Source: Candidatus Wolfebacteria bacterium (lineage in GTDB: Bacteria; Patescibacteriota; Minisyncoccia; UBA6257; UBA9933). From it: DNA of 64,000 nucleotides. Below are positions 1-64,000 of this stretch, one piece after another. The stretch spans positions 168,959 through 232,958 of the forward strand of contig JANLIR010000002.1 in NCBI GenBank assembly GCA_024654025.1, written 5' to 3'. Position numbers and translations under genes: made by a program. Numbering within the stretch: the stretch's first letter is position 1; each line of letters begins with the position of its first letter. Below the pieces are notes generated by a model, which did not search any database, was not told the origin of the DNA, and saw nothing but the letters and a program-made list of their open reading frames with translations.

Positions 1-192
1 AAGCAGATTCAACCAAAGATAGTTATCCCTACTTTTTATAAGGTTCCCGGATTGAAAAGGAAAGCGGACGACATTAAAAAATTTTTGGAAGAAATAGACA
101 CCTCGAAAGTCGAAAAAACCGACAAGCTAGTCATAAAGAAAAAAGACATCGAGGAAATTAAGCCGACAAAAGTCGTTGTGCTGGCGATTTAA
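1..192 (+). CDS. 3' end of unidentified CDS entering from upstream (partial)
   Basis: Frame 1 is open from base 1 to TAA at 190-192 (...KPTKVVVLAI*). No recognisable motif. Confidence 0.35.
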   Translation, partial: KQIQPKIVIPTFYKVPGLKRKADDIKKFLEEIDTSKVEKTDKLVIKKKDIEEIKPTKVVVLAI

Positions 193-218
193 CTAGTTAG
201 TATTATTTACGTAAGTAT

Positions 219-527
219 ATGCGTTGGTTAAGTAAAATAAGGCATTCGAATGAAGAAAAAAAGAAAAAAGTGATTATTTTCTTGAGCGCGGTTTCAATGG
301 TGGTTGTCATTTTTTTCTGGATTTGGTATATGAGTTCCTATATTAAAGAGGTGGGAACTTCTAAAACGGATGAAGCTCGCGAAACGCCGTTTTGGCCGGT
401 TTTTAAAAACGGCGCAACGGTTATCATTCAATCGATCAAATATAAATTTAGCGAATTAACTTCCGATTTGTATTCAAAAATACCAAAAATCGGCGGCGAA
501 AGAGTCATTAATATACAGAATCAATAG
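219..527 (+). CDS. hypothetical small membrane protein
   Basis: ORF track. One hydrophobic helix ([20 protein letters not shown]). No family recognised. Confidence 0.4.
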
Positions 528-535
528 CGAAGCGT

Positions 536-3064
536 ATGAAAAAAAATAAATTACCGGAAAACAATCAAAGCAGCCCTCGCGTCGGCTCAGGAATCGAAAA
601 GCGAGAAATATCCGATGAACTTCAAGAGTCTTATCTTGATTACGCGATGTCGGTTATTGTTTCGCGCGCCTTGCCGGACGTCAGAGACGGCCTAAAGCCG
701 GTTCAGCGAAGAATTCTTTGGGCAATGTGGGAAAGCGGTCTTAGAGCGAGTGCCAAACATAGGAAATCCGCCTCAGTTATCGGAGACACATTAAAAAGCT
801 ATCATCCGCACGGCGATATTTCCGTGTACGACGCGTTGGTTAGGATGGCTCAGGATTTTTCTCTTCGCTACCCCTTAATTGACGGACAGGGTAATTTCGG
901 CAGCCAGGACGGAGATTCAGCAGCCGCTTATAGGTATACCGAGTGCCGTTTATCCAAAATAGCCGAAGAGCTTCTTGTTGATATAGAAAAGGATACGGTT
1001 AATTGGCTGGATAATTATGACGGCACAACCAAAGAGCCGGCGGTGCTTCCTTCCAAGCTCCCCCACCTTCTTTTGAACGGTTCTTCGGGTATCGCGGTGG
1101 GTATGGCGACCAGTATTCCTCCGCATAATCTTTCTGAAGTTATTGACGCCACTCTTCATTTAATTGATTCGCCCAAAGCCACAATCGAGGACTTGCTGAA
1201 ATTTATTCAAGGCCCTGATTTTCCGACTGGCGGTATTATTTACGATAAAAAATCCATAGCCGAAGCGTATTCTACGGGTCGAGGTTCTATACCGGTCAGG
1301 GCGGTGGCGGAAATCGAAGAAAGAAAAAAGGATAATTTCAATATAATAATCACCGAAATCCCCTATCAAGTTAACAAGTCCGAGCTTTTGATAAAAATGG
1401 CCGGCCTTGTTACCGATAAAAAAATTCAAGGCATAAAAGATCTGCGCGACGAAAGCGATCGCGACGGGTTAAGGATTGTCGTTGAGCTTAAAAACGACGT
1501 GCCCGCGCAAAAAATATTAAACCAGCTTTACAAGCACACCGACCTTCAAAAGAATTTTAATTTAAACACAATCGCGCTGGTCGGCGGGCTTCAGCCCCAG
1601 CTTCTTTCGCTGAAAGAATTTTTAGCCCAGTATATCGAACACAGAAAAGAAGTTGTTCGCCGAAGAGCTGAATTCGAGCTTCGCAAAGCCAAAGAGCGGG
1701 CGCATATTTTAGAGGGTCTTGCGAAAGCGCTTTCGGTTATCGATAAAGTCATCGAGACGATTAAAAAATCAAAAGACAAAGAAGAGGCGCGCAAAAATTT
1801 AGTTTCCCGTTTCAAGCTTACCGAAATTCAAGCCGAAGCGATTTTAGAAATGAAGCTCTCGACTTTGGCGGCGCTTGAAAGGCAGAAAATAGAAGACGAG
1901 CTCAAAGAAAAAAGAAAATTAATAAACGAACTGGAAATTCTTTTGAACAGCTCGCAGAAAATTTTAAAAGTCATAAAAGACGAACTTTCAGAAATCAAAA
2001 AAAATTACGGCGACGAAAGGCGCACTAAAATTGTCGCCGGCGGCCTCACGGAATTTAAAGAAGAAGATTTGATTACCGAAGAAGAAGTCGTTATCACTCT
2101 TTCTCAAAACGGATACATAAAAAGAGGAAGCCCCGATGTTTTTAGAAGCCAGCAAAGAGGAGGAAAGGGACTTATCGCTTCCGAAGTCGGCGAAGAAGAC
2201 GCATTGACGCATTTTATCGCGGCCAACAGCCACGACAATATTTTGTTTTTCACCGAACGCGGCCGGGTTTTCCAGACAAAAGTTTATGAAATCCCCTCAG
2301 CTTCCAGGCAAGCTAAAGGCAAAGTTATACAAAACTTTTTAGAAATTCCACCTGACGAAAAAGTCAGCGCCGTAGTCGCTTACGCGCCGACTAAAAATCA
2401 ACAACCGCCAACCCATAATTATTTAGTAATGGCCACTAAAAACGGAGTCATCAAAAAAACTCCGCTTCTGGAATTCGCCAATATCAGACGCACTGGAATT
2501 ATCGGCATCAATTTGCAAAAAGGAGATGTGCTTAATTGGGTTATGTCGTCTTCGGGTAAAGACGAAGTTTTAATAGTAACCGCCTTGGGACAGTCAATAA
2601 GATTTAAAGAAAGCCAATTGCGGTCTATGTCCCGAATTGCCACAGGCGTTAAGGCTATCAAGCTCAAAAAAGCCGCGCCCCGTAGCGAACAGGGTTCTGC
2701 TACTGGGGATGATTTTGTCGTTGGACTTGATATAATAAGCACAGAGTCGAAAGAAAAAATTTCTAAGCTAAAAGTTTTAATTGTTACGGAAAACGGTTTT
2801 TCTAAACAAACTTCGCTTGGCCAATACAAAGTTCAGAAGCGAAGCGGTAAGGGAATTAAAACCGCTAAGATTACTTCCAAAACCGGAAGAATTGTCAGCG
2901 CGCAAGTAATTTTCGAAGCGACAGAACTTTTGGCGATTTCTTCCAAAGGGCAGATTATTAAAACGCCTTTAAAAAAAATCAGAACCGCCGGTCGCGCCAC
3001 CTCCGGAGTAAAAATTATGACACTTAAAGGAGGCGACAAATTGGTAGGAGCGGTTACGCTGTAA
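536..3064 (+). CDS. gyrA: DNA gyrase subunit A
   Basis: N-terminal [30 protein letters not shown] and HPHGD motifs, active-site AAAYRYTE, C-terminal beta-pinwheel repeats. Confidence 0.97.
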
Positions 3065-3074
3065 AAATTAACTT

Positions 3075-4358
3075 ATGTATAATAATCGCCTAAAAATAGT
3101 TTTGTTCGGAGCCGGAGTTATTGCACTTATTTTAGTTGTTCTAAGTGTTTTTTGCGTAATTCCGATAACAAAAAATTGTTCAAAAACTTCCGTGTCCGGA
3201 AAATTAATTTTTTGGGGAGTTGACGATGTTTCCGCTTATCAAACCGTTATAGATAATTACAGCAAGTTTTATAATAGAAAAGTTCAAATTCAATACCAGC
3301 AAATCCCCGAAGCGGATTTTGAAAATACTTTTGTTCGGGCAGTGGCTAAAAATCAAGGGCCCGATATTTTAATGTTTCATAACTCCTGGCTTATAAAACA
3401 GGGCGATCTTTTAGCTCCGGCCACTGACGCGCAAATTTCTTTAGCAAATATTCGCCAGCTTTTCCCGCAGGTTGTTGAAAAAGATTTTACTTACCAAAGT
3501 AAGGTTTACGCGCTTCCTTTATATCTCGACACTCTCGCGCTTTTTTACAATAAAGATATTTTTAATGCTAACGCCGTTGTTTTTCCGCCGGCAAATTGGA
3601 GTGATTTTACGAATTTAGCAACGAGGCTTACGAAAAAACAAGCTAACGGCCAGATTTTACAATCCGGCGCGGCTATCGGCAGCTCTGATAAAAATATCGT
3701 AAACGCAACTGATGTTTTAAATACGTTAATGCTTCAATACGGTTCTTTAATAGTTGATCCATCTTTTATGCGAACTGATTTTAGCGGTAAAGCAACCAGC
3801 GCTTTTGATTTTTACACCGGCTTTGCCAAGCCAGCTAGCAGTAATTATGTTTGGAACCAAAATTTAGGAAACTCGTTTGATTTATTCAGCCAGGGGCAGG
3901 CGGCGATGATTTTCGGTTATGCTAACCAGATTTCATATCTCAAACAAAAAAATCCGCTTTTGAATTTCGAGGTGGCGTCTATGCCGCAGGCCGATCCTTC
4001 AAATCCTAAAAATTACGCCGCTTATTGGGGCTTGGCAGTTTCTTCTAAAAGCGCGAATTCCGAACTTGCCTGGAGTTTTATAAAATACCTGACAACTGAC
4101 CCGCAAAACTCTCTTACTTATCTTCAAGCGACAAAACGGCCGCCGGCTTTGAAAATTTTAATCAAACAATATCAGAATGATCCGGATTTAAATGTTTTTG
4201 CAAACCAAGCGCTTGCGGCAACTTCATGGTATCAGCCCGACTCTGACCAAACCAGCCAGATTTTTTCAAGCGCGGTCGAATCGGTTTTAAGCGGCCAGCT
4301 TACTTCTGGGCGCGCGCTGGAAAAAGCCGCTTCTCAAATAAATAATTTATTTAAATAA
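3075..4358 (+). CDS. extracellular solute-binding protein (ABC family 1-like), N-terminal membrane anchor
   Basis: N-terminal TM helix, then LIFWGV...GPDILMFHNSW...ALPLYLDTLALFYNKD, typical of sugar-type SBPs. No permease gene nearby. Confidence 0.6.
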   Translation: MYNNRLKIVLFGAGVIALILVVLSVFCVIPITKNCSKTSVSGKLIFWGVDDVSAYQTVIDNYSKFYNRKVQIQYQQIPEADFENTFVRAVAKNQGPDILMFHNSWLIKQGDLLAPATDAQISLANIRQLFPQVVEKDFTYQSKVYALPLYLDTLALFYNKDIFNANAVVFPPANWSDFTNLATRLTKKQANGQILQSGAAIGSSDKNIVNATDVLNTLMLQYGSLIVDPSFMRTDFSGKATSAFDFYTGFAKPASSNYVWNQNLGNSFDLFSQGQAAMIFGYANQISYLKQKNPLLNFEVASMPQADPSNPKNYAAYWGLAVSSKSANSELAWSFIKYLTTDPQNSLTYLQATKRPPALKILIKQYQNDPDLNVFANQALAATSWYQPDSDQTSQIFSSAVESVLSGQLTSGRALEKAASQINNLFK

Positions 4359-4363
4359 AATTT

Positions 4364-4702
4364 ATGAATATCGCATACGCTGCTCTAACTCCTTTAGTCC
4401 AATGCGGTCCCGGAACAGCCAAGCTCGAGTGCACTATTTGTGATCTATTTCAATTGGCTCAAAATATTTATAATTTTGTTATTGTTTTTGCGTTTGTTTT
4501 GGCTTTAGGAGCTTTGGTTTGGGCGGGGTTTAAAATAATGACTTCTGCCGGCGATCCGGGAAAATATAAAGACGCGGTTGGAAAAATCAGGACGATTTTA
4601 ATCGGCATAGCCATTCTGCTTTTAGCCGGGTTTGTGGTTGATTTAGTTTTGAAAGTCCTTGTCGGCGGCAGCTTGGGTCCGTGGAATAAATTGCCTTGCT
4701 AA
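4364..4702 (+). CDS. TrbC/VirB2-like (T4SS-pilin-like) small membrane protein, paralog 1
   Basis: Cys-rich N-terminus (QCGPG..LECTICD). Two TM helices flank the motif WAGFKIMTSAGDPGKYK. Confidence 0.55.
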   Translation: MNIAYAALTPLVQCGPGTAKLECTICDLFQLAQNIYNFVIVFAFVLALGALVWAGFKIMTSAGDPGKYKDAVGKIRTILIGIAILLLAGFVVDLVLKVLVGGSLGPWNKLPC

Positions 4703-4732
4703 AAAACCAAAAAAAATTTATTATAAATATTA

Positions 4733-5152
4733 ATGAAATCGCTTTTGTTTAAAATTTCTATAGTATCAGCGATAATTTTCGCGGTTTTTACCACGAGTAT
4801 TTTTGTAGAAAAAGTTTTGGCAGTGTCCGGTGGAGGGGTTAATACAGCGGCGCCGGGCGGCGGAGTTGATTCTGTTGGCGGCGGTAACGGACAGCTTTTT
4901 AATTATTTCGGATCCGGTTCGACTCTTGACAGTGTCCTTTCCAAAATAATCGATTATTTTATCGGTGTTTCGGTTTCAGTGGCTGTGATAATAGTTATCT
5001 ATGGAGCGTGGAAAATGATGACCGCGACAGGCGATCCTAAAAAATTCCAAGAAGGCCAAAAAACAGTTTTGTACGCCGCTATCGGGTTGTTGGTAATTTT
5101 ACTCGCAAGAGGGATTATCGGCGCGTTGTATGGGATAATACAAACGTTATAA
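4733..5152 (+). CDS. TrbC/VirB2-like (T4SS-pilin-like) small membrane protein, paralog 2
   Basis: Signal/TM helix, Gly-rich linker, motif YGAWKMMTATGDPKKFQ between two TM helices. Confidence 0.55.
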   Translation: MKSLLFKISIVSAIIFAVFTTSIFVEKVLAVSGGGVNTAAPGGGVDSVGGGNGQLFNYFGSGSTLDSVLSKIIDYFIGVSVSVAVIIVIYGAWKMMTATGDPKKFQEGQKTVLYAAIGLLVILLARGIIGALYGIIQTL

Positions 5153-5192
5153 TAAATATAAAGAAAAAGGTCGAGAATGAGAAATCAAAAAA

Positions 5193-5558
5193 ATGAAAAA
5201 AGTTTTACAAAAAATTATTTATTCAGGAGCGATTTTATCGCTCGTATTGCCGGTATTTTCGTTTGCCGCGATATTTACTCCGCCAGGCCAGGGGCAACCT
5301 GGAAATATTCCTATAACCGGCCTCTCTAATGTGTATGACACGCTAGATACGGTAGCTAATTATTTGTTGGGATTATTAATTGCTTTGGCGGTTGTTTTCA
5401 TTGTTTGGGGAGCGTTTCAGTTTTTAACTTCCGGTGGAGATGAAGCAAAAACAAAAGCGGCAAGAAATCATATTCTCTGGGCTCTTGTAGCTGTCGCGGT
5501 TGGGTTACTTGCTAAAGGGCTAGTTGCCGCGATAAGAGGAATCGCCGGAAACTTATAA
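5193..5558 (+). CDS. TrbC/VirB2-like (T4SS-pilin-like) small membrane protein, paralog 3
   Basis: Signal/TM helix, motif WGAFQFLTSGGDEAKTK between two TM helices. Confidence 0.55.
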   Translation: MKKVLQKIIYSGAILSLVLPVFSFAAIFTPPGQGQPGNIPITGLSNVYDTLDTVANYLLGLLIALAVVFIVWGAFQFLTSGGDEAKTKAARNHILWALVAVAVGLLAKGLVAAIRGIAGNL

Positions 5559-5580
5559 ATTTATTTTCAATGATTCAAAA

Positions 5581-5608
5581 AATATCCCGAGTGTCGGGAT
5601 ATTTTTTT
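5581..5608 (+). terminator. rho-independent terminator after the pilin-like genes
   Basis: AATATCCCGA gtg TCGGGATATT followed by a T-run. Confidence 0.7.
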
Positions 5609-5728
5609 ACTATTTTCATCCGTATTAATCCGTATGTATTTATAATTCGCACAAATCTGTTAGAAACAAAAAAATCCCCGCCTGCGGCCGAAGCCACAAG
5701 CGGGGTGTAAAAAACTAGTTAGTTCACG

Positions 5729-6679
5729 TCAATAAATCTTCAGGAGACCCGGTTGTCCCATGGCCACTTTTATTGGGCCGAGCGGGTTTCCGTTAGTTTT
5801 CCATTTCCAAAAGCCAACCGGTCCCGCTTTCCGTGTTTCGCCGGAGCCCTCGCCAATTATGATCTGGTAAGAGTTTTGGGCGTCAATCGTTATGATTGTC
5901 CCAATGGGCGGGGTCCATGAAGTCACCGCAACGCTCCCGGCCGGAATAAAAACACCATTTCGTCCTTCTTCCGGCGTGACCACGATTTCTTTGAGAACCG
6001 GCGCACTGGGCGCAACCCCCGCTTCCGCGTTAGATGGTTTCATGGTGAGAGTCGTCACGATGCCATTGTCGATTCCCTTTGCTGAGTTCCTTGCGAGCTC
6101 GGCTGTGCGGGGAAGAAACAATGAAATGACGATTGTTATGAAAATCATCGATGCGACAAACGTTATTGCCCTTCCGTTGAAGATGGAAGTGCCTCCGAAA
6201 AGCCGAGTTCCGATAAAGATGATAAAGGCCAAGAGCAGCAGCAACGGGATCAGCTCGGGTCGTTTATCTATCGGAATGATGATAAGCATCAGGGCGAATG
6301 ATAACTCGGCGAATAATACGTGCAGCGTCAGTCGAACATACCGCTCTCCAAACCCCACTGCTGTTCTTCGCCAGATCGCGTCGATTATTAACGCAATCGG
6401 CGCGGCCAGTAAAGAAAGCAAGATCGTGAAGAACGCCCAAACAAGTCCCGCAACCGAAATCCACATCGAGAATCCGAAAATTCCCAGAAGCAGGATTGGT
6501 ATGGGCAGAAGCATCATTACGATTGCGAGCCGCGAAAGCCCGACCCGATATACTTCAAAATCGGTTCTGTTATCGCCCCCAACAAGGGCAATGACCTCGG
6601 CGGCGTCCGCCGCGCCGGTGATGATTGTGTCGAGAATGAGCCGCAGCGTTAAGAGTATTTCACGAAGTGTTTCACGCAT
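5729..6679 (-). CDS. hypothetical polytopic membrane protein with soluble C-terminal domain (GC-rich cassette)
   Basis: Start moved to ATG at 6679, preceded by GGAGGctcctcATG. It overlaps the upstream stop by 8 nt. Several TM helices. Confidence 0.6.
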   Translation of the reverse strand: MRETLREILLTLRLILDTIITGAADAAEVIALVGGDNRTDFEVYRVGLSRLAIVMMLLPIPILLLGIFGFSMWISVAGLVWAFFTILLSLLAAPIALIIDAIWRRTAVGFGERYVRLTLHVLFAELSFALMLIIIPIDKRPELIPLLLLLAFIIFIGTRLFGGTSIFNGRAITFVASMIFITIVISLFLPRTAELARNSAKGIDNGIVTTLTMKPSNAEAGVAPSAPVLKEIVVTPEEGRNGVFIPAGSVAVTSWTPPIGTIITIDAQNSYQIIIGEGSGETRKAGPVGFWKWKTNGNPLGPIKVAMGQPGLLKIY

Positions 6680-7373
6680 GAGGAGCCTCCTTTCGATATT
6701 TGGCAGTCTTCCGGCCGCGTGCTGTGCGGCGGTTATTGAGCCATTCAGCCCAACGGTCGTTGAGGGGTTGAAGTTCTGAACCAATTACTCCAAATACTTC
6801 GTTGAGACGGATCCCAAACATTCTTAGCCACTGCATGACGATGTCGTGGTTGAGAAACTCGATTGCGCTGTCGAATTCTTGCGGAGGAAGTTCGCCGAGC
6901 CAGACGAAGAAGTTGATGGTATCTTCATCGGTCGTTTCCTTCCCTTCCTCGGATTCTTTAAGTATTAAAACCTTTCCGAGACAATCCACAAGAAGATTCT
7001 CTTCGCCAGGCCGGTAATTTCCTTCGTCAGAATAAAGCCGGGGCCGACAAAACTGCCGATCTTCCTGCCTCTTTCTGATGGTTTTTGCCGCGACTTTCTT
7101 CTTTTCATCTTCGGAAGATTCCATCTTCTGTAAAAAAACGAGAAGCTTGGCGCGGTAATGGTCACTCATCTTCGCCTGCACTTTTTTAGCCGTTTCTACG
7201 GCTGCCTTGCTCCCGACTTCGCGAATGACCTCGGCGGCAGCGGTTCTTGACCCCATCTTCATAAGCCCCCAGGCTTTTCTGAGGAGTTCAAAAACAGCAA
7301 TACCCCCTGCCGTTATCCCGAGTTCCTTTCCGACTTCGCCAGCGCTGAAATCAGCTTTCTTTTCCTCTGCCAT
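6672..7373 (-). CDS. hypothetical protein (GC-rich cassette, first gene)
   Basis: ORF preceded by aaAGGAGGacgccgaccATG. No family recognised. Confidence 0.55.
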   Translation of the reverse strand: MAEEKKADFSAGEVGKELGITAGGIAVFELLRKAWGLMKMGSRTAAAEVIREVGSKAAVETAKKVQAKMSDHYRAKLLVFLQKMESSEDEKKKVAAKTIRKRQEDRQFCRPRLYSDEGNYRPGEENLLVDCLGKVLILKESEEGKETTDEDTINFFVWLGELPPQEFDSAIEFLNHDIVMQWLRMFGIRLNEVFGVIGSELQPLNDRWAEWLNNRRTARGRKTAKYRKEAPHA

Positions 7374-7543
7374 GGTCGGCGTCCTCCTTTCAGGATTTAG
7401 ATAGTTTCACTACGGGGTTGACGTAAACTATTTATAAGAGCAAATTTTGGAATAGTTGCCTACCCCAAAATACTTTGATATAATACAATAAAATTATTTA
7501 AAAGTCAACTAATGATTTTGTTAAAAAATAACAGCTAATAATG

Positions 7544-7549
7544 TATAAT
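7544..7549 (+). promoter_or_regulatory. candidate -10 box (TATAAT) for tRNA-Leu
   Basis: TGTATAAT lies 15 nt upstream of the tRNA 5' end. The -35 is weak. Confidence 0.3.
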
Positions 7550-7564
7550 TTATTTGTTTAATAT

Positions 7565-7649
7565 GTCCTCGTGGCGGAAATGGAATACGCGCAGCGCTTA
7601 GGACGCTGTCCCGCAAGGGTTGTGGGTTCGACTCCCACCGAGGACACCA
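7565..7649 (+). tRNA. tRNA-Leu(UAG), CCA encoded
   Basis: Acceptor GTCCTCG/CGAGGAC. Anticodon arm CAGCG CTTAGGA CGCTG. Long variable arm (CCC gcaa GGG). T arm GTGGG TTCGACT CCCAC. Ends ACCA. Confidence 0.9.
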
Positions 7650-7650
7650 A

Positions 7651-7686
7651 ACTATAAATCCCTTCGAGACCGAAGGGATTTATAGT
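7651..7686 (+). terminator. perfect hairpin directly after tRNA-Leu
   Basis: ACTATAAATCCCTTCG aga CGAAGGGATTTATAGT. Confidence 0.6.
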
Positions 7687-7809
7687 TTATATATCACAAG
7701 GGAGGAGAAGGGTATTTAAAAAAGCAAACTGCTTTGCTTTTTTAAAACCCCGGCTCTGGAGGAGTAATTTTCCATGTTTATTTATGAACGAAAAATTACG
7801 GGGGAAGAG

Positions 7810-7831
7810 GACTCCCACCGAGGACACAAAA
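7810..7831 (+). repeat. direct repeat of the tRNA-Leu 3' end (att-like)
   Basis: GACTCCCACCGAGGACAC at 7810-7827 is identical to 7630-7647 of the tRNA. It abuts the 3' end of the recombinase gene. Confidence 0.8.
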
Positions 7832-8800
7832 TTATCCCCTTCTTCTTCCGTGAAATGTTTTGTGTATTTCTTTGAGTTCTTTATTTGTTAAATGCGTGTA
7901 AATTTGGGTTGTGGAAATATTGCTATGGCCTAAAAGTTCTTGCACAGACCTTAAATCCGCTCCTCCGATTAATAAATCAGTGGCAAAGCTATGCCGGAGC
8001 AAATGCGGGTGGATTTTTTGCGGTATCCCCGCTTTTCGGCCGTAAAAATCTATCAAGCGCTGAATTGCGCGAGGAATAATTCTCCCGATAACTTTCGGAT
8101 TTGCTTGCCCTGAGCTCATCGAGTCTGAGACTCTCAGAGTCGAATGACTTGTCGAACGGGTTGCTTTAGTTAAGCTTACAAACAGCGCTTCTTCGGCATC
8201 GGTTCGTTTTCCTAAATAATTTTTTATAGCTTTCTTGGCGGATTCGGATAAAAACACCACTCTTATTTTCCCGCCCTTGCCCCGCACGGAAATTTCTCCC
8301 CTATTCAAATCAAAATACCGGCTCAAAGAACATAATTCTGAAACGCGAAGCCCGGTTGAAAACAAAACTTCCAAAATCGCTTTGTCGCGAAGTCCTTTTA
8401 AATCGTTTGTTTTGGGCGCTGCCATAAGCCGTTCCAAATCCGAGTATTCCATTATATTGATTTGCCGGTTTGGAATTCTAGGAAGCTCGATTTTTTCCGA
8501 AGCTAAAACCCTGTAGTCGTTTTTCGCCAAAAATTTCAAAAAGTTTCTAAGCGCTATTATGTAGTAGCTTTGGGTTGTGCGTTTAAAGTTTTCTCCATCT
8601 CTGGGATTATGAAGCCGCGCCAGATAGATCCGAAAATCTCTTACGTTGTCAGCGGTGATATCGCCCTCGGATTTTATTTTGGCGAAATCAAAAAACTTCG
8701 TTAAATAGTGCTCATAATTTTCCCGCGTGTCTTTAGTCCTGCCTTTTTCAATCTCAAGATAATCAAGATAGTTTTTGAGGAGTTTGTTTATGTCAGCCAT
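7832..8800 (-). CDS. tyrosine recombinase (XerC/XerD-like integrase)
   Basis: Catalytic-domain motifs LFSTGLRVSEL, HPHLLRHSFATDLL, LLGHSNISTTQIYTH. Start placed at MADINK (8800). Carries a roughly 25-aa internal insertion. Confidence 0.85.
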   Translation of the reverse strand: MADINKLLKNYLDYLEIEKGRTKDTRENYEHYLTKFFDFAKIKSEGDITADNVRDFRIYLARLHNPRDGENFKRTTQSYYIIALRNFLKFLAKNDYRVLASEKIELPRIPNRQINIMEYSDLERLMAAPKTNDLKGLRDKAILEVLFSTGLRVSELCSLSRYFDLNRGEISVRGKGGKIRVVFLSESAKKAIKNYLGKRTDAEEALFVSLTKATRSTSHSTLRVSDSMSSGQANPKVIGRIIPRAIQRLIDFYGRKAGIPQKIHPHLLRHSFATDLLIGGADLRSVQELLGHSNISTTQIYTHLTNKELKEIHKTFHGRRRG

Positions 8801-8806
8801 AGCTTC

Positions 8807-8841
8807 GCAACCTGTAACTTGTAACAATTAACTTATAACAA
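8807..8841. repeat. 5 x 7-nt degenerate heptad array
   Basis: GCAACCT GTAACTT GTAACAA TTAACTT ATAACAA. Confidence 0.65.
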
Positions 8842-8865
8842 ATCAGTTTTAAATATTTCTCCCTC

Positions 8866-8900
8866 TAGTTACCAGTCACTGGTTACCAATCACTAGTTAG
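8866..8900. repeat. 5 x 7-nt degenerate heptad array
   Basis: TAGTTAC CAGTCAC TGGTTAC CAATCAC TAGTTAG. Confidence 0.65.
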
Positions 8901-9006
8901 ATAATACCATTGTTCTGTCGTAAAATAAATGGTTTTATAACATGTCTTATTAAAGCAGAGCATTTTTATTGACAAATAAACATTAAAATGATACCCTTTA
9001 AAAATC

Positions 9007-9273
9007 ATGTTAACCAAAACTCAAAAGAAAAGTTTGATTAAAGAACATGCTATTAACGAAAAAGACAGCGGTTCTATGGAAGTCCAAGTTGCTTTTTTAA
9101 CTAAGCAAATAAGCGAGCTTACCGGCCATCTTAAAAAAAATCCCAAGGACCATTCTTCCAGAAGGGGGTTGCTTCAAATGGTTGGCAAGAGAAAAAGATT
9201 TCTTGATTATCTTTCAACCAAAAGAAAATCTTCTTACGACAAGATTGTTAAAAAACTCGGACTTAAAAAATAA
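9007..9273 (+). CDS. rpsO: 30S ribosomal protein S15
   Basis: GSMEVQVAFLTKQISELTGHLKKNPKDHSSRRGLLQMVGKRKRFLDYL. Confidence 0.95.
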   Translation: MLTKTQKKSLIKEHAINEKDSGSMEVQVAFLTKQISELTGHLKKNPKDHSSRRGLLQMVGKRKRFLDYLSTKRKSSYDKIVKKLGLKK

Positions 9274-9281
9274 AATTCGGC

Positions 9282-9797
9282 ATGAGAAATAAAAATCAAA
9301 GAGTAGGCATTTTTATAGATGTCCAAAATCTCTATCATTCCGCTAAGCATCTTTACGGCGGCAAGGTAAATTACAGGGAGCTTATAAAAACTCTTGTTGA
9401 CGGCCGTCAGCTAATCAGGGCTTTGGGCTATGTAGTTAAAAGCGAAACCTCCGATAAATCAGCGCCTACCGGCGAGGCGTCGTTTTTTGAGGCTTTGGAA
9501 AAAGCAGGCGTGGAACTAAGAATGAAAGATATCCAGGTTTTTCCGGGAGGCGTTAAAAAAGCCAACTGGGACGTGGGTATGGCTGTTGACGCTCTGAGAA
9601 TGTCCAGTTTTTTGGATGTCATAATTTTAGTTACTGGCGACGGCGATTTTGAACCGCTTGTTGAATATATCCAGTGGGGCATGGGCAGGATTGTTGAAGT
9701 TGCCGCTTTCAGTTATAATACTTCATCGAAATTAAAAGAAGCGGCCGATCTTTTTATTAATTTAGAAAAAAATCCCAGAATAATGATAAAAAAATAA
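9282..9797 (+). CDS. NYN/LabA-like (PIN-like) domain protein
   Basis: RVGIFIDVQNLYHSA...ILVTGDGDFEPLV, the hallmark of NYN domain proteins. Confidence 0.8.
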   Translation: MRNKNQRVGIFIDVQNLYHSAKHLYGGKVNYRELIKTLVDGRQLIRALGYVVKSETSDKSAPTGEASFFEALEKAGVELRMKDIQVFPGGVKKANWDVGMAVDALRMSSFLDVIILVTGDGDFEPLVEYIQWGMGRIVEVAAFSYNTSSKLKEAADLFINLEKNPRIMIKK

Positions 9798-9798
9798 A

Positions 9799-11910
9799 AT
9801 GCTTGAATCCAAAGAATTTTCAATTGATTTTCAAGGGAAACCCTTGAGCTTAAAAGTTTCCAAAATTGCCGAGCAAGCCAACTCGGCTGTTTTAGGCCAG
9901 TACGGCGATACCGTGGTTCTAGTAACCGCCACGATGGGCGAAAAAGACCGCGATACGGATTATTTTCCTTTGGTAGTTGATTACGAAGAAAAATTTTATG
10001 CCGCCGGAAAAATTATCGGCAGCCGGTTTATTCGGCGCGAAGGCCGGCCTTCGGAAGAAGCTATTCTTTCCGGAAGAATGATTGACCGGGCGCTTCGGCC
10101 CTTTTTTAATTCACGGATGAGAAGAGATGTTCAAATTGTAATCACTATCCTTTCTTACGACGAAGAAAACGATCCGGATTTTATTTCGCTTCTCTCCGCT
10201 TCAACCGCCTTGGCAATTTCCGATATTCCGTGGAATGGCCCTGTTGCCGGAGTAAGATTGGCAAAAATGAAAGGCGGAAATTTAATGATTAATCCGACCA
10301 AGACGGAAATTAGCGGCAGTGAATTTTTATTCGAATCTTTTGTCGCCGGAAATGAAAGTAAAATAAATATGATAGAACTGGCGGCAAACGAAGTTTCCGA
10401 AAAAGAAGTTATTAGTTCATTTGAAACAGCCCAGGAAGAAATAAAAAAATTGATAAAATTCCAAAAAGAAATTATTCCCAAAATCAGCAAACCAAAAGCC
10501 GAAGTGCTTCTTGTTGAGCCGGATCCGAATTTAAAGCATAAAGTTCAGGAATTTTTAAAAAATAAATTAGAAAACGCAGTTTATGTTTCCGATAAAGCCC
10601 AGCAGCGCCATATTTTGCGAAAGTTAAAAGAAGATTTGAAAGAGCATTTGGTTTCTGAGGGGCTAATTCCGGAAGGAATTGATGCTATTGTAGAGGAAGA
10701 AATCGACGCGCTTATCCATAAAAATATTTTGGAAAAAGATATGAGGCCGGACTCTCGAAAACTCGATGAGGTCAGAGCGCTTTTCGGCCAAGTCGGTTTA
10801 TTTAAACGGCTTCACGGTTCCGCCTTGTTTTTTAGGGGTAGTACTCAATCGTTGGCAGTTACAACTTTAGCCGCTCCCGGACAGGAGCAAATGATAGAAA
10901 CAATGGAAGTTTCAGGGAAACGCAGATTTATGCTCCATTACAATTTTCCGCCTTATTCGGTTGGAGAAATAGGCAGACTGGGCGGACCGGGACGCCGAGA
11001 AGTCGGCCACGGCGCTTTGGCGGAAAAAGCCATAAGGTCAATAATCCCCTCAAAAGAGGAATTCCCTTATACTATCCGTGTTGTTTCAGAGATTTTGTCT
11101 TCAAACGGGTCATCTTCTATGGCAACTGTCTGCTCGTCGGTATTATCGCTAATGGATGCAGGTGTTCCTATTAAAAAGCCGGTGGCAGGCATTGCTATGG
11201 GAATTATTATGGGACAAGCGACAAGCGACAAGCGACAAGATTACAAAGTGCTGACCGATATTCAAGGCCCGGAAGATCACTACGGCGATATGGATTGTAA
11301 AGTTGCAGGCACAACCGACGGAATTACCGCCATACAAATGGACGTGAAAATTGACGGCGTTACCACCGAAATTTTAAATGACGTGTTAGTTCAAGCCAAA
11401 AAAGCCCGCCTTGAGATTTTGGAAGTTATGAAATCCGTTATTGATAAGCCTAGGGAAAAACTTTCAGAGTTCGCGCCAATTATTTTGACAATCAACATTA
11501 GTCCGGAAAGAATCGGCGAAGTTATCGGCCCGGGCGGAAAAATGATTAATATGATAATTAAAGACACCGGCGTTACGACAATAGATATCGAACAAACCGG
11601 AAAAGTTTTTGTTTCCGCCACTACTCCCGAACAAGCCCAAGCGGCGATTGGGTTCATCCAATCCTTAACAAAAGAATTCGAGGTCGGCGAAATTATTGAA
11701 GGCAAGATTATCAAACTTTTGGAATTTGGAGCCATTGTCGATTTGGGAGGCGGCAATGACGGAATGATTCACATTTCAGAAGTAAAAAGCGGATTTGTAA
11801 AAGATATTAATGAAGTTCTTAAATTGGGCGATGTTGTGAGGGCAAAAATTATAAAAGTTGAAAACGGAAAAATCGGACTTTCGATAAAAGCCTTGGCGGA
11901 ACAAAAATAG
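9799..11910 (+). CDS. pnp: polynucleotide phosphorylase
   Basis: Two RNase PH domains (GSALFFRGSTQ, SSNGSSSMATVC, DHYGDMDCKVAGT), then KH (GPGGKMINMI) and S1 (GAIVDLGGGNDGMIHISE). Confidence 0.97.
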   Translation: MLESKEFSIDFQGKPLSLKVSKIAEQANSAVLGQYGDTVVLVTATMGEKDRDTDYFPLVVDYEEKFYAAGKIIGSRFIRREGRPSEEAILSGRMIDRALRPFFNSRMRRDVQIVITILSYDEENDPDFISLLSASTALAISDIPWNGPVAGVRLAKMKGGNLMINPTKTEISGSEFLFESFVAGNESKINMIELAANEVSEKEVISSFETAQEEIKKLIKFQKEIIPKISKPKAEVLLVEPDPNLKHKVQEFLKNKLENAVYVSDKAQQRHILRKLKEDLKEHLVSEGLIPEGIDAIVEEEIDALIHKNILEKDMRPDSRKLDEVRALFGQVGLFKRLHGSALFFRGSTQSLAVTTLAAPGQEQMIETMEVSGKRRFMLHYNFPPYSVGEIGRLGGPGRREVGHGALAEKAIRSIIPSKEEFPYTIRVVSEILSSNGSSSMATVCSSVLSLMDAGVPIKKPVAGIAMGIIMGQATSDKRQDYKVLTDIQGPEDHYGDMDCKVAGTTDGITAIQMDVKIDGVTTEILNDVLVQAKKARLEILEVMKSVIDKPREKLSEFAPIILTINISPERIGEVIGPGGKMINMIIKDTGVTTIDIEQTGKVFVSATTPEQAQAAIGFIQSLTKEFEVGEIIEGKIIKLLEFGAIVDLGGGNDGMIHISEVKSGFVKDINEVLKLGDVVRAKIIKVENGKIGLSIKALAEQK
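11213..11240 (+). repeat. heptanucleotide tandem repeat inside pnp
   Basis: GACAAGC x3 (perfect) plus GACAAGA. Encodes QATSDKRQD. Confidence 0.85.
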
Positions 11911-11916
11911 AAAACA

Positions 11917-11945
11917 AAAAACTCGCCACTAGGCGAGTTTTTTAG
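11917..11945. terminator. bidirectional terminator hairpin between pnp and rpsT
   Basis: aaaaACTCGCC acta GGCGAGTttttt. Overlaps the last rpsT codons. Confidence 0.7.
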
Positions 11946-12183
11946 TTAAGCGAGACTTAAGCCGAGCCGCCTTATTTTTTGCTATTATCTTCACTTTCGC
12001 GGCCTTGTCTAATTTTTTATAAACGGTTTTTAGCTGCTCTCTTGCTTTTTCTTTGTCTTTGGCTTCAAGGAGATTTTTGTATTCCTTGAGAACTTTTCTT
12101 AAATCAATTTTTCTTTTCGCGTTTATTTTTCTTTTCCGCTCGCTTTGTCTTAAAGCTTTTTTTGCTGATTTTGTTCTTGGCAT
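11929..12183 (-). CDS. rpsT: 30S ribosomal protein S20
   Basis: MPRTKSAKKALRQSERKRKINAKRK... basic helical protein of typical S20 length. Confidence 0.9.
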   Translation of the reverse strand: MPRTKSAKKALRQSERKRKINAKRKIDLRKVLKEYKNLLEAKDKEKAREQLKTVYKKLDKAAKVKIIAKNKAARLKSRLTKKLA

Positions 12184-12338
12184 ATGAATTAAAATTTGTT
12201 TACGTTCGTTATCTTATTATATAAGAGATTAATTGTCAACGCGTCTTTTACCAAAACTTGTGCGGGGTAAAAGAAGGATAAAAAATGGCCAGAGCAAGGC
12301 TCCGGCCAACGGGCGTATTTCTTCTCGGCGTTTTAGGT

Positions 12339-12905
12339 TTATTGTCCGAATTCATCGGATATATAAACCGACATTTCTTGAAATGCTTTATCATACAAGT
12401 TACTGTTCGGGGCGGTGTCGTTTAGGATTTGTACGCACTGATTAAATGTCAGGTGAATATCGCGGCAAATTTTATTCTCCACTTCCTTCTTGACGCATCT
12501 GACCTTTTCACGGAATTCATAACATACATTCAATAATTTAAACAGCGTGTATAGTTTATCAAAGTCATCCCCCGCCTTTTCTTTCATTTTGGAAATTATT
12601 TTATCGCGGCTTTTGCAGGCGGAAATGGTTGATTCATCTCGCGGAGTAAGGTCAAAAAGCGTTTTCCAGTGCCAAAAATCCGAAGCGCGTTTTTCCATTA
12701 AGTCCCAAATAAGCAGTTTACGACCGAAATAAATATTTGCTCGGTAAATTTTGACCAATTGATCAAACTCAAGCGCGGCGATAAAATCTTGGGAGATAAT
12801 TTTTGTGTTGTGGAGCAGTGAAACCGCCAGTCCGAAGTCAAGTCCTTTAAAAGCCAATATTTCGATCGTGTCTTTCAGTTCTTGCGCCCTTTGGTTCTGG
12901 TCCAT
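12339..12905 (-). CDS. hypothetical protein (GC-richer cassette)
   Basis: ORF preceded by tGGGGGTGAatcATG. No family recognised. Confidence 0.5.
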   Translation of the reverse strand: MDQNQRAQELKDTIEILAFKGLDFGLAVSLLHNTKIISQDFIAALEFDQLVKIYRANIYFGRKLLIWDLMEKRASDFWHWKTLFDLTPRDESTISACKSRDKIISKMKEKAGDDFDKLYTLFKLLNVCYEFREKVRCVKKEVENKICRDIHLTFNQCVQILNDTAPNSNLYDKAFQEMSVYISDEFGQ

Positions 12906-13049
12906 GATTCACCCCCATAGGATTTCGCCATTTTTGGCGTGAAGAGTGTGCCGATTTAAATAAAAACTGATTACAAACTAAGTTAAAAACGCATTGCTGT
13001 CAATTTCCTTCCCTTTATACTTTTTGCTTTCTACTTTATACTATCCATA

Positions 13050-13628
13050 ATGATTTACTCTCTCTCTGGAAAGCTCACCGTAAAAACCAAACTTTTTATC
13101 ATTATTGAAACAAGTGGAATCGGCTTTAAAGTTTTTGTTTCGCGGCGGACAATTAATAAGCTTCCGAAAATAAATTCGAAAGCGAAAATTTTTTGCCATA
13201 CTTACGTCAAACAAGACGGAATCGAGCTTTACGGATTTTACGATAAAACCGAAATGGACGTTTTTGAAATGTTAACTTCAATTAGCGGCGTTGGTCCGAA
13301 AATGGCTTTAAAAATTTTATCGGTCATAAAACCGGAAGAATTAATGTCGGCCGTAAATAAAAACCGCGCCGATCTTCTTACAAAAATTTCCGGAGTCGGC
13401 AAAAAAACAGCCGAGCGGATAATTTTGGAATTAAAAGACAAAATAGCCGTTAAAGAAAGCGAAGAAATTATTTCTATGCTGGAAATCGATATTGACATTT
13501 CCGAAGCGCTCAAAAGAATGGGTTATAGGCAAAACGAAGTGAAGGAAGCCGTAAAAGCTATTTCTTCAAAAAGCGAAAAACCGGAAGAAAGAATAAGGGA
13601 AGCATTGAAATTTTTAAATAAAAGATAG
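13050..13628 (+). CDS. ruvA: Holliday junction DNA helicase RuvA
   Basis: N-terminal OB fold, HhH motifs (LTSISGVGPKMALKIL, LTKISGVGKKTAERIILELK), C-terminal domain III. Confidence 0.9.
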   Translation: MIYSLSGKLTVKTKLFIIIETSGIGFKVFVSRRTINKLPKINSKAKIFCHTYVKQDGIELYGFYDKTEMDVFEMLTSISGVGPKMALKILSVIKPEELMSAVNKNRADLLTKISGVGKKTAERIILELKDKIAVKESEEIISMLEIDIDISEALKRMGYRQNEVKEAVKAISSKSEKPEERIREALKFLNKR

Positions 13629-13635
13629 TTAAATT

Positions 13636-13780
13636 TATTCCCAATCAAATATATTCCCGCTACCGTTCAACCGCCCAGCGAGCGATTTCACTGGCGCCGC
13701 TTCTTCGCTCGGTCGCCACAGGCGACCACCGTGCCCGCTCAGTCGCGGAGCCGCGCTGTGAATATATTTGTTTGAGAATA
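13636..13780. mobile_element. MITE-like element or structured RNA: GC-rich core between 21-nt imperfect terminal inverted repeats
   Basis: TATTCCCAATCAAATATATTC (13636-13656) pairs with GAATATATTTGTTTGAGAATA (13760-13780), 19/21. The core contains GGTCGCC aca GGCGACC. Confidence 0.5.
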
Positions 13781-13790
13781 TCAAATAAAA

Positions 13791-15152
13791 ATGAATTTAG
13801 AAAAAATTTTAAATTTAGGAAGGAAAGTTATTCCAAAGCCTGTTTTTGAATTTTTTCAGCCAGCCTACCATTGGATGCTGGCTTTTTTAGGCGCTTTTCT
13901 TTACGGCTCTCCGTCAAAAAATATGATAATTATCGGAGTTACGGGCACAAAAGGCAAAACTACCACTTGCGATCTTATTGCTCAAATTTTAAATTCGTTC
14001 GGCTATAAAACCGCGCTTGTTACCACTGCCTTGGTGCGCATAGGAGACGAGGAGTGGAAAAACGAGCATAAACAAACAATGCTTGGCCGGTTTAAGCTCC
14101 AGAAATTTTTAAGCCAAGCCGACGAGTTAAAATGCCGGTACGCTGTTGTGGAGACATCTTCAGAAGGTATTTTGCAATACAGGCACCGGTTTATAGATTA
14201 TGATGTGGCGGTTTTTACCAATCTATTCCCTGAACACATAGAACGCCACGGCGGTTTTGAAAATTATAGAAACGCTAAAGTAAAATTATTCGAAAAACTG
14301 GCAAAAAAAGACAACGGAATAGGAATTTATAATTTAGATGATTCGGATGTTAATTATTTTTTGGAGCCCGGAATAAAAACAAAAATAGGATATACAATAA
14401 ATAACCAACGACCAACAACTATTAATCAAGAACTCATGGAATCTTTGCAGAAAATTATCGAAGTTAAAAATATTGAACAGGGACTAGACGGATCGAAATT
14501 TTCAATTAATGGCGAGAGATTCAAAACTCCCCTGATAGGAGAATTTAATGTGTACAATGCGGTAGCCGCTATTACTGTTGCGATATCCCAAGGTGTTCCG
14601 CTTAATAAAATAAAACCTATTATTAGCAGAGCAAAACAAACTCCCGGCAGATTGGAAAAAGTAGAAAACGAAAAAGGATTCACGGTCATTATTGATTACG
14701 CGCATGAACCGTTTAGTTTGGAATCGGTTTACAAAGCAGCCGCAAGTTACAAAGCGAAACCTAAAAGTTCTATGTTGTGCCTTTTGGGAGCCCAAGGCGG
14801 CGGACGAGACAGATGGAAGAGGCCGAAAATGGGAAGTATCGCCGCTCAATATTGCGATAAGATAATTTTAACAAATGAAGATCCTTACGACGAAAATCCA
14901 AATCAAATTTTAGACGATATCGAGGAAGGCGTTCGAGCTGGATTTCGCAACAATCCAAAAAAATTCGCAACCGTAAATAAAATTATAGATAGAAAAGAAG
15001 CAATCCAAAAAGCTGTTTCTCTTGCGAAAAAAGGCGATGTTGTGGTTTTAACCGGTAAAGGCGGAGAAACATTTATGTGTATTGAGAATAATAAAAAAAA
15101 TCTCTGGGATGAAAAAACGGTTGTTGAAGAGGTATTGAATAGTTTCTCATAA
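13791..15152 (+). CDS. Mur ligase family protein (MurE-like)
   Basis: GVTGTKGKTTT P-loop, DYAHEPFSLESV, TNEDPYDENP. Confidence 0.75.
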   Translation: MNLEKILNLGRKVIPKPVFEFFQPAYHWMLAFLGAFLYGSPSKNMIIIGVTGTKGKTTTCDLIAQILNSFGYKTALVTTALVRIGDEEWKNEHKQTMLGRFKLQKFLSQADELKCRYAVVETSSEGILQYRHRFIDYDVAVFTNLFPEHIERHGGFENYRNAKVKLFEKLAKKDNGIGIYNLDDSDVNYFLEPGIKTKIGYTINNQRPTTINQELMESLQKIIEVKNIEQGLDGSKFSINGERFKTPLIGEFNVYNAVAAITVAISQGVPLNKIKPIISRAKQTPGRLEKVENEKGFTVIIDYAHEPFSLESVYKAAASYKAKPKSSMLCLLGAQGGGRDRWKRPKMGSIAAQYCDKIILTNEDPYDENPNQILDDIEEGVRAGFRNNPKKFATVNKIIDRKEAIQKAVSLAKKGDVVVLTGKGGETFMCIENNKKNLWDEKTVVEEVLNSFS

Positions 15153-15217
15153 TGGTGTAGCTTTTTAAAAGTTTATTTGTCAGAAAAAAATCATATTACA
15201 TAGAGGAGGGGGTAGCG

Positions 15218-15718
15218 ATGGATAAGCAGATCTACTATGGGTTGCTGTCTCTTATTCCTATTTCGGGCATTGTTCTAGTTACTGTCACTGCAATTTTATT
15301 GATTGTAAAGTTGAGGGCGGTTAAGGGGCAAACGATAATAGTGCTTTTTATAATTGGAGTTGCTCTATGCGAGCTTCGGCCGCAAGAATTAAAAAACGTC
15401 ACGATTTTTTCTGAGTTGCCAGACAATCGTTATCAAATTGCCGGTCAAGTGCCAACAGTTAATTATGCGATAATTAGCTACAAGGGAAGAAATGGAATCG
15501 ATGTGGTAATGGTTAAGGATGTTCCGGGCGATTTAAAATTAGGCACGATTTTTGTCATTAAAAATGGGCAGGTGGAAATAGAGTGGCAACCGGAAGACCA
15601 ACAAGAGGAACAACAAAAAAAAGAACAAAAAGAAGAGACAGAGGAATATAGATTCGGTCCGTATGATTTTCGTATCAGGGCGGCCTCCAAAGATAAGGAG
15701 GCTGCTTTTTTTGCGTAA
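15218..15718 (+). CDS. hypothetical membrane-anchored protein (GC-richer cassette)
   Basis: GAGGAGGGGGtagcgATG RBS, two N-terminal TM helices, acidic/Gln-rich tail. Confidence 0.5.
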   Translation: MDKQIYYGLLSLIPISGIVLVTVTAILLIVKLRAVKGQTIIVLFIIGVALCELRPQELKNVTIFSELPDNRYQIAGQVPTVNYAIISYKGRNGIDVVMVKDVPGDLKLGTIFVIKNGQVEIEWQPEDQQEEQQKKEQKEETEEYRFGPYDFRIRAASKDKEAAFFA

Positions 15719-15723
15719 AAAAA

Positions 15724-15742
15724 GGTCCCTTATGCAGGGACC
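15724..15742. terminator. hairpin between convergent cassette genes
   Basis: GGTCCC ttatgca GGGACC. Confidence 0.55.
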
Positions 15743-16017
15743 ACCTCAACTCCTTTCTTTTCCGGGGGGTTTCTCCGAAAATATTCTTTGGCCTTGTCGC
15801 AGGCCGCGGCAAAAGCGGCCGGCGCGACAACGTAGTTGTGAGTGTCACGCGTGTGCGCGCCCGGCTTAAATCTCTCATTAAGACCGCCGGCTGTTACGAT
15901 ACGACGACCGAAGCGTGTCTTGTGACGGAAAGGTATAACAACCCCCTCTGTCCAGACCTGAACGATGTTTGGGTTGCCAAGCTTCTTTCCTGTTTCGAAA
16001 ACCCAGACATTCAGCAA
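15730..16017 (-). CDS. hypothetical protein (GC-rich cassette), TTG start
   Basis: gGAAGGAGGcgcaacTTG. 95 aa. No family recognised. Confidence 0.45.
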   Translation of the reverse strand: MLNVWVFETGKKLGNPNIVQVWTEGVVIPFRHKTRFGRRIVTAGGLNERFKPGAHTRDTHNYVVAPAAFAAACDKAKEYFRRNPPEKKGVEVVPA

Positions 16018-16031
16018 GTTGCGCCTCCTTC

Positions 16032-16214
16032 CTAATAGTGAAAGGTCAGGATCGACTTCATGAAAGCGGGATACCGAGAAGTCAGGATCACCATCATGAA
16101 GGCGAACACGGTCATGATCAGCATCCCTCTGAATATCGGCTGGAAAAACCTGCGAGTGAAGTGGTCATTCCGCTTCCTTTTGCTGTTGTGCTTCTGGTTC
16201 GTATAAATAAACAT
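16032..16214 (-). CDS. hypothetical small membrane protein (GC-rich cassette)
   Basis: GGGGGGTGAaaATG at 16214, one TM helix (GMLIMTVFAFMMVILT), 60 aa. Confidence 0.4.
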   Translation of the reverse strand: MFIYTNQKHNSKRKRNDHFTRRFFQPIFRGMLIMTVFAFMMVILTSRYPAFMKSILTFHY

Positions 16215-16303
16215 TTTCACCCCCCACAAAGATTTTTTACGATCTGGCTAAATAGTAGCATATTTTTTAAAGTTTGTAAAGAGGGGTAAAATAGCCCGTC
16301 TAT

Positions 16304-16687
16304 TCAGAGATTTATATTCTTGTAATGAGAAATGATGGGGTTATTAGTGTTGTTTAGGGTTATAGCAATTAAATCAATTCGCCACCCCATTTCCTTATTT
16401 ATTAAGCCTTGATTAGCGCCTGAATATAAAGAGGCGGTTCTGGCTACTTTTTTAAGCTTAGAAGCAGTTAATTGATCCTCGGGTTTTAGGTTGAAATTGG
16501 TAGATTGTTGGAGGGTTTTGACTTCTATAAAAACAAGAGTTTTGTCGTGGTCTTTAGCTATGATATCTATCTCTCCCCACGGCTTCCTATAATTCCGCTC
16601 AATAATCCGGTATCTATTGTTGATTAAGCACTCGCAAGCCAAATCTTCGCCTAATTGCCCAGTTTTTTGTTTATCTGTTGAATCCAT
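16304..16687 (-). CDS. YraN-family (UPF0102) endonuclease-like protein
   Basis: GQLGEDLACECL...YRKPWGEIDIIAKD...LVFIEVKT. Confidence 0.8.
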   Translation of the reverse strand: MDSTDKQKTGQLGEDLACECLINNRYRIIERNYRKPWGEIDIIAKDHDKTLVFIEVKTLQQSTNFNLKPEDQLTASKLKKVARTASLYSGANQGLINKEMGWRIDLIAITLNNTNNPIISHYKNINL

Positions 16688-16767
16688 CCAGTATTTTTGT
16701 TAGTATTTTATAAATGTTGCTCGGGTAAACATTATTTAAATTGTACCACGTGTAATACGATAAACAA

Positions 16768-17199
16768 ATGCAAACAAAAAAAATTACAGCAGAATATATT
16801 AGGGGCTTTATTGAGGGCGTGGGAACTTTTACTTTCACAACCTCGTCACGGGGTTTCAATAAAAAGGTTAAAATACCAACTTTTCAATTAAGAATGAATA
16901 TTCGAGATAAACGGTTAATTGAATTGATTAAAGGACATCTCGGACTTAAAAATAGGGTTTATATGTATCATTATCCGGGAACTGATGGCGCAAAACGAGG
17001 GCCACAAGCGATGTTAATAGTCCGAGAAATAGGTAATCTGAAAAATATAATCATCCCTTTCTTTTACGATAAGCTGGTTGGGTATAAAGCAGCCCAATTT
17101 AATAAGTGGCTTGAAAGAATAGGTAAAGACTCGGAAGTGCCAGAGGGATTTAAGATTCTATACCGTCTTCATAAATCCGGTTGGTTTTCAAAGAAATAG
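16768..17199 (+). CDS. free-standing LAGLIDADG homing endonuclease (single-motif type)
   Basis: AEYIRGFIEGVGTFTF is LAGLIDADG-like. 143 aa. Confidence 0.7.
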   Translation: MQTKKITAEYIRGFIEGVGTFTFTTSSRGFNKKVKIPTFQLRMNIRDKRLIELIKGHLGLKNRVYMYHYPGTDGAKRGPQAMLIVREIGNLKNIIIPFFYDKLVGYKAAQFNKWLERIGKDSEVPEGFKILYRLHKSGWFSKK

Positions 17200-17227
17200 C
17201 ATTAAAATGGTTTAGTAGGTAAAAATA

Positions 17228-17255
17228 CTAATTCGGCAATGGTCATTGCCGAATT
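17228..17255. repeat. 12-bp-stem palindrome
   Basis: AATTCGGCAATG gt CATTGCCGAATT. A related hairpin lies at 17450-17485 (AGTTCGGCAATCC ... GGATTGCCGAACT). Confidence 0.7.
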
Positions 17256-17483
17256 AAAATAGGGGTTTTGCCGAATTAAAATGTTGGGAATGTTTTACAA
17301 CCAACACTTTGAATCAAATTTTAAGGGTCTAAAGTGTCAAAAATGTTTATCAAGTTTTGATAAACAATCTTTTACGACAGATTAGCTTAAAATTGGGCTA
17401 AAAAGTGTTTATCAAGTTTTGGCAAACATTTTCGGAAAGTTTAGTAAATAGTTCGGCAATCCGTTATTTGATGGATTGCCGAA

Positions 17484-18137
17484 CTAATAGGACGCGAAAA
17501 TACCCTTTGCCCACCCCCGGATTTTTAAAGATAGCCCAACATTACAGATGTAGATTTCAAAAGTTCCATAAGGAAGGCCCTCTTTTTTGGATTTTGTGGC
17601 TCTTTTTACTGAGAGTTTGAAAAACTGCTTTAAAGGGATGCCGGAAATTTCCGACCAGTATTTTTCTGTTCCCCGATGATCAAGGTGGGGATAGATATAA
17701 ATATGCCCCCGGAATTTCTGTTCCGGAACCTCACAAACATCCCTAAAAAAGGCCATCATTAACCTAACTATATTCGGGTCGCTGTTTGAGAACCGGACAA
17801 GGCCTTTTTGGGTTTTCCCACACCCTGCCCAATACAAAACCGAGCCAATTAGCCAAAGCTCACTTCTAGTTATTTTCTTTACCTGCTTTTGCGCTTGGTC
17901 GATAAGGTTTTCTCGTGTAGCTGTTTCCCGAGCCAGTCTGGTTGCGCGTCTTTTTTCCACTACCGAAAGCTTTACGGCGCGCTTTGATAGCGTTTTCTCC
18001 TGGTCTTTAGTTAGCGCGATGTTGCGGACCCATAAGCTCGCGCTACTTTTTGAAACGTTTAAGTTTTTCGCGATCTCGTTCAGAGAGTAACCATAAGCTC
18101 GGAGTTCTCGCGCTTTTTGTTTTTCAGCCTGCTTCAT
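17484..18137 (-). CDS. HTH-domain protein with degenerate LAGLIDADG-like C-terminal domain
   Basis: N-terminal YSLNEIAKNLNVSKSSASLWVRNI (HTH). C-terminal LWLIGSVLYWAGCGKTQKGLVRFSNSDPNIVRLMMAFF resembles homing-endonuclease cores. Confidence 0.5.
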   Translation of the reverse strand: MKQAEKQKARELRAYGYSLNEIAKNLNVSKSSASLWVRNIALTKDQEKTLSKRAVKLSVVEKRRATRLARETATRENLIDQAQKQVKKITRSELWLIGSVLYWAGCGKTQKGLVRFSNSDPNIVRLMMAFFRDVCEVPEQKFRGHIYIYPHLDHRGTEKYWSEISGIPLKQFFKLSVKRATKSKKEGLPYGTFEIYICNVGLSLKIRGWAKGIFASY

Positions 18138-18218
18138 AATCGAACTGATGAAGATATTTACTATGCTGAATATAGCATACAGGTTCGATTATTACAATAA
18201 AAAGAAGTTTGATTTCTG

Positions 18219-18330
18219 TGCGCGTTGAGGGGATTGAACCCCCGACCTGTCGCCTAAGGCGACCGTTCTAACCAACTGCTCCGACGCTTCGGTCGGAGCC
18301 CCGACTTCGTATTAGCGAACGTCGGAGAGC
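18219..18330 (-). pseudogene. tRNA-like remnant or aberrant tRNA
   Basis: The minus strand has a normal D-loop/T arm/acceptor 3' strand (..AGTTGGTTAGAAC G GTCGC cttag GCGAC AGGTC GGGGG TTCAATC CCCTC AACGCGC A). The anticodon loop is only 5 nt and there is no matching 5' acceptor strand. It is preceded by interlocking hairpins GCTCTCCGAC/GTCGGGGC and GCTCCGAC/GTCGGAGC. Confidence 0.3.
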
Positions 18331-18339
18331 TAAAAATTG

Positions 18340-18568
18340 TGGACGCGCCCCGACTCGAACGGGGGACCTTCTCGGTGTCCCGCACAAAGTGGGTGCTATA
18401 GGATTCGAACCTATGACCTTCGCAGTGTAAATGCGACGCTCTAACCAACTGAGCTAAGCACCCACTTTAAGCGGGATTGCGATTTGTTTTTAAAAATTTT
18501 ATATCAAATTAAATTTTTAGACAAATCGGGAATAAACGAGACGCTCTAACCAACTGAGCTACGCGTCC
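18340..18568 (-). tRNA. interrupted tRNA-Val (outer gene); exons 18535-18568 and 18340-18379, 155-nt insert
   Basis: 5' half GGACGCG TA GCTC AGTTGGTTA GAGC G TCTCG TT. 3' half GACAC CGAGA AGGTC CCCCG TTCGAGT CGGGG CGCGTCC A. Joined, they form a perfect 74-nt cloverleaf. Confidence 0.6.
18390..18463 (-). tRNA. tRNA-Val(UAC), nested inside the interrupted tRNA-Val
   Basis: GGGTGCT TA GCTC AGTTGGTTA GAGC G TCGCA TTTACAC TGCGA AGGTC ATAGG TTCGAAT CCTAT AGCACCC A. No encoded CCA. Confidence 0.9.
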
Positions 18569-18569
18569 A

Positions 18570-19184
18570 CTATTTGATTTTATCGTCTCCATTGCTATTC
18601 TCTTTGCTTAACGCATTAAAGACTTTTTTCAGAGCGTATTCAAAAAATATAACTCCTATTATTAAAAGCGTCAAAAACAGGGCGGCTCGTTTTAAATCGT
18701 GTTTAAGAATATCGGTTTGGTGCGCAAAAAGGTATCCAAGAGAAATTAATAAAGTTGTCCAGACAGCTGCGGCGGTTGCGCTGTATTTCAAAAGTTTTTT
18801 AAGCGAAATTTTTGAATAGCCGGCGCAGACTAAAACTACTCTGTTTAAATTCCACGCGAACTTGGAAATAAAAATCCAAAAACCGCTTCTTTTTTCCAGT
18901 TTCCGCAAAATCGGCGCGGTGTTTTCGGTTGTAAAAAATAAAAATTTTTTCCGTCCGCTTTCAACCAATCTTTTACCCAAGCTCCAATAAAAAAGATCGC
19001 ACAAGATAACCCCGATAAAAGCCGTTATTAGCGAAGGGAAAAAACCGACAGCTCCGCTTCTTACCAATACTCCGGTCAGTACCAGAATAATTTCTCCCTC
19101 TATGAACATTCCTATAAATATGGCCAAGTACGCGAGTATTCGGTGAACTTCGGAGAGATTTAAAAACAAGGATTCAATATGCAT
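18570..19184 (-). CDS. DedA/SNARE-associated family membrane protein
   Basis: FIEGEIILVLTGVLV...ILCDLFYWSLGKRL and polytopic topology. Confidence 0.8.
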   Translation of the reverse strand: MHIESLFLNLSEVHRILAYLAIFIGMFIEGEIILVLTGVLVRSGAVGFFPSLITAFIGVILCDLFYWSLGKRLVESGRKKFLFFTTENTAPILRKLEKRSGFWIFISKFAWNLNRVVLVCAGYSKISLKKLLKYSATAAAVWTTLLISLGYLFAHQTDILKHDLKRAALFLTLLIIGVIFFEYALKKVFNALSKENSNGDDKIK

Positions 19185-19206
19185 CTCCTTATTATAGCAA
19201 AAAAAG

Positions 19207-19278
19207 TGCGAGTGGCAGGGATCGAACCTGCGACGGCCGTCTTATAAGGGCGGTGCTCTACCACTGAGCTACACTCGC
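19207..19278 (-). tRNA. tRNA-Ile(UAU)
   Basis: GCGAGTG TA GCTC AGTGGTA GAGC A CCGCC CTTATAA GACGG CCGTC GCAGG TTCGATC CCTGC CACTCGC A. One C-A mismatch in the anticodon stem. Confidence 0.75.
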
Positions 19279-19394
19279 AAATTATTTCATAACCAGCTGC
19301 CTGTCCGCCGCAGTCCGCCTATTGGCGGACGAAGGAGGAAGCTACACGCGCAAAGATAGCAATAAATATAGCAAAAACTTTTGTATAGTCAAAG

Positions 19395-20333
19395 CTACTT
19401 CAAAGTCGTAATCGGCCTGCTTTGGACAATATAAAATTTATTTTTTTCAAAAGCCCATTCAATGTCCTGCGGTTTTTTATAATGATTTTCTATATTTTGG
19501 CATATTTGTGCCAACTGTAAAATATATTTGTCGGCCAGTTTTTGTTTTTCTTGCTTGGCTTTCGGCACGATAGTTTCTTTAACTCCGCTTCCGTCTCGCA
19601 CAACCATCATTTCCTGCTTTGAAATGTTTGAGTCCAAAATATTTCTGTTTGTTTTGTGAATTACGTAAGTGTCAGGAGTGATTTTGCCCCCGACAATCGC
19701 TTCGCCCAATCCATACCCGGCCTCAATTACCATCTGGTCATAATCTTCGGTTACTGGGTGTACCGTAAAACAGATTCCGGAAATTTCCGATTGAATCATT
19801 TTCTGCACCACAACTGCCACTAAAACTTTTTGCTTATGAAGTTTTTTTTCAAACCGATAAAAAATCGCGCGTGGAGTAAATAGCGATGCCCAGCATTTTT
19901 TAACATTTTCCAAAAGATTTCCCTTTGAAGTATTTAAATAACTTTCCAATTCTCCGGCCCAGGAAGCGGTAGAAGAGTCCTCGGCTGTGGCTGAACTACG
20001 TACTGCCACATATTTTGTTTTCAGCTTGGCGAATTCAGTTAAAATTTCTTTGGCGATATCTTTGGGAAATTTAGCGTTTAAAATTAAGCTCCTGATTTCT
20101 TCAGAGACCTTTTCAATGGAGTTTATATCTTTGACTTTTACTTTGTGGAGCTGGGCTTCTATCTCAACGTCAATATCGGTTTCTTCCAAAAACCTATCAA
20201 AAGCCCCAGCCAAAACCACAAATCCGGGCGGCACCGGAATTCCGGATTTTATCATTTCGCCAAGCGAAGCTCCCTTGCCTCCGGCAATAGCAGCGTCTTT
20301 TTTTGAAAGTTTGTTAATTTTTTTAATAAACAT
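19395..20333 (-). CDS. PEP synthase/PPDK N-terminal ATP-grasp (nucleotide-binding) domain protein
   Basis: AGGKGASLGEM, VAVRSSATAEDS, QDIEWAFEKNKFYIVQSRPIT. Ends where full-length enzymes continue. Confidence 0.85.
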   Translation of the reverse strand: MFIKKINKLSKKDAAIAGGKGASLGEMIKSGIPVPPGFVVLAGAFDRFLEETDIDVEIEAQLHKVKVKDINSIEKVSEEIRSLILNAKFPKDIAKEILTEFAKLKTKYVAVRSSATAEDSSTASWAGELESYLNTSKGNLLENVKKCWASLFTPRAIFYRFEKKLHKQKVLVAVVVQKMIQSEISGICFTVHPVTEDYDQMVIEAGYGLGEAIVGGKITPDTYVIHKTNRNILDSNISKQEMMVVRDGSGVKETIVPKAKQEKQKLADKYILQLAQICQNIENHYKKPQDIEWAFEKNKFYIVQSRPITTLK

Positions 20334-20366
20334 AATCTACATTTTAACAGCCCAAACCGCTTATAT

Positions 20367-21965
20367 CTACCTTCCCAAATGCAAAACTTTTCTATGATGA
20401 GGATTTGATGTTTTTTGGGCTTGAACCGGAATTATCTTAAAATTATTTTTTGATTTTTTTATCACCGTCACCTTCCCGGAATTTGCGTCAACCTCAACCA
20501 GGTCGCCGTCTTTTAATGATTTTGTAGCTGTCTTTGCTCCGATAATGCATGGTGTTTTAAGTTCTCGAGCCACAATCGCCGCATGGCACAATAAACCTCC
20601 CTCATCGGTGACAACGGCGGAAGCTTTTTTTATTAAAGGCACAAAATCCGGCGTTGTCATAGAAGTAACTAAAACGTCTCCCTCTTCAAATTTTCCTTTT
20701 TCTGACCTTGGGTCAAAAATAATTTTAGCTTTTCCTTTGACCCTTCCTTTATATGCAGTAAACCCTTTTAGTATTTGATTTTTTGAGGTTTCTATCTTCT
20801 CGTGCCAGTCTTCTTTTTTGACGCCGGTCCATACTTTAATCGCGTTTCCGACTTGTTTTATGGTGGCTCCTTTTAATATTCTTTCTCTGACTATTTTTTT
20901 TGGATTATTTTTTCCCAAAAGACCCTCAATAATTTCTTTTTTGGAAAGAAGCCAAAAATCGTCCGCTTCTTCCAATTTCAATCTGTCTATAATTTCAAGG
21001 TAAAAATCCCAGCAGTGCACGAAGTAGTTATAATAATTTTCTTCATCGCAGTTGCGGTAGCCCATCATTTTTCTGAGCCAGAAAATATGTTTTGTTATTT
21101 TGGAATGTTTTTTTAGTTCGGATAAAATTTTCCCCACTATTTTTCGGCTCTTTTCTTCTTCATTATTTATTTTTCTTATTTCGGCTTCGGCATCGGTTTT
21201 TAAGTGTTTCAAAAACCGTTTGTCAATGTCCCCAAGCTTGTAATAATTGCCGTCGTGTTTAAAACTGCATCCGCCGAATTTATACCAATGGCCGAAAATA
21301 ATTTTTTTAATCTTTTTGTCCCGCCAGTTTTTTGAAGTCCTGTATATTTTTTGTATCTTAATTAATTTTTTCAAAAAATTCAGCCGCTCGGTCTTAACCA
21401 TTGAATTTATGCCCACAGATGAAAGAGTTTGCAGAATTTTTCCAACATCTTTTATTTTCAGCTCAGAAGAAAATTTGTCCAATTCTTTTTTGACTAGGCG
21501 GGGAAGAAGATTAACCAAGTCGTAGACGACGTAATAGCCGGCCAGCGCCCGGCGGTGATAATAACCGTGCTTTTCCAATATTTTTACCAGATCGCCGTTT
21601 GTCCTGCTTTTGTAAAAACCGGCACCTTTGGTAAATATTTGATCGGTTATTTTTTTAAAATCCGCGTAAGATTTGAAAAAATATTTTTCCAGCCTGCTGA
21701 AATAATTTTTATCTTTCAGTAAATCGCCGGCGACTCCTTCCAGAAATTCGTCTTCAATTTTACTGTCCCAATAAATAAAAAATTCCCTGGGATTGCCCGA
21801 TCTGGTAGAAACGTATTTAACCCAATTGCCGTAATTTCTTTTATAAGGATCTCCTTTCCAATTTAAAATAGTTACTTTTAAAGTTTCTTCTTCAGAAAGA
21901 ATATCCAGTACTCTGACCATTTTTTCAATGTTATCCGGATTGGAAAAGGGTTTATACCTGCTCAT
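20367..21965 (-). CDS. RPH/PEP-synthase-like protein: unknown helical N-terminal region plus C-terminal phosphohistidine swivel domain
   Basis: C-terminal VLVTSMTTPDFVPLIKKASAVVTDEGGLLCHAAIVARELKTPCIIG (PEP-utilizer mobile domain). DDFWLLSKKEI resembles the DIF(Y/F)L..EEL segment of RPH-like enzymes. Confidence 0.75.
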   Translation of the reverse strand: MSRYKPFSNPDNIEKMVRVLDILSEEETLKVTILNWKGDPYKRNYGNWVKYVSTRSGNPREFFIYWDSKIEDEFLEGVAGDLLKDKNYFSRLEKYFFKSYADFKKITDQIFTKGAGFYKSRTNGDLVKILEKHGYYHRRALAGYYVVYDLVNLLPRLVKKELDKFSSELKIKDVGKILQTLSSVGINSMVKTERLNFLKKLIKIQKIYRTSKNWRDKKIKKIIFGHWYKFGGCSFKHDGNYYKLGDIDKRFLKHLKTDAEAEIRKINNEEEKSRKIVGKILSELKKHSKITKHIFWLRKMMGYRNCDEENYYNYFVHCWDFYLEIIDRLKLEEADDFWLLSKKEIIEGLLGKNNPKKIVRERILKGATIKQVGNAIKVWTGVKKEDWHEKIETSKNQILKGFTAYKGRVKGKAKIIFDPRSEKGKFEEGDVLVTSMTTPDFVPLIKKASAVVTDEGGLLCHAAIVARELKTPCIIGAKTATKSLKDGDLVEVDANSGKVTVIKKSKNNFKIIPVQAQKTSNPHHRKVLHLGR

Positions 21966-22285
21966 TTCAAAATTTTTACGATTCCTTTGTTTAAGTCCAT
22001 TTCAACCCTGTCGCCGTCTTTTAAAATTTTCGTGGCGTTTTTCGTACCCACAATACAAGGAATGCCGAATTCCCGAGCTATAATTGCAGGATGAGAGGTG
22101 ATTCCTCCTCTATCTGTGATTATGGCAGCCGCTTTTATGATAATTGCCGCGAAAGAAGGATTGGTTAATTCCGCAACTAAAATTTCCCCTTCTTTAAAAT
22201 TTTTAAAATCCTTGGGATTTTTAATGATTTTTACTCTGCCCTTGGCTTTCCCTTTGTTTGCAACGATCCCTTTTATTTCTTTCAT
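21962..22285 (-). CDS. stand-alone PEP-utilizer mobile (phosphohistidine swivel) domain protein
   Basis: ILVAELTNPSFAAIIIKAAAIITDRGGITSHPAIIAREFGIPCIVG. 107 aa. ATGA overlaps at both ends. Confidence 0.8.
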   Translation of the reverse strand: MKEIKGIVANKGKAKGRVKIIKNPKDFKNFKEGEILVAELTNPSFAAIIIKAAAIITDRGGITSHPAIIAREFGIPCIVGTKNATKILKDGDRVEMDLNKGIVKILK

Positions 22286-23346
22286 AAATTGTAAATTTTT
22301 TTCAAGTATGCCACCCCTACGTATTTCTCATACTCCTTTTTATTTTTCGGATAGGACATTTTTATAAAACCTGTTTTTAAGCGCTTATCTTTTATTTTTT
22401 TAACCATTTCTTTATCCGGACGCCAATTTAAGCCAGCCAAATTAAATAATCCCCTTAATTCATAAGCTTGCTGTTCTAAAAATTTCAATTTTGTTTTTTC
22501 AAAATTATATCCCTTTGCCTCAAGATAAATTTCTCCGGTTTTCTCCGCTATTTGCCGGATTAATTTTTCAATTTTAAGGCCAGTCGCTGGTTTTCCGTTC
22601 AACAAAACCAAATATTTAAACAATTTTTTGGCATAGTCCTTATCCGCTAAAATATGAGTAGTTACAAAACGCATTTTGAGTCTTGTGTCTTTGTATAAAA
22701 CCAAAATCATTATTTTTTTAAATTTAAAATTTTTTAATTTAGGCCACAGCTCTTTAGGAAACAAATCAAGGTAATTCTTTATAAGCAGAGAATGATTTTT
22801 ATATTTGTAAGGACCTTCGTTAAAATAACCATATTCGGTTGAATAATCGTTGTAAAGCGCGTGGTTATACATCGCTAAAATACCGCTTAATTTAGATATA
22901 TTTGCCTTTTCTTTTTCGCCGGCAACTTTCAATTTTAGGATAATTCTGCTGATTTCTTCTTTTGTTCTTAAAACACAACTTTTTTCATTAAATAGATTTT
23001 TATCTTTGCTTATCCAAAGCATGTACTTTATGAAAAAGTCAAAAATAGTTTTTGCTTTTTCTTTGTCATAATTAAAATAAGCGCCCATATTCACAAGCGT
23101 ATAAAATATATATTTTATGGAGCCATAATTAGAAAGGTTCGCTAAAATTTTCTTTTGGGATATTTTTTTGCTTTCAATTATCTTAATGGCGGAATAAATT
23201 TTATCCATCCAAAGTTTGAAATATAAAGGATAAAATTTAAAGGCATTGAATGGCAGATGAGATGCCGGGTCGTGATCGCCGAAAGTAAAATCCTTTACGG
23301 CATCAGAATAATCCCGTATCCATTTATTTGGATTCCAATTATTCAT
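22282..23346 (-). CDS. hypothetical protein (operon member)
   Basis: 354-aa Lys/Tyr-rich ORF, translationally coupled on both sides. No family recognised. Confidence 0.55.
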   Translation of the reverse strand: MNNWNPNKWIRDYSDAVKDFTFGDHDPASHLPFNAFKFYPLYFKLWMDKIYSAIKIIESKKISQKKILANLSNYGSIKYIFYTLVNMGAYFNYDKEKAKTIFDFFIKYMLWISKDKNLFNEKSCVLRTKEEISRIILKLKVAGEKEKANISKLSGILAMYNHALYNDYSTEYGYFNEGPYKYKNHSLLIKNYLDLFPKELWPKLKNFKFKKIMILVLYKDTRLKMRFVTTHILADKDYAKKLFKYLVLLNGKPATGLKIEKLIRQIAEKTGEIYLEAKGYNFEKTKLKFLEQQAYELRGLFNLAGLNWRPDKEMVKKIKDKRLKTGFIKMSYPKNKKEYEKYVGVAYLKKIYNL

Positions 23347-24196
23347 TTTGTTCTTCTATTTTTACCTCAAATTCTTTTCCGCGCCATACAATTTTTATTT
23401 GATCTCCGCCGATTGTTATGGTCGCGCCTTCCGTGGTGTCTGTAAGCTTTTCATCAGAAATTTCCTTAAAACTTTTAGGAGAAACTTCTCCCGTGATCAG
23501 TTTCAAAATAGCCGCGTCTAAATCCCAGCGGTGGGAAACAGCGCCAATGACCACAGGCCTTTCAGGGAAATATTTTTTTGCAAATTCATGAAGCCTGTCT
23601 AATCCAAATAAGTACTCTTCCGCTACGGTTTCCGGATTTGGACCCTCTGATCCTTCTATGTTTTCTCCTTTGGTATGAGACCATTCTTCAAAAGCTCCTT
23701 CTTCGTTATCGCCATATTTTTTGTCCAAATAATCGTAATATTCAAAATTGTCTTTTTTAGCGTCCCAACGGCGGTCAAATGAAAGTTCTTTAACAAAAAG
23801 AGGAAAATCAACCACTATTTTTTTGTTTTTATTTTCGTCGCTCTCAACTATTTCAATGATTTTTTTAATTGCGGATGAAATTGATCCGGTTTTTCCTGCT
23901 TGGTTTAAAATTTCCTCTTTGATTAAAACCAACACGGTTTCATCGTTTTCATACAACGTTTTCAATCCTTCGCCTGCCGCAATGGCCGTTGATTTGGTTC
24001 TTGCGAGCTCTGTGGCCCCTCCAATATAAATTAAAGCTCTATCAGGAGCGTTATCTATAATTTCTTTTATTTCCCTAGCTTTTTGTTCCTTGGCTTTTTC
24101 AACGCCTTTTTCGCTAAGCCCGGGATGAGTTTGCGATTCCGGGTTTTTCTCATCCGGCTTATCCGAATGTCTTAAAATAAAAAACTTCTTTTCCAT
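23339..24196 (-). CDS. histidine phosphatase superfamily (PGAM-like) protein
   Basis: FILRHSDK (RHG-type motif), GLSEKG, ARTKSTAIA, GAVSHRWD (second His). Confidence 0.6.
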   Translation of the reverse strand: MEKKFFILRHSDKPDEKNPESQTHPGLSEKGVEKAKEQKAREIKEIIDNAPDRALIYIGGATELARTKSTAIAAGEGLKTLYENDETVLVLIKEEILNQAGKTGSISSAIKKIIEIVESDENKNKKIVVDFPLFVKELSFDRRWDAKKDNFEYYDYLDKKYGDNEEGAFEEWSHTKGENIEGSEGPNPETVAEEYLFGLDRLHEFAKKYFPERPVVIGAVSHRWDLDAAILKLITGEVSPKSFKEISDEKLTDTTEGATITIGGDQIKIVWRGKEFEVKIEEQNE

Positions 24197-24230
24197 TGAT
24201 AAAATTATACAGAAATCCGGCGGTTAATAA

Positions 24231-24255
24231 AACAGGTCGCCTGAGGCGACCTGTT
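24231..24255 (-). terminator. ftsH terminator
   Basis: AACAGGTCGCC tga GGCGACCTGTT with a T-rich tail on the minus strand. Confidence 0.75.
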
Positions 24256-24266
24256 TGGCTGGCAGA

Positions 24267-26102
24267 TTAAATCGTCAAAGGTTTTAATCTAAATCCTTTT
24301 ATTAGCTTATCAAATTCTTCTCTTTCTATGGTTTCTTCAGACATTAGTTTTTTGGCAATAGCTTCCAAAACGTTTTTTCGCGAAGTGATTATTTTTTTGG
24401 CAGCCGTATAAGCGTGTTCAATAAATTTTTTTACTTCTTCGTCTATTTGCGTGGCCACTTTTTCCGAATAATTTTTTTCAGTGGCAATTTCTCTGCCCAA
24501 GAAAATCAACTCCTGCGTTTTGCCAAAAGTAATAGGCCCCAATTTTTCGCTCATTCCGAATTTTGTGACCAAACGTCTGGCTAATTCTGAAGCCATCTGC
24601 AAATCATTAGAAGCTCCGGTGGAAACATCTTTAAACATTATTTCTTCAGCTGAAAATCCGCCCATCATCACTGCTAAGTCGCTGATAAATTGCGTTTTTG
24701 TTTTTAAATGGACGTCTTCAGTAGGAAGTTTTAAAGTATATCCGCCTGCGTGTCCCCGCGCGACAACGGAAACTTTGTGCACTGGATCAGTGTTTTTTAA
24801 ACTCGCGGCGATTAAAGCGTGGCCTGCTTCGTGATAAGCGGTTATCTCTTTTTCTTTTTGGCTTAATACCCGGCTCCGTCTTTCGGGACCGAGCAGAACT
24901 TTTTCAATTGATTCGTAAAGGGCGTTTTGGGTGATTTCCTTTTCGCCTTTTCGGGCTGTTAAAATTGCGGCTTCGTTCAACATATTTTCTAAATCAGCGC
25001 CGGAAAATCCGGGCGTTCTGACGGCTATTTGTCTTAACACAACGGTTGGCGAAAGCGGTTTGCTCCGGCTGTGAATTTTCAAAATCGCTTCTCTGTCGTT
25101 AATGTCGGGCAGATCAAGAATAACTCTTCTATCAAATCTGCCTGGCCTAAGAAGCGCGGAATCCAAAACATCGGGTCTATTTGTGGCTGCCAAAACAATA
25201 ACATTCGTTTCGTTGTCAAAGCCGTCCATTTCAACCAAAATTTGGTTTAGAGTCTGTTCTCTTTCATCGTGGCCGCCGCCTAGTCCAGCGCCTCTTTCGC
25301 GGCCCACCGCGTCTATCTCATCTATAAATAATATTGCCGGAGATGCTCTTTTGGCTGTGGCAAAGGCGTCCCGAGTTCTTGAGGCTCCCACGCCTACAAA
25401 CATTTCCACAAATTCCGAAGCGGAAATATGGAAAAATGGCACTTCGGCCTCGCCCGCAACCGCCCGCGCCAGCAAGGTTTTGCCTGTTCCGGGCGAGCCT
25501 AGAAGCAAAACGCCTTTTGGAATTTTTGCCCCTATTTCAAGGTATTTTTTTGGATTTTTAAGAAAATCAACAACTTCCATCAATTCTTGTTTGGCTTCTT
25601 TTAGGCCAGCTACGTCGGAAAAGGTAATTTTATTTTTAAAAGACGAAAAAAGTTTGATATTCGCGCGGCCGAAAGTAAAGGCTTGATTCATTCCAGTTTT
25701 GGCCTGCCGGAATGTCATCCAAAAAAATGCTCCTATTAATATAATAGGAAGAAGAATAGGAATTAAAATACCAAGCCAGTATTTCCAGCCTGATTGTTCT
25801 TGGATTTCTAAAGAAACTTTTTGAAGCGCTACTGGGTCAACTCCGTAATTTTTTAGGGTTTCGCTTAATCCGGATTCGGCTTCTTTTTTGGAAACCGCTT
25901 TTTGGTTGTTTTTGAGGTCAATATTCAGGTCATTCCCCAGCACGGCGATTTTGGAAACCTCGCCGCTGTTAATTTTGGTTGCCAATTGGTCCAGAGAAAG
26001 CGTCTGGGTTTTTTCCTGGCCGGTATAAAAAGCTGAAAATAAGAACGCCAGTGCCAAAAGCGAAAAAATTATTCCTAAGATGTTTTTTGTGAGAAGTTTC
26101 AT
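24267..26102 (-). CDS. ftsH: ATP-dependent zinc metalloprotease FtsH
   Basis: Walker A GSPGTGKT, DEIDA, second region of homology, HEAGHAL zinc site. Start placed at MKLLTKN. Confidence 0.95.
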   Translation of the reverse strand: MKLLTKNILGIIFSLLALAFLFSAFYTGQEKTQTLSLDQLATKINSGEVSKIAVLGNDLNIDLKNNQKAVSKKEAESGLSETLKNYGVDPVALQKVSLEIQEQSGWKYWLGILIPILLPIILIGAFFWMTFRQAKTGMNQAFTFGRANIKLFSSFKNKITFSDVAGLKEAKQELMEVVDFLKNPKKYLEIGAKIPKGVLLLGSPGTGKTLLARAVAGEAEVPFFHISASEFVEMFVGVGASRTRDAFATAKRASPAILFIDEIDAVGRERGAGLGGGHDEREQTLNQILVEMDGFDNETNVIVLAATNRPDVLDSALLRPGRFDRRVILDLPDINDREAILKIHSRSKPLSPTVVLRQIAVRTPGFSGADLENMLNEAAILTARKGEKEITQNALYESIEKVLLGPERRSRVLSQKEKEITAYHEAGHALIAASLKNTDPVHKVSVVARGHAGGYTLKLPTEDVHLKTKTQFISDLAVMMGGFSAEEIMFKDVSTGASNDLQMASELARRLVTKFGMSEKLGPITFGKTQELIFLGREIATEKNYSEKVATQIDEEVKKFIEHAYTAAKKIITSRKNVLEAIAKKLMSEETIEREEFDKLIKGFRLKPLTI

Positions 26103-26251
26103 AAGTGTAAAATTAAAACAAAAGTAAAGTATATTAAGAATATTATCATACACTCCCCAAGATTAAAATCAAATTAAAGATATTTTTTATAAAAACAGGG
26201 GAGTCGCTTACGCGGCTCCCCGTCTCCGTTCGGCCGAAAGGAGATTCAGGT

Positions 26252-26506
26252 TCAGGTTACAGAAGGCTTTTTAAGGGGAGGCCTTACTTCGTCCACGACC
26301 TGGGCAAAGGCGGACGAGATCTGATGTTCCTCGGCGCCCACGCGAAAAATGAAGAAATCCCCCAAAGCATTTCTTTTTATCGCGTGAGCACCCACCTCTT
26401 TACCAGCGAACGCTCCCATGTAAATATTTTTCTTGACCCTGGGATTGTTGCTGATACGAATTCTGATTGTGCTCCCTCCCGTGAGTAATGCAATCGCTCT
26501 CTCCAT
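26252..26506 (-). CDS. hypothetical small protein (GC-rich cassette)
   Basis: Start moved to MERAIA (26506), preceded by cAGGGAGGaatctgggcATG. Followed by two GC hairpins (26197-26250). Confidence 0.45.
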   Translation of the reverse strand: MERAIALLTGGSTIRIRISNNPRVKKNIYMGAFAGKEVGAHAIKRNALGDFFIFRVGAEEHQISSAFAQVVDEVRPPLKKPSVT

Positions 26507-26660
26507 GCCCAGATTCCTCCCTGATTTCCTGATTTGGGTTCGTTGCGAATTTCGCCGAAAATCTCTAGCTATTTTACCGCTGTCACCTCCTTTCGATAAG
26601 ATAAGTGCAGATTTCATTATGCCAGAAATTAAATAAAAAGCAACCCCCTAAGGAAAATGA

Positions 26661-27524
26661 TTACGGGATTTTAAAAATTTTTATATTTTCTCCGTTTGCC
26701 TCAATTTTTATCAACCCGTCTTTATCGGTTCTGAAAATTTTAGATTCAACAGAGGCAAGCCGGTTTAAAATTTCTTTTGTCGGATGGCCGTAAGAATTTT
26801 TCCCCACCTCTATTATTGAGATTTTTGGATCAACAGCTTTTAAAAATTCTTCACTGGTTGAAAATTTCGATCCGTGATGGCCGACTTTTAAAATATCAAC
26901 GCTAAGATCGTATTTTCCAAGTAAGTGATTTTCGGTTTTAAAACCGATATCGCCGGTAAAAAGAATTTTAACCATCCGGCTTTCTAAAATTGAAACCAGC
27001 GCCGTTTCGTTTAATGTTTTAGTTGTTTTGGGCAAATTATTTTTTTCCGGCCAGATGAAATTCATGCGGTTGTTCAAATATTTTATTTTGTCTCCGGCCG
27101 ACAAGACAATTATCGGAACATTATTATTTTTTAAAATTTTCAAAAGTTCTGGCCAAGTATTTCCTCTGCCGTTCAGGCCGTTGAAAATAAACGCGCCTAT
27201 CCGGTATCTTTTAGCGACGTCAATTAAGCCGGTGAAATGATCGGCTTCGGCATGGGACAAAATAATCAGATCAATATAGTGATCGGTTGATGGTAAAGAT
27301 TTTGAAAGTTCCGTTAATATTTTTGAGTTCGGTCCGCCGTCCATCAAAATTTTTACATTGCCCGGAAGCACAACCAATTCGCTGTCGCCCTGGCCGACAT
27401 TTAAAAAATACGCTTGAAGATTTTTATGTCCGCCGTCAAATATTATCGAGTTCCAGATAAAAAAGTCAAAAATTATTAAAGCAGAGATGAAAATTTTTAT
27501 CTTGAAGTTCATATTGAAGTTCAT
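26661..27524 (-). CDS. ComEC C-terminal metallo-beta-lactamase domain protein
   Basis: VGQGDSELVV, ILSHAEADHFTGL, VGHHGS. Confidence 0.8.
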   Translation of the reverse strand: MNFNMNFKIKIFISALIIFDFFIWNSIIFDGGHKNLQAYFLNVGQGDSELVVLPGNVKILMDGGPNSKILTELSKSLPSTDHYIDLIILSHAEADHFTGLIDVAKRYRIGAFIFNGLNGRGNTWPELLKILKNNNVPIIVLSAGDKIKYLNNRMNFIWPEKNNLPKTTKTLNETALVSILESRMVKILFTGDIGFKTENHLLGKYDLSVDILKVGHHGSKFSTSEEFLKAVDPKISIIEVGKNSYGHPTKEILNRLASVESKIFRTDKDGLIKIEANGENIKIFKIP

Positions 27525-28987
27525 ATTGCGAAATTATGCCGAGGTTGATTAAGCCGGCGCTGAACTTTTCTTTTAATATAGACGACGAATAAAATTAAAA
27601 GAGTGTAATAAATGATTATTCCTAGCGCGCCAAAAGAGATTTTTAAAGGCACTGCGATTTTCCCAAAAAAATTTATTATTGCCAGTTCGTAATACAAAAA
27701 TAAATGAAGGAACCAGCCTAAAATTTGCGACAGAGAATAAGAAAAAAACCCGATAAATCCGGTAAAAAATCCGACGCCCATCGTAAAAGGAATAAGCCAT
27801 AATATTAAAACATTCGCCAATATCGAAAGAAGAGAAAATTTTCCAAAAGAAGAAATAAGAATTGGCAAAACCGCCAGCTGGGCCGAAGCGGTTGATATTA
27901 AAATTTCTTTCCACTGGGCAATTTCTTTTCCCAGTTTCAAAAAATCTTTAATCGCCGGAGAAAGATAAGCAATTCCCATTAAAGCCAAAAAAGAAAGTTG
28001 GAACCCAATATCAAAAGCCAAAATTTTCGGGTTTTGTAAAATCATCAAAAAAGCGGAAACGCTCATCGCGTTTCGAAACGAATAAATCCGGCCGATTTGT
28101 TTTCCTAAAAGCGCAACCGAACCCATAATCGCGGCTCTCGCGACCGAAGCTTCGGCGCCGGTCATCAGCACAAACCCCAAAATAATTATCAGCGTCATTG
28201 CAAAAGCGATGTTTTTTCTAAAATAGAACGCGAATAAAAAAGCGGCCGTGGAAACTATAACGGTTATGTTGTATCCCGAAAGCGCCACAATGTGCGTTGT
28301 CCCGGAATTACTCATCGCATCTTTTAAATTTTTGGAAAATTCCGACCGTTCTCCTAATGTTAGTCCCGAAGCCAAAGCCGCTTCTTCTTGAGGTAAAATT
28401 TTTTGGAGCGCTAAAACAAATTTTTCTTTAAATGAAAACAAGACGGATTTTATTTTCGATCCTTGGTTCGTCTTTATTAAACTCGTTTTCGGATAAACGG
28501 AAACAGCCGATATTTCGTTTTTAGCCAAATAGTTCGCGTAAGAGCCCTCCGGTTTTTTAATTATTCCTTCGAAATTTAATTTATCGCCATAATTGAACTC
28601 AGGATAGGGTTTTAAAGTTATTAAAATTTTTCCTTTATAGGGCGCTTGCAGGGCAACCGCAATTTTTTGGCTCGCCCCTCTTTGCGGATAGTCGCTGACA
28701 ATGCCTAAAAAACTTATTTTCTTGTCAAAGGGAGCGAAAAAACCTTTTTGCATTTGGAAATTTACCCAAAAATAATACAAAGCTCCGGCAACGATAATCA
28801 AAGAAAGAAACGAAAGTTTTTTGAAATCAATTTTCGGTTTTAGATGAAAATAATGAAGCGTCAAAATTAAAGCCGCCAACAAAGCGGTTATAAGAATAAT
28901 TATTAAAAATTTTAAATTCAAACTGGCAAGTAAAACTCCAACGAGAAAAAAGAATATGGAATAAAAAGCGATGTCGTGGATTCTCAT
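27521..28987 (-). CDS. comEC: ComEC/Rec2 competence channel (membrane part)
   Basis: Polytopic. GTTHIVALSGYNITV and GAEASVARAAIMG motifs. 4-nt overlap with the MBL ORF. Confidence 0.8.
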   Translation of the reverse strand: MRIHDIAFYSIFFFLVGVLLASLNLKFLIIILITALLAALILTLHYFHLKPKIDFKKLSFLSLIIVAGALYYFWVNFQMQKGFFAPFDKKISFLGIVSDYPQRGASQKIAVALQAPYKGKILITLKPYPEFNYGDKLNFEGIIKKPEGSYANYLAKNEISAVSVYPKTSLIKTNQGSKIKSVLFSFKEKFVLALQKILPQEEAALASGLTLGERSEFSKNLKDAMSNSGTTHIVALSGYNITVIVSTAAFLFAFYFRKNIAFAMTLIIILGFVLMTGAEASVARAAIMGSVALLGKQIGRIYSFRNAMSVSAFLMILQNPKILAFDIGFQLSFLALMGIAYLSPAIKDFLKLGKEIAQWKEILISTASAQLAVLPILISSFGKFSLLSILANVLILWLIPFTMGVGFFTGFIGFFSYSLSQILGWFLHLFLYYELAIINFFGKIAVPLKISFGALGIIIYYTLLILFVVYIKRKVQRRLNQPRHNFAI

Positions 28988-29505
28988 TAAAATTCAATAC
29001 CGGCACGAGCTGATTTTTTGTTTTTTTGGAAAGGATGTTTTATTTCTTTCATTTCCGTTACAAGGTCCGCGATCCTGATTAAGGATTTAGGCGCGTTTCT
29101 GCCAGTCAGTATAAGATCTGTTTTTTCCGGAAGGAATTTAATAATTTTTAAAACAGCAGAAGCTTTAAGGAGTTTTAAATCAACCGCGTTATTTATCTCG
29201 TCCAAAATTATTAAATCGTATTTTTTTGAAGCGATTGATTTTTTCGCCAGTTGCAAGCCCTCCTGGGCCGATGCTCGGTGTTTTTTAAAAGGGAGCTTGT
29301 CGCCGAGGATTTTAACGAATCCTTTGCCGGTTTTAATTATCCGGAGATTTTTTATTTTTTTGGCGAATTTATCTTCGCCGGAAATCCAAGGCCCTTTTAT
29401 AAATTGTATTACTAAAACTTTTTTCCCCTGTCCCAATGCCCGAATTGCTTGGCCCAAAGCGGCGGTAGTTTTTCCTTTTCCGTTTCCCGTAAAGACAATA
29501 ATCAT
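28987..29505 (-). CDS. ATP:cob(I)alamin adenosyltransferase (CobO/BtuR family)
   Basis: MIIVFTGNGKGKTTAALGQAIRALGQGKKVLVIQFIKG...ILDEIN. Confidence 0.8.
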   Translation of the reverse strand: MIIVFTGNGKGKTTAALGQAIRALGQGKKVLVIQFIKGPWISGEDKFAKKIKNLRIIKTGKGFVKILGDKLPFKKHRASAQEGLQLAKKSIASKKYDLIILDEINNAVDLKLLKASAVLKIIKFLPEKTDLILTGRNAPKSLIRIADLVTEMKEIKHPFQKNKKSARAGIEF

Positions 29506-29552
29506 ATATATTGTATTTAATCATAAAATTAAGGCTCTATCTACGCCTATTG

Positions 29553-29690
29553 CCCCGCACTAAAACAGAAATATTAACTCTTGTTTTGAGAAAAGCTAAG
29601 TATTAAGGATGAAATTTTATATAGAAAATTGGGTCTATTTTTTAAAACGTAGTACGAGTTATTTCATTTAATTTCTGTTTAGTGACGGGA
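29553..29690. repeat. inverted-repeat element with CCCCGCAC-type arms
   Basis: CCCCGCACTAAAACAGAAAT (29553-29572) against ATTTCTGTTTAGTGACGGGA (29671-29690). Imperfect, with about 98 nt between arms. Confidence 0.5.
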
Positions 29691-29803
29691 CTGCGCCCAC
29701 CCCACTTTTAAAGCACCCAAAAAGTAGGGATGGGCTTGCATTCTTTTGTTTTTTCATTTAGACTATTTTTCGTGCCTAAGTGCACTTTTTTATTAATAAT
29801 AAA

Positions 29804-30562
29804 ATGGATACTGAAGTAAAAAATTCAAAAACAGAAGAAATTGCCGAAGAAATAGCCGAAACTTCGCCGGAGGGCGTTGATTTTGAGGTGCTTAAAGAAA
29901 TGGCTGAAGCCGGAATTATGTACGGCCATAAAAAAACCCGAACCGTGCCGAAGTTCAAGCAGTATATATTTATGACTCGAAACGGCATTGAAATTATTGA
30001 TTTGGCCAAGACAGCTAAAGCCATAGAAAAAGCCGCCGAGTTTCTAAACGAGCAAATTAAAAACAAAAAAACCGTTCTTTTGGTAGCTACTCAACCAGCC
30101 GCGTGGGAAGCTGTCCAGTCGATGGCTAAAAAATTCAGTTTGCCGATGATAAAAAATAAGTGGATTGGCGGGCTAATCACCAATTTCAAAGTTATTTACT
30201 CGCGATTGGAATATTATAGGAAAATCGGCCAGGGCATGGAAAAAGGCGAATACGAAAAATATACCAAAAAAGAAAGAACGGTAATAAATAAGAACGCTGA
30301 AAGAATGGGTAGAATGTTTGAAGGTTTAGAACGATTGGAAAATACGCCAGATGCTTTGTTTATTATAGACACTTCTCTTAAAAACCATATGACGGCCGTA
30401 AAAGAGGCAAGAATAAAAGAACTTCCGATTGTTGCCATTATCGACAGCGACGATAACCCCGAGCTTATTGATTATCCCATCCCGGCCAACGATCATTCAA
30501 AAAACAGTATTGAATGGATTATAAATCGGATTATAATGAAAGTCAGCGAAGAAAATTCGTAA
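29804..30562 (+). CDS. rpsB: 30S ribosomal protein S2
   Basis: GIMYGHKKTRTVPKFKQYIF..RNGIEIIDL, LLVATQ, IIDSDDNPELIDYPIPANDHS. Start placed at MDTEVK. Confidence 0.93.
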   Translation: MDTEVKNSKTEEIAEEIAETSPEGVDFEVLKEMAEAGIMYGHKKTRTVPKFKQYIFMTRNGIEIIDLAKTAKAIEKAAEFLNEQIKNKKTVLLVATQPAAWEAVQSMAKKFSLPMIKNKWIGGLITNFKVIYSRLEYYRKIGQGMEKGEYEKYTKKERTVINKNAERMGRMFEGLERLENTPDALFIIDTSLKNHMTAVKEARIKELPIVAIIDSDDNPELIDYPIPANDHSKNSIEWIINRIIMKVSEENS

Positions 30563-30563
30563 A

Positions 30564-31004
30564 ATGGTTAATTCAATCCAACAATTAAGAGACATCACCG
30601 GCGCGGGAGTGATGGAGTGCAAACGCGCTTTAGAAGAGGCCGACAACGATTTGGAAAAAGCCAAGGCCATAATTTTTGAAAAAGGATTGGTCAAGGCGGA
30701 CAAAAAAAGCGAGCGTTCAACCGGTTCCGGAATTTTGGAAACTTACGTTCACAACGGAAGAGTCGCGGTTCTTTTGAAGCTTTTGTGCGAAACCGACTTT
30801 GTTGCCAGAAATGATTTGTTTAAAGAATTAGCGCACCAAATTGCCATGCATATAGCCGCGATGAACCCTGAAAACATAGACGAGTTGCTTAAACAGAATT
30901 TTATAATGAACGAAGAAATTACCGTGGAAGATCTTATCAAACAAAGCATCGCCAAACTTGGCGAAAATATGAAACTTGAAAAATTCTGCCGCTACGAATT
31001 ATAG
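30564..31004 (+). CDS. tsf: elongation factor Ts (short form)
   Basis: IQQLRDITGAGVMECKRALEEADNDLEKA, ETDFVARND. Confidence 0.9.
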   Translation: MVNSIQQLRDITGAGVMECKRALEEADNDLEKAKAIIFEKGLVKADKKSERSTGSGILETYVHNGRVAVLLKLLCETDFVARNDLFKELAHQIAMHIAAMNPENIDELLKQNFIMNEEITVEDLIKQSIAKLGENMKLEKFCRYEL

Positions 31005-31034
31005 TTCTCATATTGTATAATTAAAATTGTGAAT

Positions 31035-31478
31035 ATGACTATTAGTTTTGTTTTCGAAATCATATTGATGGCGAGCTTGGGGGCCATGATTTATCTTGTG
31101 GCTCGGGCTGTGCCGCGCGTAAACGACACGGTTTTGGACGAAGGTTCGATAAATAAAGGACTTGGAGAAAGATTCGGTAAATTTATCGATTCTCTTCCTA
31201 TAGAAAAAGCGGACCTGACAATCAGCCGCATTTTGGAGAGGGCGTTAAGAAATTTGAAATTATTGGTAATGAGAGTTGATAACAAGTTAAGCCAGCATTT
31301 GACGAAATTTAAGGCCAAGATTATGAATGGCGAACAAAACGGCAAAAAGCCCACGCTGTTTTCAGTTTCAAACGAGGATAAAGAAAATGGAAATAATTCT
31401 GATATTTCTCCAGCCGAAGAATTATTGAAAGAAACTTCTGATCTTGAAAAAAATAAAAAAGAAGCGGAGGATATATAA
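31035..31478 (+). CDS. hypothetical membrane-anchored protein
   Basis: One N-terminal TM helix. No family recognised. Confidence 0.4.
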   Translation: MTISFVFEIILMASLGAMIYLVARAVPRVNDTVLDEGSINKGLGERFGKFIDSLPIEKADLTISRILERALRNLKLLVMRVDNKLSQHLTKFKAKIMNGEQNGKKPTLFSVSNEDKENGNNSDISPAEELLKETSDLEKNKKEAEDI

Positions 31479-31483
31479 AACTT

Positions 31484-31567
31484 GCGCAGGTGGCGGAGTG
31501 GTCAATCGCAACAGACTGTAAATCTGTCGCCCTTGTGGCTACGGGGGTTCGAATCCCTCCCTGCGCA
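31484..31567 (+). tRNA. tRNA-Tyr(GUA)
   Basis: GCGCAGG TG GCGG AGTGGTCAA TCGC A ACAGA CTGTAAA TCTGT, long V arm, GGGGG TTCGAAT CCCTC CCTGCGC A. Confidence 0.9.
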
Positions 31568-31579
31568 CACTTTTTTGTC

Positions 31580-31760
31580 GCCGAAGTAGCTCAGTGGCAG
31601 AGCAACTGTTTTGCGTCAGCCCCGTTAGATATGCCGGGATAGCTCAGTGGTAGAGCAACTGTTTTGTAAACAGTAGGTCGTCGGTTCGAATCCGACTCTC
31701 GGCTCTCTCGGTGTATCTAACGGGGTAAATAGGTCGCGAGTTCGAATCTCGCCTTCGGCT
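31580..31760 (+). tRNA. Thr-like tRNA shell interrupted by a complete tRNA-Thr (outer gene; possibly a pseudogene)
   Basis: 5' part GCCGAAG TA GCTC AGTGGCA GAGC A ACTGT TTTG... 3' part ...TAAAT AGGTC GCGAG TTCGAAT CTCGC CTTCGGC T. The acceptor pairs perfectly. The 3' anticodon-stem strand is missing. Confidence 0.45.
31633..31704 (+). tRNA. tRNA-Thr(UGU), nested
   Basis: GCCGGGA TA GCTC AGTGGTA GAGC A ACTGT TTTGTAA ACAGT AGGTC GTCGG TTCGAAT CCGAC TCTCGGC T. Confidence 0.9.
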
Positions 31761-31770
31761 CTAGACAAAA

Positions 31771-31842
31771 GCCAGAGTAGTTCAGTGGTAGAACGCTTTC
31801 TTGGTAAGAAAGAGGTCGGGAGTCCGATTCTCCCCTCTGGCT
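31771..31842 (+). tRNA. tRNA-Thr(GGU)
   Basis: GCCAGAG TA GTTC AGTGGTA GAAC G CTTTC TTGGTAA GAAAG AGGTC GGGAG TCCGATT CTCCC CTCTGGC T. The T loop reads TCCGATT rather than TTCGAxx. Confidence 0.85.
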
Positions 31843-31919
31843 CAAAATTAACTTTTAACAAGCAATTCGTAACCAGTAACGGATATTTTTATAAAAACTT
31901 GAAAAGTTACGGATTCTGC

Positions 31920-31954
31920 GTTATAAGTTAATAGTTACAAGTTACTAGTTAATA
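31920..31954. repeat. 5 x 7-nt heptad array just upstream of rpmG
   Basis: GTTATAA GTTAATA GTTACAA GTTACTA GTTAATA. Confidence 0.75.
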
Positions 31955-31960
31955 ATTATT

Positions 31961-32131
31961 ATGGCTAAAACAAAAGCAAAAACCCAGTTAATTCGGCTAC
32001 GCTGTCAAATCTGCAAGAGGATTAATTATTACAGCAAGAAAAACAAAGGGTCAGCTGAAAAAAAAATTGAGTTAAAAAAATATTGCAAGTGGTGCCAAAA
32101 ATCCATAGTTCATAAAGAAGCCAAAAAATAA
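31961..32131 (+). CDS. rpmG: 50S ribosomal protein L33
   Basis: Hand translation: MAKTKAKTQLIRLRCQICKRINYYSKKNKGSAEKKIELKKYCKWCQKSIVHKEAKK*. CxxC...CxxC zinc ribbon. Below the ORF-track size cutoff. Confidence 0.9.
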   Translation: MAKTKAKTQLIRLRCQICKRINYYSKKNKGSAEKKIELKKYCKWCQKSIVHKEAKK

Positions 32132-32141
32132 TTTTGGCTTT

Positions 32142-32212
32142 GGGAGCTTAGTTAAGTGGCATAATAGTTGTCTCCAAAACAACGGTCGGGGGTTCGATTC
32201 CCTCAGCTCCCG
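32142..32212 (+). tRNA. tRNA-Trp(CCA)
   Basis: GGGAGCT TA GTTA AGTGGCA TAAT A GTTGT CTCCAAA ACAAC GGTC GGGGG TTCGATT CCCTC AGCTCCC G. Confidence 0.9.
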
Positions 32213-32281
32213 CGAAATATTCGATAAAAATCTCGTATTTTGTCAATTGATAGCCCACCCTTTTTTTGCTATACTTCCGAC

Positions 32282-32406
32282 GGAGCTCTGGTAGTGATTC
32301 TCGGATCAAATTATTTGCGAGGGGAGGATAAAAGTGCTTTAACTTCATTGTTAGGGTTGAATCCGCCCACCTGGCACTAGCCGGGATAATCCAACACCAG
32401 GGCTCC
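32282..32406 (+). ncRNA. candidate structured RNA, possibly SRP (4.5S-like) RNA
   Basis: An 11-bp closing helix GGAGCTCTGGT / ACCAGGGCTCC, plus GATT/AATC and CTCGG/CCGGG helices. The 5' (GCUCUGGU..UUCUC) and 3' (GCCGGGAU...CAGGGCUCC) strands resemble E. coli 4.5S. I could not recognise the apical GGAA/AGCA motif. Confidence 0.3.
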
Positions 32407-32570
32407 TTTTGCGCTTACGCTAACACGATACTAATATACTAATTTTACTAATGATACGAATTGGATACGAATTCGTATTTATTAGTATCATTCGAATGCA
32501 TTCGTCCTTCGACTTACTCAGGACGACCCTGAGTCGGTCGAATGGGTCGTATATTGGTATCACAATCACA

Positions 32571-33815
32571 ATGAGGCGTTTCTATTTTGATTACGCTGCT
32601 ACTACTCCGATTGACCCAGAGGTTTTAAAAGAAATAAATTCTAATTTAAGGAATAATTTTGGCAATCCCGGATCGCTCAATTTTTTCGGGCAAGCCGCAA
32701 TGGCAATGGTTGATAAATCGCGCGAAAAAATCGCCAACGCAATCAACGCTGATTTTCGGGAAATAATTTTTACCGGATCCGCGACGGAGGCAAACAATCT
32801 CGCACTCAGAGGAATACTAAAAAACGCCCGCCTGCGCCAAGGCTTCGGCGGGCAGGTAAAAACTAAAAGCAAAAAACCGAGAATAATTGTTTCAGCTATT
32901 GAACACGAATCTATTTTAGAAACTGCTAGAGATTTATCCGCCAGAGGCGGATCCGCCTTTGGCGGAGAAAAAGAAGGCGTGGAAATTATTTATTTGCCGG
33001 TTGATAAAAACGGCGTTGTGGATTTAAAGAAGTTAGAGAACGCATTGAACGAAAGAACGATTTTGGTTTCAATAATGTACGCGAACAACGAAACCGGAGT
33101 CATACAACCAATAGCAGAAATCGCCGAAATTATAAAAAAATTCAAAGAAAAAAAATACCCTAAACCCTACACCCTAAACCCTACACCCTATTTTCACACC
33201 GACGCTGTCCAGGCGTTCCAATTTCTGGATTGCAATATTAAAAACTTAGGGGTAGATTTAATGACTTTATCGGCTCATAAAATTTACGGACCAAAAGGAA
33301 TTGGCGCGTTATACGTACGCAACTCACAACTCACAACCTACAACTTACAACCAATAATTACTGGAGGAAAACAAGAATTTGGATTAAGATCCGGCACTGA
33401 AAACGTTGCCATGATAGCTGGTTTCGCCAAAGCAATTGAATTGGCAAATGAGAAACGGGAAAAAGAGAAAAAAAGAATTTTTTTGCTGGCGCAATATTTT
33501 TTTAAAGAAATAAAAAAGATTGTTCCGAGCGCCCAACTAAACGCAGGGAAGGCCAAGCGGCTGCCTAATATTTTAAATATCGCTTTCTCGGGTTATGACG
33601 CGGAGAGTTTGCTGATAAAATTTGACCTTAACGGCACTGCTGTTTCCCGAGGCTCGGCGTGTATGGCGCGTTCGTCTCAGTCGTCTTATGTATTAAAAGA
33701 AATGGGACTAAGTGAAAGCGAGCAGCGCTCCAGTTTGCGGTTTAGCTTCGGCAGATTTACAACAAAAGAAGAAATGTCTAAAGCCTTGAAAATTATAAAA
33801 AAAACATTAAAATAG
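32571..33815 (+). CDS. cysteine desulfurase (IscS/NifS family)
   Basis: YFDYAATTP, FTGSATEANN, SAHKIYGPKGIGALYVR (PLP Lys), RSGTENV, SRGSACM (active Cys). Start placed at MRRFYF. Confidence 0.9.
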   Translation: MRRFYFDYAATTPIDPEVLKEINSNLRNNFGNPGSLNFFGQAAMAMVDKSREKIANAINADFREIIFTGSATEANNLALRGILKNARLRQGFGGQVKTKSKKPRIIVSAIEHESILETARDLSARGGSAFGGEKEGVEIIYLPVDKNGVVDLKKLENALNERTILVSIMYANNETGVIQPIAEIAEIIKKFKEKKYPKPYTLNPTPYFHTDAVQAFQFLDCNIKNLGVDLMTLSAHKIYGPKGIGALYVRNSQLTTYNLQPIITGGKQEFGLRSGTENVAMIAGFAKAIELANEKREKEKKRIFLLAQYFFKEIKKIVPSAQLNAGKAKRLPNILNIAFSGYDAESLLIKFDLNGTAVSRGSACMARSSQSSYVLKEMGLSESEQRSSLRFSFGRFTTKEEMSKALKIIKKTLK

Positions 33816-33978
33816 ACCAAAATAATTCACTATAAGTTTGAAGGTTTTACCAAATGGAAAAGAACTCTCTTTTGAGATAACATTAGAAGAGAGGCCAAAC
33901 AATTAATAAGTAAATTAAAAAACTGGAGAATTGAAAGCTTCAAGTATTTCAGTCTTTTAGTATTTTAGTTTTTATAAT

Positions 33979-36651
33979 ATGGATCAATTTCATAGATTTA
34001 CAATTAAAGCTCAGGAAGCGCTTCAGAGAGCGCAGGACTTGGCTGTCCGGGAAAACCACGGCGAACTTAAAGCAATCCACCTGCTCGCTTCGTTAATCGA
34101 AGACGAGCAATCTTTGGTAAAACCCGTAATTTTGAAATCAGGAATAAATCTCGAAGCTTTGACTAACGAAGTTAGCGAAGAAATAAAAAAACAGCCTAAA
34201 ATTTTATCGCGCGGCGGAGTGGGCCAGCTTTATTTATCCCAAGAATTAATGATTATTTTGGACAAGGCCGCTAAAATCGCCCAGCAGCAAAGAGACGAAT
34301 TTGTTTCTTGCGAGCACATGCTTTTGGGAATTTTAGATTTTGAAGGATCAAGCGCGGGAAAAATTTTATCCAAATTTGGCCTCCAGCGCGACACTGCTTT
34401 AAGAATTTTAGCGCAGCTTAGGGGGTCAATGAGAATAACCGACGAAACCCCAGAAACAAAATTCCAGGTTTTAGAAAAATATGCCATTAATCTTACCGAA
34501 TCTGCGCGCCAGGGAAAACTTGATCCGGTTATCGGCCGCGAGGAAGAACTAAAGAGGCTCATCCAGGTTCTTAGCCGGAGAACAAAAAATAATCCTGTTT
34601 TAATAGGAGAATCGGGCGTCGGAAAAACTGCCATTGTCGAAGGATTGGCGCAAAGAATCATTGCCGGAGACGTTCCCGAGCCTCTAAAAGGCAAGGAAAT
34701 TATAATGCTTGATCTCGGATCTCTTATAGCCGGCACGAAATTCAGAGGCGAGTTTGAAGACCGATTAAAAGCCTTTATTAAAGAAGTTCAAAACTCAGCA
34801 GGAAAAATTATTCTTTTTATTGATGAAATTCACATGATTGTGGGAGCCGGTTCAGCGGAAGGCGCGGTTGATGCTTCTAATTTATTAAAACCGGCTCTGT
34901 CTCGGGGAGAGCTTCACGCAATCGGCGCGACAACCACTACCGAATACCGACGCTATATTGAAAAAGACGCGGCGCTCGAAAGAAGATTCCAGCCCATCAT
35001 TGTTGAAGAGCCTTCAATTGACGACAGCATTTCCATATTAAGAGGGCTCAAAGAAAAATACGAAGTTCATCACGGCATTAGAATCAGCGACGAAGCAATT
35101 ATTGCCGCCGTTAATTTGTCGGCGCGTTATATTACCGACAGATTTTTACCCGATAAAGCGGTTGATTTAATAGACGAGGCTGGTTCGGCAAGGAGGCTCG
35201 AAACCGAAAGCTTGCCGGGAGAAATCGATAAAATCAGGCACGAAATTTTACGCTTGGAAATAGAAAAATCCGCCCTTCAAACAGAGAGCGCGAGCAAATC
35301 AAAAGACCGTTTGAAAGAAATAGAAAAAGAACTCAGCGCCTTAAAAGAAAAAAACGACGAATTGTCGGCAAAGTGGCACGCTGAAAAAATAACTTTCGAA
35401 GAATTCCATAATCTTAGAAAGCGCATAGAAACTTTAAAGCGCGAAGCGGAAATGGCCGAGCGGGAAGGCAATTTGGAAAAAGTCGCTAAAATTCTTTACG
35501 GCGAATTGCCTCAAGCGGAAAAAGAAGAGAAAATTTTTGAAAAGAAATTTATGGTCGCTGAAAGAAAAACAGACATTAAAAACAAAAAGGGCAAGGATAA
35601 ATTTATAAAAGAAGCGGTTGACGAAGAAGATATTGCCCGCGTTGTTTCCAACTGGACAGGAATTCCTGTTTCAAAAATGCTTGAAAGCGAAGCGCAAAAA
35701 TTAAGCCGCATTGAAGAAGTTTTATCCAAAAGAGTTGTCGGTCAGGAGCAGGCTATAAAAGCTGTGGCCAATGCTTTGAGGCGCGCCAGAACCGGATTAA
35801 CCGAAGAACAGCGGCCTTTGGGGAGCTTTATGTTTTTGGGTCCGACAGGAGTCGGAAAAACAGAATTAGTAAGGGCGCTTTCGGAATTTATGTTTAACGA
35901 CGAAAAATCGCTTGTAAGAGTGGACATGTCCGAATATATGGAAAGGCATTCTGTTTCTCGGTTGATTGGTTCTCCTCCGGGCTATGTCGGTTATGAAGAG
36001 GGTGGCCGTTTAACCGATTCTATCCGGCACAAGCCGTACAGCTTGATTTTATTTGATGAAATCGAGAAGGCTCATCCCGATGTTTTTAATATCCTTTTGC
36101 AAATTTTTGATGACGGCCGATTGACCGACGGCAAGGGGAAAACCGTTAATTTCAAAAATAGCATAATAATTTTGACTTCAAATGTCGGCAGCGAATATTT
36201 CCAGGAAATTTCCCGCCTCGGTTTTGAGGTTCCGGGCAAAAAAGTGCAATCGGAGGCTAGTGAAAAAGCCGAACTTTTCAAGGAAAAGGTATTGGAAAAA
36301 CTTAAAGAAAATTTCCGACCGGAATTTTTGAACCGCTTAGACGAAATCGTCGTTTTTAATTCTCTGGGCTCGCAAGAGATTGAAAAAATAGTGGAAATTC
36401 AGCTTGAACAGGTCAGAAAAAGGCTGGCGAAAAGAAATCTTAATATCGTAATAGATGAGTCGGTTAAAAAATACATAACCCAAGAAGGATTTGATCCGGA
36501 TTTCGGCGCAAGGCCGATAAAAAGAATGATTCAAAAAGCAATTTTGGATCAATTGGCGGACCAGCTTATAAAAGGAAAATTCGAGAATGTTAAAAAAATT
36601 AAAATCAGCTTCAAAAACTCTCATCTTTCCATTGTTCCCGCCCGCGGTTAA
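33979..36651 (+). CDS. clpB: chaperone ClpB (AAA+ disaggregase)
   Basis: Clp-N repeats, two Walker A sites ([16 protein letters not shown]), long coiled-coil M domain, C-terminal GARPIKR. Confidence 0.95.
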
Positions 36652-37342
36652 AGCCGCGGTATTCGGAGCGCTGCTTTTTTGGATAAGCGCTCAAAGGAGT
36701 TTTTTAATCCTCCTTCTTTTTTTAGCAGCTGCTTTTTATTTTTATTTCCGCAAACTTTTGGAGTGGCGGAAGTTTTTTTATGCGTTTCTGGTTTTGATTT
36801 TCTATTCTTTAATCGTAATTAATTTTTTTAACAATCAGTTTTTTTCTGTCGTTTCTTCGATTTTTTTCGCCGCGCTTTTTTTTATGATTTTGGGAATAAA
36901 AAATTTCGTTTTTATAGACAGAGAAACAATTTTTAATTTTTTGTACTGGATTCTTTATTTTGTCGCTTCAATTGTTTTTTTTGCCAGCGACAAAACGGGC
37001 ACTCTCAATCTTTTGGGTTATTCTATTTTAACTTTTTTTGTTTTTTATATTTTATCCAAGGAGTCTCTTGATTTTCTTTATTCCGAAATATCTGTCAAAA
37101 AAAGGCGGCTGTTGGCCTTTGGCGTTTCTTTTATAACCATTCAAGCGGCCCACATAATCCGCTGGTTGCCTCTCGGATTTTTAAATTCCGCCGTAATGGC
37201 GGCTCTTCTTATTATTGTATTGGAGGATTTAATATCTTATCATTTAAAAGGAGCCCTCAACCGCCAGATAATCATAAAAAATGCTGTTGTTTTACTGGTT
37301 ATGGTGTTTTTAATTTTTTTGGCGGTTAGATTTCAAATCTAA
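36587..37342 (+). CDS. hypothetical polytopic membrane protein
   Basis: Phe/Leu-rich multi-TM ORF. The start is uncertain and overlaps the clpB end. Confidence 0.45.
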
Positions 37343-37350
37343 CTTATTGC

Positions 37351-38127
37351 ATGGCTAAAGTTTTTGCCGTTTGTAATCAAAAAGGCGGGGTAGCTAAGAC
37401 AACTACTAGCGTCAATTTATCAGCTTATTTGTCGCTCATGGGGAAAAAGGTTTTGCTTATTGATTTTGATCCTCAAGCGAACGCCACCGCCAGCTTAGGC
37501 CACTTGGCCAAAGAAGACCAAGCCGGAATTTATCACGGCATTTTAGGTTACTCTTCGCCGGAAGAAATAATTCTTCCGACCGCGCTTTTTAACCATCATC
37601 TAATCCCTGCTAGCCAAGGATTAGCAGGCGCCCTTATTGAGCTGGTTGACCAGCCGGAAAGGGAATCATTTTTAAGAAAATTTATAAACAGAATCCGCCA
37701 TTTGTATGATTATATATTTGTCGATCTTCCACCGTCCTTGAGTTTGCTTACCTTAAACGGCCTGGTTGCTTCTGATGAGGTTTTAATCCCCATTCAGTGC
37801 GAGTACTTGAGTTTGGAAGGGCTTGGCCAGCTTTTGGAAACAGTCAATATGATAAACAGGAATTTAGGCAAAAATATAAAAATTGCCGGCGCTGTTTTAA
37901 CAATGTACGACAAAAATAGGGAATTGAATCGTGAGGTTGCGCAAAATATCAGAACTTATTTTCCCCACACTGTTTTCAAAAGCGAGATACCTCGCTGTGA
38001 TGCTTTGGCTGAGGCGCCGAGTTTCGGCAGGCCTGTTGTTTTATATGACCCTAAAGCCGCCGGCGCTCAAGCTTACGAAAAATTAGCAAGGGAAATTATT
38101 GAATTGGAGAAAGGAATAATCGAATAA
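37351..38127 (+). CDS. parA: chromosome partitioning ATPase ParA/Soj
   Basis: Deviant Walker A NQKGGVAKTTT, IDFDPQANAT, FVDLPPS. Confidence 0.92.
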   Translation: MAKVFAVCNQKGGVAKTTTSVNLSAYLSLMGKKVLLIDFDPQANATASLGHLAKEDQAGIYHGILGYSSPEEIILPTALFNHHLIPASQGLAGALIELVDQPERESFLRKFINRIRHLYDYIFVDLPPSLSLLTLNGLVASDEVLIPIQCEYLSLEGLGQLLETVNMINRNLGKNIKIAGAVLTMYDKNRELNREVAQNIRTYFPHTVFKSEIPRCDALAEAPSFGRPVVLYDPKAAGAQAYEKLAREIIELEKGIIE

Positions 38128-38131
38128 ATAT

Positions 38132-39208
38132 ATGTTAGGCAAAGGTTTAGAATCTTTAATACCAAAAAAATCTCAAAACGACGATTCGTCGAGTGGTTCT
38201 TTTGATGATCAGAAAACAGATTCTCCGGTTGGCGGAGGTGTTGGGTTTAAAATAGAAAACAAAATAAAAGATATTTCCTTTAGCGAAAAAGAAGAAGAAA
38301 GAAAAGAACTTTTTCAAAAATCGCAAGAAAAAGATCAAGAACAAATTGTAAAACCAGGCAAACACCACCAGGAAGCGATTTTTCATATAGAAACCGAAAA
38401 AATAAAATCTAATCCGCACCAACCGCGAAAACATTTTGACGAGGAATCGTTAAAAGAATTAGCGGATTCAATCCGTGAATTCGGAATTATCCAGCCGCTT
38501 ATAGTTTCTAAAATTGAAAAAGAAACCGATTTTGGCACAGAGGTTGAGTATCAGCTCATTGCCGGAGAACGTCGTTTGATGGCTGCTAAACTTGTGGGCC
38601 TTGAAAGAGTGCCAGTTGTTATAAGAAGATTTTCTCAAAAAGCCGAAGGGCTTGAAGTGGCAATTGTGGAAAATCTTCAGCGAGCTGACCTTAATTCTAT
38701 TGAGGTGGCGCGCGCTTACGCTAAACTTCAAGACGAATTCGGTTTGACTCAAAGAGAAGTCGCCGCTCGAATGGGAAAGAGCCGTGAAACAATCGCCAAC
38801 ACATTACGACTTTTAAATTTGCCAAGCGAAATTCAAGACGCTTTGGCGGATAATAAAATAAACGAAAGCCAGGCGAGGATGCTTTTGGTGGTTGATGATC
38901 ATATAGCGCAGAAAAAACTTTTTGAGGAACTTTTGAACAAGGGTTTAACAGTTCGAGAACTTCGCTCTCGCATTAGGCGTGCCAAGCCGAATTCAGAAAG
39001 CCAAAAAGAAGAAGCCGGCGGTTTTCAAGACGAAGAAACTCACCAGCTTGAAGAAAGATTGGAACAAACGCTCGGCACGCGGGTGAAAATAGACAAGAAA
39101 AATACGTCAGCTGGCGGAGGCGGAAAAATTGTTATATCTTTTTATTCTCCGGAAGAGCTTTATGGTATCGTAAAAAAACTTAATCCGACAGATGAAAATT
39201 TCCAATGA
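38132..39208 (+). CDS. parB: chromosome partitioning protein ParB/Spo0J with long low-complexity N-terminus
   Basis: IKSNPHQPRK, GIIQPLIV, LIAGERRLMAAK, HTH TQREVAARMGKSRETIANTLRLL. Confidence 0.9.
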   Translation: MLGKGLESLIPKKSQNDDSSSGSFDDQKTDSPVGGGVGFKIENKIKDISFSEKEEERKELFQKSQEKDQEQIVKPGKHHQEAIFHIETEKIKSNPHQPRKHFDEESLKELADSIREFGIIQPLIVSKIEKETDFGTEVEYQLIAGERRLMAAKLVGLERVPVVIRRFSQKAEGLEVAIVENLQRADLNSIEVARAYAKLQDEFGLTQREVAARMGKSRETIANTLRLLNLPSEIQDALADNKINESQARMLLVVDDHIAQKKLFEELLNKGLTVRELRSRIRRAKPNSESQKEEAGGFQDEETHQLEERLEQTLGTRVKIDKKNTSAGGGGKIVISFYSPEELYGIVKKLNPTDENFQ

Positions 39209-40925
39209 ACATATTTCTAAAATTCTTCGAGAGATAGCGGTGTATTTGGAAATGCAAAATGTTCCATTTAAGCCGCGCGCGTACGAAAAAACCGCCATCG
39301 CGGTTGCCGACCTTTCCGAAGATTTGCACGCCCTTTATGAGAAGGGCGGCATTAAAGCTATCGAAGAAATCGAGGGTGTAGGCGTTTCCATTGCCGAGAA
39401 AATTGAAGAAATAATAAAAACCGGATATTTAAAATATTACGACCAGCTGAAGAAAAAAACTCCGGTTGACGTGAGTTCTTTAATGTCAGTTGAGGGTCTT
39501 GGGCCCAAAAAAATCAAAAAACTTTACCAAGAGTTGAAAATTACAAATGTTGAGGAATTGGAAAGATCGGCAAGAGCCGGAAAAATCAGAAGTTTGGAGG
39601 GATTTGGCGAAAAAACCGAGGAAAATATTTTAAAAAGTTTGGAATTTTTACGGCAAGCAGGCGGCAGATTTATTCTGGGCTATATAATGCCCGATATCAG
39701 GAAAATCGAAAGCGATTTAAAAAAATTAAAAGAAGTTAAAAAAATCATTGTTGCCGGTTCAGTCCGCCGCAGAAAAGAAACAATAGGTGATGTTGATATT
39801 TTGATTGTTTCTAGCAAGCCCGCTCCGGTTATGGATTTCTTTGTGAATATGCCAAATGTCGCCAGAGTCGTGACTCACGGAAGCACTAAGTCGGCCGTAA
39901 AACTGAAAAACGGGCTTGATGTTGATGTCTGTGTTGTAGCGGAGAAATCCTACGGCGCGGCTTTAAATTATTTTACCGGCTCTAAATACCACAACATCGC
40001 TTTACGGGAAATCGCGATCAAGTATGGGTTTAATCTAAATGAATACGGGTTGTTTAAAGGTAAGAAAACAATTACTGGGAAAACCGAAGAAGAGATTTAT
40101 AAAAAATTAGGGCTTGATTATATTGAGCCGGAAATGCGTGAAAACGAAGGGGAAATTGAGCTCTCTAGCGAACATAAACTTCCTAAATTGATTGGCTATA
40201 ATGATTTGCAAGGGGATTTGCAGATTCAAACTAATTGGACTGACGGTTCAAACACAATAGAAGAATACGCAGAAGTTGCGATTAAAAAAGGATTGAAATA
40301 TATCGTTATAACTGATCATACAAAAAGGTTGGCAATGACTGGCGGACTTGACGAGAAAAAACTTTTAAAGCAAATCGCTGAAATAGGAAAAATTAATGAA
40401 AAGTTATCAGCTAAGGGCTACAAGTTTAAAATTCTTGCCGGCAGCGAGGTGGATATTTTGAAAGACGGAACTTTAGATTTAAAAGATGAGGCTTTAAAAA
40501 AACTTGATGTTTGCGGGACCGCAATCCATTCTTATTTTAATTTACCAAAAGAAGAACAGACAAAAAGAATAATTCGCGCCATGGAAAATCCGCACGTTGA
40601 TATAATTTTTCATCCCACCGGAAGAATTATTAATCGTCGACCAGCTTATGAGGTCGATATTGACGAGATAATTAAAGCCGCCAAAAGAACCAACACGGTT
40701 TTAGAAATTGACGCATTTCCGGACAGATTGGATTTGAAAGACGACTATATTAGAAAATGTGTGTTTGCCGGAGTGAAATTAGCCATTGATAGCGACGCGC
40801 ACTTGGTCAGCCATATGGATTTTCTGGAATTCGGCATAGCCCAAGCTCGCCGCGGCTGGGCCACTAAAGACGATATTATAAACACAAGGCCGGTAGAAGC
40901 AATGCTTAAATTATTAAAGAAATAA
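39192..40925 (+). CDS. polX: family X DNA polymerase with C-terminal PHP domain
   Basis: HhH motifs (IEGVGVSIAEKI, VEGLGPKKIKKL), GSVRRRKETIGDVDIL nucleotidyltransferase motif, PHP domain (ITDHT..., DSDAH). Confidence 0.9.
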   Translation: MKISNEHISKILREIAVYLEMQNVPFKPRAYEKTAIAVADLSEDLHALYEKGGIKAIEEIEGVGVSIAEKIEEIIKTGYLKYYDQLKKKTPVDVSSLMSVEGLGPKKIKKLYQELKITNVEELERSARAGKIRSLEGFGEKTEENILKSLEFLRQAGGRFILGYIMPDIRKIESDLKKLKEVKKIIVAGSVRRRKETIGDVDILIVSSKPAPVMDFFVNMPNVARVVTHGSTKSAVKLKNGLDVDVCVVAEKSYGAALNYFTGSKYHNIALREIAIKYGFNLNEYGLFKGKKTITGKTEEEIYKKLGLDYIEPEMRENEGEIELSSEHKLPKLIGYNDLQGDLQIQTNWTDGSNTIEEYAEVAIKKGLKYIVITDHTKRLAMTGGLDEKKLLKQIAEIGKINEKLSAKGYKFKILAGSEVDILKDGTLDLKDEALKKLDVCGTAIHSYFNLPKEEQTKRIIRAMENPHVDIIFHPTGRIINRRPAYEVDIDEIIKAAKRTNTVLEIDAFPDRLDLKDDYIRKCVFAGVKLAIDSDAHLVSHMDFLEFGIAQARRGWATKDDIINTRPVEAMLKLLKK

Positions 40926-40935
40926 ACGCGTGCTT

Positions 40936-40968
40936 GCCCCGCACCAAAACAAGTGTTGGTGCGGGGGC
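40936..40968 (+). terminator. polX terminator hairpin (CCCCGCAC family)
   Basis: CCCCGCACCAA aacaagtg TTGGTGCGGGG. Confidence 0.6.
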
Positions 40969-41005
40969 CATTGGAGAAAATGCTAAAAATGTTAAAATAA
41001 AAAAC

Positions 41006-41509
41006 ATGAGAGAAATTTCAGCCGGGATTATTATTTATAGAATAACGGCCCAAGGGCCGAAATTTTTGCTTCTTTACCACGGCAATAATTATTGGAATTT
41101 TCCCAAGGGGAAATTAGAAGTGGCGGAAAGAAGTTTCCAAGCGGCTTTAAGAGAAATAAAAGAAGAAACCGGATTAGTAAGGGGCGATCTCAATTTTAGT
41201 GATTATTTTAAAACCAAAGAGAACTTTTATTTTTACAGAAAAATTGGAGAAAAGAAAATGAAGGTTTTTAAAAATATCACTTTTTATCTTGCCGAGACCC
41301 AAAAAAAACAAATAAAAATTTCCGAAAAAAAAGAGGGCGAACCGCACGAAGGATTTGCGTGGGTTACCTTTCCGGAAGCGATGAAAGTTTTAACAAAAAA
41401 CAAAGACAGCCGGAGAATTTTAACGCAAGCGTATAATTTTTTAAGAAAAAGTAAATCTTCACACGCGCCATCTGATAGAATTGACACCGGTAAGCCCAAA
41501 ATGGTATAA
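41006..41509 (+). CDS. NUDIX hydrolase
   Basis: Nudix box GKLEVAERSFQAALREIKEETGL. Start placed at MREISAG. Confidence 0.8.
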   Translation: MREISAGIIIYRITAQGPKFLLLYHGNNYWNFPKGKLEVAERSFQAALREIKEETGLVRGDLNFSDYFKTKENFYFYRKIGEKKMKVFKNITFYLAETQKKQIKISEKKEGEPHEGFAWVTFPEAMKVLTKNKDSRRILTQAYNFLRKSKSSHAPSDRIDTGKPKMV

Positions 41510-41601
41510 AAGTTTTAGAACTTAAACTTTTTTATATATACGAATAAGATAAAGGCAGTATGCCGCGAACCTTTAATTAACCGATCTTAAGGAGGTGACC
41601 G

Positions 41602-41784
41602 ATGAAAGCAGAACAGATTTCTCGTGTAAACGGAATGCTTCGCCGGCATCGAAAAGTCGTGTGCGTGCTTTGCGGGCAAACTCCGAGAGGCGAAGTCGTA
41701 AAGCGTAAGAAGAAGGACGAGGGAACGTGTTTCCCGGCGCAATGCGGGAAGGTTTTATACTCTCCGGTGCTTCCGCTCCAGTAA
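41602..41784 (+). CDS. hypothetical small zinc-ribbon-like protein (GC-rich cassette)
   Basis: tAAGGAGGTGAccgATG. CVLCG...CFPAQCG (4 Cys). 60 aa. Confidence 0.45.
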   Translation: MKAEQISRVNGMLRRHRKVVCVLCGQTPRGEVVKRKKKDEGTCFPAQCGKVLYSPVLPLQ

Positions 41785-41818
41785 CTTTAGAACGGACAAG
41801 CGAAACGCTATTTAAAAA

Positions 41819-41842
41819 GGCCACCCCCGAAAGAGGGTGGCC
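41819..41842. terminator. bidirectional terminator hairpin
   Basis: GGCCACCC ccgaaaga GGGTGGCC between the small ORF and rplT. Confidence 0.7.
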
Positions 41843-41847
41843 ACAGT

Positions 41848-42192
41848 TTATTTTATTTTTTTCACAATCTTTTCAAAAACTTTTGGTTCGTTTTGCGCTA
41901 AGTCAGCCAAGATTTTTCTGTCTATCAATATATTAGCTTTTTTGAGTCCGGCAATAAGCTTGCTGTAAGTTAAGCCGTGGGTTCTTGAGGCGGCGTTTAT
42001 CTGGGTTAGCCACAGGGACCGGTAGTCTCTTTTCTTTTCTTTTCTTCCTCGAAAAGCGTGCGTCCAAGCATGAAGCAAGGCTTCTTTGGCTGCCCGCTCT
42101 TTTGATTTTCTGCCCCATTTAAAACCCTTGGTGTATTTGAGCAGTTTTTCTCTTTTCTTATGCGCTGTTTTCCCTCGTTTTACTCGGGTCAT
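41848..42192 (-). CDS. rplT: 50S ribosomal protein L20
   Basis: MTRVKRGKTAHKKREKLLKYTKGFKWGRK... Confidence 0.95.
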   Translation of the reverse strand: MTRVKRGKTAHKKREKLLKYTKGFKWGRKSKERAAKEALLHAWTHAFRGRKEKKRDYRSLWLTQINAASRTHGLTYSKLIAGLKKANILIDRKILADLAQNEPKVFEKIVKKIK

Positions 42193-42206
42193 ATTTTATT
42201 TGGTTT

Positions 42207-42371
42207 TTATCTGGCTTGCATTATTTTTTCACCGTAAACCGACCGCATGCCCTTTCTTCTTTTTCTCTGGGTAGTGCTCTTCTTAGCTCGAAAATGCCCT
42301 TGGCCCATGGCTCTGCGCAGTATTTTTCCCGTTCCGGTTATTTTTATTCTGCTTGTAAAACTTTTTTTCAT
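42207..42371 (-). CDS. rpmI: 50S ribosomal protein L35
   Basis: Hand translation: MKKSFTSRIKITGTGKILRRAMGQGHFRAKKSTTQRKRRKGMRSVYGEKIMQAR*. ATGA overlap with the infC stop. Below the ORF-track cutoff. Confidence 0.9.
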   Translation of the reverse strand: MKKSFTSRIKITGTGKILRRAMGQGHFRAKKSTTQRKRRKGMRSVYGEKIMQAR

Positions 42372-42874
42372 TTTTTTGTGATTTGTACGGATAATCCTCG
42401 TCCTCCGATTTTCGGGTCAGAAGTTTTTTTGTGTTCAATCGTTATTAATTTCAAAAAAACATCTAATTTTTTATACGCCAAATCTTTAAACATTTTTTCC
42501 CTGCCCCTCATAACAACCGTCACGTCAACCTTATTGTCTTTTTCTAAAAAGTCGTTTGCTCGTCTCGCCTTGACGTTCATATCGTTTATCGCTTCTTTCA
42601 TGCTGATTTTAACTTGTTTTAATTCTCCGATTTTCTGGGCAGCGTATTGTTTTTTCAACTCTTTTTCTTTCTGGTAGCGGAATTTGTCATAGCTCATTAT
42701 TCTGGCAACCGGCGGCTTGGCGGTTGGCGCGATTTCTATCAAATCAAAACCTCTTTCTAGAGACAATTTTAATGCCACGCTTGTCGGCATTAGTCCCAAG
42801 TTTTCGCCTTTTTCATCAATGACTCTTAATTCAGGCGCTGTTATTTGATTGTTTATTCTTGTCTGTATATTAAT
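42368..42874 (-). CDS. infC: translation initiation factor IF-3 (probable ATT start)
   Basis: INNQITAPELRVIDEKGENLGLM, DLIEIAPTAKPPVARIMSYDKFRYQ. The ORF-track N-terminus runs into the tmRNA, so an in-frame ATT at 42874 is proposed (inference). Confidence 0.85.
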   Translation of the reverse strand: MNIQTRINNQITAPELRVIDEKGENLGLMPTSVALKLSLERGFDLIEIAPTAKPPVARIMSYDKFRYQKEKELKKQYAAQKIGELKQVKISMKEAINDMNVKARRANDFLEKDNKVDVTVVMRGREKMFKDLAYKKLDVFLKLITIEHKKTSDPKIGGRGLSVQITKK

Positions 42875-42890
42875 TTTTTGTTTTTTATAG

Positions 42891-43206
42891 TGGAAGCGGA
42901 GGGATTGAACCCTCGTCCGCAAATTTTTTTAAAAAAAATCTACAAGCTTAGTTCGTGAGAACAATTTTGCTCCTTATTCTCGTTTCGGATATCGGAGCGT
43001 TTCTCCGAAACAATCCCAATTTATTACACCAGCTAATCCCTTATTGGGAGTCAGAGGCTGATGGCTTAAGCTTTAACCGATTGGTTTAGGCGAAAGCGAA
43101 TGCCGGTTTATTGGCAATTATTTGTTGGTTCGTTGATTAGCGAGGTGACGCGCCATCCTCGGCCTGCATTTTTTTAAGAACAATCTGCGTCGAAACTTAC
43201 ACTCCC
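42891..43206 (-). ncRNA. ssrA: tmRNA (ssrA), predicted tag ANKPAFAFA
   Basis: 5' GGGAGTGTAAGTTTCGACGCAG pairs with 3' ...GGACGAGGGTTCAATCCCTCCGCTTCCA, giving acceptor GGGAGTG/CGCTTCC with G3-U70. PK1-like GCAGGCCGAGG..CCTCGC. Tag ORF GCC AAT AAA CCG GCA TTC GCT TTC GCC TAA. Confidence 0.8.
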
Positions 43207-43649
43207 TTGAATTTAGCCGTTCTCATTTCTTTTTCTACGTCTCTTTTCTTGATCACTTCTCTTTTGTCAGATTTCTTCCGGATTCGCCCAAGACCGAATT
43301 CTATTTTAATCCGGCCCGAAGCGTTTTTAGTATAAACTTTTAAAGGCACCAAAGTCAAGCCTTTTTCATGAGTTTTGCCTATCAGAGTATTGATTTCCGC
43401 GCGTTTCAAAAGCAGCCGTCGAGTTCGTTTAGAATCATAATTTTCCGGCATGTTTTTGGGCTGGTAAGGAGGAACATCGGCGTTAATCAGCCAAGCTTGG
43501 TTTTCTTTTGTTACGACGTATGACCCGGACAAATTAATTCTGCCGCTTTTTATTGATTTTACTTCAAATCCGAGCAGTTCAATGCCGGCCTCGTATTTAT
43601 CGAGGATATCATAATCGAAATATGCGCGTTTATTTTCGGCTAAAGCCAT
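43197..43649 (-). CDS. smpB: SsrA-binding protein SmpB
   Basis: NKRAYFDYDILDKYEAGIELLGFEVKS..., KGLTLVPLKVY. Confidence 0.93.
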   Translation of the reverse strand: MALAENKRAYFDYDILDKYEAGIELLGFEVKSIKSGRINLSGSYVVTKENQAWLINADVPPYQPKNMPENYDSKRTRRLLLKRAEINTLIGKTHEKGLTLVPLKVYTKNASGRIKIEFGLGRIRKKSDKREVIKKRDVEKEMRTAKFKGV

Positions 43650-43689
43650 GAGTTTAGTATAAAGTATTAGGCGGTAAGTATAAAGAAAA

Positions 43690-43717
43690 TAAAAAAACAG
43701 GGAGCATTTCTGCTCCC
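43690..43717 (-). terminator. terminator of the 79-aa cassette gene
   Basis: GGGAGCA gaaa TGCTCCC followed by a T7 run on the minus strand. Confidence 0.7.
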
Positions 43718-43738
43718 CTTTGGAGAAACCGGCTTACT

Positions 43739-43978
43739 TTAATAAGGTGGTTTGGCTGAAGCTTTCCTTCCGTTTGTAACCACGTCTTCCCATTTGGCAT
43801 CAGTTTCCATGATCGCTTCGACCAGTTTGTTGCGACTCATCTCGGTCGGGAACGGCCACGGTTTGCGGTAGTGTTTGCGCCACCTTTTTTTGGCCTTGTC
43901 CTTTTCCGGCCCTTCCGACATAAGAAGTTCAATCGTCATTGCCTCGTCATATTGCTTGGGAGTCAGTTTCGGTCGCAT
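43739..43978 (-). CDS. hypothetical small protein (GC-richer cassette)
   Basis: gAAAGGAGGcgctcaaATG. 79 aa, basic and Trp-rich. No family recognised. Confidence 0.5.
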   Translation of the reverse strand: MRPKLTPKQYDEAMTIELLMSEGPEKDKAKKRWRKHYRKPWPFPTEMSRNKLVEAIMETDAKWEDVVTNGRKASAKPPY

Positions 43979-44099
43979 TTGAGCGCCTCCTTTCGGAAAC
44001 TTTTGGAAATTGTAATATGTAGCTGTTATAACTATTTAAGACAATGCGGGTTGTGTCAAGGCTTTAAATTCGTCTCATTTTGCTTTAAACTGATTTTTA

Positions 44100-45722
44100 A
44101 TGATAAAAGAAAGAATCAAGAAAATTATCAAAGACGCTGTTGGAGAGGAAGCCGAGATTTTTGTACCGGAAAATGAAAAATTCGGACATTACTCGACTAA
44201 TGTTGCTTTGAGATTGGCAAAAGAAAAAAGCAAAAAACCGATGGCGATTGCGGAGGACATAAAAGATAAAATATTATCCTTCGATAAACTCAGGACCTTC
44301 GGTAAAATCGAAATTGCTTCGCCAGGATTTATCAATTTTTGGATTTCAGAAAAAACTTTACAAAACGAATTAAAAGAAATTTTAAAAAAGAAAAATTCTT
44401 ATGGTAAAGCGTCAAGTGTCAAGCGTAAAATGGGAAGCATTCAAGTAGAGTTTATTTCCGCCAATCCGACCGGACCTTTAACAATCGGAAACGGAAGAGG
44501 CGGGTTTTTTGGAGATGTTTTGGCGAATATTTTGAAATTTTCCGGAAATAAAATTATCAAAGAGTATTATGTTAACGACGCTAAAAACAGCACGCAAATA
44601 AGGGAATTGGGTAAAACCGGGCTTGGTCTGGGGGAAACTTATTTAACTCCCGGATTAAAAAAAATAATCAAAAAATTAAAGTCGAAGATTAGTAATGTAA
44701 TCCTTCGTTGCGCTCAGGATGCTCCGCAAAGCGTCGCAGGCGAAGTCGGCTATTTGTTGGCAGGCGAAATAAATAAACAAAACAAGAAATTTGTTGAGAA
44801 AGTTTTAAAAATCAAATTCGACAAATGGTTTTCCGAAGAATCTTTGTATAAAAGCGGAGCGGTAAAAAAACTTTTAAGCGATTTGAAGAAGAAAAATTTA
44901 GTTTATGAAAAAGAAGGCGCCTCGTGGTTTAAAGCAAAACAATTTGGCGACACCGAGGACCGCGTGCTTATAAGAAGTTCGGGCGAGCCGACTTATATTG
45001 TGCCTGACCTTGCTTATCACGCGGATAAATTTAAAAAAAGAAAATTTTCTAAAGCCATTGATGTTTGGGGAGCGGATCATCATGGCTATATTCCTCGGCT
45101 CAAAGCCGGATTAAAATCGCTTGGAATTTCCGAAGACCGGTTGAAGATTGTTATTGCTCAGATGGTTCGGCTTGTTAAAAATGGCCAGGAATACAAAATG
45201 TCCAAAAGAAAAGGAGATTACGTGACAATGGAGGATTTAATAAAAGAAGTTGGGCTCGACGCGGCAAGATTTTTCTTTTTAATGAGCGCGCCGGACACTC
45301 ATATGAATTTTGACCTTGATCTGGCAAAAGAGCGTTCAATGAAAAATCCAGTTTATTACGCGCAGTACGCGGCAGTTAGGGCGAACAGTATTCTGCAAAA
45401 AAATAAAAAACTTAAAAACTTAAAAACTAAAAGCAACCCAAATTTAAATTTATTAAGTACGAAAGAGGATGTAAATTTAATGAAAATACTGGCGAGATTT
45501 CCGGAAATTGTCGAAGAAGCGGCCCAAAATTACAACCCGCAAATTTTAGTCAGATATTCAATTGACCTGGCAAGGCAATTTCACAATTTTTACGAGAAAG
45601 AACATGTCATAGGCGAGCGGGCGGATTTGATGTCGGCGCGATTAGAACTTATAAAAGCCACCAAAATAATTTTTGAAATTTTGTTCAAGCTTTTGGGGAT
45701 TAGCTATTCAAGAAAGATGTAA
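44100..45722 (+). CDS. argS: arginine--tRNA ligase
   Basis: Class I signatures ISANPTGPLTIGNGRGG (HIGH-like) and KMSKRKG. C-terminal anticodon-binding domain. Confidence 0.93.
   Translation: MIKERIKKIIKDAVGEEAEIFVPENEKFGHYSTNVALRLAKEKSKKPMAIAEDIKDKILSFDKLRTFGKIEIASPGFINFWISEKTLQNELKEILKKKNSYGKASSVKRKMGSIQVEFISANPTGPLTIGNGRGGFFGDVLANILKFSGNKIIKEYYVNDAKNSTQIRELGKTGLGLGETYLTPGLKKIIKKLKSKISNVILRCAQDAPQSVAGEVGYLLAGEINKQNKKFVEKVLKIKFDKWFSEESLYKSGAVKKLLSDLKKKNLVYEKEGASWFKAKQFGDTEDRVLIRSSGEPTYIVPDLAYHADKFKKRKFSKAIDVWGADHHGYIPRLKAGLKSLGISEDRLKIVIAQMVRLVKNGQEYKMSKRKGDYVTMEDLIKEVGLDAARFFFLMSAPDTHMNFDLDLAKERSMKNPVYYAQYAAVRANSILQKNKKLKNLKTKSNPNLNLLSTKEDVNLMKILARFPEIVEEAAQNYNPQILVRYSIDLARQFHNFYEKEHVIGERADLMSARLELIKATKIIFEILFKLLGISYSRKM
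44404..44438 (+). repeat. 5 x 7-nt heptad array inside argS
   Basis: GTAAAGC GTCAAGT GTCAAGC GTAAAAT GGGAAGC. Encodes GKASSVKRKMGS. Confidence 0.65.
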
Positions 45723-45814
45723 TATTAACATTTTAAGTTTCTCCCTAGTCTTCGGACACTATGTCTTGTTTTTATTGTTTGAGATTTTTTAAGTTTTAGT
45801 TTATATAATTATGT

Positions 45815-46654
45815 ATGCAAGCTATCAACGGGAAAGAAATTGCCCAAAAAATAATAGAAAATTTAAAAAATAAGCCAAAACCGGAAAAAATTTTGGCGGT
45901 AATTAAAGTTGGCGAAAACCCGGCATCAGAAAGTTTTATAAAGCAAAAAGAAAAAGTCGCCAAAGAATTGAAGGTGGATTTTCGGCTTTACGATCTTAAT
46001 GAGAATATCTCGCAAGATGATTTGAGAAAAGAAGTTGTTAAACTCGCTAATTTAAAAAAAGTAGGCGGAATAATTATTCAACTTCCTTTGCCAAAGCACA
46101 TAAATAATCAATACGTTTTAAACGTGATTCCGCGCGAAAAAGACATTGATGTTTTGGGCGAGCGATCTTTGGGCGCATTTTACGCCGGCCGTAATCCGGT
46201 TTTGCCGCCTTCAGTTGCCACAGTTGAAGAATTGTTGCGAGCTACAAGCTACAAGTTGCAAGTTGTAAAAGTTGCCGTTGTCGGTCTTGGCCAATTAGTG
46301 GGCAAACCAATTGCGGTGTGGCTGATAAAAAAATGTAAAGAACTTTATTTATTGGACCAAGGAAGCGACTTGGGAATATTAAAACAGGCGGATTTAGTGA
46401 TTTTAGGGGTTGGTAAAGCGGAAATTATAAGGCCGGATATGTTAAAGGAAAGCGCTTCAGTTATAGATTTCGGTTATGAAAGAAGCGAAGGACAAACAGG
46501 CGCTATTTCGGGAGATTTTGACGCCTCAGCGTTATTGGCTAGTGGCTATTCATTAATGACTGGGTTTTATACCCGTACTCCCGGCGGTACCGGTCCTGTG
46601 CTGGTGGCGAAAATTTTCGAAAACTTTTATACTTTGAACAATGAAAATGAATAG
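45815..46654 (+). CDS. folD: bifunctional methylenetetrahydrofolate dehydrogenase/cyclohydrolase
   Basis: VGENPASESFIKQKEK, GIIIQLPLP, DIDVLG, VVGLGQLVGKP, TPGGTGPV. Confidence 0.9.
   Translation: MQAINGKEIAQKIIENLKNKPKPEKILAVIKVGENPASESFIKQKEKVAKELKVDFRLYDLNENISQDDLRKEVVKLANLKKVGGIIIQLPLPKHINNQYVLNVIPREKDIDVLGERSLGAFYAGRNPVLPPSVATVEELLRATSYKLQVVKVAVVGLGQLVGKPIAVWLIKKCKELYLLDQGSDLGILKQADLVILGVGKAEIIRPDMLKESASVIDFGYERSEGQTGAISGDFDASALLASGYSLMTGFYTRTPGGTGPVLVAKIFENFYTLNNENE
46234..46268 (+). repeat. 5 x 7-nt heptad array inside folD
   Basis: GTTGCGA GCTACAA GCTACAA GTTGCAA GTTGTAA. Confidence 0.65.
46532..46561 (+). repeat. 30-nt repeat, copy 1 (in frame in folD)
   Basis: TTATTGGCTAGTGGCTATTCAttAATGACT. 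28/30 identical to 51390-51419. Confidence 0.85.
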
Positions 46655-47558
46655 GAAGGTGGTGGTTATTTTTATATTGCTAGTGGTAGTAATAGTCGCG
46701 GTTTTTTCGTTGAGGTTCCAGCGAACATTTTTTGTTTTCTCCAGCGGCAACGGAAATAAGGACGCTAGCGAGGGCATTAATTTTTTAGTTCTCGGAAAAA
46801 CCGGCAAAGTAATCGGCTGGAACTTCGCGCCCGATTTGGCTGATTCGATTTTTTTGGTCAATTATGTCCCAAAAATCGGGGTGGTCAATTTGATATCATT
46901 GCCGCGAGATCTTTACGTCAATATTGGCAATGAGCAATTCAAATTGAATGAAATTATCAAGAGAAACAAGATAAATGAATTCTTAAAAGGCAATTTAGTT
47001 GAAATGACAGGAATAAAAACTGACCGCTATGTCGTAATCGACGTTGATTTTGTAAAACAGGTTGTCGATGATTTGGGCGGTATTGAAGTGAATTTGCCGT
47101 CGCCCGCGATTGATTGGGCGAGCGGATATACAATGCCGACCGGCAACCGCCATTTGACCGGAGAAGACGTTGTTTGGCTGGTCAGAAACCGGTATTCTTC
47201 CGAGGGTGATTTTTTCAGGGAGAAAAACCAGCACGCTGTCATAAAATCAATTTTCGAAAAATATAAAAATTTAGGATATTTTGAAAAAGCCAAATTCGTT
47301 TTTAAAGCATTGCCCTTGCTCGCTCAGCTTGAGGGCAATATAAACGTGCAGGAATTTTTAACACCGGCATTTAATGTGAGCAATTTAAGATTCAACGATA
47401 TTGTTTTTGATTTTTCCACGGAGATTCTTCAAAGTTCCGGAGTGGTCGTGCCTGTCGGGACATCAAGCACTTCAACCGCGTATATATTGGTTCCTCGAGC
47501 CGGGCAAAACAATTACAGCGAATTAAAAGATTTCATCCAAAGCAAAATAGAGCGCTAA
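46641..47558 (+). CDS. LytR-CpsA-Psr (LCP) family protein
   Basis: N-terminal TM anchor. NFLVLG...DSIFLVNY...ISLPRDLYV...VVIDVDFVKQVVDDLGGIEV. Confidence 0.85.
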   Translation: MKMNRKVVVIFILLVVVIVAVFSLRFQRTFFVFSSGNGNKDASEGINFLVLGKTGKVIGWNFAPDLADSIFLVNYVPKIGVVNLISLPRDLYVNIGNEQFKLNEIIKRNKINEFLKGNLVEMTGIKTDRYVVIDVDFVKQVVDDLGGIEVNLPSPAIDWASGYTMPTGNRHLTGEDVVWLVRNRYSSEGDFFREKNQHAVIKSIFEKYKNLGYFEKAKFVFKALPLLAQLEGNINVQEFLTPAFNVSNLRFNDIVFDFSTEILQSSGVVVPVGTSSTSTAYILVPRAGQNNYSELKDFIQSKIER

Positions 47559-47560
47559 AA

Positions 47561-47595
47561 CAGGGTTTAGGGTATAGCCACTAGGGTTTAGTGGA
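47561..47595. repeat. 5 x 7-nt heptad array between the LCP gene and pth
   Basis: CAGGGTT TAGGGTA TAGCCAC TAGGGTT TAGTGGA. Overlaps the last pth codons. Confidence 0.6.
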
Positions 47596-48130
47596 AAATT
47601 TCTCGGGAAGCTTTTTCAAAAACAGAACTTATTTTTTTCAGGTCTTCGTTGGAAATTTTTCTAAGTACGAGGTCTCCGGCTTTTTTCCTGCCTCTTAATT
47701 TAACAAGTAATCCTGTTTTTGTACCGTTTATTCCTATTCTTAACCGCCAGAATTTTTGAGTCTTTAACGCATGAATAATAGATTCTACTCCTTTGTGTCC
47801 CGCGCTTGACCGATTAAATTGTAATTTGTATTTTCCCAGTTCAATATCTGCGTCATCGTGGATTATTAAAATTTGTTCCGGTCTAATAGCGCTTTTTTGG
47901 GAAAAATATTTAATCGCCTCCGAAACCGCTTTGCCGGACTCGTTCATAAAAACCGATGATTTAATAATAACAACTTCGCCTTCTTTGAAGTATTCGAAAT
48001 TTTTACTTCTTTTCCATTGGACTCCCGTTTTATTGTTTAGAAAATCGGCAAATAAAAAACCAACATTGTGAAAAGTTTTTTCGTATTCTTTGTCGGGATT
48101 TCCCAATCCGATTGTTAATTTGACATTCAT
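47588..48130 (-). CDS. pth: peptidyl-tRNA hydrolase
   Basis: LTIGLGNPDKEYEKTFHNVGF, IIHDDADIELGK, SSAGHKG. Confidence 0.92.
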   Translation of the reverse strand: MNVKLTIGLGNPDKEYEKTFHNVGFLFADFLNNKTGVQWKRSKNFEYFKEGEVVIIKSSVFMNESGKAVSEAIKYFSQKSAIRPEQILIIHDDADIELGKYKLQFNRSSAGHKGVESIIHALKTQKFWRLRIGINGTKTGLLVKLRGRKKAGDLVLRKISNEDLKKISSVFEKASREIFH

Positions 48131-48189
48131 ATCTCCTAATATTAGAATGTAAGCGACATTTTTTCAATTTACCCCTATTTTTAAAAAAC

Positions 48190-48738
48190 ATGAAATCATT
48201 CCTCCTCGCCTTAAAAGAAATATTGGAAATTGTTTTAATCGCTGTTTTGGCGGTCGGTGGAGTTCGGTATTTCCTTATCCAGCCATTTTTAGTCAATGGC
48301 TCCAGCATGGAACCTAATTTTGAAAGCGGAGATTATATTCTCATAAATGAAATATCATACCGTTTTCGCGAGCCTCAAAGAGGCGAAGTTATTGTTTTTC
48401 ATTATCCTAATAACGAAAAGACATATTTCATAAAAAGAGTAATAGGTCTTCCCCAGGAGCGCGTAGTTATTAAAAACGGTGAAGTAAAGATATTTAACAG
48501 CTCTAACGCCAAAGGGTTTGTTATTAAAGAAAGTTACCTGCCATCGATAGAAAAAACTAGCGGTGATATAGACAAGACTCTAGGAAGTGATGAGTATTTT
48601 GTTATGGGAGATAACAGAGGCTTTAGTTTTGATTCCCGACAATGGGGCACTCTTAAAAAAGGCGAAATAGTCGGTATTGCGTGGTTAAGATTATGGCCGC
48701 TTGATAAGGCCAAAGCTTTTGAAAGTCCGGCTTATTAA
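48190..48738 (+). CDS. lepB: signal peptidase I
   Basis: NGSSMEPNF (catalytic Ser), FIKRVIGLPQE (Lys box), YFVMGDNRGFSFDSR. Confidence 0.9.
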   Translation: MKSFLLALKEILEIVLIAVLAVGGVRYFLIQPFLVNGSSMEPNFESGDYILINEISYRFREPQRGEVIVFHYPNNEKTYFIKRVIGLPQERVVIKNGEVKIFNSSNAKGFVIKESYLPSIEKTSGDIDKTLGSDEYFVMGDNRGFSFDSRQWGTLKKGEIVGIAWLRLWPLDKAKAFESPAY

Positions 48739-48742
48739 ATAA

Positions 48743-50074
48743 ATGTCAAAAACTTCCAAAAAAGAAAACAAAAAAGAAAAAAGGGTGAAAAAGGTCAGAC
48801 AACTTCCCCAATCTCCAAAAGGAATGCACGATATATTGCCTGAGGACCAGCCTCTTTGGGAAAGAATCAGAAACAAAGCAAGAAGCATTGCCGGTCTTTA
48901 TAGTTTTTCTCGAATCGACACCCACATCGTGGAGAAAGCCGAAATTTTTGAGCGCGGCGTTGGCCAAGAATCGGAGATTGTCCAAAAGCAAATGTTTTAT
49001 ATAAAAACCCCTGCCCGCTCGGCAGGCGGGAAAGACGACGATAAGCTGGCTTTGCAGCCCGAAGGCACCGCTTCGGTAATGAGATCATATTTTGAAAACG
49101 GTTTAAGTCGCATGGGTCAGCCTGTCAAGCTTTATTACGAAGCGCCAATGTTCCGTTACGAACAGCCGCAGCAAGCGAGGTTTAGGCAGTTTTACCAATT
49201 TGGGATAGAAATTTTAGGCGGCGAGAGCGAACCGGCTTATGACGCTCAAGCCATGCTTATTCCTTATAAAATATTGGAAAGTTTAAAAGTAAAAAATATC
49301 ACCATTAAAATAAATAGCATCGGTTGCCATAATTGCCGCGGCAATTTTTTGAAAAAACTCCAGCAGTATTATAAAAGACATCAAAAAGATACTTGCAAAG
49401 ATTGCGAAAAAAGAATCAGCTCTAATCCGATGCGCCTCTTGGATTGTAAAAACGAAAAATGCCAGCCCATTAAAGCCGGAGCGCCGGTAATTTTGGATTT
49501 TTTATGCAGCCAGTGCAAAGCGCATTTTAAAAAAGTTATGGAATTCGCCGATGAATTAAAATTGCCTTATGTAATCGACCATCTTTTGGTTCGAGGCCTT
49601 GATTATTACAACCGCACGGTGTTCGAAATTTTCAGTGAAAAAGCTCCGTTCGCTTTGGTAGCCGGAGGAAGATACGATTATTTGTCGGAAATGCTCGGGC
49701 AAGGGAGAATCGCCGCTGTGGGAAGCAGTATTGGTTTAAACAGGGTTGCGGGAGTTTTAAAAGAGGAGGTGAAAGGGGTTTTAAGGAGCCAGCCGAAAGT
49801 TTTTTTGATTCATCTTGGCGATGCGGCAAAAAAGAAAGGCCTTAGTTTAATCCAAAAACTAGTAGAAGAAGGGATAAGTATCGGAGAGTCTTTCGGCAGG
49901 GAATCATTAAAGTCCCAGCTTCGGATGGCTGACAAGGAAAAAGCGCTTTTAGCGTTAATTATCGGGCAAAAAGAAGTTTTTGAAGAAAGCGTGATTGTCC
50001 GCGATATGACTAGCGGCGTTCAGGAAACGATTCCTTTAACCAAAATTATCGAGGACATTAAAAAGAGAACATAA
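48743..50074 (+). CDS. hisS: histidine--tRNA ligase
   Basis: PKGMHDILPED, LQPEGTAS, FRYEQPQQARFRQFYQFG (motif 2), GGRYD (motif 3), C-terminal anticodon-binding domain. Confidence 0.93.
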   Translation: MSKTSKKENKKEKRVKKVRQLPQSPKGMHDILPEDQPLWERIRNKARSIAGLYSFSRIDTHIVEKAEIFERGVGQESEIVQKQMFYIKTPARSAGGKDDDKLALQPEGTASVMRSYFENGLSRMGQPVKLYYEAPMFRYEQPQQARFRQFYQFGIEILGGESEPAYDAQAMLIPYKILESLKVKNITIKINSIGCHNCRGNFLKKLQQYYKRHQKDTCKDCEKRISSNPMRLLDCKNEKCQPIKAGAPVILDFLCSQCKAHFKKVMEFADELKLPYVIDHLLVRGLDYYNRTVFEIFSEKAPFALVAGGRYDYLSEMLGQGRIAAVGSSIGLNRVAGVLKEEVKGVLRSQPKVFLIHLGDAAKKKGLSLIQKLVEEGISIGESFGRESLKSQLRMADKEKALLALIIGQKEVFEESVIVRDMTSGVQETIPLTKIIEDIKKRT

Positions 50075-50078
50075 GTTT

Positions 50079-50489
50079 ATGGAGTGCGTTTTTTGCAAAA
50101 TAATCAATAAGGAGATAGGGTCGGAGATTGTTTATGAGGATGAAAATGCAGTTGGTGTTTTGGATATTCATCCTCGTTCGCCCGGCCACGTTATGGCGCT
50201 TCCAAAATTTCACTCCGAAAATATTTTGGATTTGCCCGATGGGGAAATAGCGGGAGTTTTTTTGGCTGTTAAAAAAATAACGGGTATTTTGAAAAAAACT
50301 TTTAACCCTGACGGATTTACCATAGGCATTAATCACGGCAAAGCCAGCGGACAGGCAGTTGATCATCTTCATATTCATATAATGCCTAGATGGCATGGCG
50401 ACGGAGGTGGTTCTATTCATAACGTAGTTAATAATCCTACGGAAAATTCTTTAGGAGAAATCGCCAGTAAAATACGAAAAAATAGTTGA
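50079..50489 (+). CDS. HIT family (histidine triad) protein
   Basis: CVFCKII...GQAVDHLHIHIMPR. Confidence 0.88.
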   Translation: MECVFCKIINKEIGSEIVYEDENAVGVLDIHPRSPGHVMALPKFHSENILDLPDGEIAGVFLAVKKITGILKKTFNPDGFTIGINHGKASGQAVDHLHIHIMPRWHGDGGGSIHNVVNNPTENSLGEIASKIRKNS

Positions 50490-50550
50490 TTGATTTTTTG
50501 TTTGACATAATTTTTTTTATCTGCTAATTTTATCATCATTAACTAATTAA

Positions 50551-50585
50551 TTATAAGCTATCGGCTATCCACTATGGCTATTTCA
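50551..50585. repeat. heptad array overlapping the rpsU start codon
   Basis: TTATAAG CTATCGG CTATCCA CTATGGC TATTTCA. The ATG is at 50574. Confidence 0.55.
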
Positions 50586-50789
50586 GTAAAAAGAAGAGAA
50601 GGGGAATCGGCAAGCTCGTTTTTGTACCGGTTCACCAAAAAAATGCAGCAAAGCGGAGTTTTGCGCGAAGCCAAAAAAAGAAGGTTTACGCATAGAAATA
50701 TAAATAAAAACAAAAGGAAGGCCTCGGCTTTGTATAAGTCCCAAAAAATGAAGGAAGTTTTGGCCGCGAAAAAACTGGGGAAGTTTTAG
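50574..50789 (+). CDS. rpsU: 30S ribosomal protein S21
   Basis: VKRREGESASSFLYRFTKKMQQSGVLREAKKRRF. Confidence 0.85.
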   Translation: MAISVKRREGESASSFLYRFTKKMQQSGVLREAKKRRFTHRNINKNKRKASALYKSQKMKEVLAAKKLGKF

Positions 50790-50919
50790 TAGTATCGCGA
50801 AGCCCTTGGGCGAAGCTTATATCGCGCCGAAGGCGCATTTATCAATAAATATCGACAAGGATACTTATAGATATATGTGGATATTTGCTCGCTAACACTC
50901 GCGATATTAATTTTGAATT

Positions 50920-51378
50920 ATGCTTCTCAACAAATTAAACGAGGATTTAAAAATAGCGCTCAAAGGAAGGGATAGTTTCAAAACCGGTGTAATTCGGATG
51001 GTTTTGGCTTCGGTTAAAAACAAGGAAATAGAAAAAAGAGGTAAGGGTCAGGAGCCAGTCTTGGCCGAAGAAGAACTGGTCGATTTGTTGATGAAAGAAG
51101 CGAAAAAAAGAAAAGAATCCGCCGATATTTATAAACAAGGAAATAGAAATGATCTGGCGCAAAAAGAAGAAGAAGAATTTGAATTTATTAAAAATTATTT
51201 GCCCGAGCAGCTAGGCGAGGAAGAAATAGAAAAAATTGTTAAAGTTGCTATAGAAAAAACCAACGCCAAAGAAATTAAAGACATAGGGCGCGTTATGGCC
51301 GAAGCCATGAAAGAATTAAAAGGCAAAGCCCAGCCGGGCGCAGTTAGCGAAATAATTAAAAAACTGCTAACCAATTAA
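50920..51378 (+). CDS. GatB/YqeY domain protein
   Basis: LNEDLKIALKGRD...VLASVKNKEIE...IKNYLPEQL... Confidence 0.8.
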   Translation: MLLNKLNEDLKIALKGRDSFKTGVIRMVLASVKNKEIEKRGKGQEPVLAEEELVDLLMKEAKKRKESADIYKQGNRNDLAQKEEEEFEFIKNYLPEQLGEEEIEKIVKVAIEKTNAKEIKDIGRVMAEAMKELKGKAQPGAVSEIIKKLLTN

Positions 51379-51389
51379 TTTTTAAAACC

Positions 51390-51419
51390 TTATTGGCTAG
51401 TGGCTATTCACAAATGACT
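51390..51419 (+). repeat. 30-nt repeat, copy 2 (at the rpiB 5' end)
   Basis: TTATTGGCTAGTGGCTATTCAcaAATGACT. Confidence 0.85.
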
Positions 51420-51851
51420 ATTTTTATAGGCGCGGATCATCGGGGGTTTAAAATAAAGGAGGCGTTGAAGCCGTATTTGAAAGAATTGGGGCTTGAAGTT
51501 GTTGATTTAGGAAACGACCATTTTGATGAAAATGATGATTATCCGGATTTTGCTAACGCGGTGGCGGGAAAAGTTTCTAAAAATCCCGAAACCGACAAAG
51601 GAATTTTAATTTGCGGTTCGGGAATCGGAATGAGCATCGCGGCAAATAAATTCGAAAACGTTCGCGCCGCCCAAGCAGATAAAATTGAAGAAGCGATATT
51701 GTCAAGAAAAGATAATGACGCTAATGTTTTGTCTCTTTCGGGGAACTCTCTTTCGGAGCAAGAGATAAAAGAAATAGTGAGGGCTTGGCTTGAAACCCCG
51801 TTTTCTAAAGAAGAAAGGCATGAAAGAAGAATAAAAAAAATAATCCCTTAA
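51414..51851 (+). CDS. rpiB: ribose-5-phosphate isomerase B
   Basis: MTIFIGADHRGF, ILICGSGIGMSIAANK. The ORF track offers an alternative TTG start at 51393. Confidence 0.88.
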   Translation: MTIFIGADHRGFKIKEALKPYLKELGLEVVDLGNDHFDENDDYPDFANAVAGKVSKNPETDKGILICGSGIGMSIAANKFENVRAAQADKIEEAILSRKDNDANVLSLSGNSLSEQEIKEIVRAWLETPFSKEERHERRIKKIIP

Positions 51852-51858
51852 ACTGGGA

Positions 51859-52869
51859 TTATTTTTTTAGTCCGGTTGCTTTTTTTACCTCCTCTAGTTT
51901 TTTGTTCGCAATCGCCTCCGCTTTTTTATTTCCAACTGCCATTAATTTTTCTATTTTCCTGATATTTTTGGAAAGCAGATTTTTCTTTTTCTGAAATACC
52001 ATAAAATAATCGATTATCACGTTTGATAAATCTTTTTTAAATTGGCCGTAAGATTTATTTTCGTATTTTTTTTCAATTTTCTTCATCGGCAAACCGCTCA
52101 AGTTTTTGTAAATTCTGAGCAGATTGGAAATCGCCGGTTTTGATTCGGGCAGGTATTTTATTTCTTTTCCGGAATCGGTCACAGCCCGTTTTATTTTCTC
52201 CGTCATAATCTGCGGCGAGTCGTCTAAAAATAAACATCCTTCGGGCATTGATTTGGACATTTTTTTATTTGGGTTGTCCAAGCTCATTATTTTCGGTGTC
52301 TCGGTTAAAAGCGGTTTTGGTTCAATAAAGACCTTGCCGCCTGCCCGCCCGTCTGGCGGGAATTTTTTATTGAATTTTCGCGCCAATGTTCTCGTTAATT
52401 CCAAGTGCTGGAGTTGGTCTTCGCCAACAGGAACAAATTCGGCGTCGTAAAGCAAAATATCAGAGGCCATTAAAACCGGATAATCAAATAACCCGACATT
52501 TATATTTTCTCGCTGGTGTTCGGATTTATCTTTGAACTGCGTCATTCTTTTTAATTCTCCAAACGGCGTAACGGTGTTTAAAATCCAGGCGGTTTCGCTG
52601 TGAGCCGGTATTTTCGACTGGATAAAGATTGTCGATTTTTCGGCGTTTAGTCCCGCTGAAAGATAATCAAGAACCAAATTCAAAACTTGCCCCGGTTTTT
52701 CTTTCGGGTCGTAACTTTCGGTTATAGAATGAAGGTCGGCAACAAAAAAGTAGCATTTGTATCGGCCTGAATTTTGCAGGTCAACAAAATTTTTTAAAGC
52801 CCCTAAATAATTTCCTATGTGAAGTTTCCCTGTCGGCTGGATTCCTGAAATTAAAATCGGTTTGGACAT
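51859..52869 (-). CDS. trpS: tryptophan--tRNA ligase
   Basis: SGIQPTGKLHIGNYLG (HIGH), KMSKS. Confidence 0.93.
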   Translation of the reverse strand: MSKPILISGIQPTGKLHIGNYLGALKNFVDLQNSGRYKCYFFVADLHSITESYDPKEKPGQVLNLVLDYLSAGLNAEKSTIFIQSKIPAHSETAWILNTVTPFGELKRMTQFKDKSEHQRENINVGLFDYPVLMASDILLYDAEFVPVGEDQLQHLELTRTLARKFNKKFPPDGRAGGKVFIEPKPLLTETPKIMSLDNPNKKMSKSMPEGCLFLDDSPQIMTEKIKRAVTDSGKEIKYLPESKPAISNLLRIYKNLSGLPMKKIEKKYENKSYGQFKKDLSNVIIDYFMVFQKKKNLLSKNIRKIEKLMAVGNKKAEAIANKKLEEVKKATGLKK

Positions 52870-52873
52870 AAGT

Positions 52874-54706
52874 TTAAACCTCTATTACTACAGGCAGCAC
52901 CATCGGCCGCCTTTTTGTTTTATTATACAAAAATTGGCCGATTTGATCACGTATCAATGATTTTAAATAATCCGACTCAATTGCTTGGCGTTTTGGCATT
53001 CTGGTAACGATGCCTTTTATTTTATTTCTAAGTTCTTCTATCAGTTCTTTATTTTCATTGAGATAAATAAATCCTCGCGATATAATGTCCGGATTTTTCA
53101 AAAACCTCCCGCTTTTTCGGTCCAATGTGGCGATAATCACAACCATGCCTTCTTGGGCCAGAAGCCGCCGGTCGCGCATAACTATTTCTCCGACATCGCC
53201 GACACCTAATCCGTCAACCATTATGTAAAATGCCGGCACGGCTTCCTCTGTTGCTTTTGCGTGGTTTTTTGTAAATTTCACGATTTGGCCGTTGTCCACG
53301 AGCAGAGTGTTTTCTTTTGGCAAGCCGACTTCCTGCGCCAACTCAGCATTGATGGATCGCATAAAATAATTGCCATGGATCGGCAAATAATAATTCGGTT
53401 TTACCAGTTTGATGATTTGTTTTAATTCATCGCCGGTTGCGTGTCCCGAAGCATGGAGGTCTACAATTTTCGAATGGTAAACTTTGGCGCCTTGCCTGGT
53501 TAAATTATCTTTAAGCGATTGGACTTGTCGCTCGTTTCCCGGAATAACCGAAGAAGAAAAAATAACCGTGTCTCCAGGCTTAATTTGCAATTGACGGTGC
53601 TCTCCCGTAACAACTTTCATTAAGCTGGCGCTTGGTTCTCCTTGGGCGCCGGTGGATAATACCAAAATTTTATCGTCTTTATATTTATGCAATTCATCCA
53701 AGGAGAGAAGAGTCCCTTTTTTAATTTTTATATATCCAAGATTTTGGGATATCTGAATATTTGTTTTCATTGATAGGCCGGAAATAAAAACTTTACGGTC
53801 GTATTTCTCGGCTATTTTTATTATTTCAGCTAAGCGGGTGAGCATTGACGCGAATGTCCCGATAATTAACCGTCCTTTTGTTTTTTTAAAAATATCTTCT
53901 ATATTTTTTTCCACCAATTTTTCAGACGCTGATAATCCCGGCACTTCGGCGTTGGTGCTTTCTAAAAATAAAGTGTGGATTCCTTTTTGGGAAACCCATT
54001 TAAACTCATCAAGTCCAAGGGTATTTCCTTTTTCGTCGTAATCAAATTTAACGTCCGTGCAGTAAACAAAATTTCCAACAGGGGTTTTTATTAAGGCGCT
54101 TACGATGTCGGGAATGCTATGGATAATCCCGAAAAATTCTATTTCAATATTGTCGGATATTTTAATTATGTCGTGGTTTTTAATTACTTCAAAATAAAGC
54201 TTCGGCGAATTAGAAAAATCTTCCTGGCGTTTTAAAATTATCGCTTTTGTCAGAGCGGTCGTGTAAATAACGGGGTTGCCTAATTTTTCCATTATGTAAG
54301 GGATAGCGCCGATATGGTCATAGTGGGCATGAGTGATTATGAGAGCTTTAATTTTACGTTTATTGATTTCCAGATATTCCACGTTTGGGATTATATAATC
54401 AATGCCAGGCGTGTCTTCTTCCGGAAACTGCAGTCCCGCGTCAATAATAACAATCTCATTTTTATATTCAAAAAAGCTCATATTGCGGCCGATTTCTTCA
54501 AGACCGCCGAGCGCGGCAAATCGCACCGTATTTTCCTTTTCCGCCTCATCCTCTTTTTTATTGGGCATCTCGATAAAGTCTTCCGGGTCGTCAACAATTT
54601 TACGTTTCATGGGTTGAAACCTTTGTTTTATTGTTCCGCGGCTGTTTTCCTGCCTGTTTAGCGGAGTTCTTATATCGGATGGTTTGTTTGTTCTTTTTCT
54701 GATCAT
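52874..54706 (-). CDS. rnj: ribonuclease J
   Basis: MBL motif ITHAHYDHIG, beta-CASP, LHASGHA. The N-terminal basic extension makes the exact start uncertain. Confidence 0.92.
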   Translation of the reverse strand: MIRKRTNKPSDIRTPLNRQENSRGTIKQRFQPMKRKIVDDPEDFIEMPNKKEDEAEKENTVRFAALGGLEEIGRNMSFFEYKNEIVIIDAGLQFPEEDTPGIDYIIPNVEYLEINKRKIKALIITHAHYDHIGAIPYIMEKLGNPVIYTTALTKAIILKRQEDFSNSPKLYFEVIKNHDIIKISDNIEIEFFGIIHSIPDIVSALIKTPVGNFVYCTDVKFDYDEKGNTLGLDEFKWVSQKGIHTLFLESTNAEVPGLSASEKLVEKNIEDIFKKTKGRLIIGTFASMLTRLAEIIKIAEKYDRKVFISGLSMKTNIQISQNLGYIKIKKGTLLSLDELHKYKDDKILVLSTGAQGEPSASLMKVVTGEHRQLQIKPGDTVIFSSSVIPGNERQVQSLKDNLTRQGAKVYHSKIVDLHASGHATGDELKQIIKLVKPNYYLPIHGNYFMRSINAELAQEVGLPKENTLLVDNGQIVKFTKNHAKATEEAVPAFYIMVDGLGVGDVGEIVMRDRRLLAQEGMVVIIATLDRKSGRFLKNPDIISRGFIYLNENKELIEELRNKIKGIVTRMPKRQAIESDYLKSLIRDQIGQFLYNKTKRRPMVLPVVIEV

Positions 54707-54787
54707 TTTGTTATTACAACTTCGATTATTTTTTGGGTTAATTCTCGAAATTGATGATTAATTAATATTTTTTTACTTTCATTTATG

Positions 54788-54871
54788 TGGGCGAGAGAGG
54801 ATTTGAACCTCCACAACCTTACGGTTACATGGCCCTGAACCATGCGCGTCTGCCGATTCCGCCACTCGCCC
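54788..54871 (-). tRNA. tRNA-Leu(CAG)
   Basis: GGGCGAG TG GCGG..., anticodon arm CATGG TTCAGGG CCATG, long V arm, GGAGG TTCAAAT CCTCT CTCGCCC A. Confidence 0.9.
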
Positions 54872-54949
54872 AAATTTACAAAAGGTGCGGGGTGAACCGT
54901 ATGCGGTTGCCAGTTTCACTACCTGCCTTTTTGTTGTTTGCTGGTGGCG

Positions 54950-55876
54950 CTATCTAAATAAGTTTTTTGGGTTAAAAAACTGAATATGTTTCTCCGGATA
55001 TCTTAAAAATTCAAATTTTTTTGGGTTTTTTATAAAAGCTTGATACAACGGCGTTTTGAAAATCTTTTTTGGCTTAACGATTTTAAAGTTAATCTGGTTT
55101 TTATAATTAGGATTTTTTTCTAATAGGAACGATGCTGATTTATGCGGATTTAACTGATTTATACGGATATTTTTCTTAATTTTTTTGTTATTGGTTATAA
55201 GTTGTCGGTTATTAGTTATATAGTAGGCGGCTCCGCGGTGTTTTTTAAAAAAACTATAATCCGATTTAAAATTTGTCGCCTGGATATTGGATAATACCAG
55301 CGGCTCGCTCCCAATATTTATGCTGACATGGCCGAATCCCGGAGGCACAATAACCTTTTCTCCTGTCCCGGCTTTTATTAAATAAATTCTAGCGTTTTTT
55401 CCAAAATGACCTACAGAATGATTTATTTGAGGACTTATTTCTTGAAAAAGAAAAAGCGCTTTTCCTTTTATAACTTCGTATATTTCCGGGTAGGTTGTTT
55501 TTGTTTGCGGTTTATTCGGGTGAGCGTGGCCGATTGTTTTTACGAATTCTTCGCCTAAAAATCCAGGATTGATAACGGTTATGTCGTAGGTCGCGTTGTT
55601 CTTTTTAAAAACCAAACCATCCTTTTTTAATTTGACGCTTCGATACATCAAATAAAGGTTTTTTATTTTGGTTTTGCTAGCGGGATCTTTTAAAAACCTT
55701 TTTGCTTCGCCCAAAGTCCTTTTTTGGACGGGCAATGAGGAGGCGTCTTTTGACAATAACAACTTACCATCTTTTATTGATATTGGCAAGCCCCGTAACT
55801 TAAAAACACCGGTCTTTTTATGACGCGCATTTGAGAGCTTAATATTATTTTTGAAATTGAGTTTACTTTTTGCCAT
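54950..55876 (-). CDS. cupin-type glucose-6-phosphate isomerase-like protein
   Basis: TIGHAHPNKPQTKTTYPEIYEV (TxGHxH...ExY) and VPPGFGHVSIN (PPxxxHxxxN), as in archaeal cupin PGIs. Confidence 0.65.
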   Translation of the reverse strand: MAKSKLNFKNNIKLSNARHKKTGVFKLRGLPISIKDGKLLLSKDASSLPVQKRTLGEAKRFLKDPASKTKIKNLYLMYRSVKLKKDGLVFKKNNATYDITVINPGFLGEEFVKTIGHAHPNKPQTKTTYPEIYEVIKGKALFLFQEISPQINHSVGHFGKNARIYLIKAGTGEKVIVPPGFGHVSINIGSEPLVLSNIQATNFKSDYSFFKKHRGAAYYITNNRQLITNNKKIKKNIRINQLNPHKSASFLLEKNPNYKNQINFKIVKPKKIFKTPLYQAFIKNPKKFEFLRYPEKHIQFFNPKNLFR

Positions 55877-56002
55877 ATATAGTAATATTTAAAAAGCAGC
55901 TATGCGCGTTTTGTGTTTTTAAGTTACGGGGCAAGCCGCTCGCCGCGGATAAATTTTCAATTTTTAATTTTACAACTTTCATTGAATTTTTAATTGGGAA
56001 AT

Positions 56003-57661
56003 TTATTTAAACACTCTTTCTGTTTTGACATACCAGTCTTTGATATTTTCTAATCGGCTGCTTGGTAAGGGGAGTATTTTTTCTTCAAATCCGTTTAAGG
56101 ATTTGCTTTGGATATAAATGTAAGGAGGTGAGAAAAGGAAAATAACCGGCTGGTCATTTTTTATCAGCGACTGCGCTTGCAGCATTTTTTCTCTCCGAGC
56201 GTCGGCGTTAAAGTCGGCTCTTATGGAATTAATCAGAAAATCGACGTCTTTATTTTCATAAAGCGACAAATTAAGGCCGGGATGGAATTTTTGGCTTGAA
56301 TGCCAAAAAGAAAATAAATCAGGATTTTTGCCGTAGATGTTTCCGAATAAAATCATTTCGTAGTCTCTTGGCTTTATAATATCGGGGAAAATTTCGTCAC
56401 TCGGCTTTATATCAAGATTTATTTTCACCCCAATTTTTTGCCAATCCTCCTGAATTATTTTCGCGGAGTCGGTTAAAAAGGGGATTTCTGGGGTAGTCAG
56501 CGAAAATTCAAGACGGGCGTTTTTCTCGCTGTTTTGCCTTATGCCGTCGGATGAAACTTGCCATCCACTTGCCTCCAATAAGTTTTTTGCTCTATCGGGC
56601 GAAAACTCGTTTTGTTGTTTGAAAAAATTTTCGCTGTAACCGCTAATTCCCGGCACGAGCGGTCCGATTAAAGGAATAGCCATTCCTTTAAAAACATCTT
56701 TTATGATTCTCTCCCGGTCAGTCGCTAAATCGAGGGCTTTGCGCACGTTTATGTCGCTCAAAATAGGATTAACGCTTTGGTTGAAAAAAATTCCGTAATA
56801 ACGGGGCATGTTTATAGCCTCAATTTTATGGGGAATAGTTATCTTGTCCAAATTGTTGTAGGAAACGGCTCCGAGGCCGCTGATTAAACCGCCGTTAAAA
56901 GCGTTAAGCGCGTCTTTTTCGCTGGTATAAAATTTAAAAGTGAATTTATTTAAATACGGTTTTTGGTTGAAATAAGTTTCATTTCTCACGAGTTCATAAT
57001 CAGTGATAAATCCATCCCGCCGTTTTTTTAAATCGGAAAATTTAAAAGGGCCGCTGCCCACAGGAGCGATTAAATTGTAATCGGAGAGGCGGATATTGGA
57101 AAACGGGATGTCGCCAAAAATGTGTTTGGGTATTGGCCGGAGATTTATTAATGTGTTTTCAAAAAAGACATAAGGCGCGCTTAAAATTAATTTTATTTCT
57201 CTGGAACTGACCCTTTCTGTTTTTACTCCCTGCCAGTCGGGAAATAATGAGGAATTGGCGTCCTGGTCCTGAATGGCTTTGATTGTAAAAATAATGTCGT
57301 CGGAGGTTATGGGACTGCCATCTTGCCAATTAATATCGCCTTTTATTCTTAATTTCCAAACCTTGCCGTTGTTCTCAATGCCTATATCGCCATCTTTTAA
57401 ATCGTTGATACTCGCGAAGGTTAGCTCAATAATATCCGAATCAACCTCGTTTGCGGCAATAACCGGATTTATAAAAACCGGCTGGCCGACCTTGCCTTCG
57501 GTGTATCCGCCGCCCGCCACCGGTCGAAGAACCGTGGCGGCTCTTACGAAATTAGCGCTTAAATAAATTCCCGCGATTACAAAAAGCGCCAATGAGCTAA
57601 AAAAGGCCATGCGTTCTTTTTTTGAAAAAGCGTTTAAGATTTGGCGGATTTTAAAATTCAA
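56003..57661 (-). CDS. ABC transporter substrate-binding protein, family 5 (peptide/nickel type)
   Basis: N-terminal anchor. Overall SBP_bac_5 pattern (WQDGSPITSDDIIFT, GSGPFKF..., PVIFLFSP). Confidence 0.8.
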   Translation of the reverse strand: MNFKIRQILNAFSKKERMAFFSSLALFVIAGIYLSANFVRAATVLRPVAGGGYTEGKVGQPVFINPVIAANEVDSDIIELTFASINDLKDGDIGIENNGKVWKLRIKGDINWQDGSPITSDDIIFTIKAIQDQDANSSLFPDWQGVKTERVSSREIKLILSAPYVFFENTLINLRPIPKHIFGDIPFSNIRLSDYNLIAPVGSGPFKFSDLKKRRDGFITDYELVRNETYFNQKPYLNKFTFKFYTSEKDALNAFNGGLISGLGAVSYNNLDKITIPHKIEAINMPRYYGIFFNQSVNPILSDINVRKALDLATDRERIIKDVFKGMAIPLIGPLVPGISGYSENFFKQQNEFSPDRAKNLLEASGWQVSSDGIRQNSEKNARLEFSLTTPEIPFLTDSAKIIQEDWQKIGVKINLDIKPSDEIFPDIIKPRDYEMILFGNIYGKNPDLFSFWHSSQKFHPGLNLSLYENKDVDFLINSIRADFNADARREKMLQAQSLIKNDQPVIFLFSPPYIYIQSKSLNGFEEKILPLPSSRLENIKDWYVKTERVFK

Positions 57662-57664
57662 GGT

Positions 57665-57874
57665 TTAAAATAAGTTGATTAAAGACAAGGCGGCGAAAAT
57701 AACCGTTAAAACTACGGTGGCTATAAAAATTATTTTTTCGAATCCCCGTCGGGTTTGGTAATAAGAGCTTTCGCTTCCCCCAAAAACTCCCGAAAGGCCA
57801 GAAGATCTTTCCTGAAGTAAAATCAAAATAATCAATATTATCGAAATTATTATTTGAGCAATGGAAAACAACAT
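57665..57874 (-). CDS. secG: preprotein translocase subunit SecG
   Basis: IILIILILLQERSSGLSGVFGG. Two TM helices, 69 aa. Confidence 0.85.
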   Translation of the reverse strand: MLFSIAQIIISIILIILILLQERSSGLSGVFGGSESSYYQTRRGFEKIIFIATVVLTVIFAALSLINLF

Positions 57875-57883
57875 GATTTAATT

Positions 57884-58014
57884 ACAAATCCTAAATTCTA
57901 AGCACTAAACTCTAAACAAATTCAAATCACCAAAATCCAAAATTCAAAACGTTTAGAATTTAAAACATTTGAATTTTGATATTGTTTAGGATTTAGATAT
58001 TAGGATTTAGAGTT
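57884..58014. repeat. AT-rich imperfect long palindrome built from heptads
   Basis: Left arm AATCCTA AATTCTA AGCACTA AACTCTA... Centre AAAACGTTT near 57950. Right arm ...TTTAGGATTTAGATATTAGGATTTAGAG. Confidence 0.5.
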
Positions 58015-58380
58015 TTATTCCTTGTAAAGCCGTTTTGCGGAAAAATGAACTAAAAGATTGATAACGCTTATTAGTATCGTAGCATAAAGAAGCGGCGTTA
58101 GTCCAGATATTGTAATGTCAGTTGAAAAATAGTCAAGGATGTAGAGAGTAAGCGTGTTAACAATAATAATCCCCAATCCAAGAGTTATAAAGATTATCGG
58201 CGTAAAAATCAATTTTAAAATCGGTCTGATAAACATATTTATCAAAGTGAATATCAGTGTCGCGCTGGCAAGTCCATAAAGGCTGGCGCTGATACTGAAT
58301 CCGGAAATAAAATATTTAGCCGCCAAAAGCGCCAACACATTGGAAAAAAAGGAAAATATAAATTTTGAGATAATCCGCAT
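58015..58380 (-). CDS. 4-TM membrane protein (phage holin 4 / DUF360-like)
   Basis: FIRPILKLIFTPIIFITLGL. Four TM helices, 121 aa. Confidence 0.55.
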   Translation of the reverse strand: MRIISKFIFSFFSNVLALLAAKYFISGFSISASLYGLASATLIFTLINMFIRPILKLIFTPIIFITLGLGIIIVNTLTLYILDYFSTDITISGLTPLLYATILISVINLLVHFSAKRLYKE

Positions 58381-58508
58381 TTTATTATTTTATCACATTA
58401 TCCCGGGTGTGGAAAAACCATATTTTGAATGGCGGGGGTTTATGCTATAATTATTTAAAGTGAAAAAGGTCGAAATTCTTAGTTAAAATGAATAACGATT
58501 AAATTTTT

Positions 58509-59192
58509 ATGTGGATTCAGAGTTTGACCGAAGCGACTGTGAGCTCGCTCAGAACTTCTTGGGGTCAGGTTTATAATTTTGTGCCGGCTTTAATAGGCGC
58601 GCTTGTGATATTGGTAATTGGCTTAATCGTCGCGGCTGTTTTGGGTTCTCTAGTCGAAAGGCTTTTCAGGTCCATTAAACTCGACGAATTGCTTAGAAAG
58701 CTTGGCCTAGCAACTTATGTAGAAAGAGCCGGCCTTCGAATGGATTCCGGAAAGTTCTTCGGCGAGATTGTTTATTGGTTCTTTGTAATTGTTGTTGTTT
58801 TGGCGATTTCCAATATTTTGGGGCTCCAAGTATTTTCAGCTTTCTTAACTCAGGTCCTTTTGTATTTGCCTAACATCGTTGTCGCTGCTTTGATTATGTT
58901 GGCCACTTTAGCTGTAGCCAAGTTTTTAAAGGCAGCTGTAAAGGCGTCGGCTCTTAGCGCCAGATTTCATGCGGCGAAATTCTTGGGAACCTTTGTTTGG
59001 TGGGTTGTCGCGATTTTCGGTTTTGTCACCGCTTTGTCCCAATTGGGAATAAACATCTTTATTTTCCAGGTTTTGATTTATGGTTTTGTCGCCATGTTTG
59101 CAATTGCCGGCGGCGTTGCTTTTGGCTTGGGAGGCAAAGATTACGCTTCGCACCTTGTCGATAGATTTAAGCAAGAAACAGAAGGAAGATAA
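58509..59192 (+). CDS. membrane protein with repeated TM-helix motif (mechanosensitive-channel-like N-terminal repeats)
   Basis: Repeated pattern LIGALVILVIGLIVA...LG... This is a weak family call. Confidence 0.4.
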   Translation: MWIQSLTEATVSSLRTSWGQVYNFVPALIGALVILVIGLIVAAVLGSLVERLFRSIKLDELLRKLGLATYVERAGLRMDSGKFFGEIVYWFFVIVVVLAISNILGLQVFSAFLTQVLLYLPNIVVAALIMLATLAVAKFLKAAVKASALSARFHAAKFLGTFVWWVVAIFGFVTALSQLGINIFIFQVLIYGFVAMFAIAGGVAFGLGGKDYASHLVDRFKQETEGR

Positions 59193-59193
59193 A

Positions 59194-59228
59194 TATTGGC
59201 GATTAGTGATTAGCCACTAGTAGGGATA
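59194..59228. repeat. 5 x 7-nt heptad array
   Basis: TATTGGC GATTAGT GATTAGC CACTAGT AGGGATA. Confidence 0.6.
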
Positions 59229-59235
59229 AAATAAC

Positions 59236-59261
59236 AAAAGGCGCCTGTTCGGCGCCTTTTT
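59236..59261 (+). terminator. rho-independent terminator
   Basis: aaaaGGCGCC tgttc GGCGCCttttt. Confidence 0.8.
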
Positions 59262-59312
59262 AGTTTGAGGTGAATAATTGAATTTAGTTTCAGTAGTGTT
59301 AAAATAACGAGG

Positions 59313-61427
59313 ATGGCTAATAAAAAAAATAAGAAGAATAAAAAAAACGCAAAATCTTTATCAAACGAGGAGTCGGAAAACGGAGAAAAACAATTTAGGC
59401 TTCACCCGGATACTAAAAAAAGCGTGTTTGCCATAGGTTTTTTGGCATTAGCGCTTATTTTAATTTTAGCGAGATTCGGAAACGCCGGCCCGGTCGGCGA
59501 TTACGCGTATAATTTTTTTAACTGGCTTTTTGGCGTGGGTTATTTTCTTCTGCCGCTCATTTTTATAATAATGGCAGTTGTTTTTTTGACTTCAGAAAGG
59601 AGAAGAATTTTCGGAGTTACTTTTGTTGGCGCTATTGTTTTTGTTTTGTCGAGTTTGGGGCTGATAGATATTTTTTATTCCGATAAAGCCGGAATTTTTG
59701 GCTGGGTAGTCGGCTCTATTGAGTCGTTGTTTGGCCGGGTTGCTTCGATAATTGTTGTTATCGCGATGATAGTCGCGTCATTTTTAATAACTTTGAATTT
59801 GCCTATAAAGATAAGAAGAAAGCCCAAAGAGTCTATTTTAGAATCAGAAGTTAGCTGGCAAGAGGAAAACGGGGAAACTAAACGGCCAGATGAAAAAAGA
59901 GAAGAAGATATTCAAGGGGAAGAAACAGAAGAAATAGAACCGAAAGTGGAAGTAAAAGAAAGGTTTACTTTGCCTTTTTCTAGGCCTGCCAAAATCCAAA
60001 CCAGCCGGGCGCCCGCTAATTACGTTTTCCCGCCCCTGGATTTATTAAAGTCTTCTGTTGAAAAACCAACCCCCGGCGATCTTCGCGCTAACGCAAATAT
60101 TATTAAAAGAACTTTGGACAGCTTTGGCATTCCGGTGGAAATGGGGGAAATAAATGTCGGCCCCAAGGTAACGCGTTACACGTTAAAGCCTGCCGAAGGC
60201 GTGAAGCTTGCCCGGATAACCGCTTTGTCTTCCGATTTGTCTATGGCTTTAGCCGCGCATCCTATAAGAATAGAAGCGCCGATCCCTGGAAAATCATTGG
60301 TTGGCATTGAGGTTCCCAATAAAGCCGCTTCAATTGTCCGATTGGGGAGTTTGATGGCGTATCCGGAGTTTTCCGCAGCCGGGTCTCTGGGTTTCGCGCT
60401 CGGCCGAGACGTCACTGGCGAGCCGATTTTTGCCAGCCTAGAAAAAATGCCTCATATGCTTGTTGCCGGTTCAACCGGAAGCGGCAAAAGCGTTTCCATT
60501 CACTCGCTTTTAATATCCCTTTTATACAAAAATTCTCCTGATAATCTAAAAATGATTTTAATCGACCCCAAACGTGTTGAACTCACGGCTTATTCGGGAA
60601 TTCCGCATTTGATAGCTCCCGTGGTGACCGAATCTAAAAAATCTTTAGGTGTTTTCAAATGGGCGCTCAGAGAAATGGATGGCCGCTATGAAATACTGGA
60701 AAGCGCCGGTTCGCGCGATATTAAAAGTTATAATAAAAAAAATCCAGATAGCCCTCTGCCTTTCATTATTATAGTAATTGACGAGTTAGCCGATTTAATG
60801 AGCACATACGGACGGGAAGTTGAAGGCTCTGTTGTCCGGTTGGCGCAAATGGCGAGAGCCACGGGTATTCATTTAATTCTAGCTACCCAGAGGCCGTCAG
60901 TAGAAGTTATTACCGGACTCATAAAAGCTAATATTACGACTCGAGTCGCTTTGCAAGTTGCCAGCCAAATAGATTCCAGGACGATTTTGGACAGTTCCGG
61001 CGCTGAAAAGCTTTTAGGCGGCGGCGACATGCTTTATATTACCAGCGATCTTTCCAAGCCAAGAAGAATTCAAGGCGCCTATGTTTCCGAGGAAGAAATA
61101 AATAAAGTTACTCAGTTTATAAGAGAAAACAACGGCGATTATGTTTATGAAAACGCGCCTACTTTTGAGAATGGTTTGCCGTCAGGCGCGATGACGGCTG
61201 ATAGTTTATTTGATGGATTTGAAAACGACAACGACGATGAATTGCTTGAGGAAGCGATAGCCGTTGTAACGGAGGCTCAAAAAGCGTCAGCGTCCTTACT
61301 TCAAAGACGTTTGAAAGTAGGTTATGCTAGAGCTGCCCGGCTTTTGGATATAATGGAAGCTAAAGGCATTATCGGCCCGGGCGATGGAGCAAAACCTCGG
61401 GAAGTTTATGTAAAAAGAGAAATTTAA
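59313..61427 (+). CDS. ftsK: DNA translocase FtsK
   Basis: N-terminal TM helices, Walker A GSTGSGKS, IVIDELADLM, C-terminal gamma domain (LLQRRLKVGYARAARLLD). Confidence 0.93.
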   Translation: MANKKNKKNKKNAKSLSNEESENGEKQFRLHPDTKKSVFAIGFLALALILILARFGNAGPVGDYAYNFFNWLFGVGYFLLPLIFIIMAVVFLTSERRRIFGVTFVGAIVFVLSSLGLIDIFYSDKAGIFGWVVGSIESLFGRVASIIVVIAMIVASFLITLNLPIKIRRKPKESILESEVSWQEENGETKRPDEKREEDIQGEETEEIEPKVEVKERFTLPFSRPAKIQTSRAPANYVFPPLDLLKSSVEKPTPGDLRANANIIKRTLDSFGIPVEMGEINVGPKVTRYTLKPAEGVKLARITALSSDLSMALAAHPIRIEAPIPGKSLVGIEVPNKAASIVRLGSLMAYPEFSAAGSLGFALGRDVTGEPIFASLEKMPHMLVAGSTGSGKSVSIHSLLISLLYKNSPDNLKMILIDPKRVELTAYSGIPHLIAPVVTESKKSLGVFKWALREMDGRYEILESAGSRDIKSYNKKNPDSPLPFIIIVIDELADLMSTYGREVEGSVVRLAQMARATGIHLILATQRPSVEVITGLIKANITTRVALQVASQIDSRTILDSSGAEKLLGGGDMLYITSDLSKPRRIQGAYVSEEEINKVTQFIRENNGDYVYENAPTFENGLPSGAMTADSLFDGFENDNDDELLEEAIAVVTEAQKASASLLQRRLKVGYARAARLLDIMEAKGIIGPGDGAKPREVYVKREI

Positions 61428-61438
61428 TTACGTTTGAA

Positions 61439-62092
61439 ATGGAACAAAGCGTTTTTCCTAAAAGTTTTAAAGAGGAAGTTGAGGAAGCCATGGCGTTGAA
61501 AGGTATGAATGTGCTGAAATTGTCAGAAGCCACAAATATTCCAGAACACTATCTTACGGCGCTTGTCAGCCACCAGTCAAAGAATCTTCCGCCGCCGCCT
61601 TATACAAGAGGATATATTTTAAAGATGGCGGAGGTTTTGAATTTGGACGGCGGTTCTTTGTGGCAGTCATATAGCAAAACTTTAATTTCTAAAACCTCCG
61701 GCAGCGAAGATATTTTACCGTTTAATAGATTTGCCTTAAAGCCGGTAAGCAAAGCGAAAATAGCAGTTGGAATAGTGGTGCTATTTGCTATAATTTATTT
61801 TGGGTGGCGAGCGGGCGGATTTTTTGGAACGCCGGCGATAGAAATAACTAATCCGGCAACTGATAATTTTATTATAAAAGATCCGATTATAAATTTAACC
61901 GGGAAAATAAATCCGCAGGACAAGCTGACAATAAACGGCGAAGAAGTAACTACTGACGGAAAGGGATATTTTGAAAAATATTGGGATTTTCATTTTGGTC
62001 CGGATAACATAACCGCGAAATTGGAATTTAAAGTTAAAAGATTATTAGGCAAAGAAGTCGTAGTTGATAGGCAAATAATTTTTCGGCCGTAA
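61439..62092 (+). CDS. HTH-domain, single-TM protein (RodZ-like)
   Basis: N-terminal HTH-like LKLSEATNIPEHYLTALV, central TM helix, C-terminal beta-rich domain. Confidence 0.5.
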   Translation: MEQSVFPKSFKEEVEEAMALKGMNVLKLSEATNIPEHYLTALVSHQSKNLPPPPYTRGYILKMAEVLNLDGGSLWQSYSKTLISKTSGSEDILPFNRFALKPVSKAKIAVGIVVLFAIIYFGWRAGGFFGTPAIEITNPATDNFIIKDPIINLTGKINPQDKLTINGEEVTTDGKGYFEKYWDFHFGPDNITAKLEFKVKRLLGKEVVVDRQIIFRP

Positions 62093-62227
62093 ACCCCGCA
62101 CCTTTTATGGATATATTTTTTTCGAAGCGGCAAAATGGGGTAAAATTTAATCACTTAAAAATAAATATTTGGAAATTTGAATGCTATAATGCTAAGTAAG
62201 CTTCGCAATCCATAAAAGGTGCGGGGT
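62093..62227. repeat. 20-bp perfect inverted repeat pair bracketing the recA upstream region
   Basis: ACCCCGCACCTTTTATGGAT (62093-62112) against ATCCATAAAAGGTGCGGGGT (62208-62227). Confidence 0.85.
62182..62190 (+). promoter_or_regulatory. candidate extended -10 (TGCTATAAT) for recA
   Basis: TGcTATAAT lies 45 nt upstream of the recA ATG, inside the inverted-repeat element. Confidence 0.35.
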
Positions 62228-62234
62228 AAATAAT

Positions 62235-63257
62235 ATGACAAAAAAAGAAGACAAAAAAACTGCCGTCAGTTCGAAAGACATAGACGAACTTTTGGAATCT
62301 CTTCAGGGTAAATTTGGCGAAGGGGCGATAATGAAACTCGGAGACGCCAAAAAAGTAAATGTTTCGGTTGTGCCGACAGGCTCGTTTTCGCTGGACTTGG
62401 CTTTGGGCGTAGGCGGTTTTCCCAGAGGAAGAATCGTGGAGATTTTCGGGCCGGAATCATCGGGCAAAACCACGTTGGCTTTGCATGCCGTAGCTGAAGC
62501 GCAGAAAAAAGGAGGCAGAGCGGCTTTTATTGACGCCGAACACGCAATGGATCCTGACTACGCCAAACGTTTGGGAGTAAAAATAAACGACCTTTTAATA
62601 TCACAGCCAGACAGCGGAGAAGAAGCGCTTAATATTTTGGAAAATTTGGTGCGTTCGGGGATTATAGATATTGTCGTTATTGATTCGGTTGCGGCGCTTA
62701 CGCCTAAAGCGGAGATAGAAGGGGAAATGGAACAGCAGTCAATCGGCCTTCAAGCGCGGCTGATGTCCAAAGCGCTTCGAAAAGTCACGGCTTTGGCGCA
62801 CAATACCAACACTTTGATAATTTTTATAAACCAGCTTCGGGAAAAAATCGGAATTATGTTTGGCAATCCCGAAACAACCCCCGGCGGACGGGCTCTAAAA
62901 TTTTACGCTTCGGTTAGAATTGATATCAGGCGTATCGCCCAGATAAAAAAAGGCGATGAAGCTGTGGGAAACCGCGTTACCGCTAAAGTGGTAAAAAATA
63001 AAGTTGCCGCGCCGTTTAAAAAGGCGGAATTTGATATTTTATTCGGCCAAGGGATTTCTTACGAGGGCGATGTTTTGACCGCCGCAATCAAATACAGTGC
63101 GATTACAAAATCCGGAAATACTTATATATTTGACGGAGAAAAATTAGGTGTTGGGTTTGACGCCTCCCGTGAAAAACTCAAAGAAGACAAAAAACTTGTG
63201 GAAGAAATTAAAAAGAAAATTTTAGCATTAATTTCTTCTCAAAACGCCGCCAAATAA
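62235..63257 (+). CDS. recA: recombinase RecA
   Basis: [44 protein letters not shown]. Confidence 0.97.
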
Positions 63258-63291
63258 TTTTTAACAACTGTAATTGCGGTTTTGAAATTTA

Positions 63292-64000
63292 TGCGTTTCA
63301 TCGCGGATTTTCATATTCACTCCAAATACTCCCGAGCGACCAGTAAGGATATGATTTTGGAAGAGCTTGACCGCTGGGCTGATGACAAAGGGATTTTGGT
63401 TATGGGAACCGGAGATTTTACGCACCCGGTGTGGATTAATGAAATTAAAACCAAGCTTGAATCTGCGGAGCACGGGCTTTATAAACTTAAAAAAGAACTA
63501 AAACTTCCCACTATAAAAGGAACCTTCAGCGACACGCGTTTTATTTTAACCGCGGAAATTTCCGGAATTTACAGCCGCGGAGGGAAAACAAGAAGGATTC
63601 ATAACATACTTTTTTCTCCAAGCATTGAAGTCGTAGAGAACATCAACAGCGCTCTCTCGGCAATCGGAAATTTAAAATCCGATGGCAGGCCAATTTTGGG
63701 CTTAGACAGTGAAAAGCTGGCGGAAATTGTTTTTGGCATAGATGAAAACGTTGTTATTATTCCGGCGCATGCCTGGACCCCGTGGTTTTCAATATTTGGG
63801 TCAATGTCCGGGTTTGATTCTATAGAAGAATGTTTTGGCAAATACGCGGATAAAATTTTCGCAATTGAAACCGGGCTCTCAAGCGACCCGGCAATGAATT
63901 GGCGGTTGTCCAAGCTCGATAAAATTGCTTTGATTTCCAATTCAGACTCGCATTCTTTGCAAAAAATTGGCAGGGAAGCGAATGTATTAGATACGGAATT
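63292..64000 (+). CDS. PHP-domain protein, EndoQ/TIGR00375-like (partial, runs off the window)
   Basis: Hand translation: MRFIADFHIHSKYSRATSKDM...IIPAHAWTPWFSIFG...NSDSHS. Open to the end of the window, so it is absent from the ORF track. Confidence 0.65.

What the first reader, a model, noticed from the sequence alone, without database searches (positions are those of the whole stretch)
4364..5558. Three tandem, divergent TrbC/VirB2-like pilin paralogs with no secretion machinery in view
All three share the same architecture: a signal/TM helix, a variable region, then W.(A/G)(F/W)..(M/L)T(S/A).GD(P/E).K between two TM helices. This is the pattern of conjugative/T4SS pilins and of the pilin-like family common in CPR genomes.

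Paralog 1 has a 4-Cys N-terminal region and paralog 2 a Gly-rich spacer. They follow a membrane-anchored solute-binding protein. No VirB4/VirB6/VirD4 gene lies within 64 kb. This raises the question of what assembles them, or whether they are surface filaments or adhesins for an episymbiotic lifestyle.
Basis: partly seen in the sequence, partly recalled or inferred. Interest (0 to 1): 0.5.

Follow-up and report, generated by a model that had tools for sequence, protein, structure and literature searches.

The report
Tandem VirB2-like pilin genes, Wolfebacteria
Three adjacent small genes in a groundwater Wolfebacteria (CPR) genome belong to the "T4SS pilin" family; tandem arrays of such divergent pilins, often far from the secretion ATPase genes, are already described in these ultrasmall bacteria, so this is an ordinary new example.

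Summary
The three ORFs exist at 4364-4702, 4733-5152 and 5193-5558 (+ strand). All three pass Pfam's curated cut-off for PF18895 T4SS_pilin. They share only 21-31% identity and are under purifying selection (dN/dS 0.06-0.23). Pfam scans and searches with Patescibacteria VirB4, TrsD-like, PrgI and VirB6-like seeds find no T4SS machinery in the 64 kb.

Two details need correcting. Paralog 1 has no signal helix, only a 6-aa leader. Its cysteines are three N-terminal plus one at the C-terminal residue, a pattern conserved across its subfamily.

The window comes from a Candidatus Wolfebacteria MAG (NUV83_00885-00895), in which NCBI already names paralog 3 "pilin".

The phenomenon is published. Quiñonero-Coronel et al. 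2025 report 441 arrays of 2-11 VirB2-like pilin genes in Patescibacteria, averaging 25% identity, with a pilin near virB4 in only 1135 of 1948 assemblies. Wang et al. 2023 showed such an array is essential in a Saccharibacterium.

The best reading is that these are membrane-hairpin pilin subunits used by a T4SS encoded elsewhere in the genome. That was not verifiable here.

Three smaller observations are new: the array's position downstream of gyrA recurs in relatives, paralog 1 is leaderless with a 3+1 Cys pattern, and fused multi-module family members exist. Verdict: new member of a known kind, low interest.

The parts
4364..4702 (+). p1, 112 aa. PF18895 pilin of the Cys subfamily (ALTPLVQCG..C..C N-region, GPWNKLPC C-terminus). 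It is leaderless: a 6-aa MNIAYA precedes the conserved mature N-terminus. NCBI MCR4275299.1, annotated 'hypothetical'.
   Evidence: Pfam PF18895 37.2 bits against cut-off 26.6; TrbC 24.0 against 27.9. Two TM helices, 38-56 and 78-96, and no N-terminal helix. dN/dS 0.06-0.12. Subfamily pattern and 3+1 Cys co-occurrence.
4733..5152 (+). p2, 139 aa. PF18895 pilin with a signal peptide (about residues 1-30, ...KVLA|VS), a Gly-rich variable N-region, and a TM hairpin. NCBI MCR4275300.1, annotated 'hypothetical'.
   Evidence: Pfam PF18895 38.8 bits; TrbC 21.9, sub-threshold. NCBIfam NF045849 35.6 bits against 40. Hydropathy and charge. dN/dS 0.16-0.23.
5193..5558 (+). p3, 121 aa. PF18895 pilin with a signal peptide (residues 1-25, ...SFA|A), a Pro/Gly-rich N-region, and a TM hairpin. 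NCBI MCR4275301.1, already annotated 'pilin'.
   Evidence: Pfam PF18895 43.3 bits. AF2 model: helix 3-18, then hairpin H44-78 and H84-119 with pLDDT about 85. dN/dS 0.12. NCBI name.
5577..5607 (+). Intrinsic-terminator-like hairpin plus T-run that closes the pilin transcription unit.
   Evidence: 14-bp stem, 3-nt loop and T-tail; sequence read directly.
3075..4358 (+). Context, not a pilin: a TM-anchored SBP_bac_1 solute-binding protein immediately upstream (5-nt gap), probably co-transcribed. The linkage holds only in close relatives.
   Evidence: Pfam SBP_bac_1 E = 1.8e-30. Synteny in L003-L006. Replaced by a methyltransferase, with or without a pilin-domain fusion, in L007 and L012.
536..3064 (+). 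Context: gyrA, the conserved upstream anchor of the array in this and two more distant lineages.
   Evidence: Translation. gyrA followed by a pilin array in L003-L006, L007/L008 and L012/L013.

Best explanation
The three genes are a tandem array of sequence-divergent VirB2-like pilins (Pfam PF18895) of the Patescibacteria type IV secretion system, in a Candidatus Wolfebacteria genome.

Shown:
- Family membership.
- The architecture of a two-helix membrane hairpin with a basic 'TSAGDPxK' loop.
- Cleavable-type signal peptides on p2 and p3.
- Purifying selection on all three.
- Co-orientation behind gyrA and an SBP gene, with one terminator after p3.

Inferred mechanism: the proteins are inserted by Sec/YidC, with the N-region and C-terminus outside and the basic loop in the cytoplasm. 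p1 lacks a signal peptide and would insert through its first TM helix, exporting a short acidic N-tail. A VirB4-type ATPase complex (VirB4, TrsD, PrgI/VirB3, and possibly VirB6), encoded elsewhere in the genome, then extracts the subunits from the membrane and polymerises them into a surface filament or conduit that contacts the host cell.

The variable N-regions (Cys-stapled in p1, Gly-rich in p2, Pro/Gly-rich in p3) would be the exposed surface. The paralogs probably co-assemble or alternate, giving structural or host-range diversity.
For: - PF18895 is above the gathering cut-off for all three, and the TrbC/VirB2 sub-threshold hits cover the same hairpin.
- The Mycoplasma-ICE pilin-like family NF045849 is hit at E = 5.5e-9 to 6e-7.
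- Hydropathy, charge and the AF2 model agree with VirB2 membrane topology.
- The conserved loop residues T79, G82, D83, P84 and K86 are present in 75-92 of 95 homologues.
- dN/dS is 0.06-0.23, similar to gyrA at 0.07 and the SBP at 0.12-0.15.
- The same family sits beside VirB4, a TraC-like protein, PrgI and TrbL_3 in a Saccharibacterium (L014), and near PrgI in L010.
- Published survey: arrays of 2-11 pilins with about 25% identity, often away from virB4 (PMC12102498).
- The pilin array is essential in S. epibionticum (PMC12857230).
- The two Wolfebacteria genomes visible in that survey's Table S1 are VirB4-positive.
- Family members with a large N-terminal extracellular domain fused to the hairpin (L007 447-aa protein) fit an exposed N-terminus.
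Against: - No T4SS component lies within the window or within 10 kb upstream in syntenic relatives.
- I could not show that this MAG encodes VirB4 at all.
- No pilus built of PF18895 proteins has been observed in any organism; the reviews say only 'potential to elaborate conjugative pili' and that the T4SS role is 'completely unknown'.
- Similarity to solved VirB2 is not significant by sequence profile (8cue, E = 1.9) or by fold.
- p1 lacks the signal peptide that canonical pilins have.
- Covalently fused proteins of 4-7 modules exist in the family, which is awkward for a classical helical pilus.
Confidence: 0.6

Rival explanations
1. The PF18895 hairpins are not filament subunits. They form a membrane-embedded hetero-oligomer (a ring, channel lining or platform), either as the inner-membrane part of the Patescibacteria T4SS or as a separate envelope structure. 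The tandem genes would encode neighbouring protomers.
For: - Family members with 4-7 hairpin modules fused behind a single signal peptide (P0141, P0142, P0148) show that modules sit side by side in one membrane-inserted chain.
- The best structural superpositions of the hairpin include ATP-synthase subunit c (1a91, TM-score normalised to target length 0.74, rmsd 2.2 Å), though these matches are not significant.
- Solitary, conserved Cys-subfamily copies sit next to rpmG in housekeeping neighbourhoods far from any T4SS gene.
- No pilus has been demonstrated.
Against: - There is remote but consistent sequence similarity to TrbC/VirB2 and to the Mycoplasma ICE pilin-like family.
- The N-regions are variable while the hairpins are conserved, which is typical of exposed filament surfaces.
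- Fusions to large N-terminal extracellular domains exist.
- A two-helix hairpin matches many folds non-specifically.
Confidence: 0.2
2. They are T4SS-independent surface or adhesion proteins. Together with the adjacent membrane-anchored solute-binding protein, they would form a host-contact or nutrient-capture module assembled without VirB4.
For: - The SBP is tightly coupled to p1 (5-nt gap) and the SBP-pilin order is conserved in close relatives.
- No T4SS genes lie within -10 to +58 kb.
- The SBP is an orphan, with no ABC permease or ATPase gene nearby.
Against: - The SBP linkage disappears in slightly more distant relatives, where a methyltransferase or a pilin-fusion gene occupies that position while the gyrA-pilin arrangement persists. 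The SBP adjacency therefore looks incidental.
- No self-assembly route is known for VirB2-like hairpins.
- Most Patescibacteria with these pilins also carry VirB4.
Confidence: 0.12
3. The array is a decaying remnant of a lost T4SS and is no longer functional.
For: - p1 has lost its signal peptide, whereas relatives such as P0045 keep one before the same ALTPLVQCGPGT sequence.
- p2 and p3 are broken or partly deleted in the L003/L004 lineage.
Against: - All three are intact here and in L005/L006, with dN/dS 0.06-0.23. p1, the leaderless one, is the most constrained.
- The L003/L004 lesions may be metagenome assembly artefacts in strain-variable sequence.
Confidence: 0.03

Closest known systems
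VirB2-like pilin arrays of Patescibacteria (Wang et al. 2023, Cell, S. epibionticum ML1; Quiñonero-Coronel et al. 2025, Microb Genom, PMC12102498)
   Same: - Same Pfam family (PF18895).
- Same organisation: 2-11 tandem genes.
- Same low within-array identity: 21-31% here, against a published mean of 25% and maximum of 54%.
- Same phylum.
- Location away from virB4 is common in the survey.
   Different: - This array is in Paceibacteria (Wolfebacteria), whereas arrays were reported as most abundant in Microgenomatia and Saccharimonadia.
- It sits directly downstream of gyrA and an SBP gene. The main text of that paper contains no mention of gyrA.
- Its first member lacks a signal peptide.
- Essentiality has been shown only for the Saccharibacterial array.
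Canonical conjugative pilins VirB2 / TrbC / TraA (Pfam PF04956; T-pilus, RP4 and F pili)
   Same: - Small protein with two hydrophobic helices and a short basic loop.
- N-terminal leader on p2 and p3.
- Predicted topology with both termini outside and the loop inside.
- Sub-threshold PF04956 hits for p1 and p2 across the hairpin.
   Different: - Below the PF04956 cut-off (24.0 and 21.9 against 27.9), and no hit for p3.
- No significant match to solved VirB2 by sequence or fold.
- Longer variable N-regions.
- No adjacent virB operon.
- The host is a monoderm-like CPR bacterium.
- Pilus formation, lipid binding and cyclisation are untested.
Mbov_0395 / MMCAP2_0565 pilin-like conjugal transfer protein of Mycoplasma ICEs (NCBIfam NF045849)
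   Same: All three paralogs align over nearly the whole 80-residue model, with E = 5.5e-9 to 6e-7. These are better E-values than for TrbC.
   Different: - Below the curated cut-off (29-35.6 bits against 40).
- Those proteins are encoded inside a mobile ICE next to its conjugation genes, not in a chromosomal housekeeping operon.
virB2 paralog arrays of Bartonella and Anaplasma T4SSs
   Same: Tandem amplification and divergence of pilin genes, interpreted as surface variation (cited in PMC12102498).
   Different: - Those are bona fide PF04956 VirB2 genes within or beside a complete virB locus in diderm intracellular pathogens.
- Here the family is PF18895 and no locus is nearby.

Membership tests
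Pfam PF18895 T4SS_pilin | Whole-protein score at or above the curated gathering threshold (26.6 bits), with a match over most of the 71-position model | tested here: met
   p1 37.2 bits (model positions 5-70), p2 38.8 (3-71), p3 43.3 (4-70). PF18895 is also precomputed on nearly all 120 listed homologues.
Pfam PF04956 TrbC/VirB2 pilin | Score at or above the gathering threshold (27.9 bits) | tested here: not met
   p1 24.0 bits (E = 4.6e-5), p2 21.9 bits (E = 2.1e-4), p3 no hit at E <= 1. The relationship is remote homology, not curated membership.
NCBIfam NF045849 Mbov_0395 pilin-like conjugal transfer protein | Score at or above the curated cut-off (40 bits) | tested here: not met
   29.0, 35.6 and 29.7 bits.
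Patescibacteria VirB2-like pilin array (as defined in PMC12102498) | Two or more PF18895/PF04956 genes in tandem, or separated by one non-pilin gene | tested here: met
   Three consecutive genes with 30-nt and 40-nt spacers.
Patescibacteria VirB2-like pilin array (as defined in PMC12102498) | High divergence within the array (published mean 25%, maximum 54% identity) | tested here: met
   21%, 31% and 30% pairwise identity.
Patescibacteria VirB2-like pilin array (as defined in PMC12102498) | Encoded in a Patescibacteria genome | tested here: met
   Exact matches to proteins of a Candidatus Wolfebacteria MAG, NUV83_00880-00900. p3 is also found on Hainich groundwater 0.1-µm-filter contigs.
Patescibacteria VirB2-like pilin array (as defined in PMC12102498) | The same genome encodes the T4SS signature ATPase VirB4 | not testable with these tools
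   Only 64 kb of the 248.7-kb contig is available. The MAG is not in the contig index. The single genome scan returned only Saccharibacteria. Indirect support: the two Wolfebacteria genomes visible in Table S1 are VirB4-positive.
Functional conjugative (VirB2-type) pilin | Cleavable N-terminal signal or leader peptide | tested here: inconclusive
   p2 and p3 have a basic n-region, a hydrophobic h-region and an AXA-like site (VLA|V and SFA|A). p1 has only MNIAYA before the conserved mature sequence. No signal-peptide predictor or experiment was available.
Functional conjugative (VirB2-type) pilin | Two hydrophobic helices joined by a short, positively charged loop | tested here: met
   Hydropathy, loop net charge of +3, +2 and +1, and the AF2 hairpin H44-78/H84-119 for p3.
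Functional conjugative (VirB2-type) pilin | Genetic linkage to VirB4, VirB3, VirB6 and other T4SS genes | tested here: not met
   Nothing in the window by Pfam or by CPR-specific seeds. The adjacent polytopic ORF shows no relation to TrbL_3 or PrgI.
Functional conjugative (VirB2-type) pilin | Polymerises into an extracellular pilus | not testable with these tools
   No multimer prediction or experiment was available, and this has not been shown for any PF18895 protein.
Type IV pilus (T4P) pilin | Class III signal peptide (G|F/M-T-L-I/L-E) processed by a prepilin peptidase | tested here: not met
   The motif is absent from all three, and there are no T4P Pfam hits.

The most novel reading that the evidence does not exclude
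The gyrA-linked, stand-alone PF18895 arrays, and the solitary Cys-type copies next to rpmG, may not be pilus subunits of a T4SS. They may instead be building blocks of a membrane-embedded hetero-oligomeric ring or channel that is a core envelope feature of Paceibacteria, working without VirB4. Three things hint at this: naturally fused proteins of 4-7 modules, the housekeeping gene neighbourhoods, and a p1 whose N- and C-terminal tails are tied by a disulfide instead of being processed like a pilin.
Probability: 0.12. Interest if true: 0.6.

Novelty: new member of a known kind. Interest (0 to 1): 0.2.

Why it matters
The Patescibacteria T4SS and its pilin array are essential for epibiotic growth in the one species tested, yet their function is unknown. 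Each additional well-characterised array, especially from the little-studied Paceibacteria, helps define which features are general. This locus adds four modest points:
- An array position downstream of gyrA that recurs across several lineages.
- A strongly conserved leaderless paralog with a 3+1 cysteine pattern, suggesting that the two exposed tails are disulfide-linked, a possible analogue of the head-to-tail cyclisation of T-pilin and TrbC.
- Better similarity to a Mycoplasma-ICE pilin-like family than to proteobacterial TrbC. This bears on whether the pilin arrived with the monoderm-type (MPF-FATA) system.
- Fused multi-module relatives, which argue that paralogous modules pack side by side.

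None of this changes the basic picture. The finding itself is a correct recognition of something already published.

Tried and rejected
1. Foldseek of the p3 AF2 model against the PDB gave no significant match. The best hits were generic helical hairpins, and the archaeal conjugation pilus 8dfu ranked second at E = 1.1. The fold is too simple to discriminate.
2. Sequence searches against the PDB failed. p3 alone gave no hits. The 95-sequence profile found VirB2 8cue only at E = 1.9, and the top hits were spurious designed repeat proteins.
3. I tested the adjacent convergent polytopic ORF (5729-6679, − strand) as a cryptic VirB6 or PrgI. It has no Pfam hit and no PDB hit beyond a weak cupredoxin-like tail at E = 0.12. 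It has only six close homologues, none with a domain. Its AF2 model has pLDDT 49, which is unusable, so I ran no fold search on it. hhalign against Saccharibacteria TrbL_3 and PrgI gave a probability of about 1%. I rejected it as T4SS machinery on present evidence, though that is not a proof of absence.
4. I tried to reach the rest of the source MAG. Exact-protein look-ups for two of its proteins found nothing in the contig index.
5. I spent the single genome-collection scan on a VirB4 seed that turned out to be Saccharibacterial. It returned 80 Saccharibacteria loci and nothing about Wolfebacteria.
6. I searched the supplementary tables of PMC12102498 for the NUV83 locus-tag prefix and found nothing.
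7. I considered the integrase at 7832-8827 together with tRNA-Leu at 7565-7649 as the boundary of a mobile island carrying the pilins. I rejected this because the integrase is conserved in all relatives and is followed by rpsO and pnp. It looks like a chromosomal Xer-type recombinase.
8. Type IV prepilin, sortase and lipoprotein signals are absent from all three proteins.
Full report
**Observation**

The window has three co-oriented ORFs at the stated coordinates: p1 4364-4702 (112 aa), p2 4733-5152 (139 aa) and p3 5193-5558 (121 aa). They follow a TM-anchored SBP_bac_1 solute-binding protein (3075-4358, Pfam E = 1.8e-30) and gyrA (536-3064).

The spacers are short: 5 nt from the SBP gene to p1, 30 nt from p1 to p2, and 40 nt from p2 to p3. 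A clean terminator-like hairpin at 5577-5607 follows p3. A second one on the opposite strand (5705-5676) closes a convergent gene. No convincing terminator lies between gyrA and p3.

The paralogs share 21-31% identity. A profile built from the three finds no fourth copy in a six-frame search of the window.

**Family assignment**

All three exceed Pfam's curated threshold for PF18895 T4SS_pilin: 37.2, 38.8 and 43.3 bits against 26.6, with E-values of 3e-9 to 4e-11. p1 and p2 also give sub-threshold TrbC/VirB2 (PF04956) hits over the same hairpin.

NCBIfam gives sub-threshold but clear matches to NF045849, the Mycoplasma-ICE "Mbov_0395 pilin-like conjugal transfer protein" family, at E = 5.5e-9 to 6e-7.

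An exhaustive profile search finds 48,711 representative clusters at E <= 1e-3, so this is a very large family. Nearly all of the 120 listed homologues from the word-indexed search carry PF18895.

**Architecture**

Hydropathy, charge and an AF2 model of p3 agree. The model shows a signal helix at residues 3-18 and a hairpin at H44-78 and H84-119, with pLDDT about 85 in the hairpin. The layout is a variable, acidic or neutral N-region, then TM1, then a basic loop carrying T-S/A-x-G-D-P/E-x-K, then TM2. The loop residues T, G, D, P and K are present in 75-92 of 95 homologues. This is the membrane topology known for VirB2-type pilins.

- p1 has no signal helix. It begins MNIAYA-ALTPLVQCG, and an in-frame stop at 4352-4354 prevents any upstream extension.
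- p1's cysteines are C14, C23 and C26 plus C112, the last residue.

p1 belongs to a recognisable subfamily with an (A/G)LVPCG…C..C N-region and a GPWNKxxC C-terminus. Other members, for example P0045 and P0064, have ordinary signal peptides. The whole p1 clade has only 6-17-residue leaders ending in AYA or AQA.

In the sequences collected, 18 of 19 proteins with three N-region Cys have exactly one C-tail Cys, across about ten independent lineages. I infer, but have not shown, that a disulfide ties the two exposed tails together.

**Are they real genes?**

I compared them with orthologues on syntenic contigs L003 and L005. dN/dS is 0.06-0.12 for p1, 0.16-0.23 for p2 and 0.12 for p3. The neighbours give 0.07 for gyrA and 0.12-0.15 for the SBP gene. 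All three pilin genes are therefore maintained by selection, and the leaderless p1 is the most constrained.

In the L003/L004 lineage p2 and/or p3 are broken or partly deleted. That could be real decay or a metagenome assembly artefact.

**Source and annotation**

The proteins are identical to MCR4275298-MCR4275302 (NUV83_00880-00900) of a Candidatus Wolfebacteria MAG, on a 248,723-bp contig. NCBI already names p3 "pilin" and calls p1 and p2 "hypothetical". p3 also occurs on short contigs from Hainich groundwater sampled on 0.1-µm filters.

The rest of the window is ordinary CPR housekeeping: PNPase, FtsH, ClpB, ParAB, ComEC, FtsK, RecA, aminoacyl-tRNA synthetases, tRNAs and tmRNA.

**Machinery**

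No VirB4, VirD4, VirB6, PrgI or TrsD is detectable in the window. This holds for the Pfam scans of the unassigned and large ORFs. It also holds for phmmer and tblastn searches seeded with VirB4, TraC-like, PrgI and TrbL_3 proteins from a Saccharibacterial T4SS cluster (L014), where every hit has E > 0.04. The only FtsK-like ATPase (59313-61427) is the chromosomal FtsK with alpha and gamma domains.

The convergent polytopic ORF next to the array (5729-6679, − strand) was the one candidate for a cryptic VirB6. It has no Pfam or PDB match and only six close homologues. Its AF2 model is unusable at pLDDT 49. hhalign gives about 1% probability against TrbL_3 and PrgI.

In syntenic relatives the 10 kb upstream of gyrA also lack T4SS genes. 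I could not inspect the rest of the MAG.

**Contexts elsewhere**

- The order gyrA, then one variable gene, then a pilin array recurs in three lineages. These are the window and its close relatives L003-L006 (SBP gene then three pilins), L007/L008 (methyltransferase, a 447-aa protein ending in a pilin domain, then two pilins) and L012/L013 (methyltransferase then four pilins). None has a T4SS ATPase within 10 kb.
- Three members of p1's Cys subfamily are solitary genes directly upstream of rpmG.
- L010 has an eight-gene array about 7 kb upstream of a PrgI-domain gene.
- L014 has a full cluster of VirB4, TraC-like, PrgI and TrbL_3 genes beside its pilins.

**Literature**

Quiñonero-Coronel et al. 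2025 (PMC12102498) searched 3,035 Patescibacteria genomes with PF18895 and PF04956. They report VirB2-like pilins in 1,948 VirB4-containing assemblies, with a pilin near virB4 in only 1,135 of them. They also report 441 arrays of 2-11 pilin genes, with mean identity 25% and maximum 54%.

Their Table S1 marks both Wolfebacteria genomes that I could see as VirB4-positive and assigns them to class Paceibacteria.

A 2025 T4SS review (PMC12857230) summarises Wang et al. 2023. In S. epibionticum an array of six sequence-divergent VirB2-like pilins is essential for growth, and the review describes the systems only as having the "potential to elaborate conjugative pili". A 2024 perspective (PMC11665869) states that the T4SS role is "completely unknown".

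The main text of the survey contains no mention of gyrA.

**Mechanism**

The best-supported reading, at about 0.6 confidence, is as follows. The proteins are Sec/YidC-inserted hairpin subunits with their N-regions outside and the basic loop inside. A VirB4-type machine encoded elsewhere extracts and polymerises them into a host-contacting filament or conduit. The divergent N-regions provide surface diversity. Family membership, topology, selection and operon structure are shown. Assembly by VirB4, filament formation and the disulfide staple are inferred.

The main rival, at about 0.2, is a membrane-embedded hetero-oligomer. It is prompted by genuine fused proteins with 4-7 modules behind a single signal peptide, and by the housekeeping contexts. 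A T4SS-independent module working with the SBP (about 0.12) is weakened because the SBP linkage is lineage-specific. A decaying remnant (about 0.03) is contradicted by the dN/dS values.

**Verdict**

The phenomenon, including arrays lying far from virB4, is already published, so this is a new member of a known kind and of low interest. The small additions are the recurrent gyrA linkage, the leaderless 3+1-Cys paralog, the closer similarity to a Mycoplasma-ICE pilin-like family than to TrbC, and the fused multi-module relatives.

Noticed in passing
window 5729-6679 (-), with partner ORF 6672-7373 (-): A lineage-restricted polytopic protein of 316 aa. Its membrane part (residues 1-205, about six helices) is almost invariant among its six homologues. 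Its C-terminal domain of about 110 aa is hypervariable. It has no Pfam or PDB match. It overlaps a 233-aa ORF of unknown function by 8 nt. The region is 47% GC against about 40% for its surroundings.
   Followed up: partly
L003 10853-11726 and L004 10383-11130: In two closely related JGI contigs, p3 (L003) or both p2 and p3 (L004) are truncated or split. In L003 the deletion also removes the 3' end of the convergent polytopic gene. p1 stays intact. This is either real decay at the convergent junction or mis-assembly of strain-variable sequence.
   Followed up: partly
P0141 (606 aa), P0142 (552 aa), P0148 (364 aa); proteins outside the window: These PF18895 family members are covalent concatenations of 4-7 pilin hairpin modules behind a single signal peptide. 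They are not read-through artefacts, because the modules have no internal signal peptides. They dominate the top of the exhaustive profile search.
   Followed up: partly
L007 8574-9917: A 447-aa protein with a large N-terminal domain (weak Ig/fn3-like hits) and a C-terminal PF18895 hairpin. It sits where the window has its SBP gene, between gyrA and the pilin array.
   Followed up: partly
L009 8277-8856; L096 1126-1742; L098 3193-3859: Members of p1's Cys subfamily (LVPCG..C..C … GPWNKxC) occur as single genes immediately upstream of rpmG. The neighbourhood of miaA, parB, relA and topA is conserved, and no T4SS genes are nearby.
   Followed up: partly
L007 11156-11884; L012 10848-11354; L014 10957-11472: An HSP20 small heat-shock gene lies convergent to, and directly after, the pilin array in three unrelated loci. 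In two of them a PrsW protease gene follows. The window has no HSP20 gene at this position.
   Followed up: no
window 4364-5558: The three pilins match the Mycoplasma-ICE pilin-like family NF045849 with better E-values than Pfam TrbC/VirB2. This bears on whether Patescibacteria pilins came with the monoderm MPF-FATA system, a question the 2025 survey left open.
   Followed up: no
window 7565-7649 (+) and 7832-8827 (-): tRNA-Leu(tag) lies next to a tyrosine recombinase (Phage_int_SAM_1 plus Phage_integrase in its orthologues). The pair is conserved in all relatives and is followed by rpsO and pnp, so it looks like a chromosomal Xer-type recombinase and not an island boundary.
   Followed up: partly
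window 3075-4358 and 56003-57661: The SBP_bac_1 protein at 3075-4358 has no ABC permease or ATPase gene nearby. A second ORF at 56003-57661 reads like a family-5 solute-binding protein by eye (not scanned against Pfam), and it too has no transporter partner nearby.
   Followed up: no

What the first reader, a model, noticed from the sequence alone, without database searches (positions are those of the whole stretch)
5729..7373. GC-rich two-gene cassette with canonical SD sites in a genome whose native genes lack them
By eye, 5729-7373 is much GC-richer than its neighbours (not computed). Both genes have strong RBSs (AGGAGGacgccgaccATG and GGAGGctcctcATG), an 8-nt coupled overlap, and a GC hairpin terminator (CCCCGC...GCGGGG at 5683-5712).

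Native genes in the window have no SD. Examples are gyrA agcgaagcgtATG, pnp aaaaaataaaATG, clpB tttttataatATG, argS gatttttaATG and parA acttattgcATG.

The products are a 233-aa soluble protein and a 316-aa polytopic membrane protein with a beta-rich C-terminal domain. Neither matches a family I recognise. The cassette lies next to the tRNA-Leu/att-like repeat/recombinase locus.
Basis: partly seen in the sequence, partly recalled or inferred. Interest (0 to 1): 0.6.

Follow-up and report, generated by a model that had tools for sequence, protein, structure and literature searches.

The report
Conserved SD-led membrane operon beside pilin genes
The GC-rich two-gene cassette is real, but it is not a recent insertion: it fills a fixed gene slot found throughout this group of tiny symbiotic bacteria, and whatever sits in that slot always carries classical ribosome-binding sites that almost no other gene in these genomes has.

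Summary
Observation confirmed. Window 5729-7373 has 51.1% GC against 39.5% elsewhere and is the most deviant stretch of the window. Both genes carry AAGGAGG Shine-Dalgarno (SD) sites, which only 2 of the 60 other ORFs of at least 80 aa have.

The "foreign cassette at a tRNA/att/recombinase site" reading is only partly right. The window is from a Candidatus Wolfebacteria genome. Every close relative has the same cassette at the same place, still GC-rich and SD-led.

Across 26 Parcubacteria loci the layout is conserved: tRNA-Leu(UAG), a divergent geneA-geneB operon, then a convergent VirB2-like pilin array, SBP and gyrA.
- GeneA is either an SPFH/Band_7 protein or the unnamed all-alpha family found here ("solA").
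- GeneB ("memB" here) is a membrane anchor with a hypervariable C-terminal beta domain.
- Slot genes are SD-led in 52 of 55 cases, against 19 of 382 other ORFs.

Modules are swapped between lineages, and cassette GC3 does not track host GC3. The att-like repeat is a separate 180-bp insert on the other side of the tRNA.

Biochemical function is unknown. My best guess is a membrane module that displays a variable surface domain and is linked to the pilin locus.

The parts
7480..7508 (-). Sigma-70-like promoter of the cassette: TTGACT, 17 nt, TATTAT.
   Evidence: scores it 10 of 12. The same TTGACT-N~15-TRTGCTATAWT (extended -10) promoter lies at the equivalent place upstream of the slot operon in about 16 of the 20 leaders printed.
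7444..7471 (-). Hairpin in the 5' leader, between the promoter and the SD.
   Evidence: 12-bp stem. Leader hairpins at the same relative position but with different sequences occur in other loci. No function was tested.
7383..7389 (-). Shine-Dalgarno AAGGAGG of the first gene, 9 nt before the ATG.
   Evidence: duplex -11.9 kcal/mol. Kept as GAAAGGRGG in the close relatives L001, L002 and L005; L006 reads GAAGGAGG.
6672..7373 (-). solA: 233-aa soluble all-alpha protein of an unnamed family, with no TM segment.
   Evidence: ORF. Five close homologues. 62 representative clusters at E<1e-3 in an exhaustive HMM search. Conserved motifs RxELxxF, ASxNLxRRQxxRQ, YxPGDE and FxWLGxxxDxEFDxxLEFLxHDxxxQW. 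AF2 model is all-helical, pLDDT 62, pTM 0.59. dN/dS is 0.13-0.15.
6686..6692 (-). Shine-Dalgarno AAGGAGG of the second gene, inside the end of solA and 6 nt before the ATG.
   Evidence: Conserved in relatives.
6065..6679 (-). memB residues 1-205: amphipathic N-terminus plus about 5 transmembrane helices, nearly invariant among relatives.
   Evidence: Alignment A1. Hydropathy and positive-inside analysis suggests N-in, C-out. dN/dS is 0.14-0.20.
5729..6064 (-). memB residues 206-316 plus the stop codon: Pro/Ala/Ser linker and a beta-rich C-terminal domain. It is hypervariable and allele-swapped, and probably extracytoplasmic.
   Evidence: There are three mutually near-unalignable types among genomes whose GyrA is 91-96% identical. 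dS is 1.3 to saturated. Topology is inferred.
5676..5705 (-). Intrinsic terminator of the cassette: 13-bp stem with 10 G-C pairs, followed by a T-run.
7565..7649 (+). tRNA-Leu(UAG), transcribed divergently from the cassette. It is the conserved left border of the slot.
   Evidence: The same tRNA lies 80-400 bp from geneA, or up to about 720 bp where an extra SD-led ORF intervenes, in 19 of 22 loci scanned.
4364..5558 (+). Array of three VirB2-like T4SS_pilin genes, convergent with the cassette. It is the conserved right border of the slot.
   Evidence: Pfam PF18895, E = 4e-11 to 3e-9. The adjacency is conserved in all long loci.

Best explanation
What is shown.
- 5729-7373 is a genuine, self-contained operon. 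It has a strong sigma-70-type promoter, a leader with a hairpin, SD-led solA, an 8-nt overlap to SD-led memB, and an intrinsic terminator.
- It occupies a gene slot conserved across Parcubacteria: xer, tRNA-Leu(UAG) pointing away, then geneA-geneB, then a convergent VirB2-like pilin array, SBP and gyrA.
- Within the Wolfebacteria genus-level clade it was inherited together with its flanks. The neighbouring recombinase did not insert it.
- The slot's content is modular. GeneA is an SPFH/Band_7 protein in most lineages and the solA family in others. GeneB is always a membrane anchor ending in a small beta-rich domain.
- GeneA type and geneB ectodomain have been exchanged between lineages by recombination.
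- Whatever fills the slot has GGAGG at SD spacing.

What is inferred.
- The lateral exchange explains why this allele set has a GC and codon usage out of equilibrium with its host.
- The slot genes depend on a classical SD, unlike about 95% of other genes in these genomes.
- SolA is a cytoplasmic helical partner. It is a functional stand-in for the SPFH scaffold.
- MemB has five TM helices with N-in, C-out topology. It displays a hypervariable domain of about 110 aa on the cell surface.
- The pair works at the envelope in recognition of, or evasion from, a partner (host cell or phage). It is probably connected to the adjacent pilin array.
For: Reality and anatomy:
- dN/dS of 0.13-0.20 shows purifying selection.

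Same site in all close relatives:
- GC is 0.50-0.51 in the cassette against 0.39-0.41 in the flanks, and the SD is kept.
- dS of solA and the memB TM domain (0.43-0.69) is similar to that of the flanking genes (0.22-1.05) for the window against L001 and L002.

Faster and mosaic evolution:
- Flank proteins are 91-99% identical. SolA is 60-85% and memB 64-76% identical.
- The memB TM domain is nearly invariant while the C-terminal domain is swapped.
- SolA and memB give incongruent identity patterns between genomes.

Conserved slot:
- tRNA-Leu(UAG) lies upstream in 19 of 22 loci scanned.
- SPFH-type geneA: three geneA tested against Pfam Band_7 gave E = 9e-15, 1e-12 and 5e-5. All 13 match one HMM built from these geneA, so they are mutually homologous.
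- A solA-family geneA is found in L014 (E = 2e-27) and in L077, L078, L080-L083 and L085.

SD enrichment:
- 27 of 29 and 25 of 26 slot genes are SD-led, against 7 of 180 and 12 of 202 other ORFs. Fisher P = 3e-25 and 3e-23.

Module exchange:
- The geneB ectodomain of L082 (solA-type) is 50% identical (E = 2e-38) to that of L023 (SPFH-type).
- The two cassette types are interleaved on a Xer tree.

Composition and topology:
- Cassette GC3 is uncorrelated with host GC3 (r = 0.26, n = 19).

Background: VirB2-like pilin arrays are described in Patescibacteria and are essential in one cultured species (bioRxiv 10.1101/2025.01.22.634366).
Against: - No biochemical function is established. There is no family, fold or solved-structure match.
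- The memB model is unusable (pLDDT 49).
- Homology between memB and the downstream membrane proteins of distant solA loci is marginal (hhalign probability 33%).
- The window's ectodomain is not demonstrably related to those of SPFH-type loci (probability 5%). 'Same system' therefore rests on architecture, position and the L082/L023 link.
- The link to the pilins is only adjacency, in convergent orientation.
- GC3 excess is not universal in the slot. It is strong in 5 of the 19 independent lineages and negative in L037 and L083.
- The Xer tree is a rough neighbour-joining tree of one protein.
- Gene starts for non-cassette ORFs are first-ATG guesses, which could undercount SD sites.
- The 16S 3' end could not be read, so canonical SD pairing is assumed rather than shown.
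Confidence: 0.55

Rival explanations
1. Recent horizontally acquired islet. A foreign two-gene cassette was inserted next to tRNA-Leu by the adjacent tyrosine recombinase, with the att-like repeat as its scar. It still carries donor GC, codon usage and SD sites.
For: - Atypical GC, tetranucleotide content and codon usage.
- SD sites that the host's genes lack.
- A tRNA gene, a duplicated tRNA 3' end and a Phage_integrase-family gene within 1.5 kb.
Against: - Both repeat copies lie on the 3' side of the tRNA, and the cassette is on the 5' side.
- L001 lacks the 180-bp repeat-bounded insert but has the cassette.
- The recombinase is a Xer-type gene syntenic with S15-NYN-pnp across more than 40 Patescibacteria loci.
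- The cassette is present in every close relative, with dS like the flanks.
- An equivalent SD-led operon fills the same slot in all 26 syntenic loci.
Confidence: 0.07
2. Domesticated remnant ("moron") of a Parcubacteria mobile element or prophage. SD-led, GC-richer genes with their own terminators would be the signature of these organisms' mobilome. The slot would be a preferred landing site that is repeatedly reloaded.
For: - Other SD-led genes in these genomes are mostly small accessory ORFs.
- They sometimes occur in runs, for example seven in L027 at 5597-15029.
- The window has two more SD-led, GC-rich ORFs next to tmRNA, a classic integration site. At least the first, and apparently both, end in a terminator-like hairpin.
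- Extra SD-led ORFs lie beside the slot in L006, L014, L015, L016 and L039.
- Cassette GC3 is decoupled from host GC3.
Against: - There are no relatives of solA in IMG/VR viral contigs by pattern plus tblastn.
- There are no credible PHROG hits (best E = 0.01-0.05) and no BFVD fold match.
- The slot is never empty.
- Orientation, promoter type and distance to the tRNA are constant. That fits a resident operon better than repeated insertion.
- Purifying selection acts on both genes.
Confidence: 0.2
3. Anti-phage defence or toxin-immunity pair. It would consist of a membrane effector plus a cytoplasmic sensor or antidote, evolving fast under an arms race at a tRNA-linked defence hotspot.
For: - Fast, mosaic evolution with module swapping.
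- A two-gene, translationally coupled architecture.
- A tRNA and recombinase neighbourhood.
Against: - No PADLOC hit for either protein at E<=1.
- No nuclease, protease, NTPase or toxin domain was found.
- The hypervariable part is a predicted extracytoplasmic beta domain rather than a catalytic module.
- Universal presence in the slot is unlike the patchy distribution of defence systems.
Confidence: 0.1
4. Assembly chimera or contaminating fragment from a GC-richer organism.
For: Only the sharp compositional step.
Against: - The same junctions occur on both sides in at least 9 independent assemblies from different samples and pipelines.
- Flanks and cassette co-diverge.
Confidence: 0.01

Closest known systems
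SPFH/Band_7 operons with a small membrane partner (SPFH-NfeD type, e.g. E. coli qmcA-ybbJ, B. subtilis yuaF-floT; from general knowledge)
   Same: In most Parcubacteria the same slot holds a Band_7 protein followed by a membrane-anchored protein with a small C-terminal beta domain. Like those operons, this is a two-gene, coupled membrane module. One ectodomain is shared between an SPFH-type and a solA-type cassette.
   Different: The window's geneA has no Band_7 domain, and no geneB tested hits NfeD. The beta domain here is hypervariable and predicted to be outside the cell. The NfeD OB-fold is conserved and cytoplasmic.
Rare SD-led genes in SD-poor bacteria (Bacteroidia, where the anti-SD is sequestered and a few genes such as rpsU keep strong SDs; from general knowledge). 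Also the reported frequent absence of the anti-SD motif and of bS21 in Parcubacteria (Tsurumaki et al. 2022, PMC9297842).
   Same: In a genome where about 95% of genes lack an SD, a small conserved set keeps a strong one at canonical spacing.
   Different: Here the SD-led set is an accessory envelope operon, not a ribosomal-protein autoregulatory gene. The state of the 16S 3' end in this clade is unknown, and no specialised-ribosome mechanism has been shown.
tRNA-linked genomic islets and phage 'morons' (self-contained promoter-gene-terminator units of atypical GC)
   Same: It has its own promoter and terminator, atypical GC and codon usage, and lies next to a tRNA and a tyrosine recombinase.
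   Different: There are no flanking att repeats and no presence/absence polymorphism. It is conserved in position and orientation across an order-level group.
Variable VirB2-like pilin arrays of Patescibacteria type IV secretion loci (bioRxiv 10.1101/2025.01.22.634366)
   Same: The cassette directly abuts such an array. Both show high sequence variability, which for the pilins has been interpreted as adaptation to different hosts.
   Different: The cassette proteins are not pilins and match no T4SS component profile in Pfam (TrbL/VirB6 not hit). It is transcribed convergently, so it is not part of the pilin operon. It is not mentioned in the passages of that survey that I read.

Membership tests
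tRNA-integrated genomic island | Direct repeats (att) derived from the tRNA 3' end flank the element. | tested here: not met
   The 18-mer occurs only at 7630 and 7810. Both copies are 3' of the tRNA, and the cassette is 5' of it.
tRNA-integrated genomic island | Presence/absence polymorphism among relatives (an empty site exists). | tested here: not met
   All close relatives have the cassette and all 26 syntenic loci have a filled slot.
tRNA-integrated genomic island | Composition atypical for the host. | tested here: met
   GC z = 4.2, tetranucleotide z = 5.6, codon usage z about 3.
tRNA-integrated genomic island | The element carries its own integrase. | tested here: not met
   The adjacent Phage_integrase gene is a Xer-type gene with host-like GC (0.41). 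It is syntenic with S15-NYN-pnp in dozens of Patescibacteria.
SPFH/Band_7 - NfeD operon | GeneA contains a Band_7 (PF01145) domain. | tested here: not met
   The window's solA has no Pfam hit at E<=1. The positional counterparts in L015, L020 and L025 do hit Band_7.
SPFH/Band_7 - NfeD operon | The partner contains an NfeD domain (PF01957). | tested here: not met
   No Pfam hit for memB (E<=1) or for three SPFH-type partners (E<=0.01).
T4SS inner-membrane component VirB6/TrbL | Sequence match to VirB6/TrbL profiles; encoded with virB4. | tested here: not met
   No Pfam hit for memB. None of the neighbouring genes examined, nor the Pfam hits on record for called genes in the related loci, includes a virB4 family. 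The rest of the window was not scanned for virB4.
Known anti-phage defence systems (PADLOC-DB) | Match to any defence protein model. | tested here: not met
   0 families for both proteins at E<=1.
Diversity-generating retroelement target | A nearby reverse transcriptase and a template repeat matching the variable region. | tested here: not met
   No long repeat matches 5729-6064 within 4000-10000. None of the six neighbouring proteins scanned is an RT, and no RT family is on record for called genes in the related loci. The variants differ throughout, not at adenines only.
Canonical Shine-Dalgarno-led gene | GGAGG-type motif 4-10 nt upstream of the start, conserved in orthologues. | tested here: met
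   Spacing is 9 and 6 nt. The motif is conserved in relatives and in 52 of 55 slot genes.
Canonical Shine-Dalgarno-led gene | A complementary anti-SD (CCUCC) is present at the 16S rRNA 3' end of the same organism. | not testable with these tools
   No 16S rRNA lies in the window or in any fetched locus. The literature reports the motif in only 48% of Parcubacteria 16S sequences.

The most novel reading that the evidence does not exclude
Parcubacteria keep a small, conserved set of SD-dependent genes in genomes that have otherwise abandoned the SD, and in some lineages reportedly the anti-SD as well. The flagship of this set would be a previously undescribed, modular envelope operon fixed between tRNA-Leu(UAG) and the VirB2-like pilin array. 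It pairs an SPFH or solA scaffold with a membrane anchor that carries a swappable, hypervariable ectodomain. In this reading the operon is a host- or phage-recognition determinant of the episymbiont, and its translation is gated by a distinct initiation mode. That mode could be ribosomes with a free anti-SD, or some other reader of GGAGG if the anti-SD is absent.
Probability: 0.2. Interest if true: 0.8.

Novelty: new variant of a known kind. Interest (0 to 1): 0.6.

Why it matters
Patescibacteria are a huge, mostly uncultured branch of bacteria that live attached to other cells. How they recognise partners is largely unknown, and so is how their reduced ribosomes start translation. This finding gives three concrete handles.

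1. A conserved genomic slot lies next to the pilin array. That array is essential in the one genetically tractable relative. The slot encodes a membrane protein with a rapidly swapped surface domain, which makes it a candidate specificity determinant.
2. There is an unnamed protein family (solA, at least 62 clusters at 50% identity) that alternates with SPFH scaffolds at the same position. This suggests a shared role.
3. There is a very clean natural contrast inside single genomes: 52 of 55 slot genes are SD-led, against 19 of 382 other ORFs. It can be used to test whether SD-dependent initiation survives in Parcubacteria, where the anti-SD is reported to be often missing.

For annotation practice, the case also shows that atypical GC next to a tRNA and an integrase does not by itself mean a recent island.

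Tried and rejected
Searches that found nothing for solA or memB:
- Family searches of both proteins in Pfam, NCBIfam, PHROGs and PADLOC gave nothing credible.
- A profile of 41 solA-family members against PDB sequences gave best E = 0.4, and every member scanned against Pfam gave only scattered chance hits.
- AlphaFold2 of memB with 6 sequences gave pLDDT 49, so it was not used for fold search.
- The afdb50 library was not available.
- The viral-contig scan with the solA alignment found no relatives. The first attempt failed because no conserved stretch was found.
- The third word-indexed protein search, run with the family profile, added nothing.

Homology tests that were marginal, so I do not claim homology:
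- hhalign of memB against the distant downstream membrane proteins gave probability 33%.
- hhalign of the window's ectodomain against SPFH-type ectodomains gave probability 5%.

Attempts to read the 16S 3' end:
- No rRNA is in the window.
- There is no 1492R-like site in 86 held sequences.
- The LAGLIDADG gene near the syntenic region in L012 is free-standing, not in an rRNA intron.

Ideas considered and dropped:
- PspA/IM30-like identity for solA. There is no PF04012 hit, and the model is a compact multi-helix bundle, not long hairpins.
- VirB6 identity for memB (no hit).
- DGR target (no RT, no template repeat).
- A highly expressed native gene with codon bias. S15, PNPase and GyrA have neither an SD nor high GC3.
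- Amino-acid composition as the sole cause of high GC. GC3 alone is raised by 0.16.
Full report
**1. The observation**

The window comes from a Candidatus Wolfebacteria (Parcubacteria/Patescibacteria) metagenome-assembled genome. The membrane protein is 100% identical to NCBI protein NUV83_00900, on a 248.7-kb contig.

Composition:
- The stretch 5729-7373 has 51.1% GC, against 39.5% for the rest of the window.
- It is the top of 1,248 same-length sliding windows (z = 4.2) and the most deviant in tetranucleotide content (z = 5.6).
- GC3 is 0.58 and 0.53, against a mean of 0.39 and sd 0.05 for the window's genes.
- GC1 and GC2 are also raised, but the GC3 shift of +0.16 shows this is not only amino-acid composition.
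- Synonymous codon usage is about 3 sd from the host pool.

Anatomy:
- Two minus-strand genes, 6672-7373 (233 aa, "solA") and 5729-6679 (316 aa, "memB"), overlap by 8 nt.
- Each is preceded by AAGGAGG, at 9 and 6 nt from the ATG.
- Only 2 of the 60 other ORFs of at least 80 aa in the window reach the same SD-duplex threshold.
- A 13-bp G+C-rich hairpin with a T-run follows memB at 5676-5705.
- A TTGACT-17-TATTAT promoter-like site lies at 7508-7480.

**2. Not a chimera, and not private to this genome**

Homologues of both proteins are few: 6 and 5 clusters in 5.8 billion sequences. Every contig that carries them has the same context: gyrA, SBP, three T4SS_pilin genes, then convergently memB and solA, then tRNA-Leu(UAG), a Xer-type recombinase, S15, NYN and PNPase. 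L011 lacks the tRNA and xer.

These contigs come from at least 9 independent assemblies. In all of them the cassette is about 50% GC against about 40% flanks, and it keeps GAAAGGRGG-type SD sites.

**3. How it evolves**

| Comparison with the window's relatives | Value |
|---|---|
| GyrA, PNPase, NYN, pilin 1, pilin 3 identity | 87-99% |
| solA identity | 60-85% |
| memB identity | 64-76% |
| dN/dS, solA | 0.13-0.15 |
| dN/dS, memB TM domain | 0.14-0.20 |
| dS, solA and memB TM domain (vs L001, L002) | 0.43-0.69 |
| dS, flanking genes | 0.22-1.05 |
| dS, memB C-terminal domain | 1.3 to saturated |
| dS, solA of L006 | 2.2 |

- The alignment shows why memB is so diverged. Residues 1-205 (amphipathic N-terminus plus about five TM helices) are almost invariant. 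The C-terminal domain of about 110 aa falls into three types that barely align.
- SolA also has a replaced block in L006 and L011.
- The low dN/dS values show that both are real genes under purifying selection.
- The similar dS values show that cassette and flanks diverged together within this clade.
- The high dS of the ectodomain and of L006's solA points to older alleles brought in by recombination.

**4. The att-like repeat is a separate feature**

The 18-mer GACTCCCACCGAGGACAC occurs only at 7630 (the tRNA 3' end) and 7810. Both copies are on the recombinase side of the tRNA, while the cassette is on the other side. L002 has the same 180-bp repeat-bounded insert. L001 has the tRNA abutting xer, with no insert, yet it has the cassette.

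The recombinase itself has host-like GC. It is syntenic with S15-NYN-pnp in dozens of Patescibacteria.

**5. The wider picture: a conserved slot**

I used the Xer protein to fetch 64 loci from species-representative genomes, and a metagenome scan with solA relatives. Together they gave 26 loci with the tRNA-Leu(UAG)/pilin-array synteny, or part of it.

- In every one, a two-gene operon (sometimes three or four genes) lies between the tRNA and the pilin array. It is divergent from the tRNA and convergent with the pilins.
- In 13 loci geneA is an SPFH-type protein. Three of these geneA were tested against Pfam Band_7, with E down to 9e-15. All 13 match one HMM built from these same geneA, which shows they are mutually homologous.
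- In the window clade and in L014, L077, L078, L080-L083 and L085, geneA is a member of the solA family (E = 2e-27 for L014).
- An exhaustive profile search finds 62 solA-family clusters at 50% identity.
- The family's conserved motifs are RxELxxF, ASxNLxRRQxxRQ, YxPGDE and FxWLGxxxDxEFDxxLEFLxHD.
- The family has no Pfam, PDB or viral counterpart.
- GeneB is always a membrane protein with 1-6 TM helices that ends in a small beta-rich domain.

The modules are shuffled:
- The ectodomain of the solA-type geneB in L082 is 50% identical (E = 2e-38) to that of the SPFH-type geneB in L023.
- The two geneA types are interleaved on a Xer tree.

**6. The SD signal belongs to the slot, not just to this genome's cassette**

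| Loci | SD-led slot genes | SD-led other ORFs in the same loci | Fisher P |
|---|---|---|---|
| solA-type | 27 of 29 | 7 of 180 | 3e-25 |
| SPFH-type | 25 of 26 | 12 of 202 | 3e-23 |

These counts use a duplex threshold of -8 kcal/mol.

- The motifs sit 4-10 nt before the start codons.
- About 16 of the 20 slot-operon leaders printed share a TTGACT-N~15-TRTGCTATAWT promoter with an extended -10. Several also have a leader hairpin.
- The GC3 excess is strong in the window clade (z = 3.0-3.8) and in L014, L082, L020 and L025.
- It is absent or reversed in other loci.
- Cassette GC3 does not track host GC3 (r = 0.26, n = 19).

I read this as follows. The SD is a conserved functional property of the slot. 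The GC anomaly reflects which allele set a lineage happens to carry after lateral exchange.

**7. What it probably does**

From sequence:
- SolA has no TM segment.
- MemB has about five TM helices, with Arg-rich loops at 104-116 and 159-170. This implies N-in, C-out topology. It would put the Pro/Ala/Ser linker and the hypervariable beta domain outside the cell (inference).

The following points suggest an envelope module that presents a variable surface domain, with solA as the cytoplasmic partner or scaffold:
- The positional alternation with SPFH scaffolds.
- The fast, modular evolution of the exposed domain.
- The invariable adjacency to VirB2-like pilin arrays. These arrays are themselves variable in Patescibacteria and are essential in one cultured species (bioRxiv 10.1101/2025.01.22.634366).

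Whether the partner recognised is a host cell, a phage or something else is open.

**8. Why the SD matters**

Tsurumaki et al. 2022 (PMC9297842) report that the anti-SD motif was found in only 48% of Parcubacteria 16S sequences, and that bS21 is often absent. I could not read the 16S 3' end of this clade.

If the anti-SD is present, these operons are a rare SD-dependent class in otherwise SD-independent genomes. That would be reminiscent of the few SD-led genes of Bacteroidia (general knowledge). If it is absent, the conserved GGAGG motifs are unexplained.

Other SD-led ORFs in these loci are mostly small accessory genes, sometimes in runs, as in L027. That keeps alive the rival view that the SD marks the mobilome of these organisms.

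**9. Verdict**

- The "foreign islet at a tRNA/att/integrase site" interpretation is only partly supported.
- The feature is best described as the local version of a conserved, modular, SD-led envelope operon slot of Parcubacteria.
- Its gene pair (the solA family plus a polytopic anchor with a hypervariable ectodomain) is undescribed.
- The biochemical function remains inferred.

Noticed in passing
window 7630-7835: A 180-bp segment bounded by a duplicated tRNA-Leu 3' end (18 of 18 nt, at 7630-7647 and 7810-7827). It contains two hairpins: 7649-7688 (perfect 18-bp arms) and 7705-7756. It is present in the window and in L002 but absent in L001, where the tRNA abuts xer. It looks like the scar or remnant of a small element integrated at the tRNA, independent of the cassette.
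   Followed up: partly
window 41602-41784 (+) and 43739-43978 (-): Two more small ORFs (60 and 79 aa) with strong SD sites (taaggaggtga; cgaaaggaggc, the same context as memB) and GC of 0.50-0.52. At least the first, and apparently both, end in a G+C-rich terminator-like hairpin. They flank the tmRNA (42890-43206) and the putative smpB gene. The first has a CxxC...C pattern. They have no PHROG hits.
   Followed up: partly
window 12339-12905 (-), 15218-15718 (+), 16032-16214 (-): The only other SD-like leaders in the window (GGGGGTGA, AGGAGGGGG, GGGGGGTGA). The first and third keep the motif in the orthologous ORFs of L002 (3334-3909 and 474-656). They are not GC-rich.
   Followed up: no
window 4733-5152 (second pilin gene), especially ~4815-4864: The middle pilin of the three-gene VirB2-like array is much more variable between relatives (68-83% identity) than its two neighbours (80-99%). 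It contains a Gly-rich, locally 69% GC stretch.
   Followed up: no
L027 5597-15029: A run of seven small SD-led genes (AAGGAGGTG-type) in a Jorgensenbacteria contig whose other genes lack an SD. This may be an integrated mobile element, and it bears on whether the SD marks the mobilome in these organisms.
   Followed up: no
L014 11172-12476; L080 9297-9953; L081 1181-1774; L077 300-1337: Many solA-type cassettes have one or two extra upstream genes, most of them SD-led (L080's is not). Those of L014 (second ORF), L080 and L081 give weak Ig-like (Big_1/Big_3_5) Pfam hits. The window's cassette lacks them.
   Followed up: partly
window 8800-8827: The recombinase ORF is listed from a TTG at 8827. 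Homologues begin at MADINKLL, so the true start is probably the ATG at 8800.
   Followed up: no
L012 1760-2263 (-); equivalent to L008 79-564: A free-standing LAGLIDADG homing-endonuclease gene lies near the syntenic UPF0102/Mur-ligase region in a relative. It is not inside an rRNA or a recognisable intron (Rfam search negative).
   Followed up: partly

What the first reader, a model, noticed from the sequence alone, without database searches (positions are those of the whole stretch)
7565..8800. tRNA-Leu(UAG) with its 3' end duplicated 160 bp downstream, adjacent to a tyrosine recombinase; the only tRNA here with encoded CCA
GACTCCCACCGAGGACAC (7630-7647, T arm to acceptor end) is repeated exactly at 7810-7827, immediately before the 3' end of the Xer-like gene. 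Duplication of a tRNA 3' end is the classic signature of integrase-mediated insertion (attL/attR).

Here the repeats enclose only about 160 bp, containing a perfect 16-bp-stem hairpin. That suggests an excised or decayed element, or a tandem att array.

This tRNA encodes its CCA. The Val, Ile, Tyr, Thr, Trp and Leu(CAG) genes in the window do not.
Basis: partly seen in the sequence, partly recalled or inferred. Interest (0 to 1): 0.55.

Follow-up and report, generated by a model that had tools for sequence, protein, structure and literature searches.

The report
Tiny insertion scar in tRNA-Leu gene
A 180-base piece of foreign, gene-less DNA has been spliced into the end of a leucine tRNA gene of an ultra-small (Wolfebacteria) bacterium, leaving the classic duplicated tRNA tail, but the recombinase gene next door is the cell's own conserved Xer enzyme rather than the inserted element's integrase.

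Summary
The 18-mer GACTCCCACCGAGGACAC occurs only at 7630-7647, in the 3' end of tRNA-Leu(UAG), and at 7810-7827, 4 nt from the xer stop codon. None is expected by chance.

The closest relative found (L003) has the empty site. There the intact tRNA, without CCA, abuts xer exactly where the window keeps the partial copy. So 162 bp of foreign DNA plus an 18-bp target duplication were inserted into the T-loop-to-acceptor segment.

The same insert (95-96% identical) sits in the same tRNA of a more distant relative (L004/L005/L006). Flanking genes there are only 82-88% identical and the right-hand flank is different.

The insert has no gene. It consists of three hairpins that look like convergent terminators. 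The encoded CCA comes from the insert's first bases, and L006 lacks it.

The recombinase is a Xer-type enzyme. It keeps the same rpsO-xer-tRNA-Leu position in relatives, including those with empty sites, so it is not part of the insert.

Best reading: a miniature or decayed att-flanked remnant of a tRNA-targeting integrative element (CIME-like). No parent element or integrase was found. It is an ordinary kind of feature in an unusual host, of modest interest.

The parts
7565..7649 (+). tRNA-Leu(UAG), intact. The last C of the 18-bp repeat (7647) plus the first two insert bases (C7648, A7649) read as an encoded CCA.
   Evidence: ARAGORN; Rfam tRNA at 52.9 bits; promoter-like TTAAAA-17-TATAAT at 7521-7549.
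7630..7647 (+). Repeat copy 1 (attL-like). It runs from the 4th base of the T-loop through the 3' T-stem and 3' acceptor strand to the discriminator plus one base.
   Evidence: Exact 18-mer, 2 copies in the window, 0 expected. Extends to 7655 at 24/26.
7648..7809 (+). 162-bp insert with no gene. Absent from the closest relative; 95-99% identical copies at the same tRNA in L073, L004, L005 and L006.
   Evidence: Empty site in L003. blastn of the insert against all loci. Flanking identities of 82-88%. Strongly structured: z = -7.3 on the plus strand and -9.7 on the minus strand.
7649..7688 (+). Hairpin 1: an 18-bp perfect stem with a 4-nt loop, directly after the tRNA 3' end. Probably the tRNA terminator.
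   Evidence: Inverted repeat I5. Fold. One compensatory C-G to U-A change and loop changes in L006 and L004.
7715..7746 (.). Hairpin 2: an A-tract, a GC-containing stem and a T-tract. It looks like a bidirectional intrinsic terminator and is the probable xer terminator on the minus strand.
   Evidence: Inverted repeat I1. Folds on both strands. Invariant in all four distinct copies.
7764..7799 (-). Hairpin 3. It pairs better on the minus strand, where two G-U pairs replace mismatches. L004 has a base change that keeps the pair.
   Evidence: Minus-strand fold; alignment.
7810..7827 (+). Repeat copy 2 (attR-like). This is the displaced original 3' end of the tRNA, still 4 nt from the xer stop codon as in the empty-site relative.
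   Evidence: L003 reads ...GACTCCCACCGAGGACAC-AAATTATCCCC..., against ...GACTCCCACCGAGGACAC-AAAATTATCCCC... in the window.
7832..8800 (-). Xer-type tyrosine recombinase (322 aa), resident and syntenic. It is a neighbour of the insert, not part of it.
   Evidence: Pfam Phage_integrase 2.2e-40 plus an N-terminal SAM-like domain. NCBIfam XerC 234, XerA 229 (cut-off 220) and XerD 229 bits. PDB XerA 4a8e and XerD 1a0p. Conserved synteny. Catalytic R, K, H-x-x-R, H and Y columns invariant.

Best explanation
The 18-bp repeats are the attL-like and attR-like junctions of a 162-bp, gene-less DNA segment. This segment entered the T-loop-to-acceptor part of tRNA-Leu(UAG) by site-specific, tyrosine-integrase-type recombination.

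The incoming DNA carried its own copy of the tRNA 3' end, as attP sites of tRNA-targeting elements do. The tRNA was therefore rebuilt at the left junction, now followed by insert bases that happen to read CCA. The original tRNA 3' end was pushed 180 bp downstream, where it still sits 4 nt from the xer stop codon.

What remains is a miniature or decayed, non-autonomous remnant, CIME-like: att sites without integrase or transfer genes. Its three hairpins now act as terminators between the convergent tRNA and xer genes.

The adjacent recombinase is the cell's own conserved Xer and is not the element's integrase.

Shown here:
- the insertion with target duplication;
- the empty site in the sister lineage;
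- the same insert in a second lineage with a different right flank;
- the Xer type and conserved synteny of the neighbouring gene.

Inferred:
- that an integrase made the insertion, and which one;
- that a larger parent element once existed;
- that the hairpins terminate transcription.
For: (1) The repeat is exact, unique and non-random. It covers the segment used by class II (T-loop) tRNA-integrating elements. For comparison, the Ms6 attP core is 26 bases running from the T-arm to the tRNA 3' end (PMC1762012).

(2) Empty versus filled site. L003 is the closest relative found (pnp-NYN-rpsO 92.0% identical). Its intact tRNA lies 3 nt from xer, with the same downstream flank that follows the window's second copy.

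(3) A tRNA-to-xer gap of 1-11 nt is seen in about 11 distinct lineages with Xer identity of 60-88%. The tight arrangement is therefore ancestral and the 180 bp is derived.

(4) The same insert is present in L004/L005/L006 at 95-96% identity. Flanking genes there are 82-88% identical and intergenic DNA about 71%. The shared block ends exactly at the end of the second repeat plus AAAA. Beyond that point the two lineages have unrelated sequence.

(5) The distribution is window +, L003 -, L004 +, L001 -. This conflicts with the gene tree, in which the window and L003 are sisters. At least two precise gain or loss events are needed.

(6) The insert holds no ORF of 50 aa or more and matches no Rfam family at threshold.

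(7) The recombinase is outside the repeats, of Xer type, and present at the same place in empty-site genomes.

(8) Other scars at the same tRNA in relatives show that this tRNA is a recurrent recombination target. L076 and L154 carry a 3' fragment of a different tRNA-Leu allele behind an intact one. L081 and L084 are 100% identical from xer up to the T-loop and unrelated beyond it.
Against: No parent element, attP junction or second integrase was found. Five exact-pattern scans for insert or junction sequences in IMG/VR, one in the JGI metagenomes and a blastn against GenBank phages were all negative. An IMG/VR scan for the 18-mer alone found only an unrelated phage tRNA-Lys.

A 180-bp circle is too small to be a plausible recombination substrate. 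The present unit must therefore be a deletion derivative, or must travel as part of something larger.

The identity block starts inside the T-loop at GACT. A 7-bp T-loop overlap would be only 4/7 identical between the two partners.

All seven window-versus-L004 differences lie in loops or linkers, or preserve pairing. The high conservation could therefore reflect selection on structure rather than recent transfer.

Only two lineages carry the insert.
Confidence: 0.6

Rival explanations
1. IMEX-like reading. The neighbouring Xer itself catalysed, and may still catalyse, integration and excision of the mini-element. It would use the tRNA-Leu T-arm/acceptor segment next to its own gene as a pseudo-dif site.
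For: xer and tRNA-Leu(UAG) lie tail to tail in many Wolfebacteria and Paceibacteria. The gap between them is a hot spot holding variable DNA of 100-1700 bp. None of the inserted segments examined carries its own integrase. Single-Xer systems such as XerS and XerH have their site next to the gene (own knowledge). The right end of the insert forms an inverted repeat with the attR copy (CGGGGGA...TCCCACCG), which mimics the T-stem.
Against: A different conserved motif sits upstream of xer in about 60% of loci: TGTCG[CT]AAAA, often with a degenerate inverted partner 7-8 nt away. This is a better candidate for the Xer site. Nothing like it occurs in the tRNA or the insert. Convergent intergenic gaps tolerate insertions regardless of mechanism. 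No other lineage shows a tRNA 3' duplication next to xer.
Confidence: 0.1
2. The insertion is old and is retained because it works as a convergent terminator cassette or a small RNA. Its patchy distribution reflects precise deletions between the 18-bp direct repeats by replication slippage in the L003 and L001 lineages. It has not been recently mobile. The original insertion may or may not have been made by an integrase.
For: All substitutions between the window and L004 copies are in loops or linkers, or keep base pairs, and one is compensatory. The tRNA 5' part has diverged by a similar amount, 3 of 65 positions. Direct repeats of 18 bp set 180 bp apart are good slippage substrates (own knowledge). 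The empty-site relatives have no terminator between the convergent genes.
Against: It needs two independent precise losses, yet also argues that the cassette is beneficial. In L001 the gap holds unrelated DNA with no trace of the insert. The right flank differs completely between the two carrier lineages and starts to differ exactly at the repeat end. That is what independent site-specific insertions predict.
Confidence: 0.22
3. Chance repeat, local tandem duplication or assembly artefact.
For: None beyond the short length of the repeat.
Against: 0 of 100 shuffles gave any 18-mer match. The 5' 65 nt of the tRNA are not duplicated, and the 162 bp has no second copy in the window. Five independent assemblies show the same structure.
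Confidence: 0.02

Closest known systems
[quoted passage not shown]
   Same: It is flanked by direct repeats, one of which is the 3' end of the target tRNA gene. It has no recombinase or transfer genes inside. It is polymorphic between close relatives.
   Different: It is only 162 bp long, with no cargo. No parent ICE, IME or prophage was identified, and no tandem partner element is present. The host is a CPR/Patescibacteria genome. Mobilisation has not been shown.
Class II (T-loop) tRNA-integrating phages and islands, for example mycobacteriophage Ms6, whose 26-base attP core equals the T-arm-to-3'-end of tRNA-Ala (PMC1762012; class scheme of Williams 2002, from own knowledge)
   Same: The identity block runs from the T-loop to the end of the tRNA. 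The tRNA is reconstituted at one junction, and a partial 3' copy sits at the other.
   Different: The identity block starts inside the T-loop, so only 4 of the 7 loop bases are shared, and it is shorter at 18 bp. No integrase lies within the repeats.
IMEX elements and xer-dif modules (CTX phage, GGI; XerS/difSL and XerH/difH adjacency; own knowledge)
   Same: A Xer-family recombinase gene lies directly beside the insertion site. The inserted DNA lacks its own recombinase.
   Different: The repeats are tRNA sequence, not a dif-like 11-6-11 palindrome. They do not resemble the candidate Xer site found upstream of xer.

Membership tests
att-flanked integrated-element remnant at a tRNA gene (CIME-like) | Direct repeats, one of which is the 3' end of an intact tRNA gene | tested here: met
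   Exact 18-mer at 7630-7647, inside tRNA-Leu, and at 7810-7827.
att-flanked integrated-element remnant at a tRNA gene (CIME-like) | Precise empty site (attB) in related genomes | tested here: met
   L003/L075 have the tRNA 3 nt from xer, with the same flank as the window's second copy.
att-flanked integrated-element remnant at a tRNA gene (CIME-like) | No integrase or transfer genes between the repeats | tested here: met
   The insert is 162 bp. The largest ORFs are 33-46 aa and are not conserved beyond the repeat.
att-flanked integrated-element remnant at a tRNA gene (CIME-like) | Derivation from a larger ICE, IME or prophage with the same att ends | tested here: inconclusive
   No match to insert or junction sequences in IMG/VR, JGI metagenome contigs or GenBank phages. 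Only exact patterns could be scanned. CPR mobile elements are poorly sampled.
att-flanked integrated-element remnant at a tRNA gene (CIME-like) | Excision or integration by a cognate integrase acting on the att sites | not testable with these tools
   This needs read-level junction analysis or biochemistry.
Xer-type chromosomal tyrosine recombinase (XerC/D/A) | Catalytic domain with R, K, H-x-x-R, H and Y, plus an N-terminal SAM-like core-binding domain | tested here: met
   PF00589 at 2.2e-40 and PF02899 at 1.6e-11. The invariant columns include R152, K175/K178, H266, R269, H292 and Y301.
Xer-type chromosomal tyrosine recombinase (XerC/D/A) | Score above a curated Xer equivalog threshold | tested here: met
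   NF040815 XerA_Arch scores 228.8 against a cut-off of 220. XerC (234 against 335) and XerD (229 against 330) are below their own cut-offs. Best PDB hits are XerA 4a8e and XerD 1a0p.
Xer-type chromosomal tyrosine recombinase (XerC/D/A) | Vertical inheritance in conserved core-gene synteny | tested here: met
   The order rpsO-xer-tRNA-Leu, with pnp and NYN alongside, is kept in L001-L006 and L155. Homologues are about 70% identical across many Wolfebacteria.
Xer-type chromosomal tyrosine recombinase (XerC/D/A) | A cognate dif site | tested here: inconclusive
   The candidate motif TGTCG[CT]AAAA, with a degenerate inverted partner, lies upstream of xer in about 62 of 96 dereplicated loci. A partner scoring 7/10 or better is present in 26% of sites, against 4.8% in shuffles. 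It could instead be a promoter or operator.
Integrase belonging to the inserted element (phage or island int) | The gene lies within the att-flanked segment and co-varies with the element | tested here: not met
   xer lies outside the repeats. It is present in genomes with the empty site (L003) and with unrelated gap contents.
IMEX (element integrated at dif by the host Xer) | Flanking repeats are dif-like Xer binding sites | tested here: not met
   The repeats are tRNA T-loop/acceptor sequence. No TGTCGYAAAA-like motif occurs in 7400-7900.
Rfam small RNA families (RsaE/RoxS, ar14, SurA) | Score at or above the family gathering threshold | tested here: not met
   The best hit is RsaE at 34.7 bits against a threshold of 79, on the minus strand 7652-7753.

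The most novel reading that the evidence does not exclude
The 180-bp unit is a live, non-autonomous miniature integrative element: a tRNA-targeting analogue of a MITE. It hops between Wolfebacteria lineages and is mobilised in trans. In the boldest version the mobilising enzyme is the universally conserved Xer gene that sits tail to tail with tRNA-Leu(UAG). That would make this tRNA a second, IMEX-like Xer target in CPR bacteria. It would also explain why the xer/tRNA-Leu gap is a hot spot for variable DNA.
Probability: 0.1. Interest if true: 0.7.

Novelty: new member of a known kind. Interest (0 to 1): 0.3.

Why it matters
Mobile DNA in CPR/Patescibacteria is poorly known. This locus gives a clean filled-versus-empty example of site-specific insertion into a tRNA gene in Wolfebacteria, and it marks tRNA-Leu(UAG) as a recurrent recombination target there.

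It also corrects two tempting annotations. The neighbouring 'integrase' is the resident Xer. The single 'encoded CCA' is a junction by-product.

The side observation of a conserved motif just upstream of xer offers a testable candidate for the uncharacterised dif site of these single-Xer bacteria.

Otherwise the feature is a common kind of scar and carries no cargo.

Tried and rejected
- **Further 18-mer copies.** I searched the window with up to 3 mismatches, and any tRNA fragment of 9 nt or more by blastn-short. Only the two known copies were found, so there is no larger island.
- **Partial tRNA copy left of the GC-rich ORF pair (5540-5800).** None was found.
- **Parent element or attP junction.** Five exact-pattern scans for insert or junction sequences in IMG/VR, one in the JGI metagenome contigs and a blastn against GenBank phages were all negative. 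A sixth IMG/VR scan for the 18-mer alone gave one hit, an unrelated tRNA-Lys in a phage tRNA array.
- **Spurious ORF as a proxy.** I used the 73-aa ORF called across the insert in L004 to find other copies in the 5.8-billion-protein collection. It found only itself.
- **Exact-protein look-up of the window's Xer.** It is not on record, although an identical NCBI entry (P0001) is listed.
- **Rfam on the region.** Only the tRNA passes threshold.
- **Pfam and PHROGs on cargo ORFs found in the xer/tRNA gap or 5' of the tRNA in relatives, and on the window's two GC-rich ORFs.** There are no mobile-element hallmarks. One ORF is a PaaX/Cas2-like regulator.
- **Terminus of replication near the locus.** There is no GC-skew switch.
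- **tRNA 3' duplications next to xer in the other lineages, about 150 loci.** None was found apart from the window and L004 groups.

Full report
**1. Observation**

ARAGORN finds tRNA-Leu(UAG) at 7565-7649 on the plus strand. Its acceptor 3' strand, discriminator A and an encoded CCA end at 7649.

The 18-mer GACTCCCACCGAGGACAC occurs at 7630-7647 and 7810-7827 and nowhere else in the 64 kb, even with three mismatches allowed. None of 100 dinucleotide-preserving shuffles produced a match. Without gaps the similarity extends to 26 nt at 24/26.

The second copy ends 4 nt before the stop codon of a minus-strand 322-aa tyrosine recombinase gene, 7832-8800. The other seven tRNA genes in the window lack an encoded CCA.

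**2. Organism and neighbourhood**

The recombinase is 100% identical to an NCBI protein from a Candidatus Wolfebacteria MAG. It has thousands of homologues, about 70% identical among the best-scoring ones, which where named come from Wolfebacteria, Paceibacterota and other Patescibacteria.

The local gene order is: gyrA, a solute-binding protein, three T4SS-pilin-like genes, two unknown ORFs, tRNA-Leu, xer, rpsO, a NYN-domain gene, pnp, rpsT. This order is kept in relatives whose Xer is 86-89% identical.

**3. The recombinase is a resident Xer**

- It has the Phage_integrase catalytic domain and an N-terminal SAM-like domain.
- It scores about 230 bits on the XerC, XerD and XerA models and passes the XerA equivalog cut-off.
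- Its best solved relatives are XerA (4a8e) and XerD (1a0p).
- The catalytic R, K, H-x-x-R, H and Y columns are invariant.
- It is the only such gene in the window.
- It lies outside the repeats.
- It occupies the same position in genomes with an empty site.

It therefore does not behave as the integrase of the inserted DNA.

**4. Empty and filled sites**

In L003 (Xer 88% identical) the intact tRNA-Leu ends ...GACTCCCACCGAGGACAC and is followed directly by AAATTATCCCCTTCTTC, the end of xer. The gap is 3 nt and there is no CCA.

The window has the same junction at its second, partial copy...GACTCCCACCGAGGACAC-AAAATTATCCCCTTCTTC. So relative to L003, the window has gained 162 bp plus a duplication of 18 bp inside the tRNA 3' end.

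A gap of 1-11 nt between the xer stop codon and the tRNA-Leu(UAG) 3' end is found in about eleven distinct lineages, with Xer identity of 60-88%. The tight arrangement is therefore ancestral and the 180 bp is derived.

**5. The insert in other genomes**

blastn of the insert against all 150-odd fetched loci finds it only in two groups:

- L073, the same species, at 99.4% identity;
- L004, L005 and L006, a second species, at 95-96% identity.

Between the window and L004 the flanking genes are 82-88% identical and the intergenic DNA upstream of the tRNA is about 71% identical. The tRNA-insert-repeat block is 96.6% identical.

The shared block stops exactly at the end of the second repeat plus AAAA. 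After that point L004 has 120 bp unrelated to the window's flank.

On pnp-NYN-rpsO the identities are:

| Pair | Identity |
|---|---|
| window vs L003 | 92.0% |
| window vs L004 | 88.4% |
| window vs L001 | 86.6% |

The window is thus closest to L003. The insert is nevertheless present in the window and L004 and absent from L003 and L001. At least two precise events are required: two gains, or a gain followed by losses.

**6. What the insert contains**

There is no ORF of 50 aa or more. The 33-46-aa ORFs run out across the repeat and are not conserved beyond it. No Rfam family is matched at threshold. The best hit is RsaE at 34.7 bits against a threshold of 79, on the minus strand.

The insert is very strongly structured, with z = -7.3 on the plus strand and -9.7 on the minus strand:

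- Hairpin 1 (7649-7688) starts at the last base of the tRNA.
- Hairpin 2 (7715-7746) is an A-tract, stem and T-tract, as in a bidirectional terminator.
- Hairpin 3 (7764-7799) pairs better on the xer-sense strand.

All seven differences between the window and L004 copies lie in loops or linkers, or keep pairing. L006 has one compensatory change in hairpin 1.

I infer that the insert now supplies terminators to the convergent tRNA and xer genes. These genes have none between them in the empty-site genomes.

**7. The CCA**

The empty-site tRNA reads GGACA-CAA. In the window, the last C of the repeat plus the first two insert bases (C, A) read GGACA-CCA. L006 carries the same insert with one C fewer and has no CCA. 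The encoded CCA is therefore a junction by-product and differs among the carrier genomes.

Across the wider set of loci, tRNA-Leu genes with an encoded CCA almost always have a gap to xer of 150 nt or more. Tight-gap genes, with one exception, lack CCA. This trend is weak and the loci are not independent. It is compatible with 3' ends often being supplied by incoming DNA.

**8. Mechanism**

The insertion has three features together: the target's T-loop-to-acceptor segment is duplicated, the tRNA is rebuilt at one junction, and a precise empty site exists in relatives. This is the signature of tyrosine-integrase recombination between an attP that carries the tRNA 3' end and the tRNA gene. It corresponds to class II, T-loop integration, for example the 26-base core of Ms6 (PMC1762012).

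Being gene-less yet att-flanked, the unit fits the definition of a CIME-like remnant (PMC5704250).

Three caveats apply:

- No parent element or cognate integrase was found.
- A 180-bp circle is an implausible recombination substrate.
- The identity block begins inside the T-loop.

The rival that the neighbouring Xer did it cannot be excluded, but I consider it unlikely. A different conserved motif, TGTCG[CT]AAAA with a degenerate inverted partner, sits just upstream of xer in most loci and is the better candidate Xer site. Nothing like it occurs in the tRNA or the insert.

The second rival is an old insertion kept by selection and lost precisely by slippage. It remains credible for the distribution of the insert but does not explain its origin.

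**9. Wider context seen on the way**

tRNA-Leu(UAG) beside xer is a recurrent recombination site in this clade.

- The gap holds unrelated DNA of 100-1700 bp in many lineages.
- L076 and L154 have a different intact tRNA-Leu allele followed by a 47-nt 3' fragment of yet another allele.
[quoted passage not shown] They are divergent within the rest of the tRNA and unalignable beyond it.

**10. Verdict**

This is a real insertion scar of a known kind in a poorly explored phylum. It carries no cargo and has no demonstrated mobility. The link to the adjacent recombinase and the significance of the CCA do not. Interest is modest at 0.3. The most novel reading not excluded is an active mini-element mobilised by Xer, at a probability of about 0.1.

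Noticed in passing
window 8916-8942 (+); also upstream of xer in about 62 of 96 dereplicated related loci: The conserved motif TGTCG[CT]AAAA lies on the strand opposite to xer. It is 20-40 nt upstream of the xer start in most loci and 116 nt upstream in the window. It often forms an imperfect palindrome, TGTCGTAAAA-TAAATGG-TTTTATAACA in the window. Some loci (L038, L127, L130, L032) carry 3-4 copies. It is a candidate dif site adjacent to a single Xer, as with XerS and XerH, or else an operator. A second exact copy in the window, at 17370-17379 (-), was not examined.
   Followed up: partly
L003, L020, L027, L035, L037, L080, L083, L092, L094, L095, L132 versus about 25 other loci: xer and tRNA-Leu(UAG) are convergent and tail to tail across Wolfebacteria and Paceibacteria. 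The gap is bimodal: either 1-11 nt or 100-1700 nt of lineage-specific DNA. In six loci (L123, L124, L127, L129, L130, L135) the tRNA is inverted relative to xer.
   Followed up: partly
L076 1619-1680 and L154 1990-2050 (minus strand of the loci): An intact tRNA-Leu(UAG) of a different allele (GCCCTCC...GGGGGGCA) is followed by a 47-nt 3' fragment of a third allele (...GGGTTCAAGTCCCTCCCTGCCCAC). L154 has an extra block of about 135 bp between them. This is a separate integration or replacement scar at the same tRNA.
   Followed up: partly
L081 versus L084, about 3400-3900: Two contigs are 100% identical from xer through a 152-bp spacer up to the T-loop of tRNA-Leu. The rest of the tRNA then differs at about 11 positions, and everything beyond is unalignable. 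So a recombination breakpoint lies in the T-loop in a second lineage.
   Followed up: partly
window 8105-8164 (-), inside xer: The window's Xer has a 19-aa loop insertion (TRSTSHSTLRVSDSMSSGQA) that most homologues lack. P0004 and P0015 have shorter versions. The DNA encoding it contains a palindrome-like stretch (gagtctgagactctcagagtc).
   Followed up: no
window 5729-7373 (-): Two overlapping ORFs of unknown function (351 and 233 aa) have about 50% G+C against about 40% around them. They have no Pfam, NCBIfam or PHROG hit. They are conserved in L003 and L004 but replaced by an unrelated 514-aa ORF in L001. L155 and L156 have an extra PaaX/Cas2-like ORF between them and the tRNA. So there is also a variable region on the 5' side of the tRNA.
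   Followed up: partly
L001 6988-7380, L154 1528-1923, L156 1074-1451, L076 (gap between xer and tRNA): A 125-131-aa ORF with CxxC pairs and no family hit occupies the xer/tRNA gap in several relatives. It is always preceded by a GC-rich terminator hairpin directly after a tRNA 3' end or tRNA fragment.
   Followed up: partly
window 8810-8900: The segment between the xer start and the conserved motif holds short tandem and inverted repeats: TGTAACTTGTAACAATTAACTTATAACAAA, TAGTTACCAGTCAC / TGGTTACCAATCAC, and the palindrome ACCAGTCACTGGT. These are not conserved in L001, L003 or L004.
   Followed up: no
L081/L013/L084 spacer and L008 spacer; L004, L076 and L154 near the xer end: Other lineages have different spacers between tRNA-Leu and xer. 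These are built around long perfect palindromes centred on GCGATCGC or TATAGTATACTATA, with C-rich and G-rich flanks. They may be independent terminator-like inserts.
   Followed up: no
window 7652-7785 (-): On the xer-sense strand the insert has an unpaired C-rich stretch (CCCUUCUCCUCCC) between hairpins. It gives sub-threshold Rfam hits to RsaE/RoxS, ar14 and SurA. On the tRNA-sense strand this stretch reads as a very strong Shine-Dalgarno-like AAGGGAGGAGAAGGG.
   Followed up: partly
window 4364-5558 (+): Three consecutive small genes encode T4SS-pilin/TrbC-like proteins (PF18895). They are conserved in all close relatives.
   Followed up: no
L153 5316-5391 (IMG/VR UViG_3300028800_000066): A large phage contig has an array of at least 14 tRNA genes. 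Its tRNA-Lys(CUU) happens to share the same 18-nt T-loop/acceptor sequence.
   Followed up: yes
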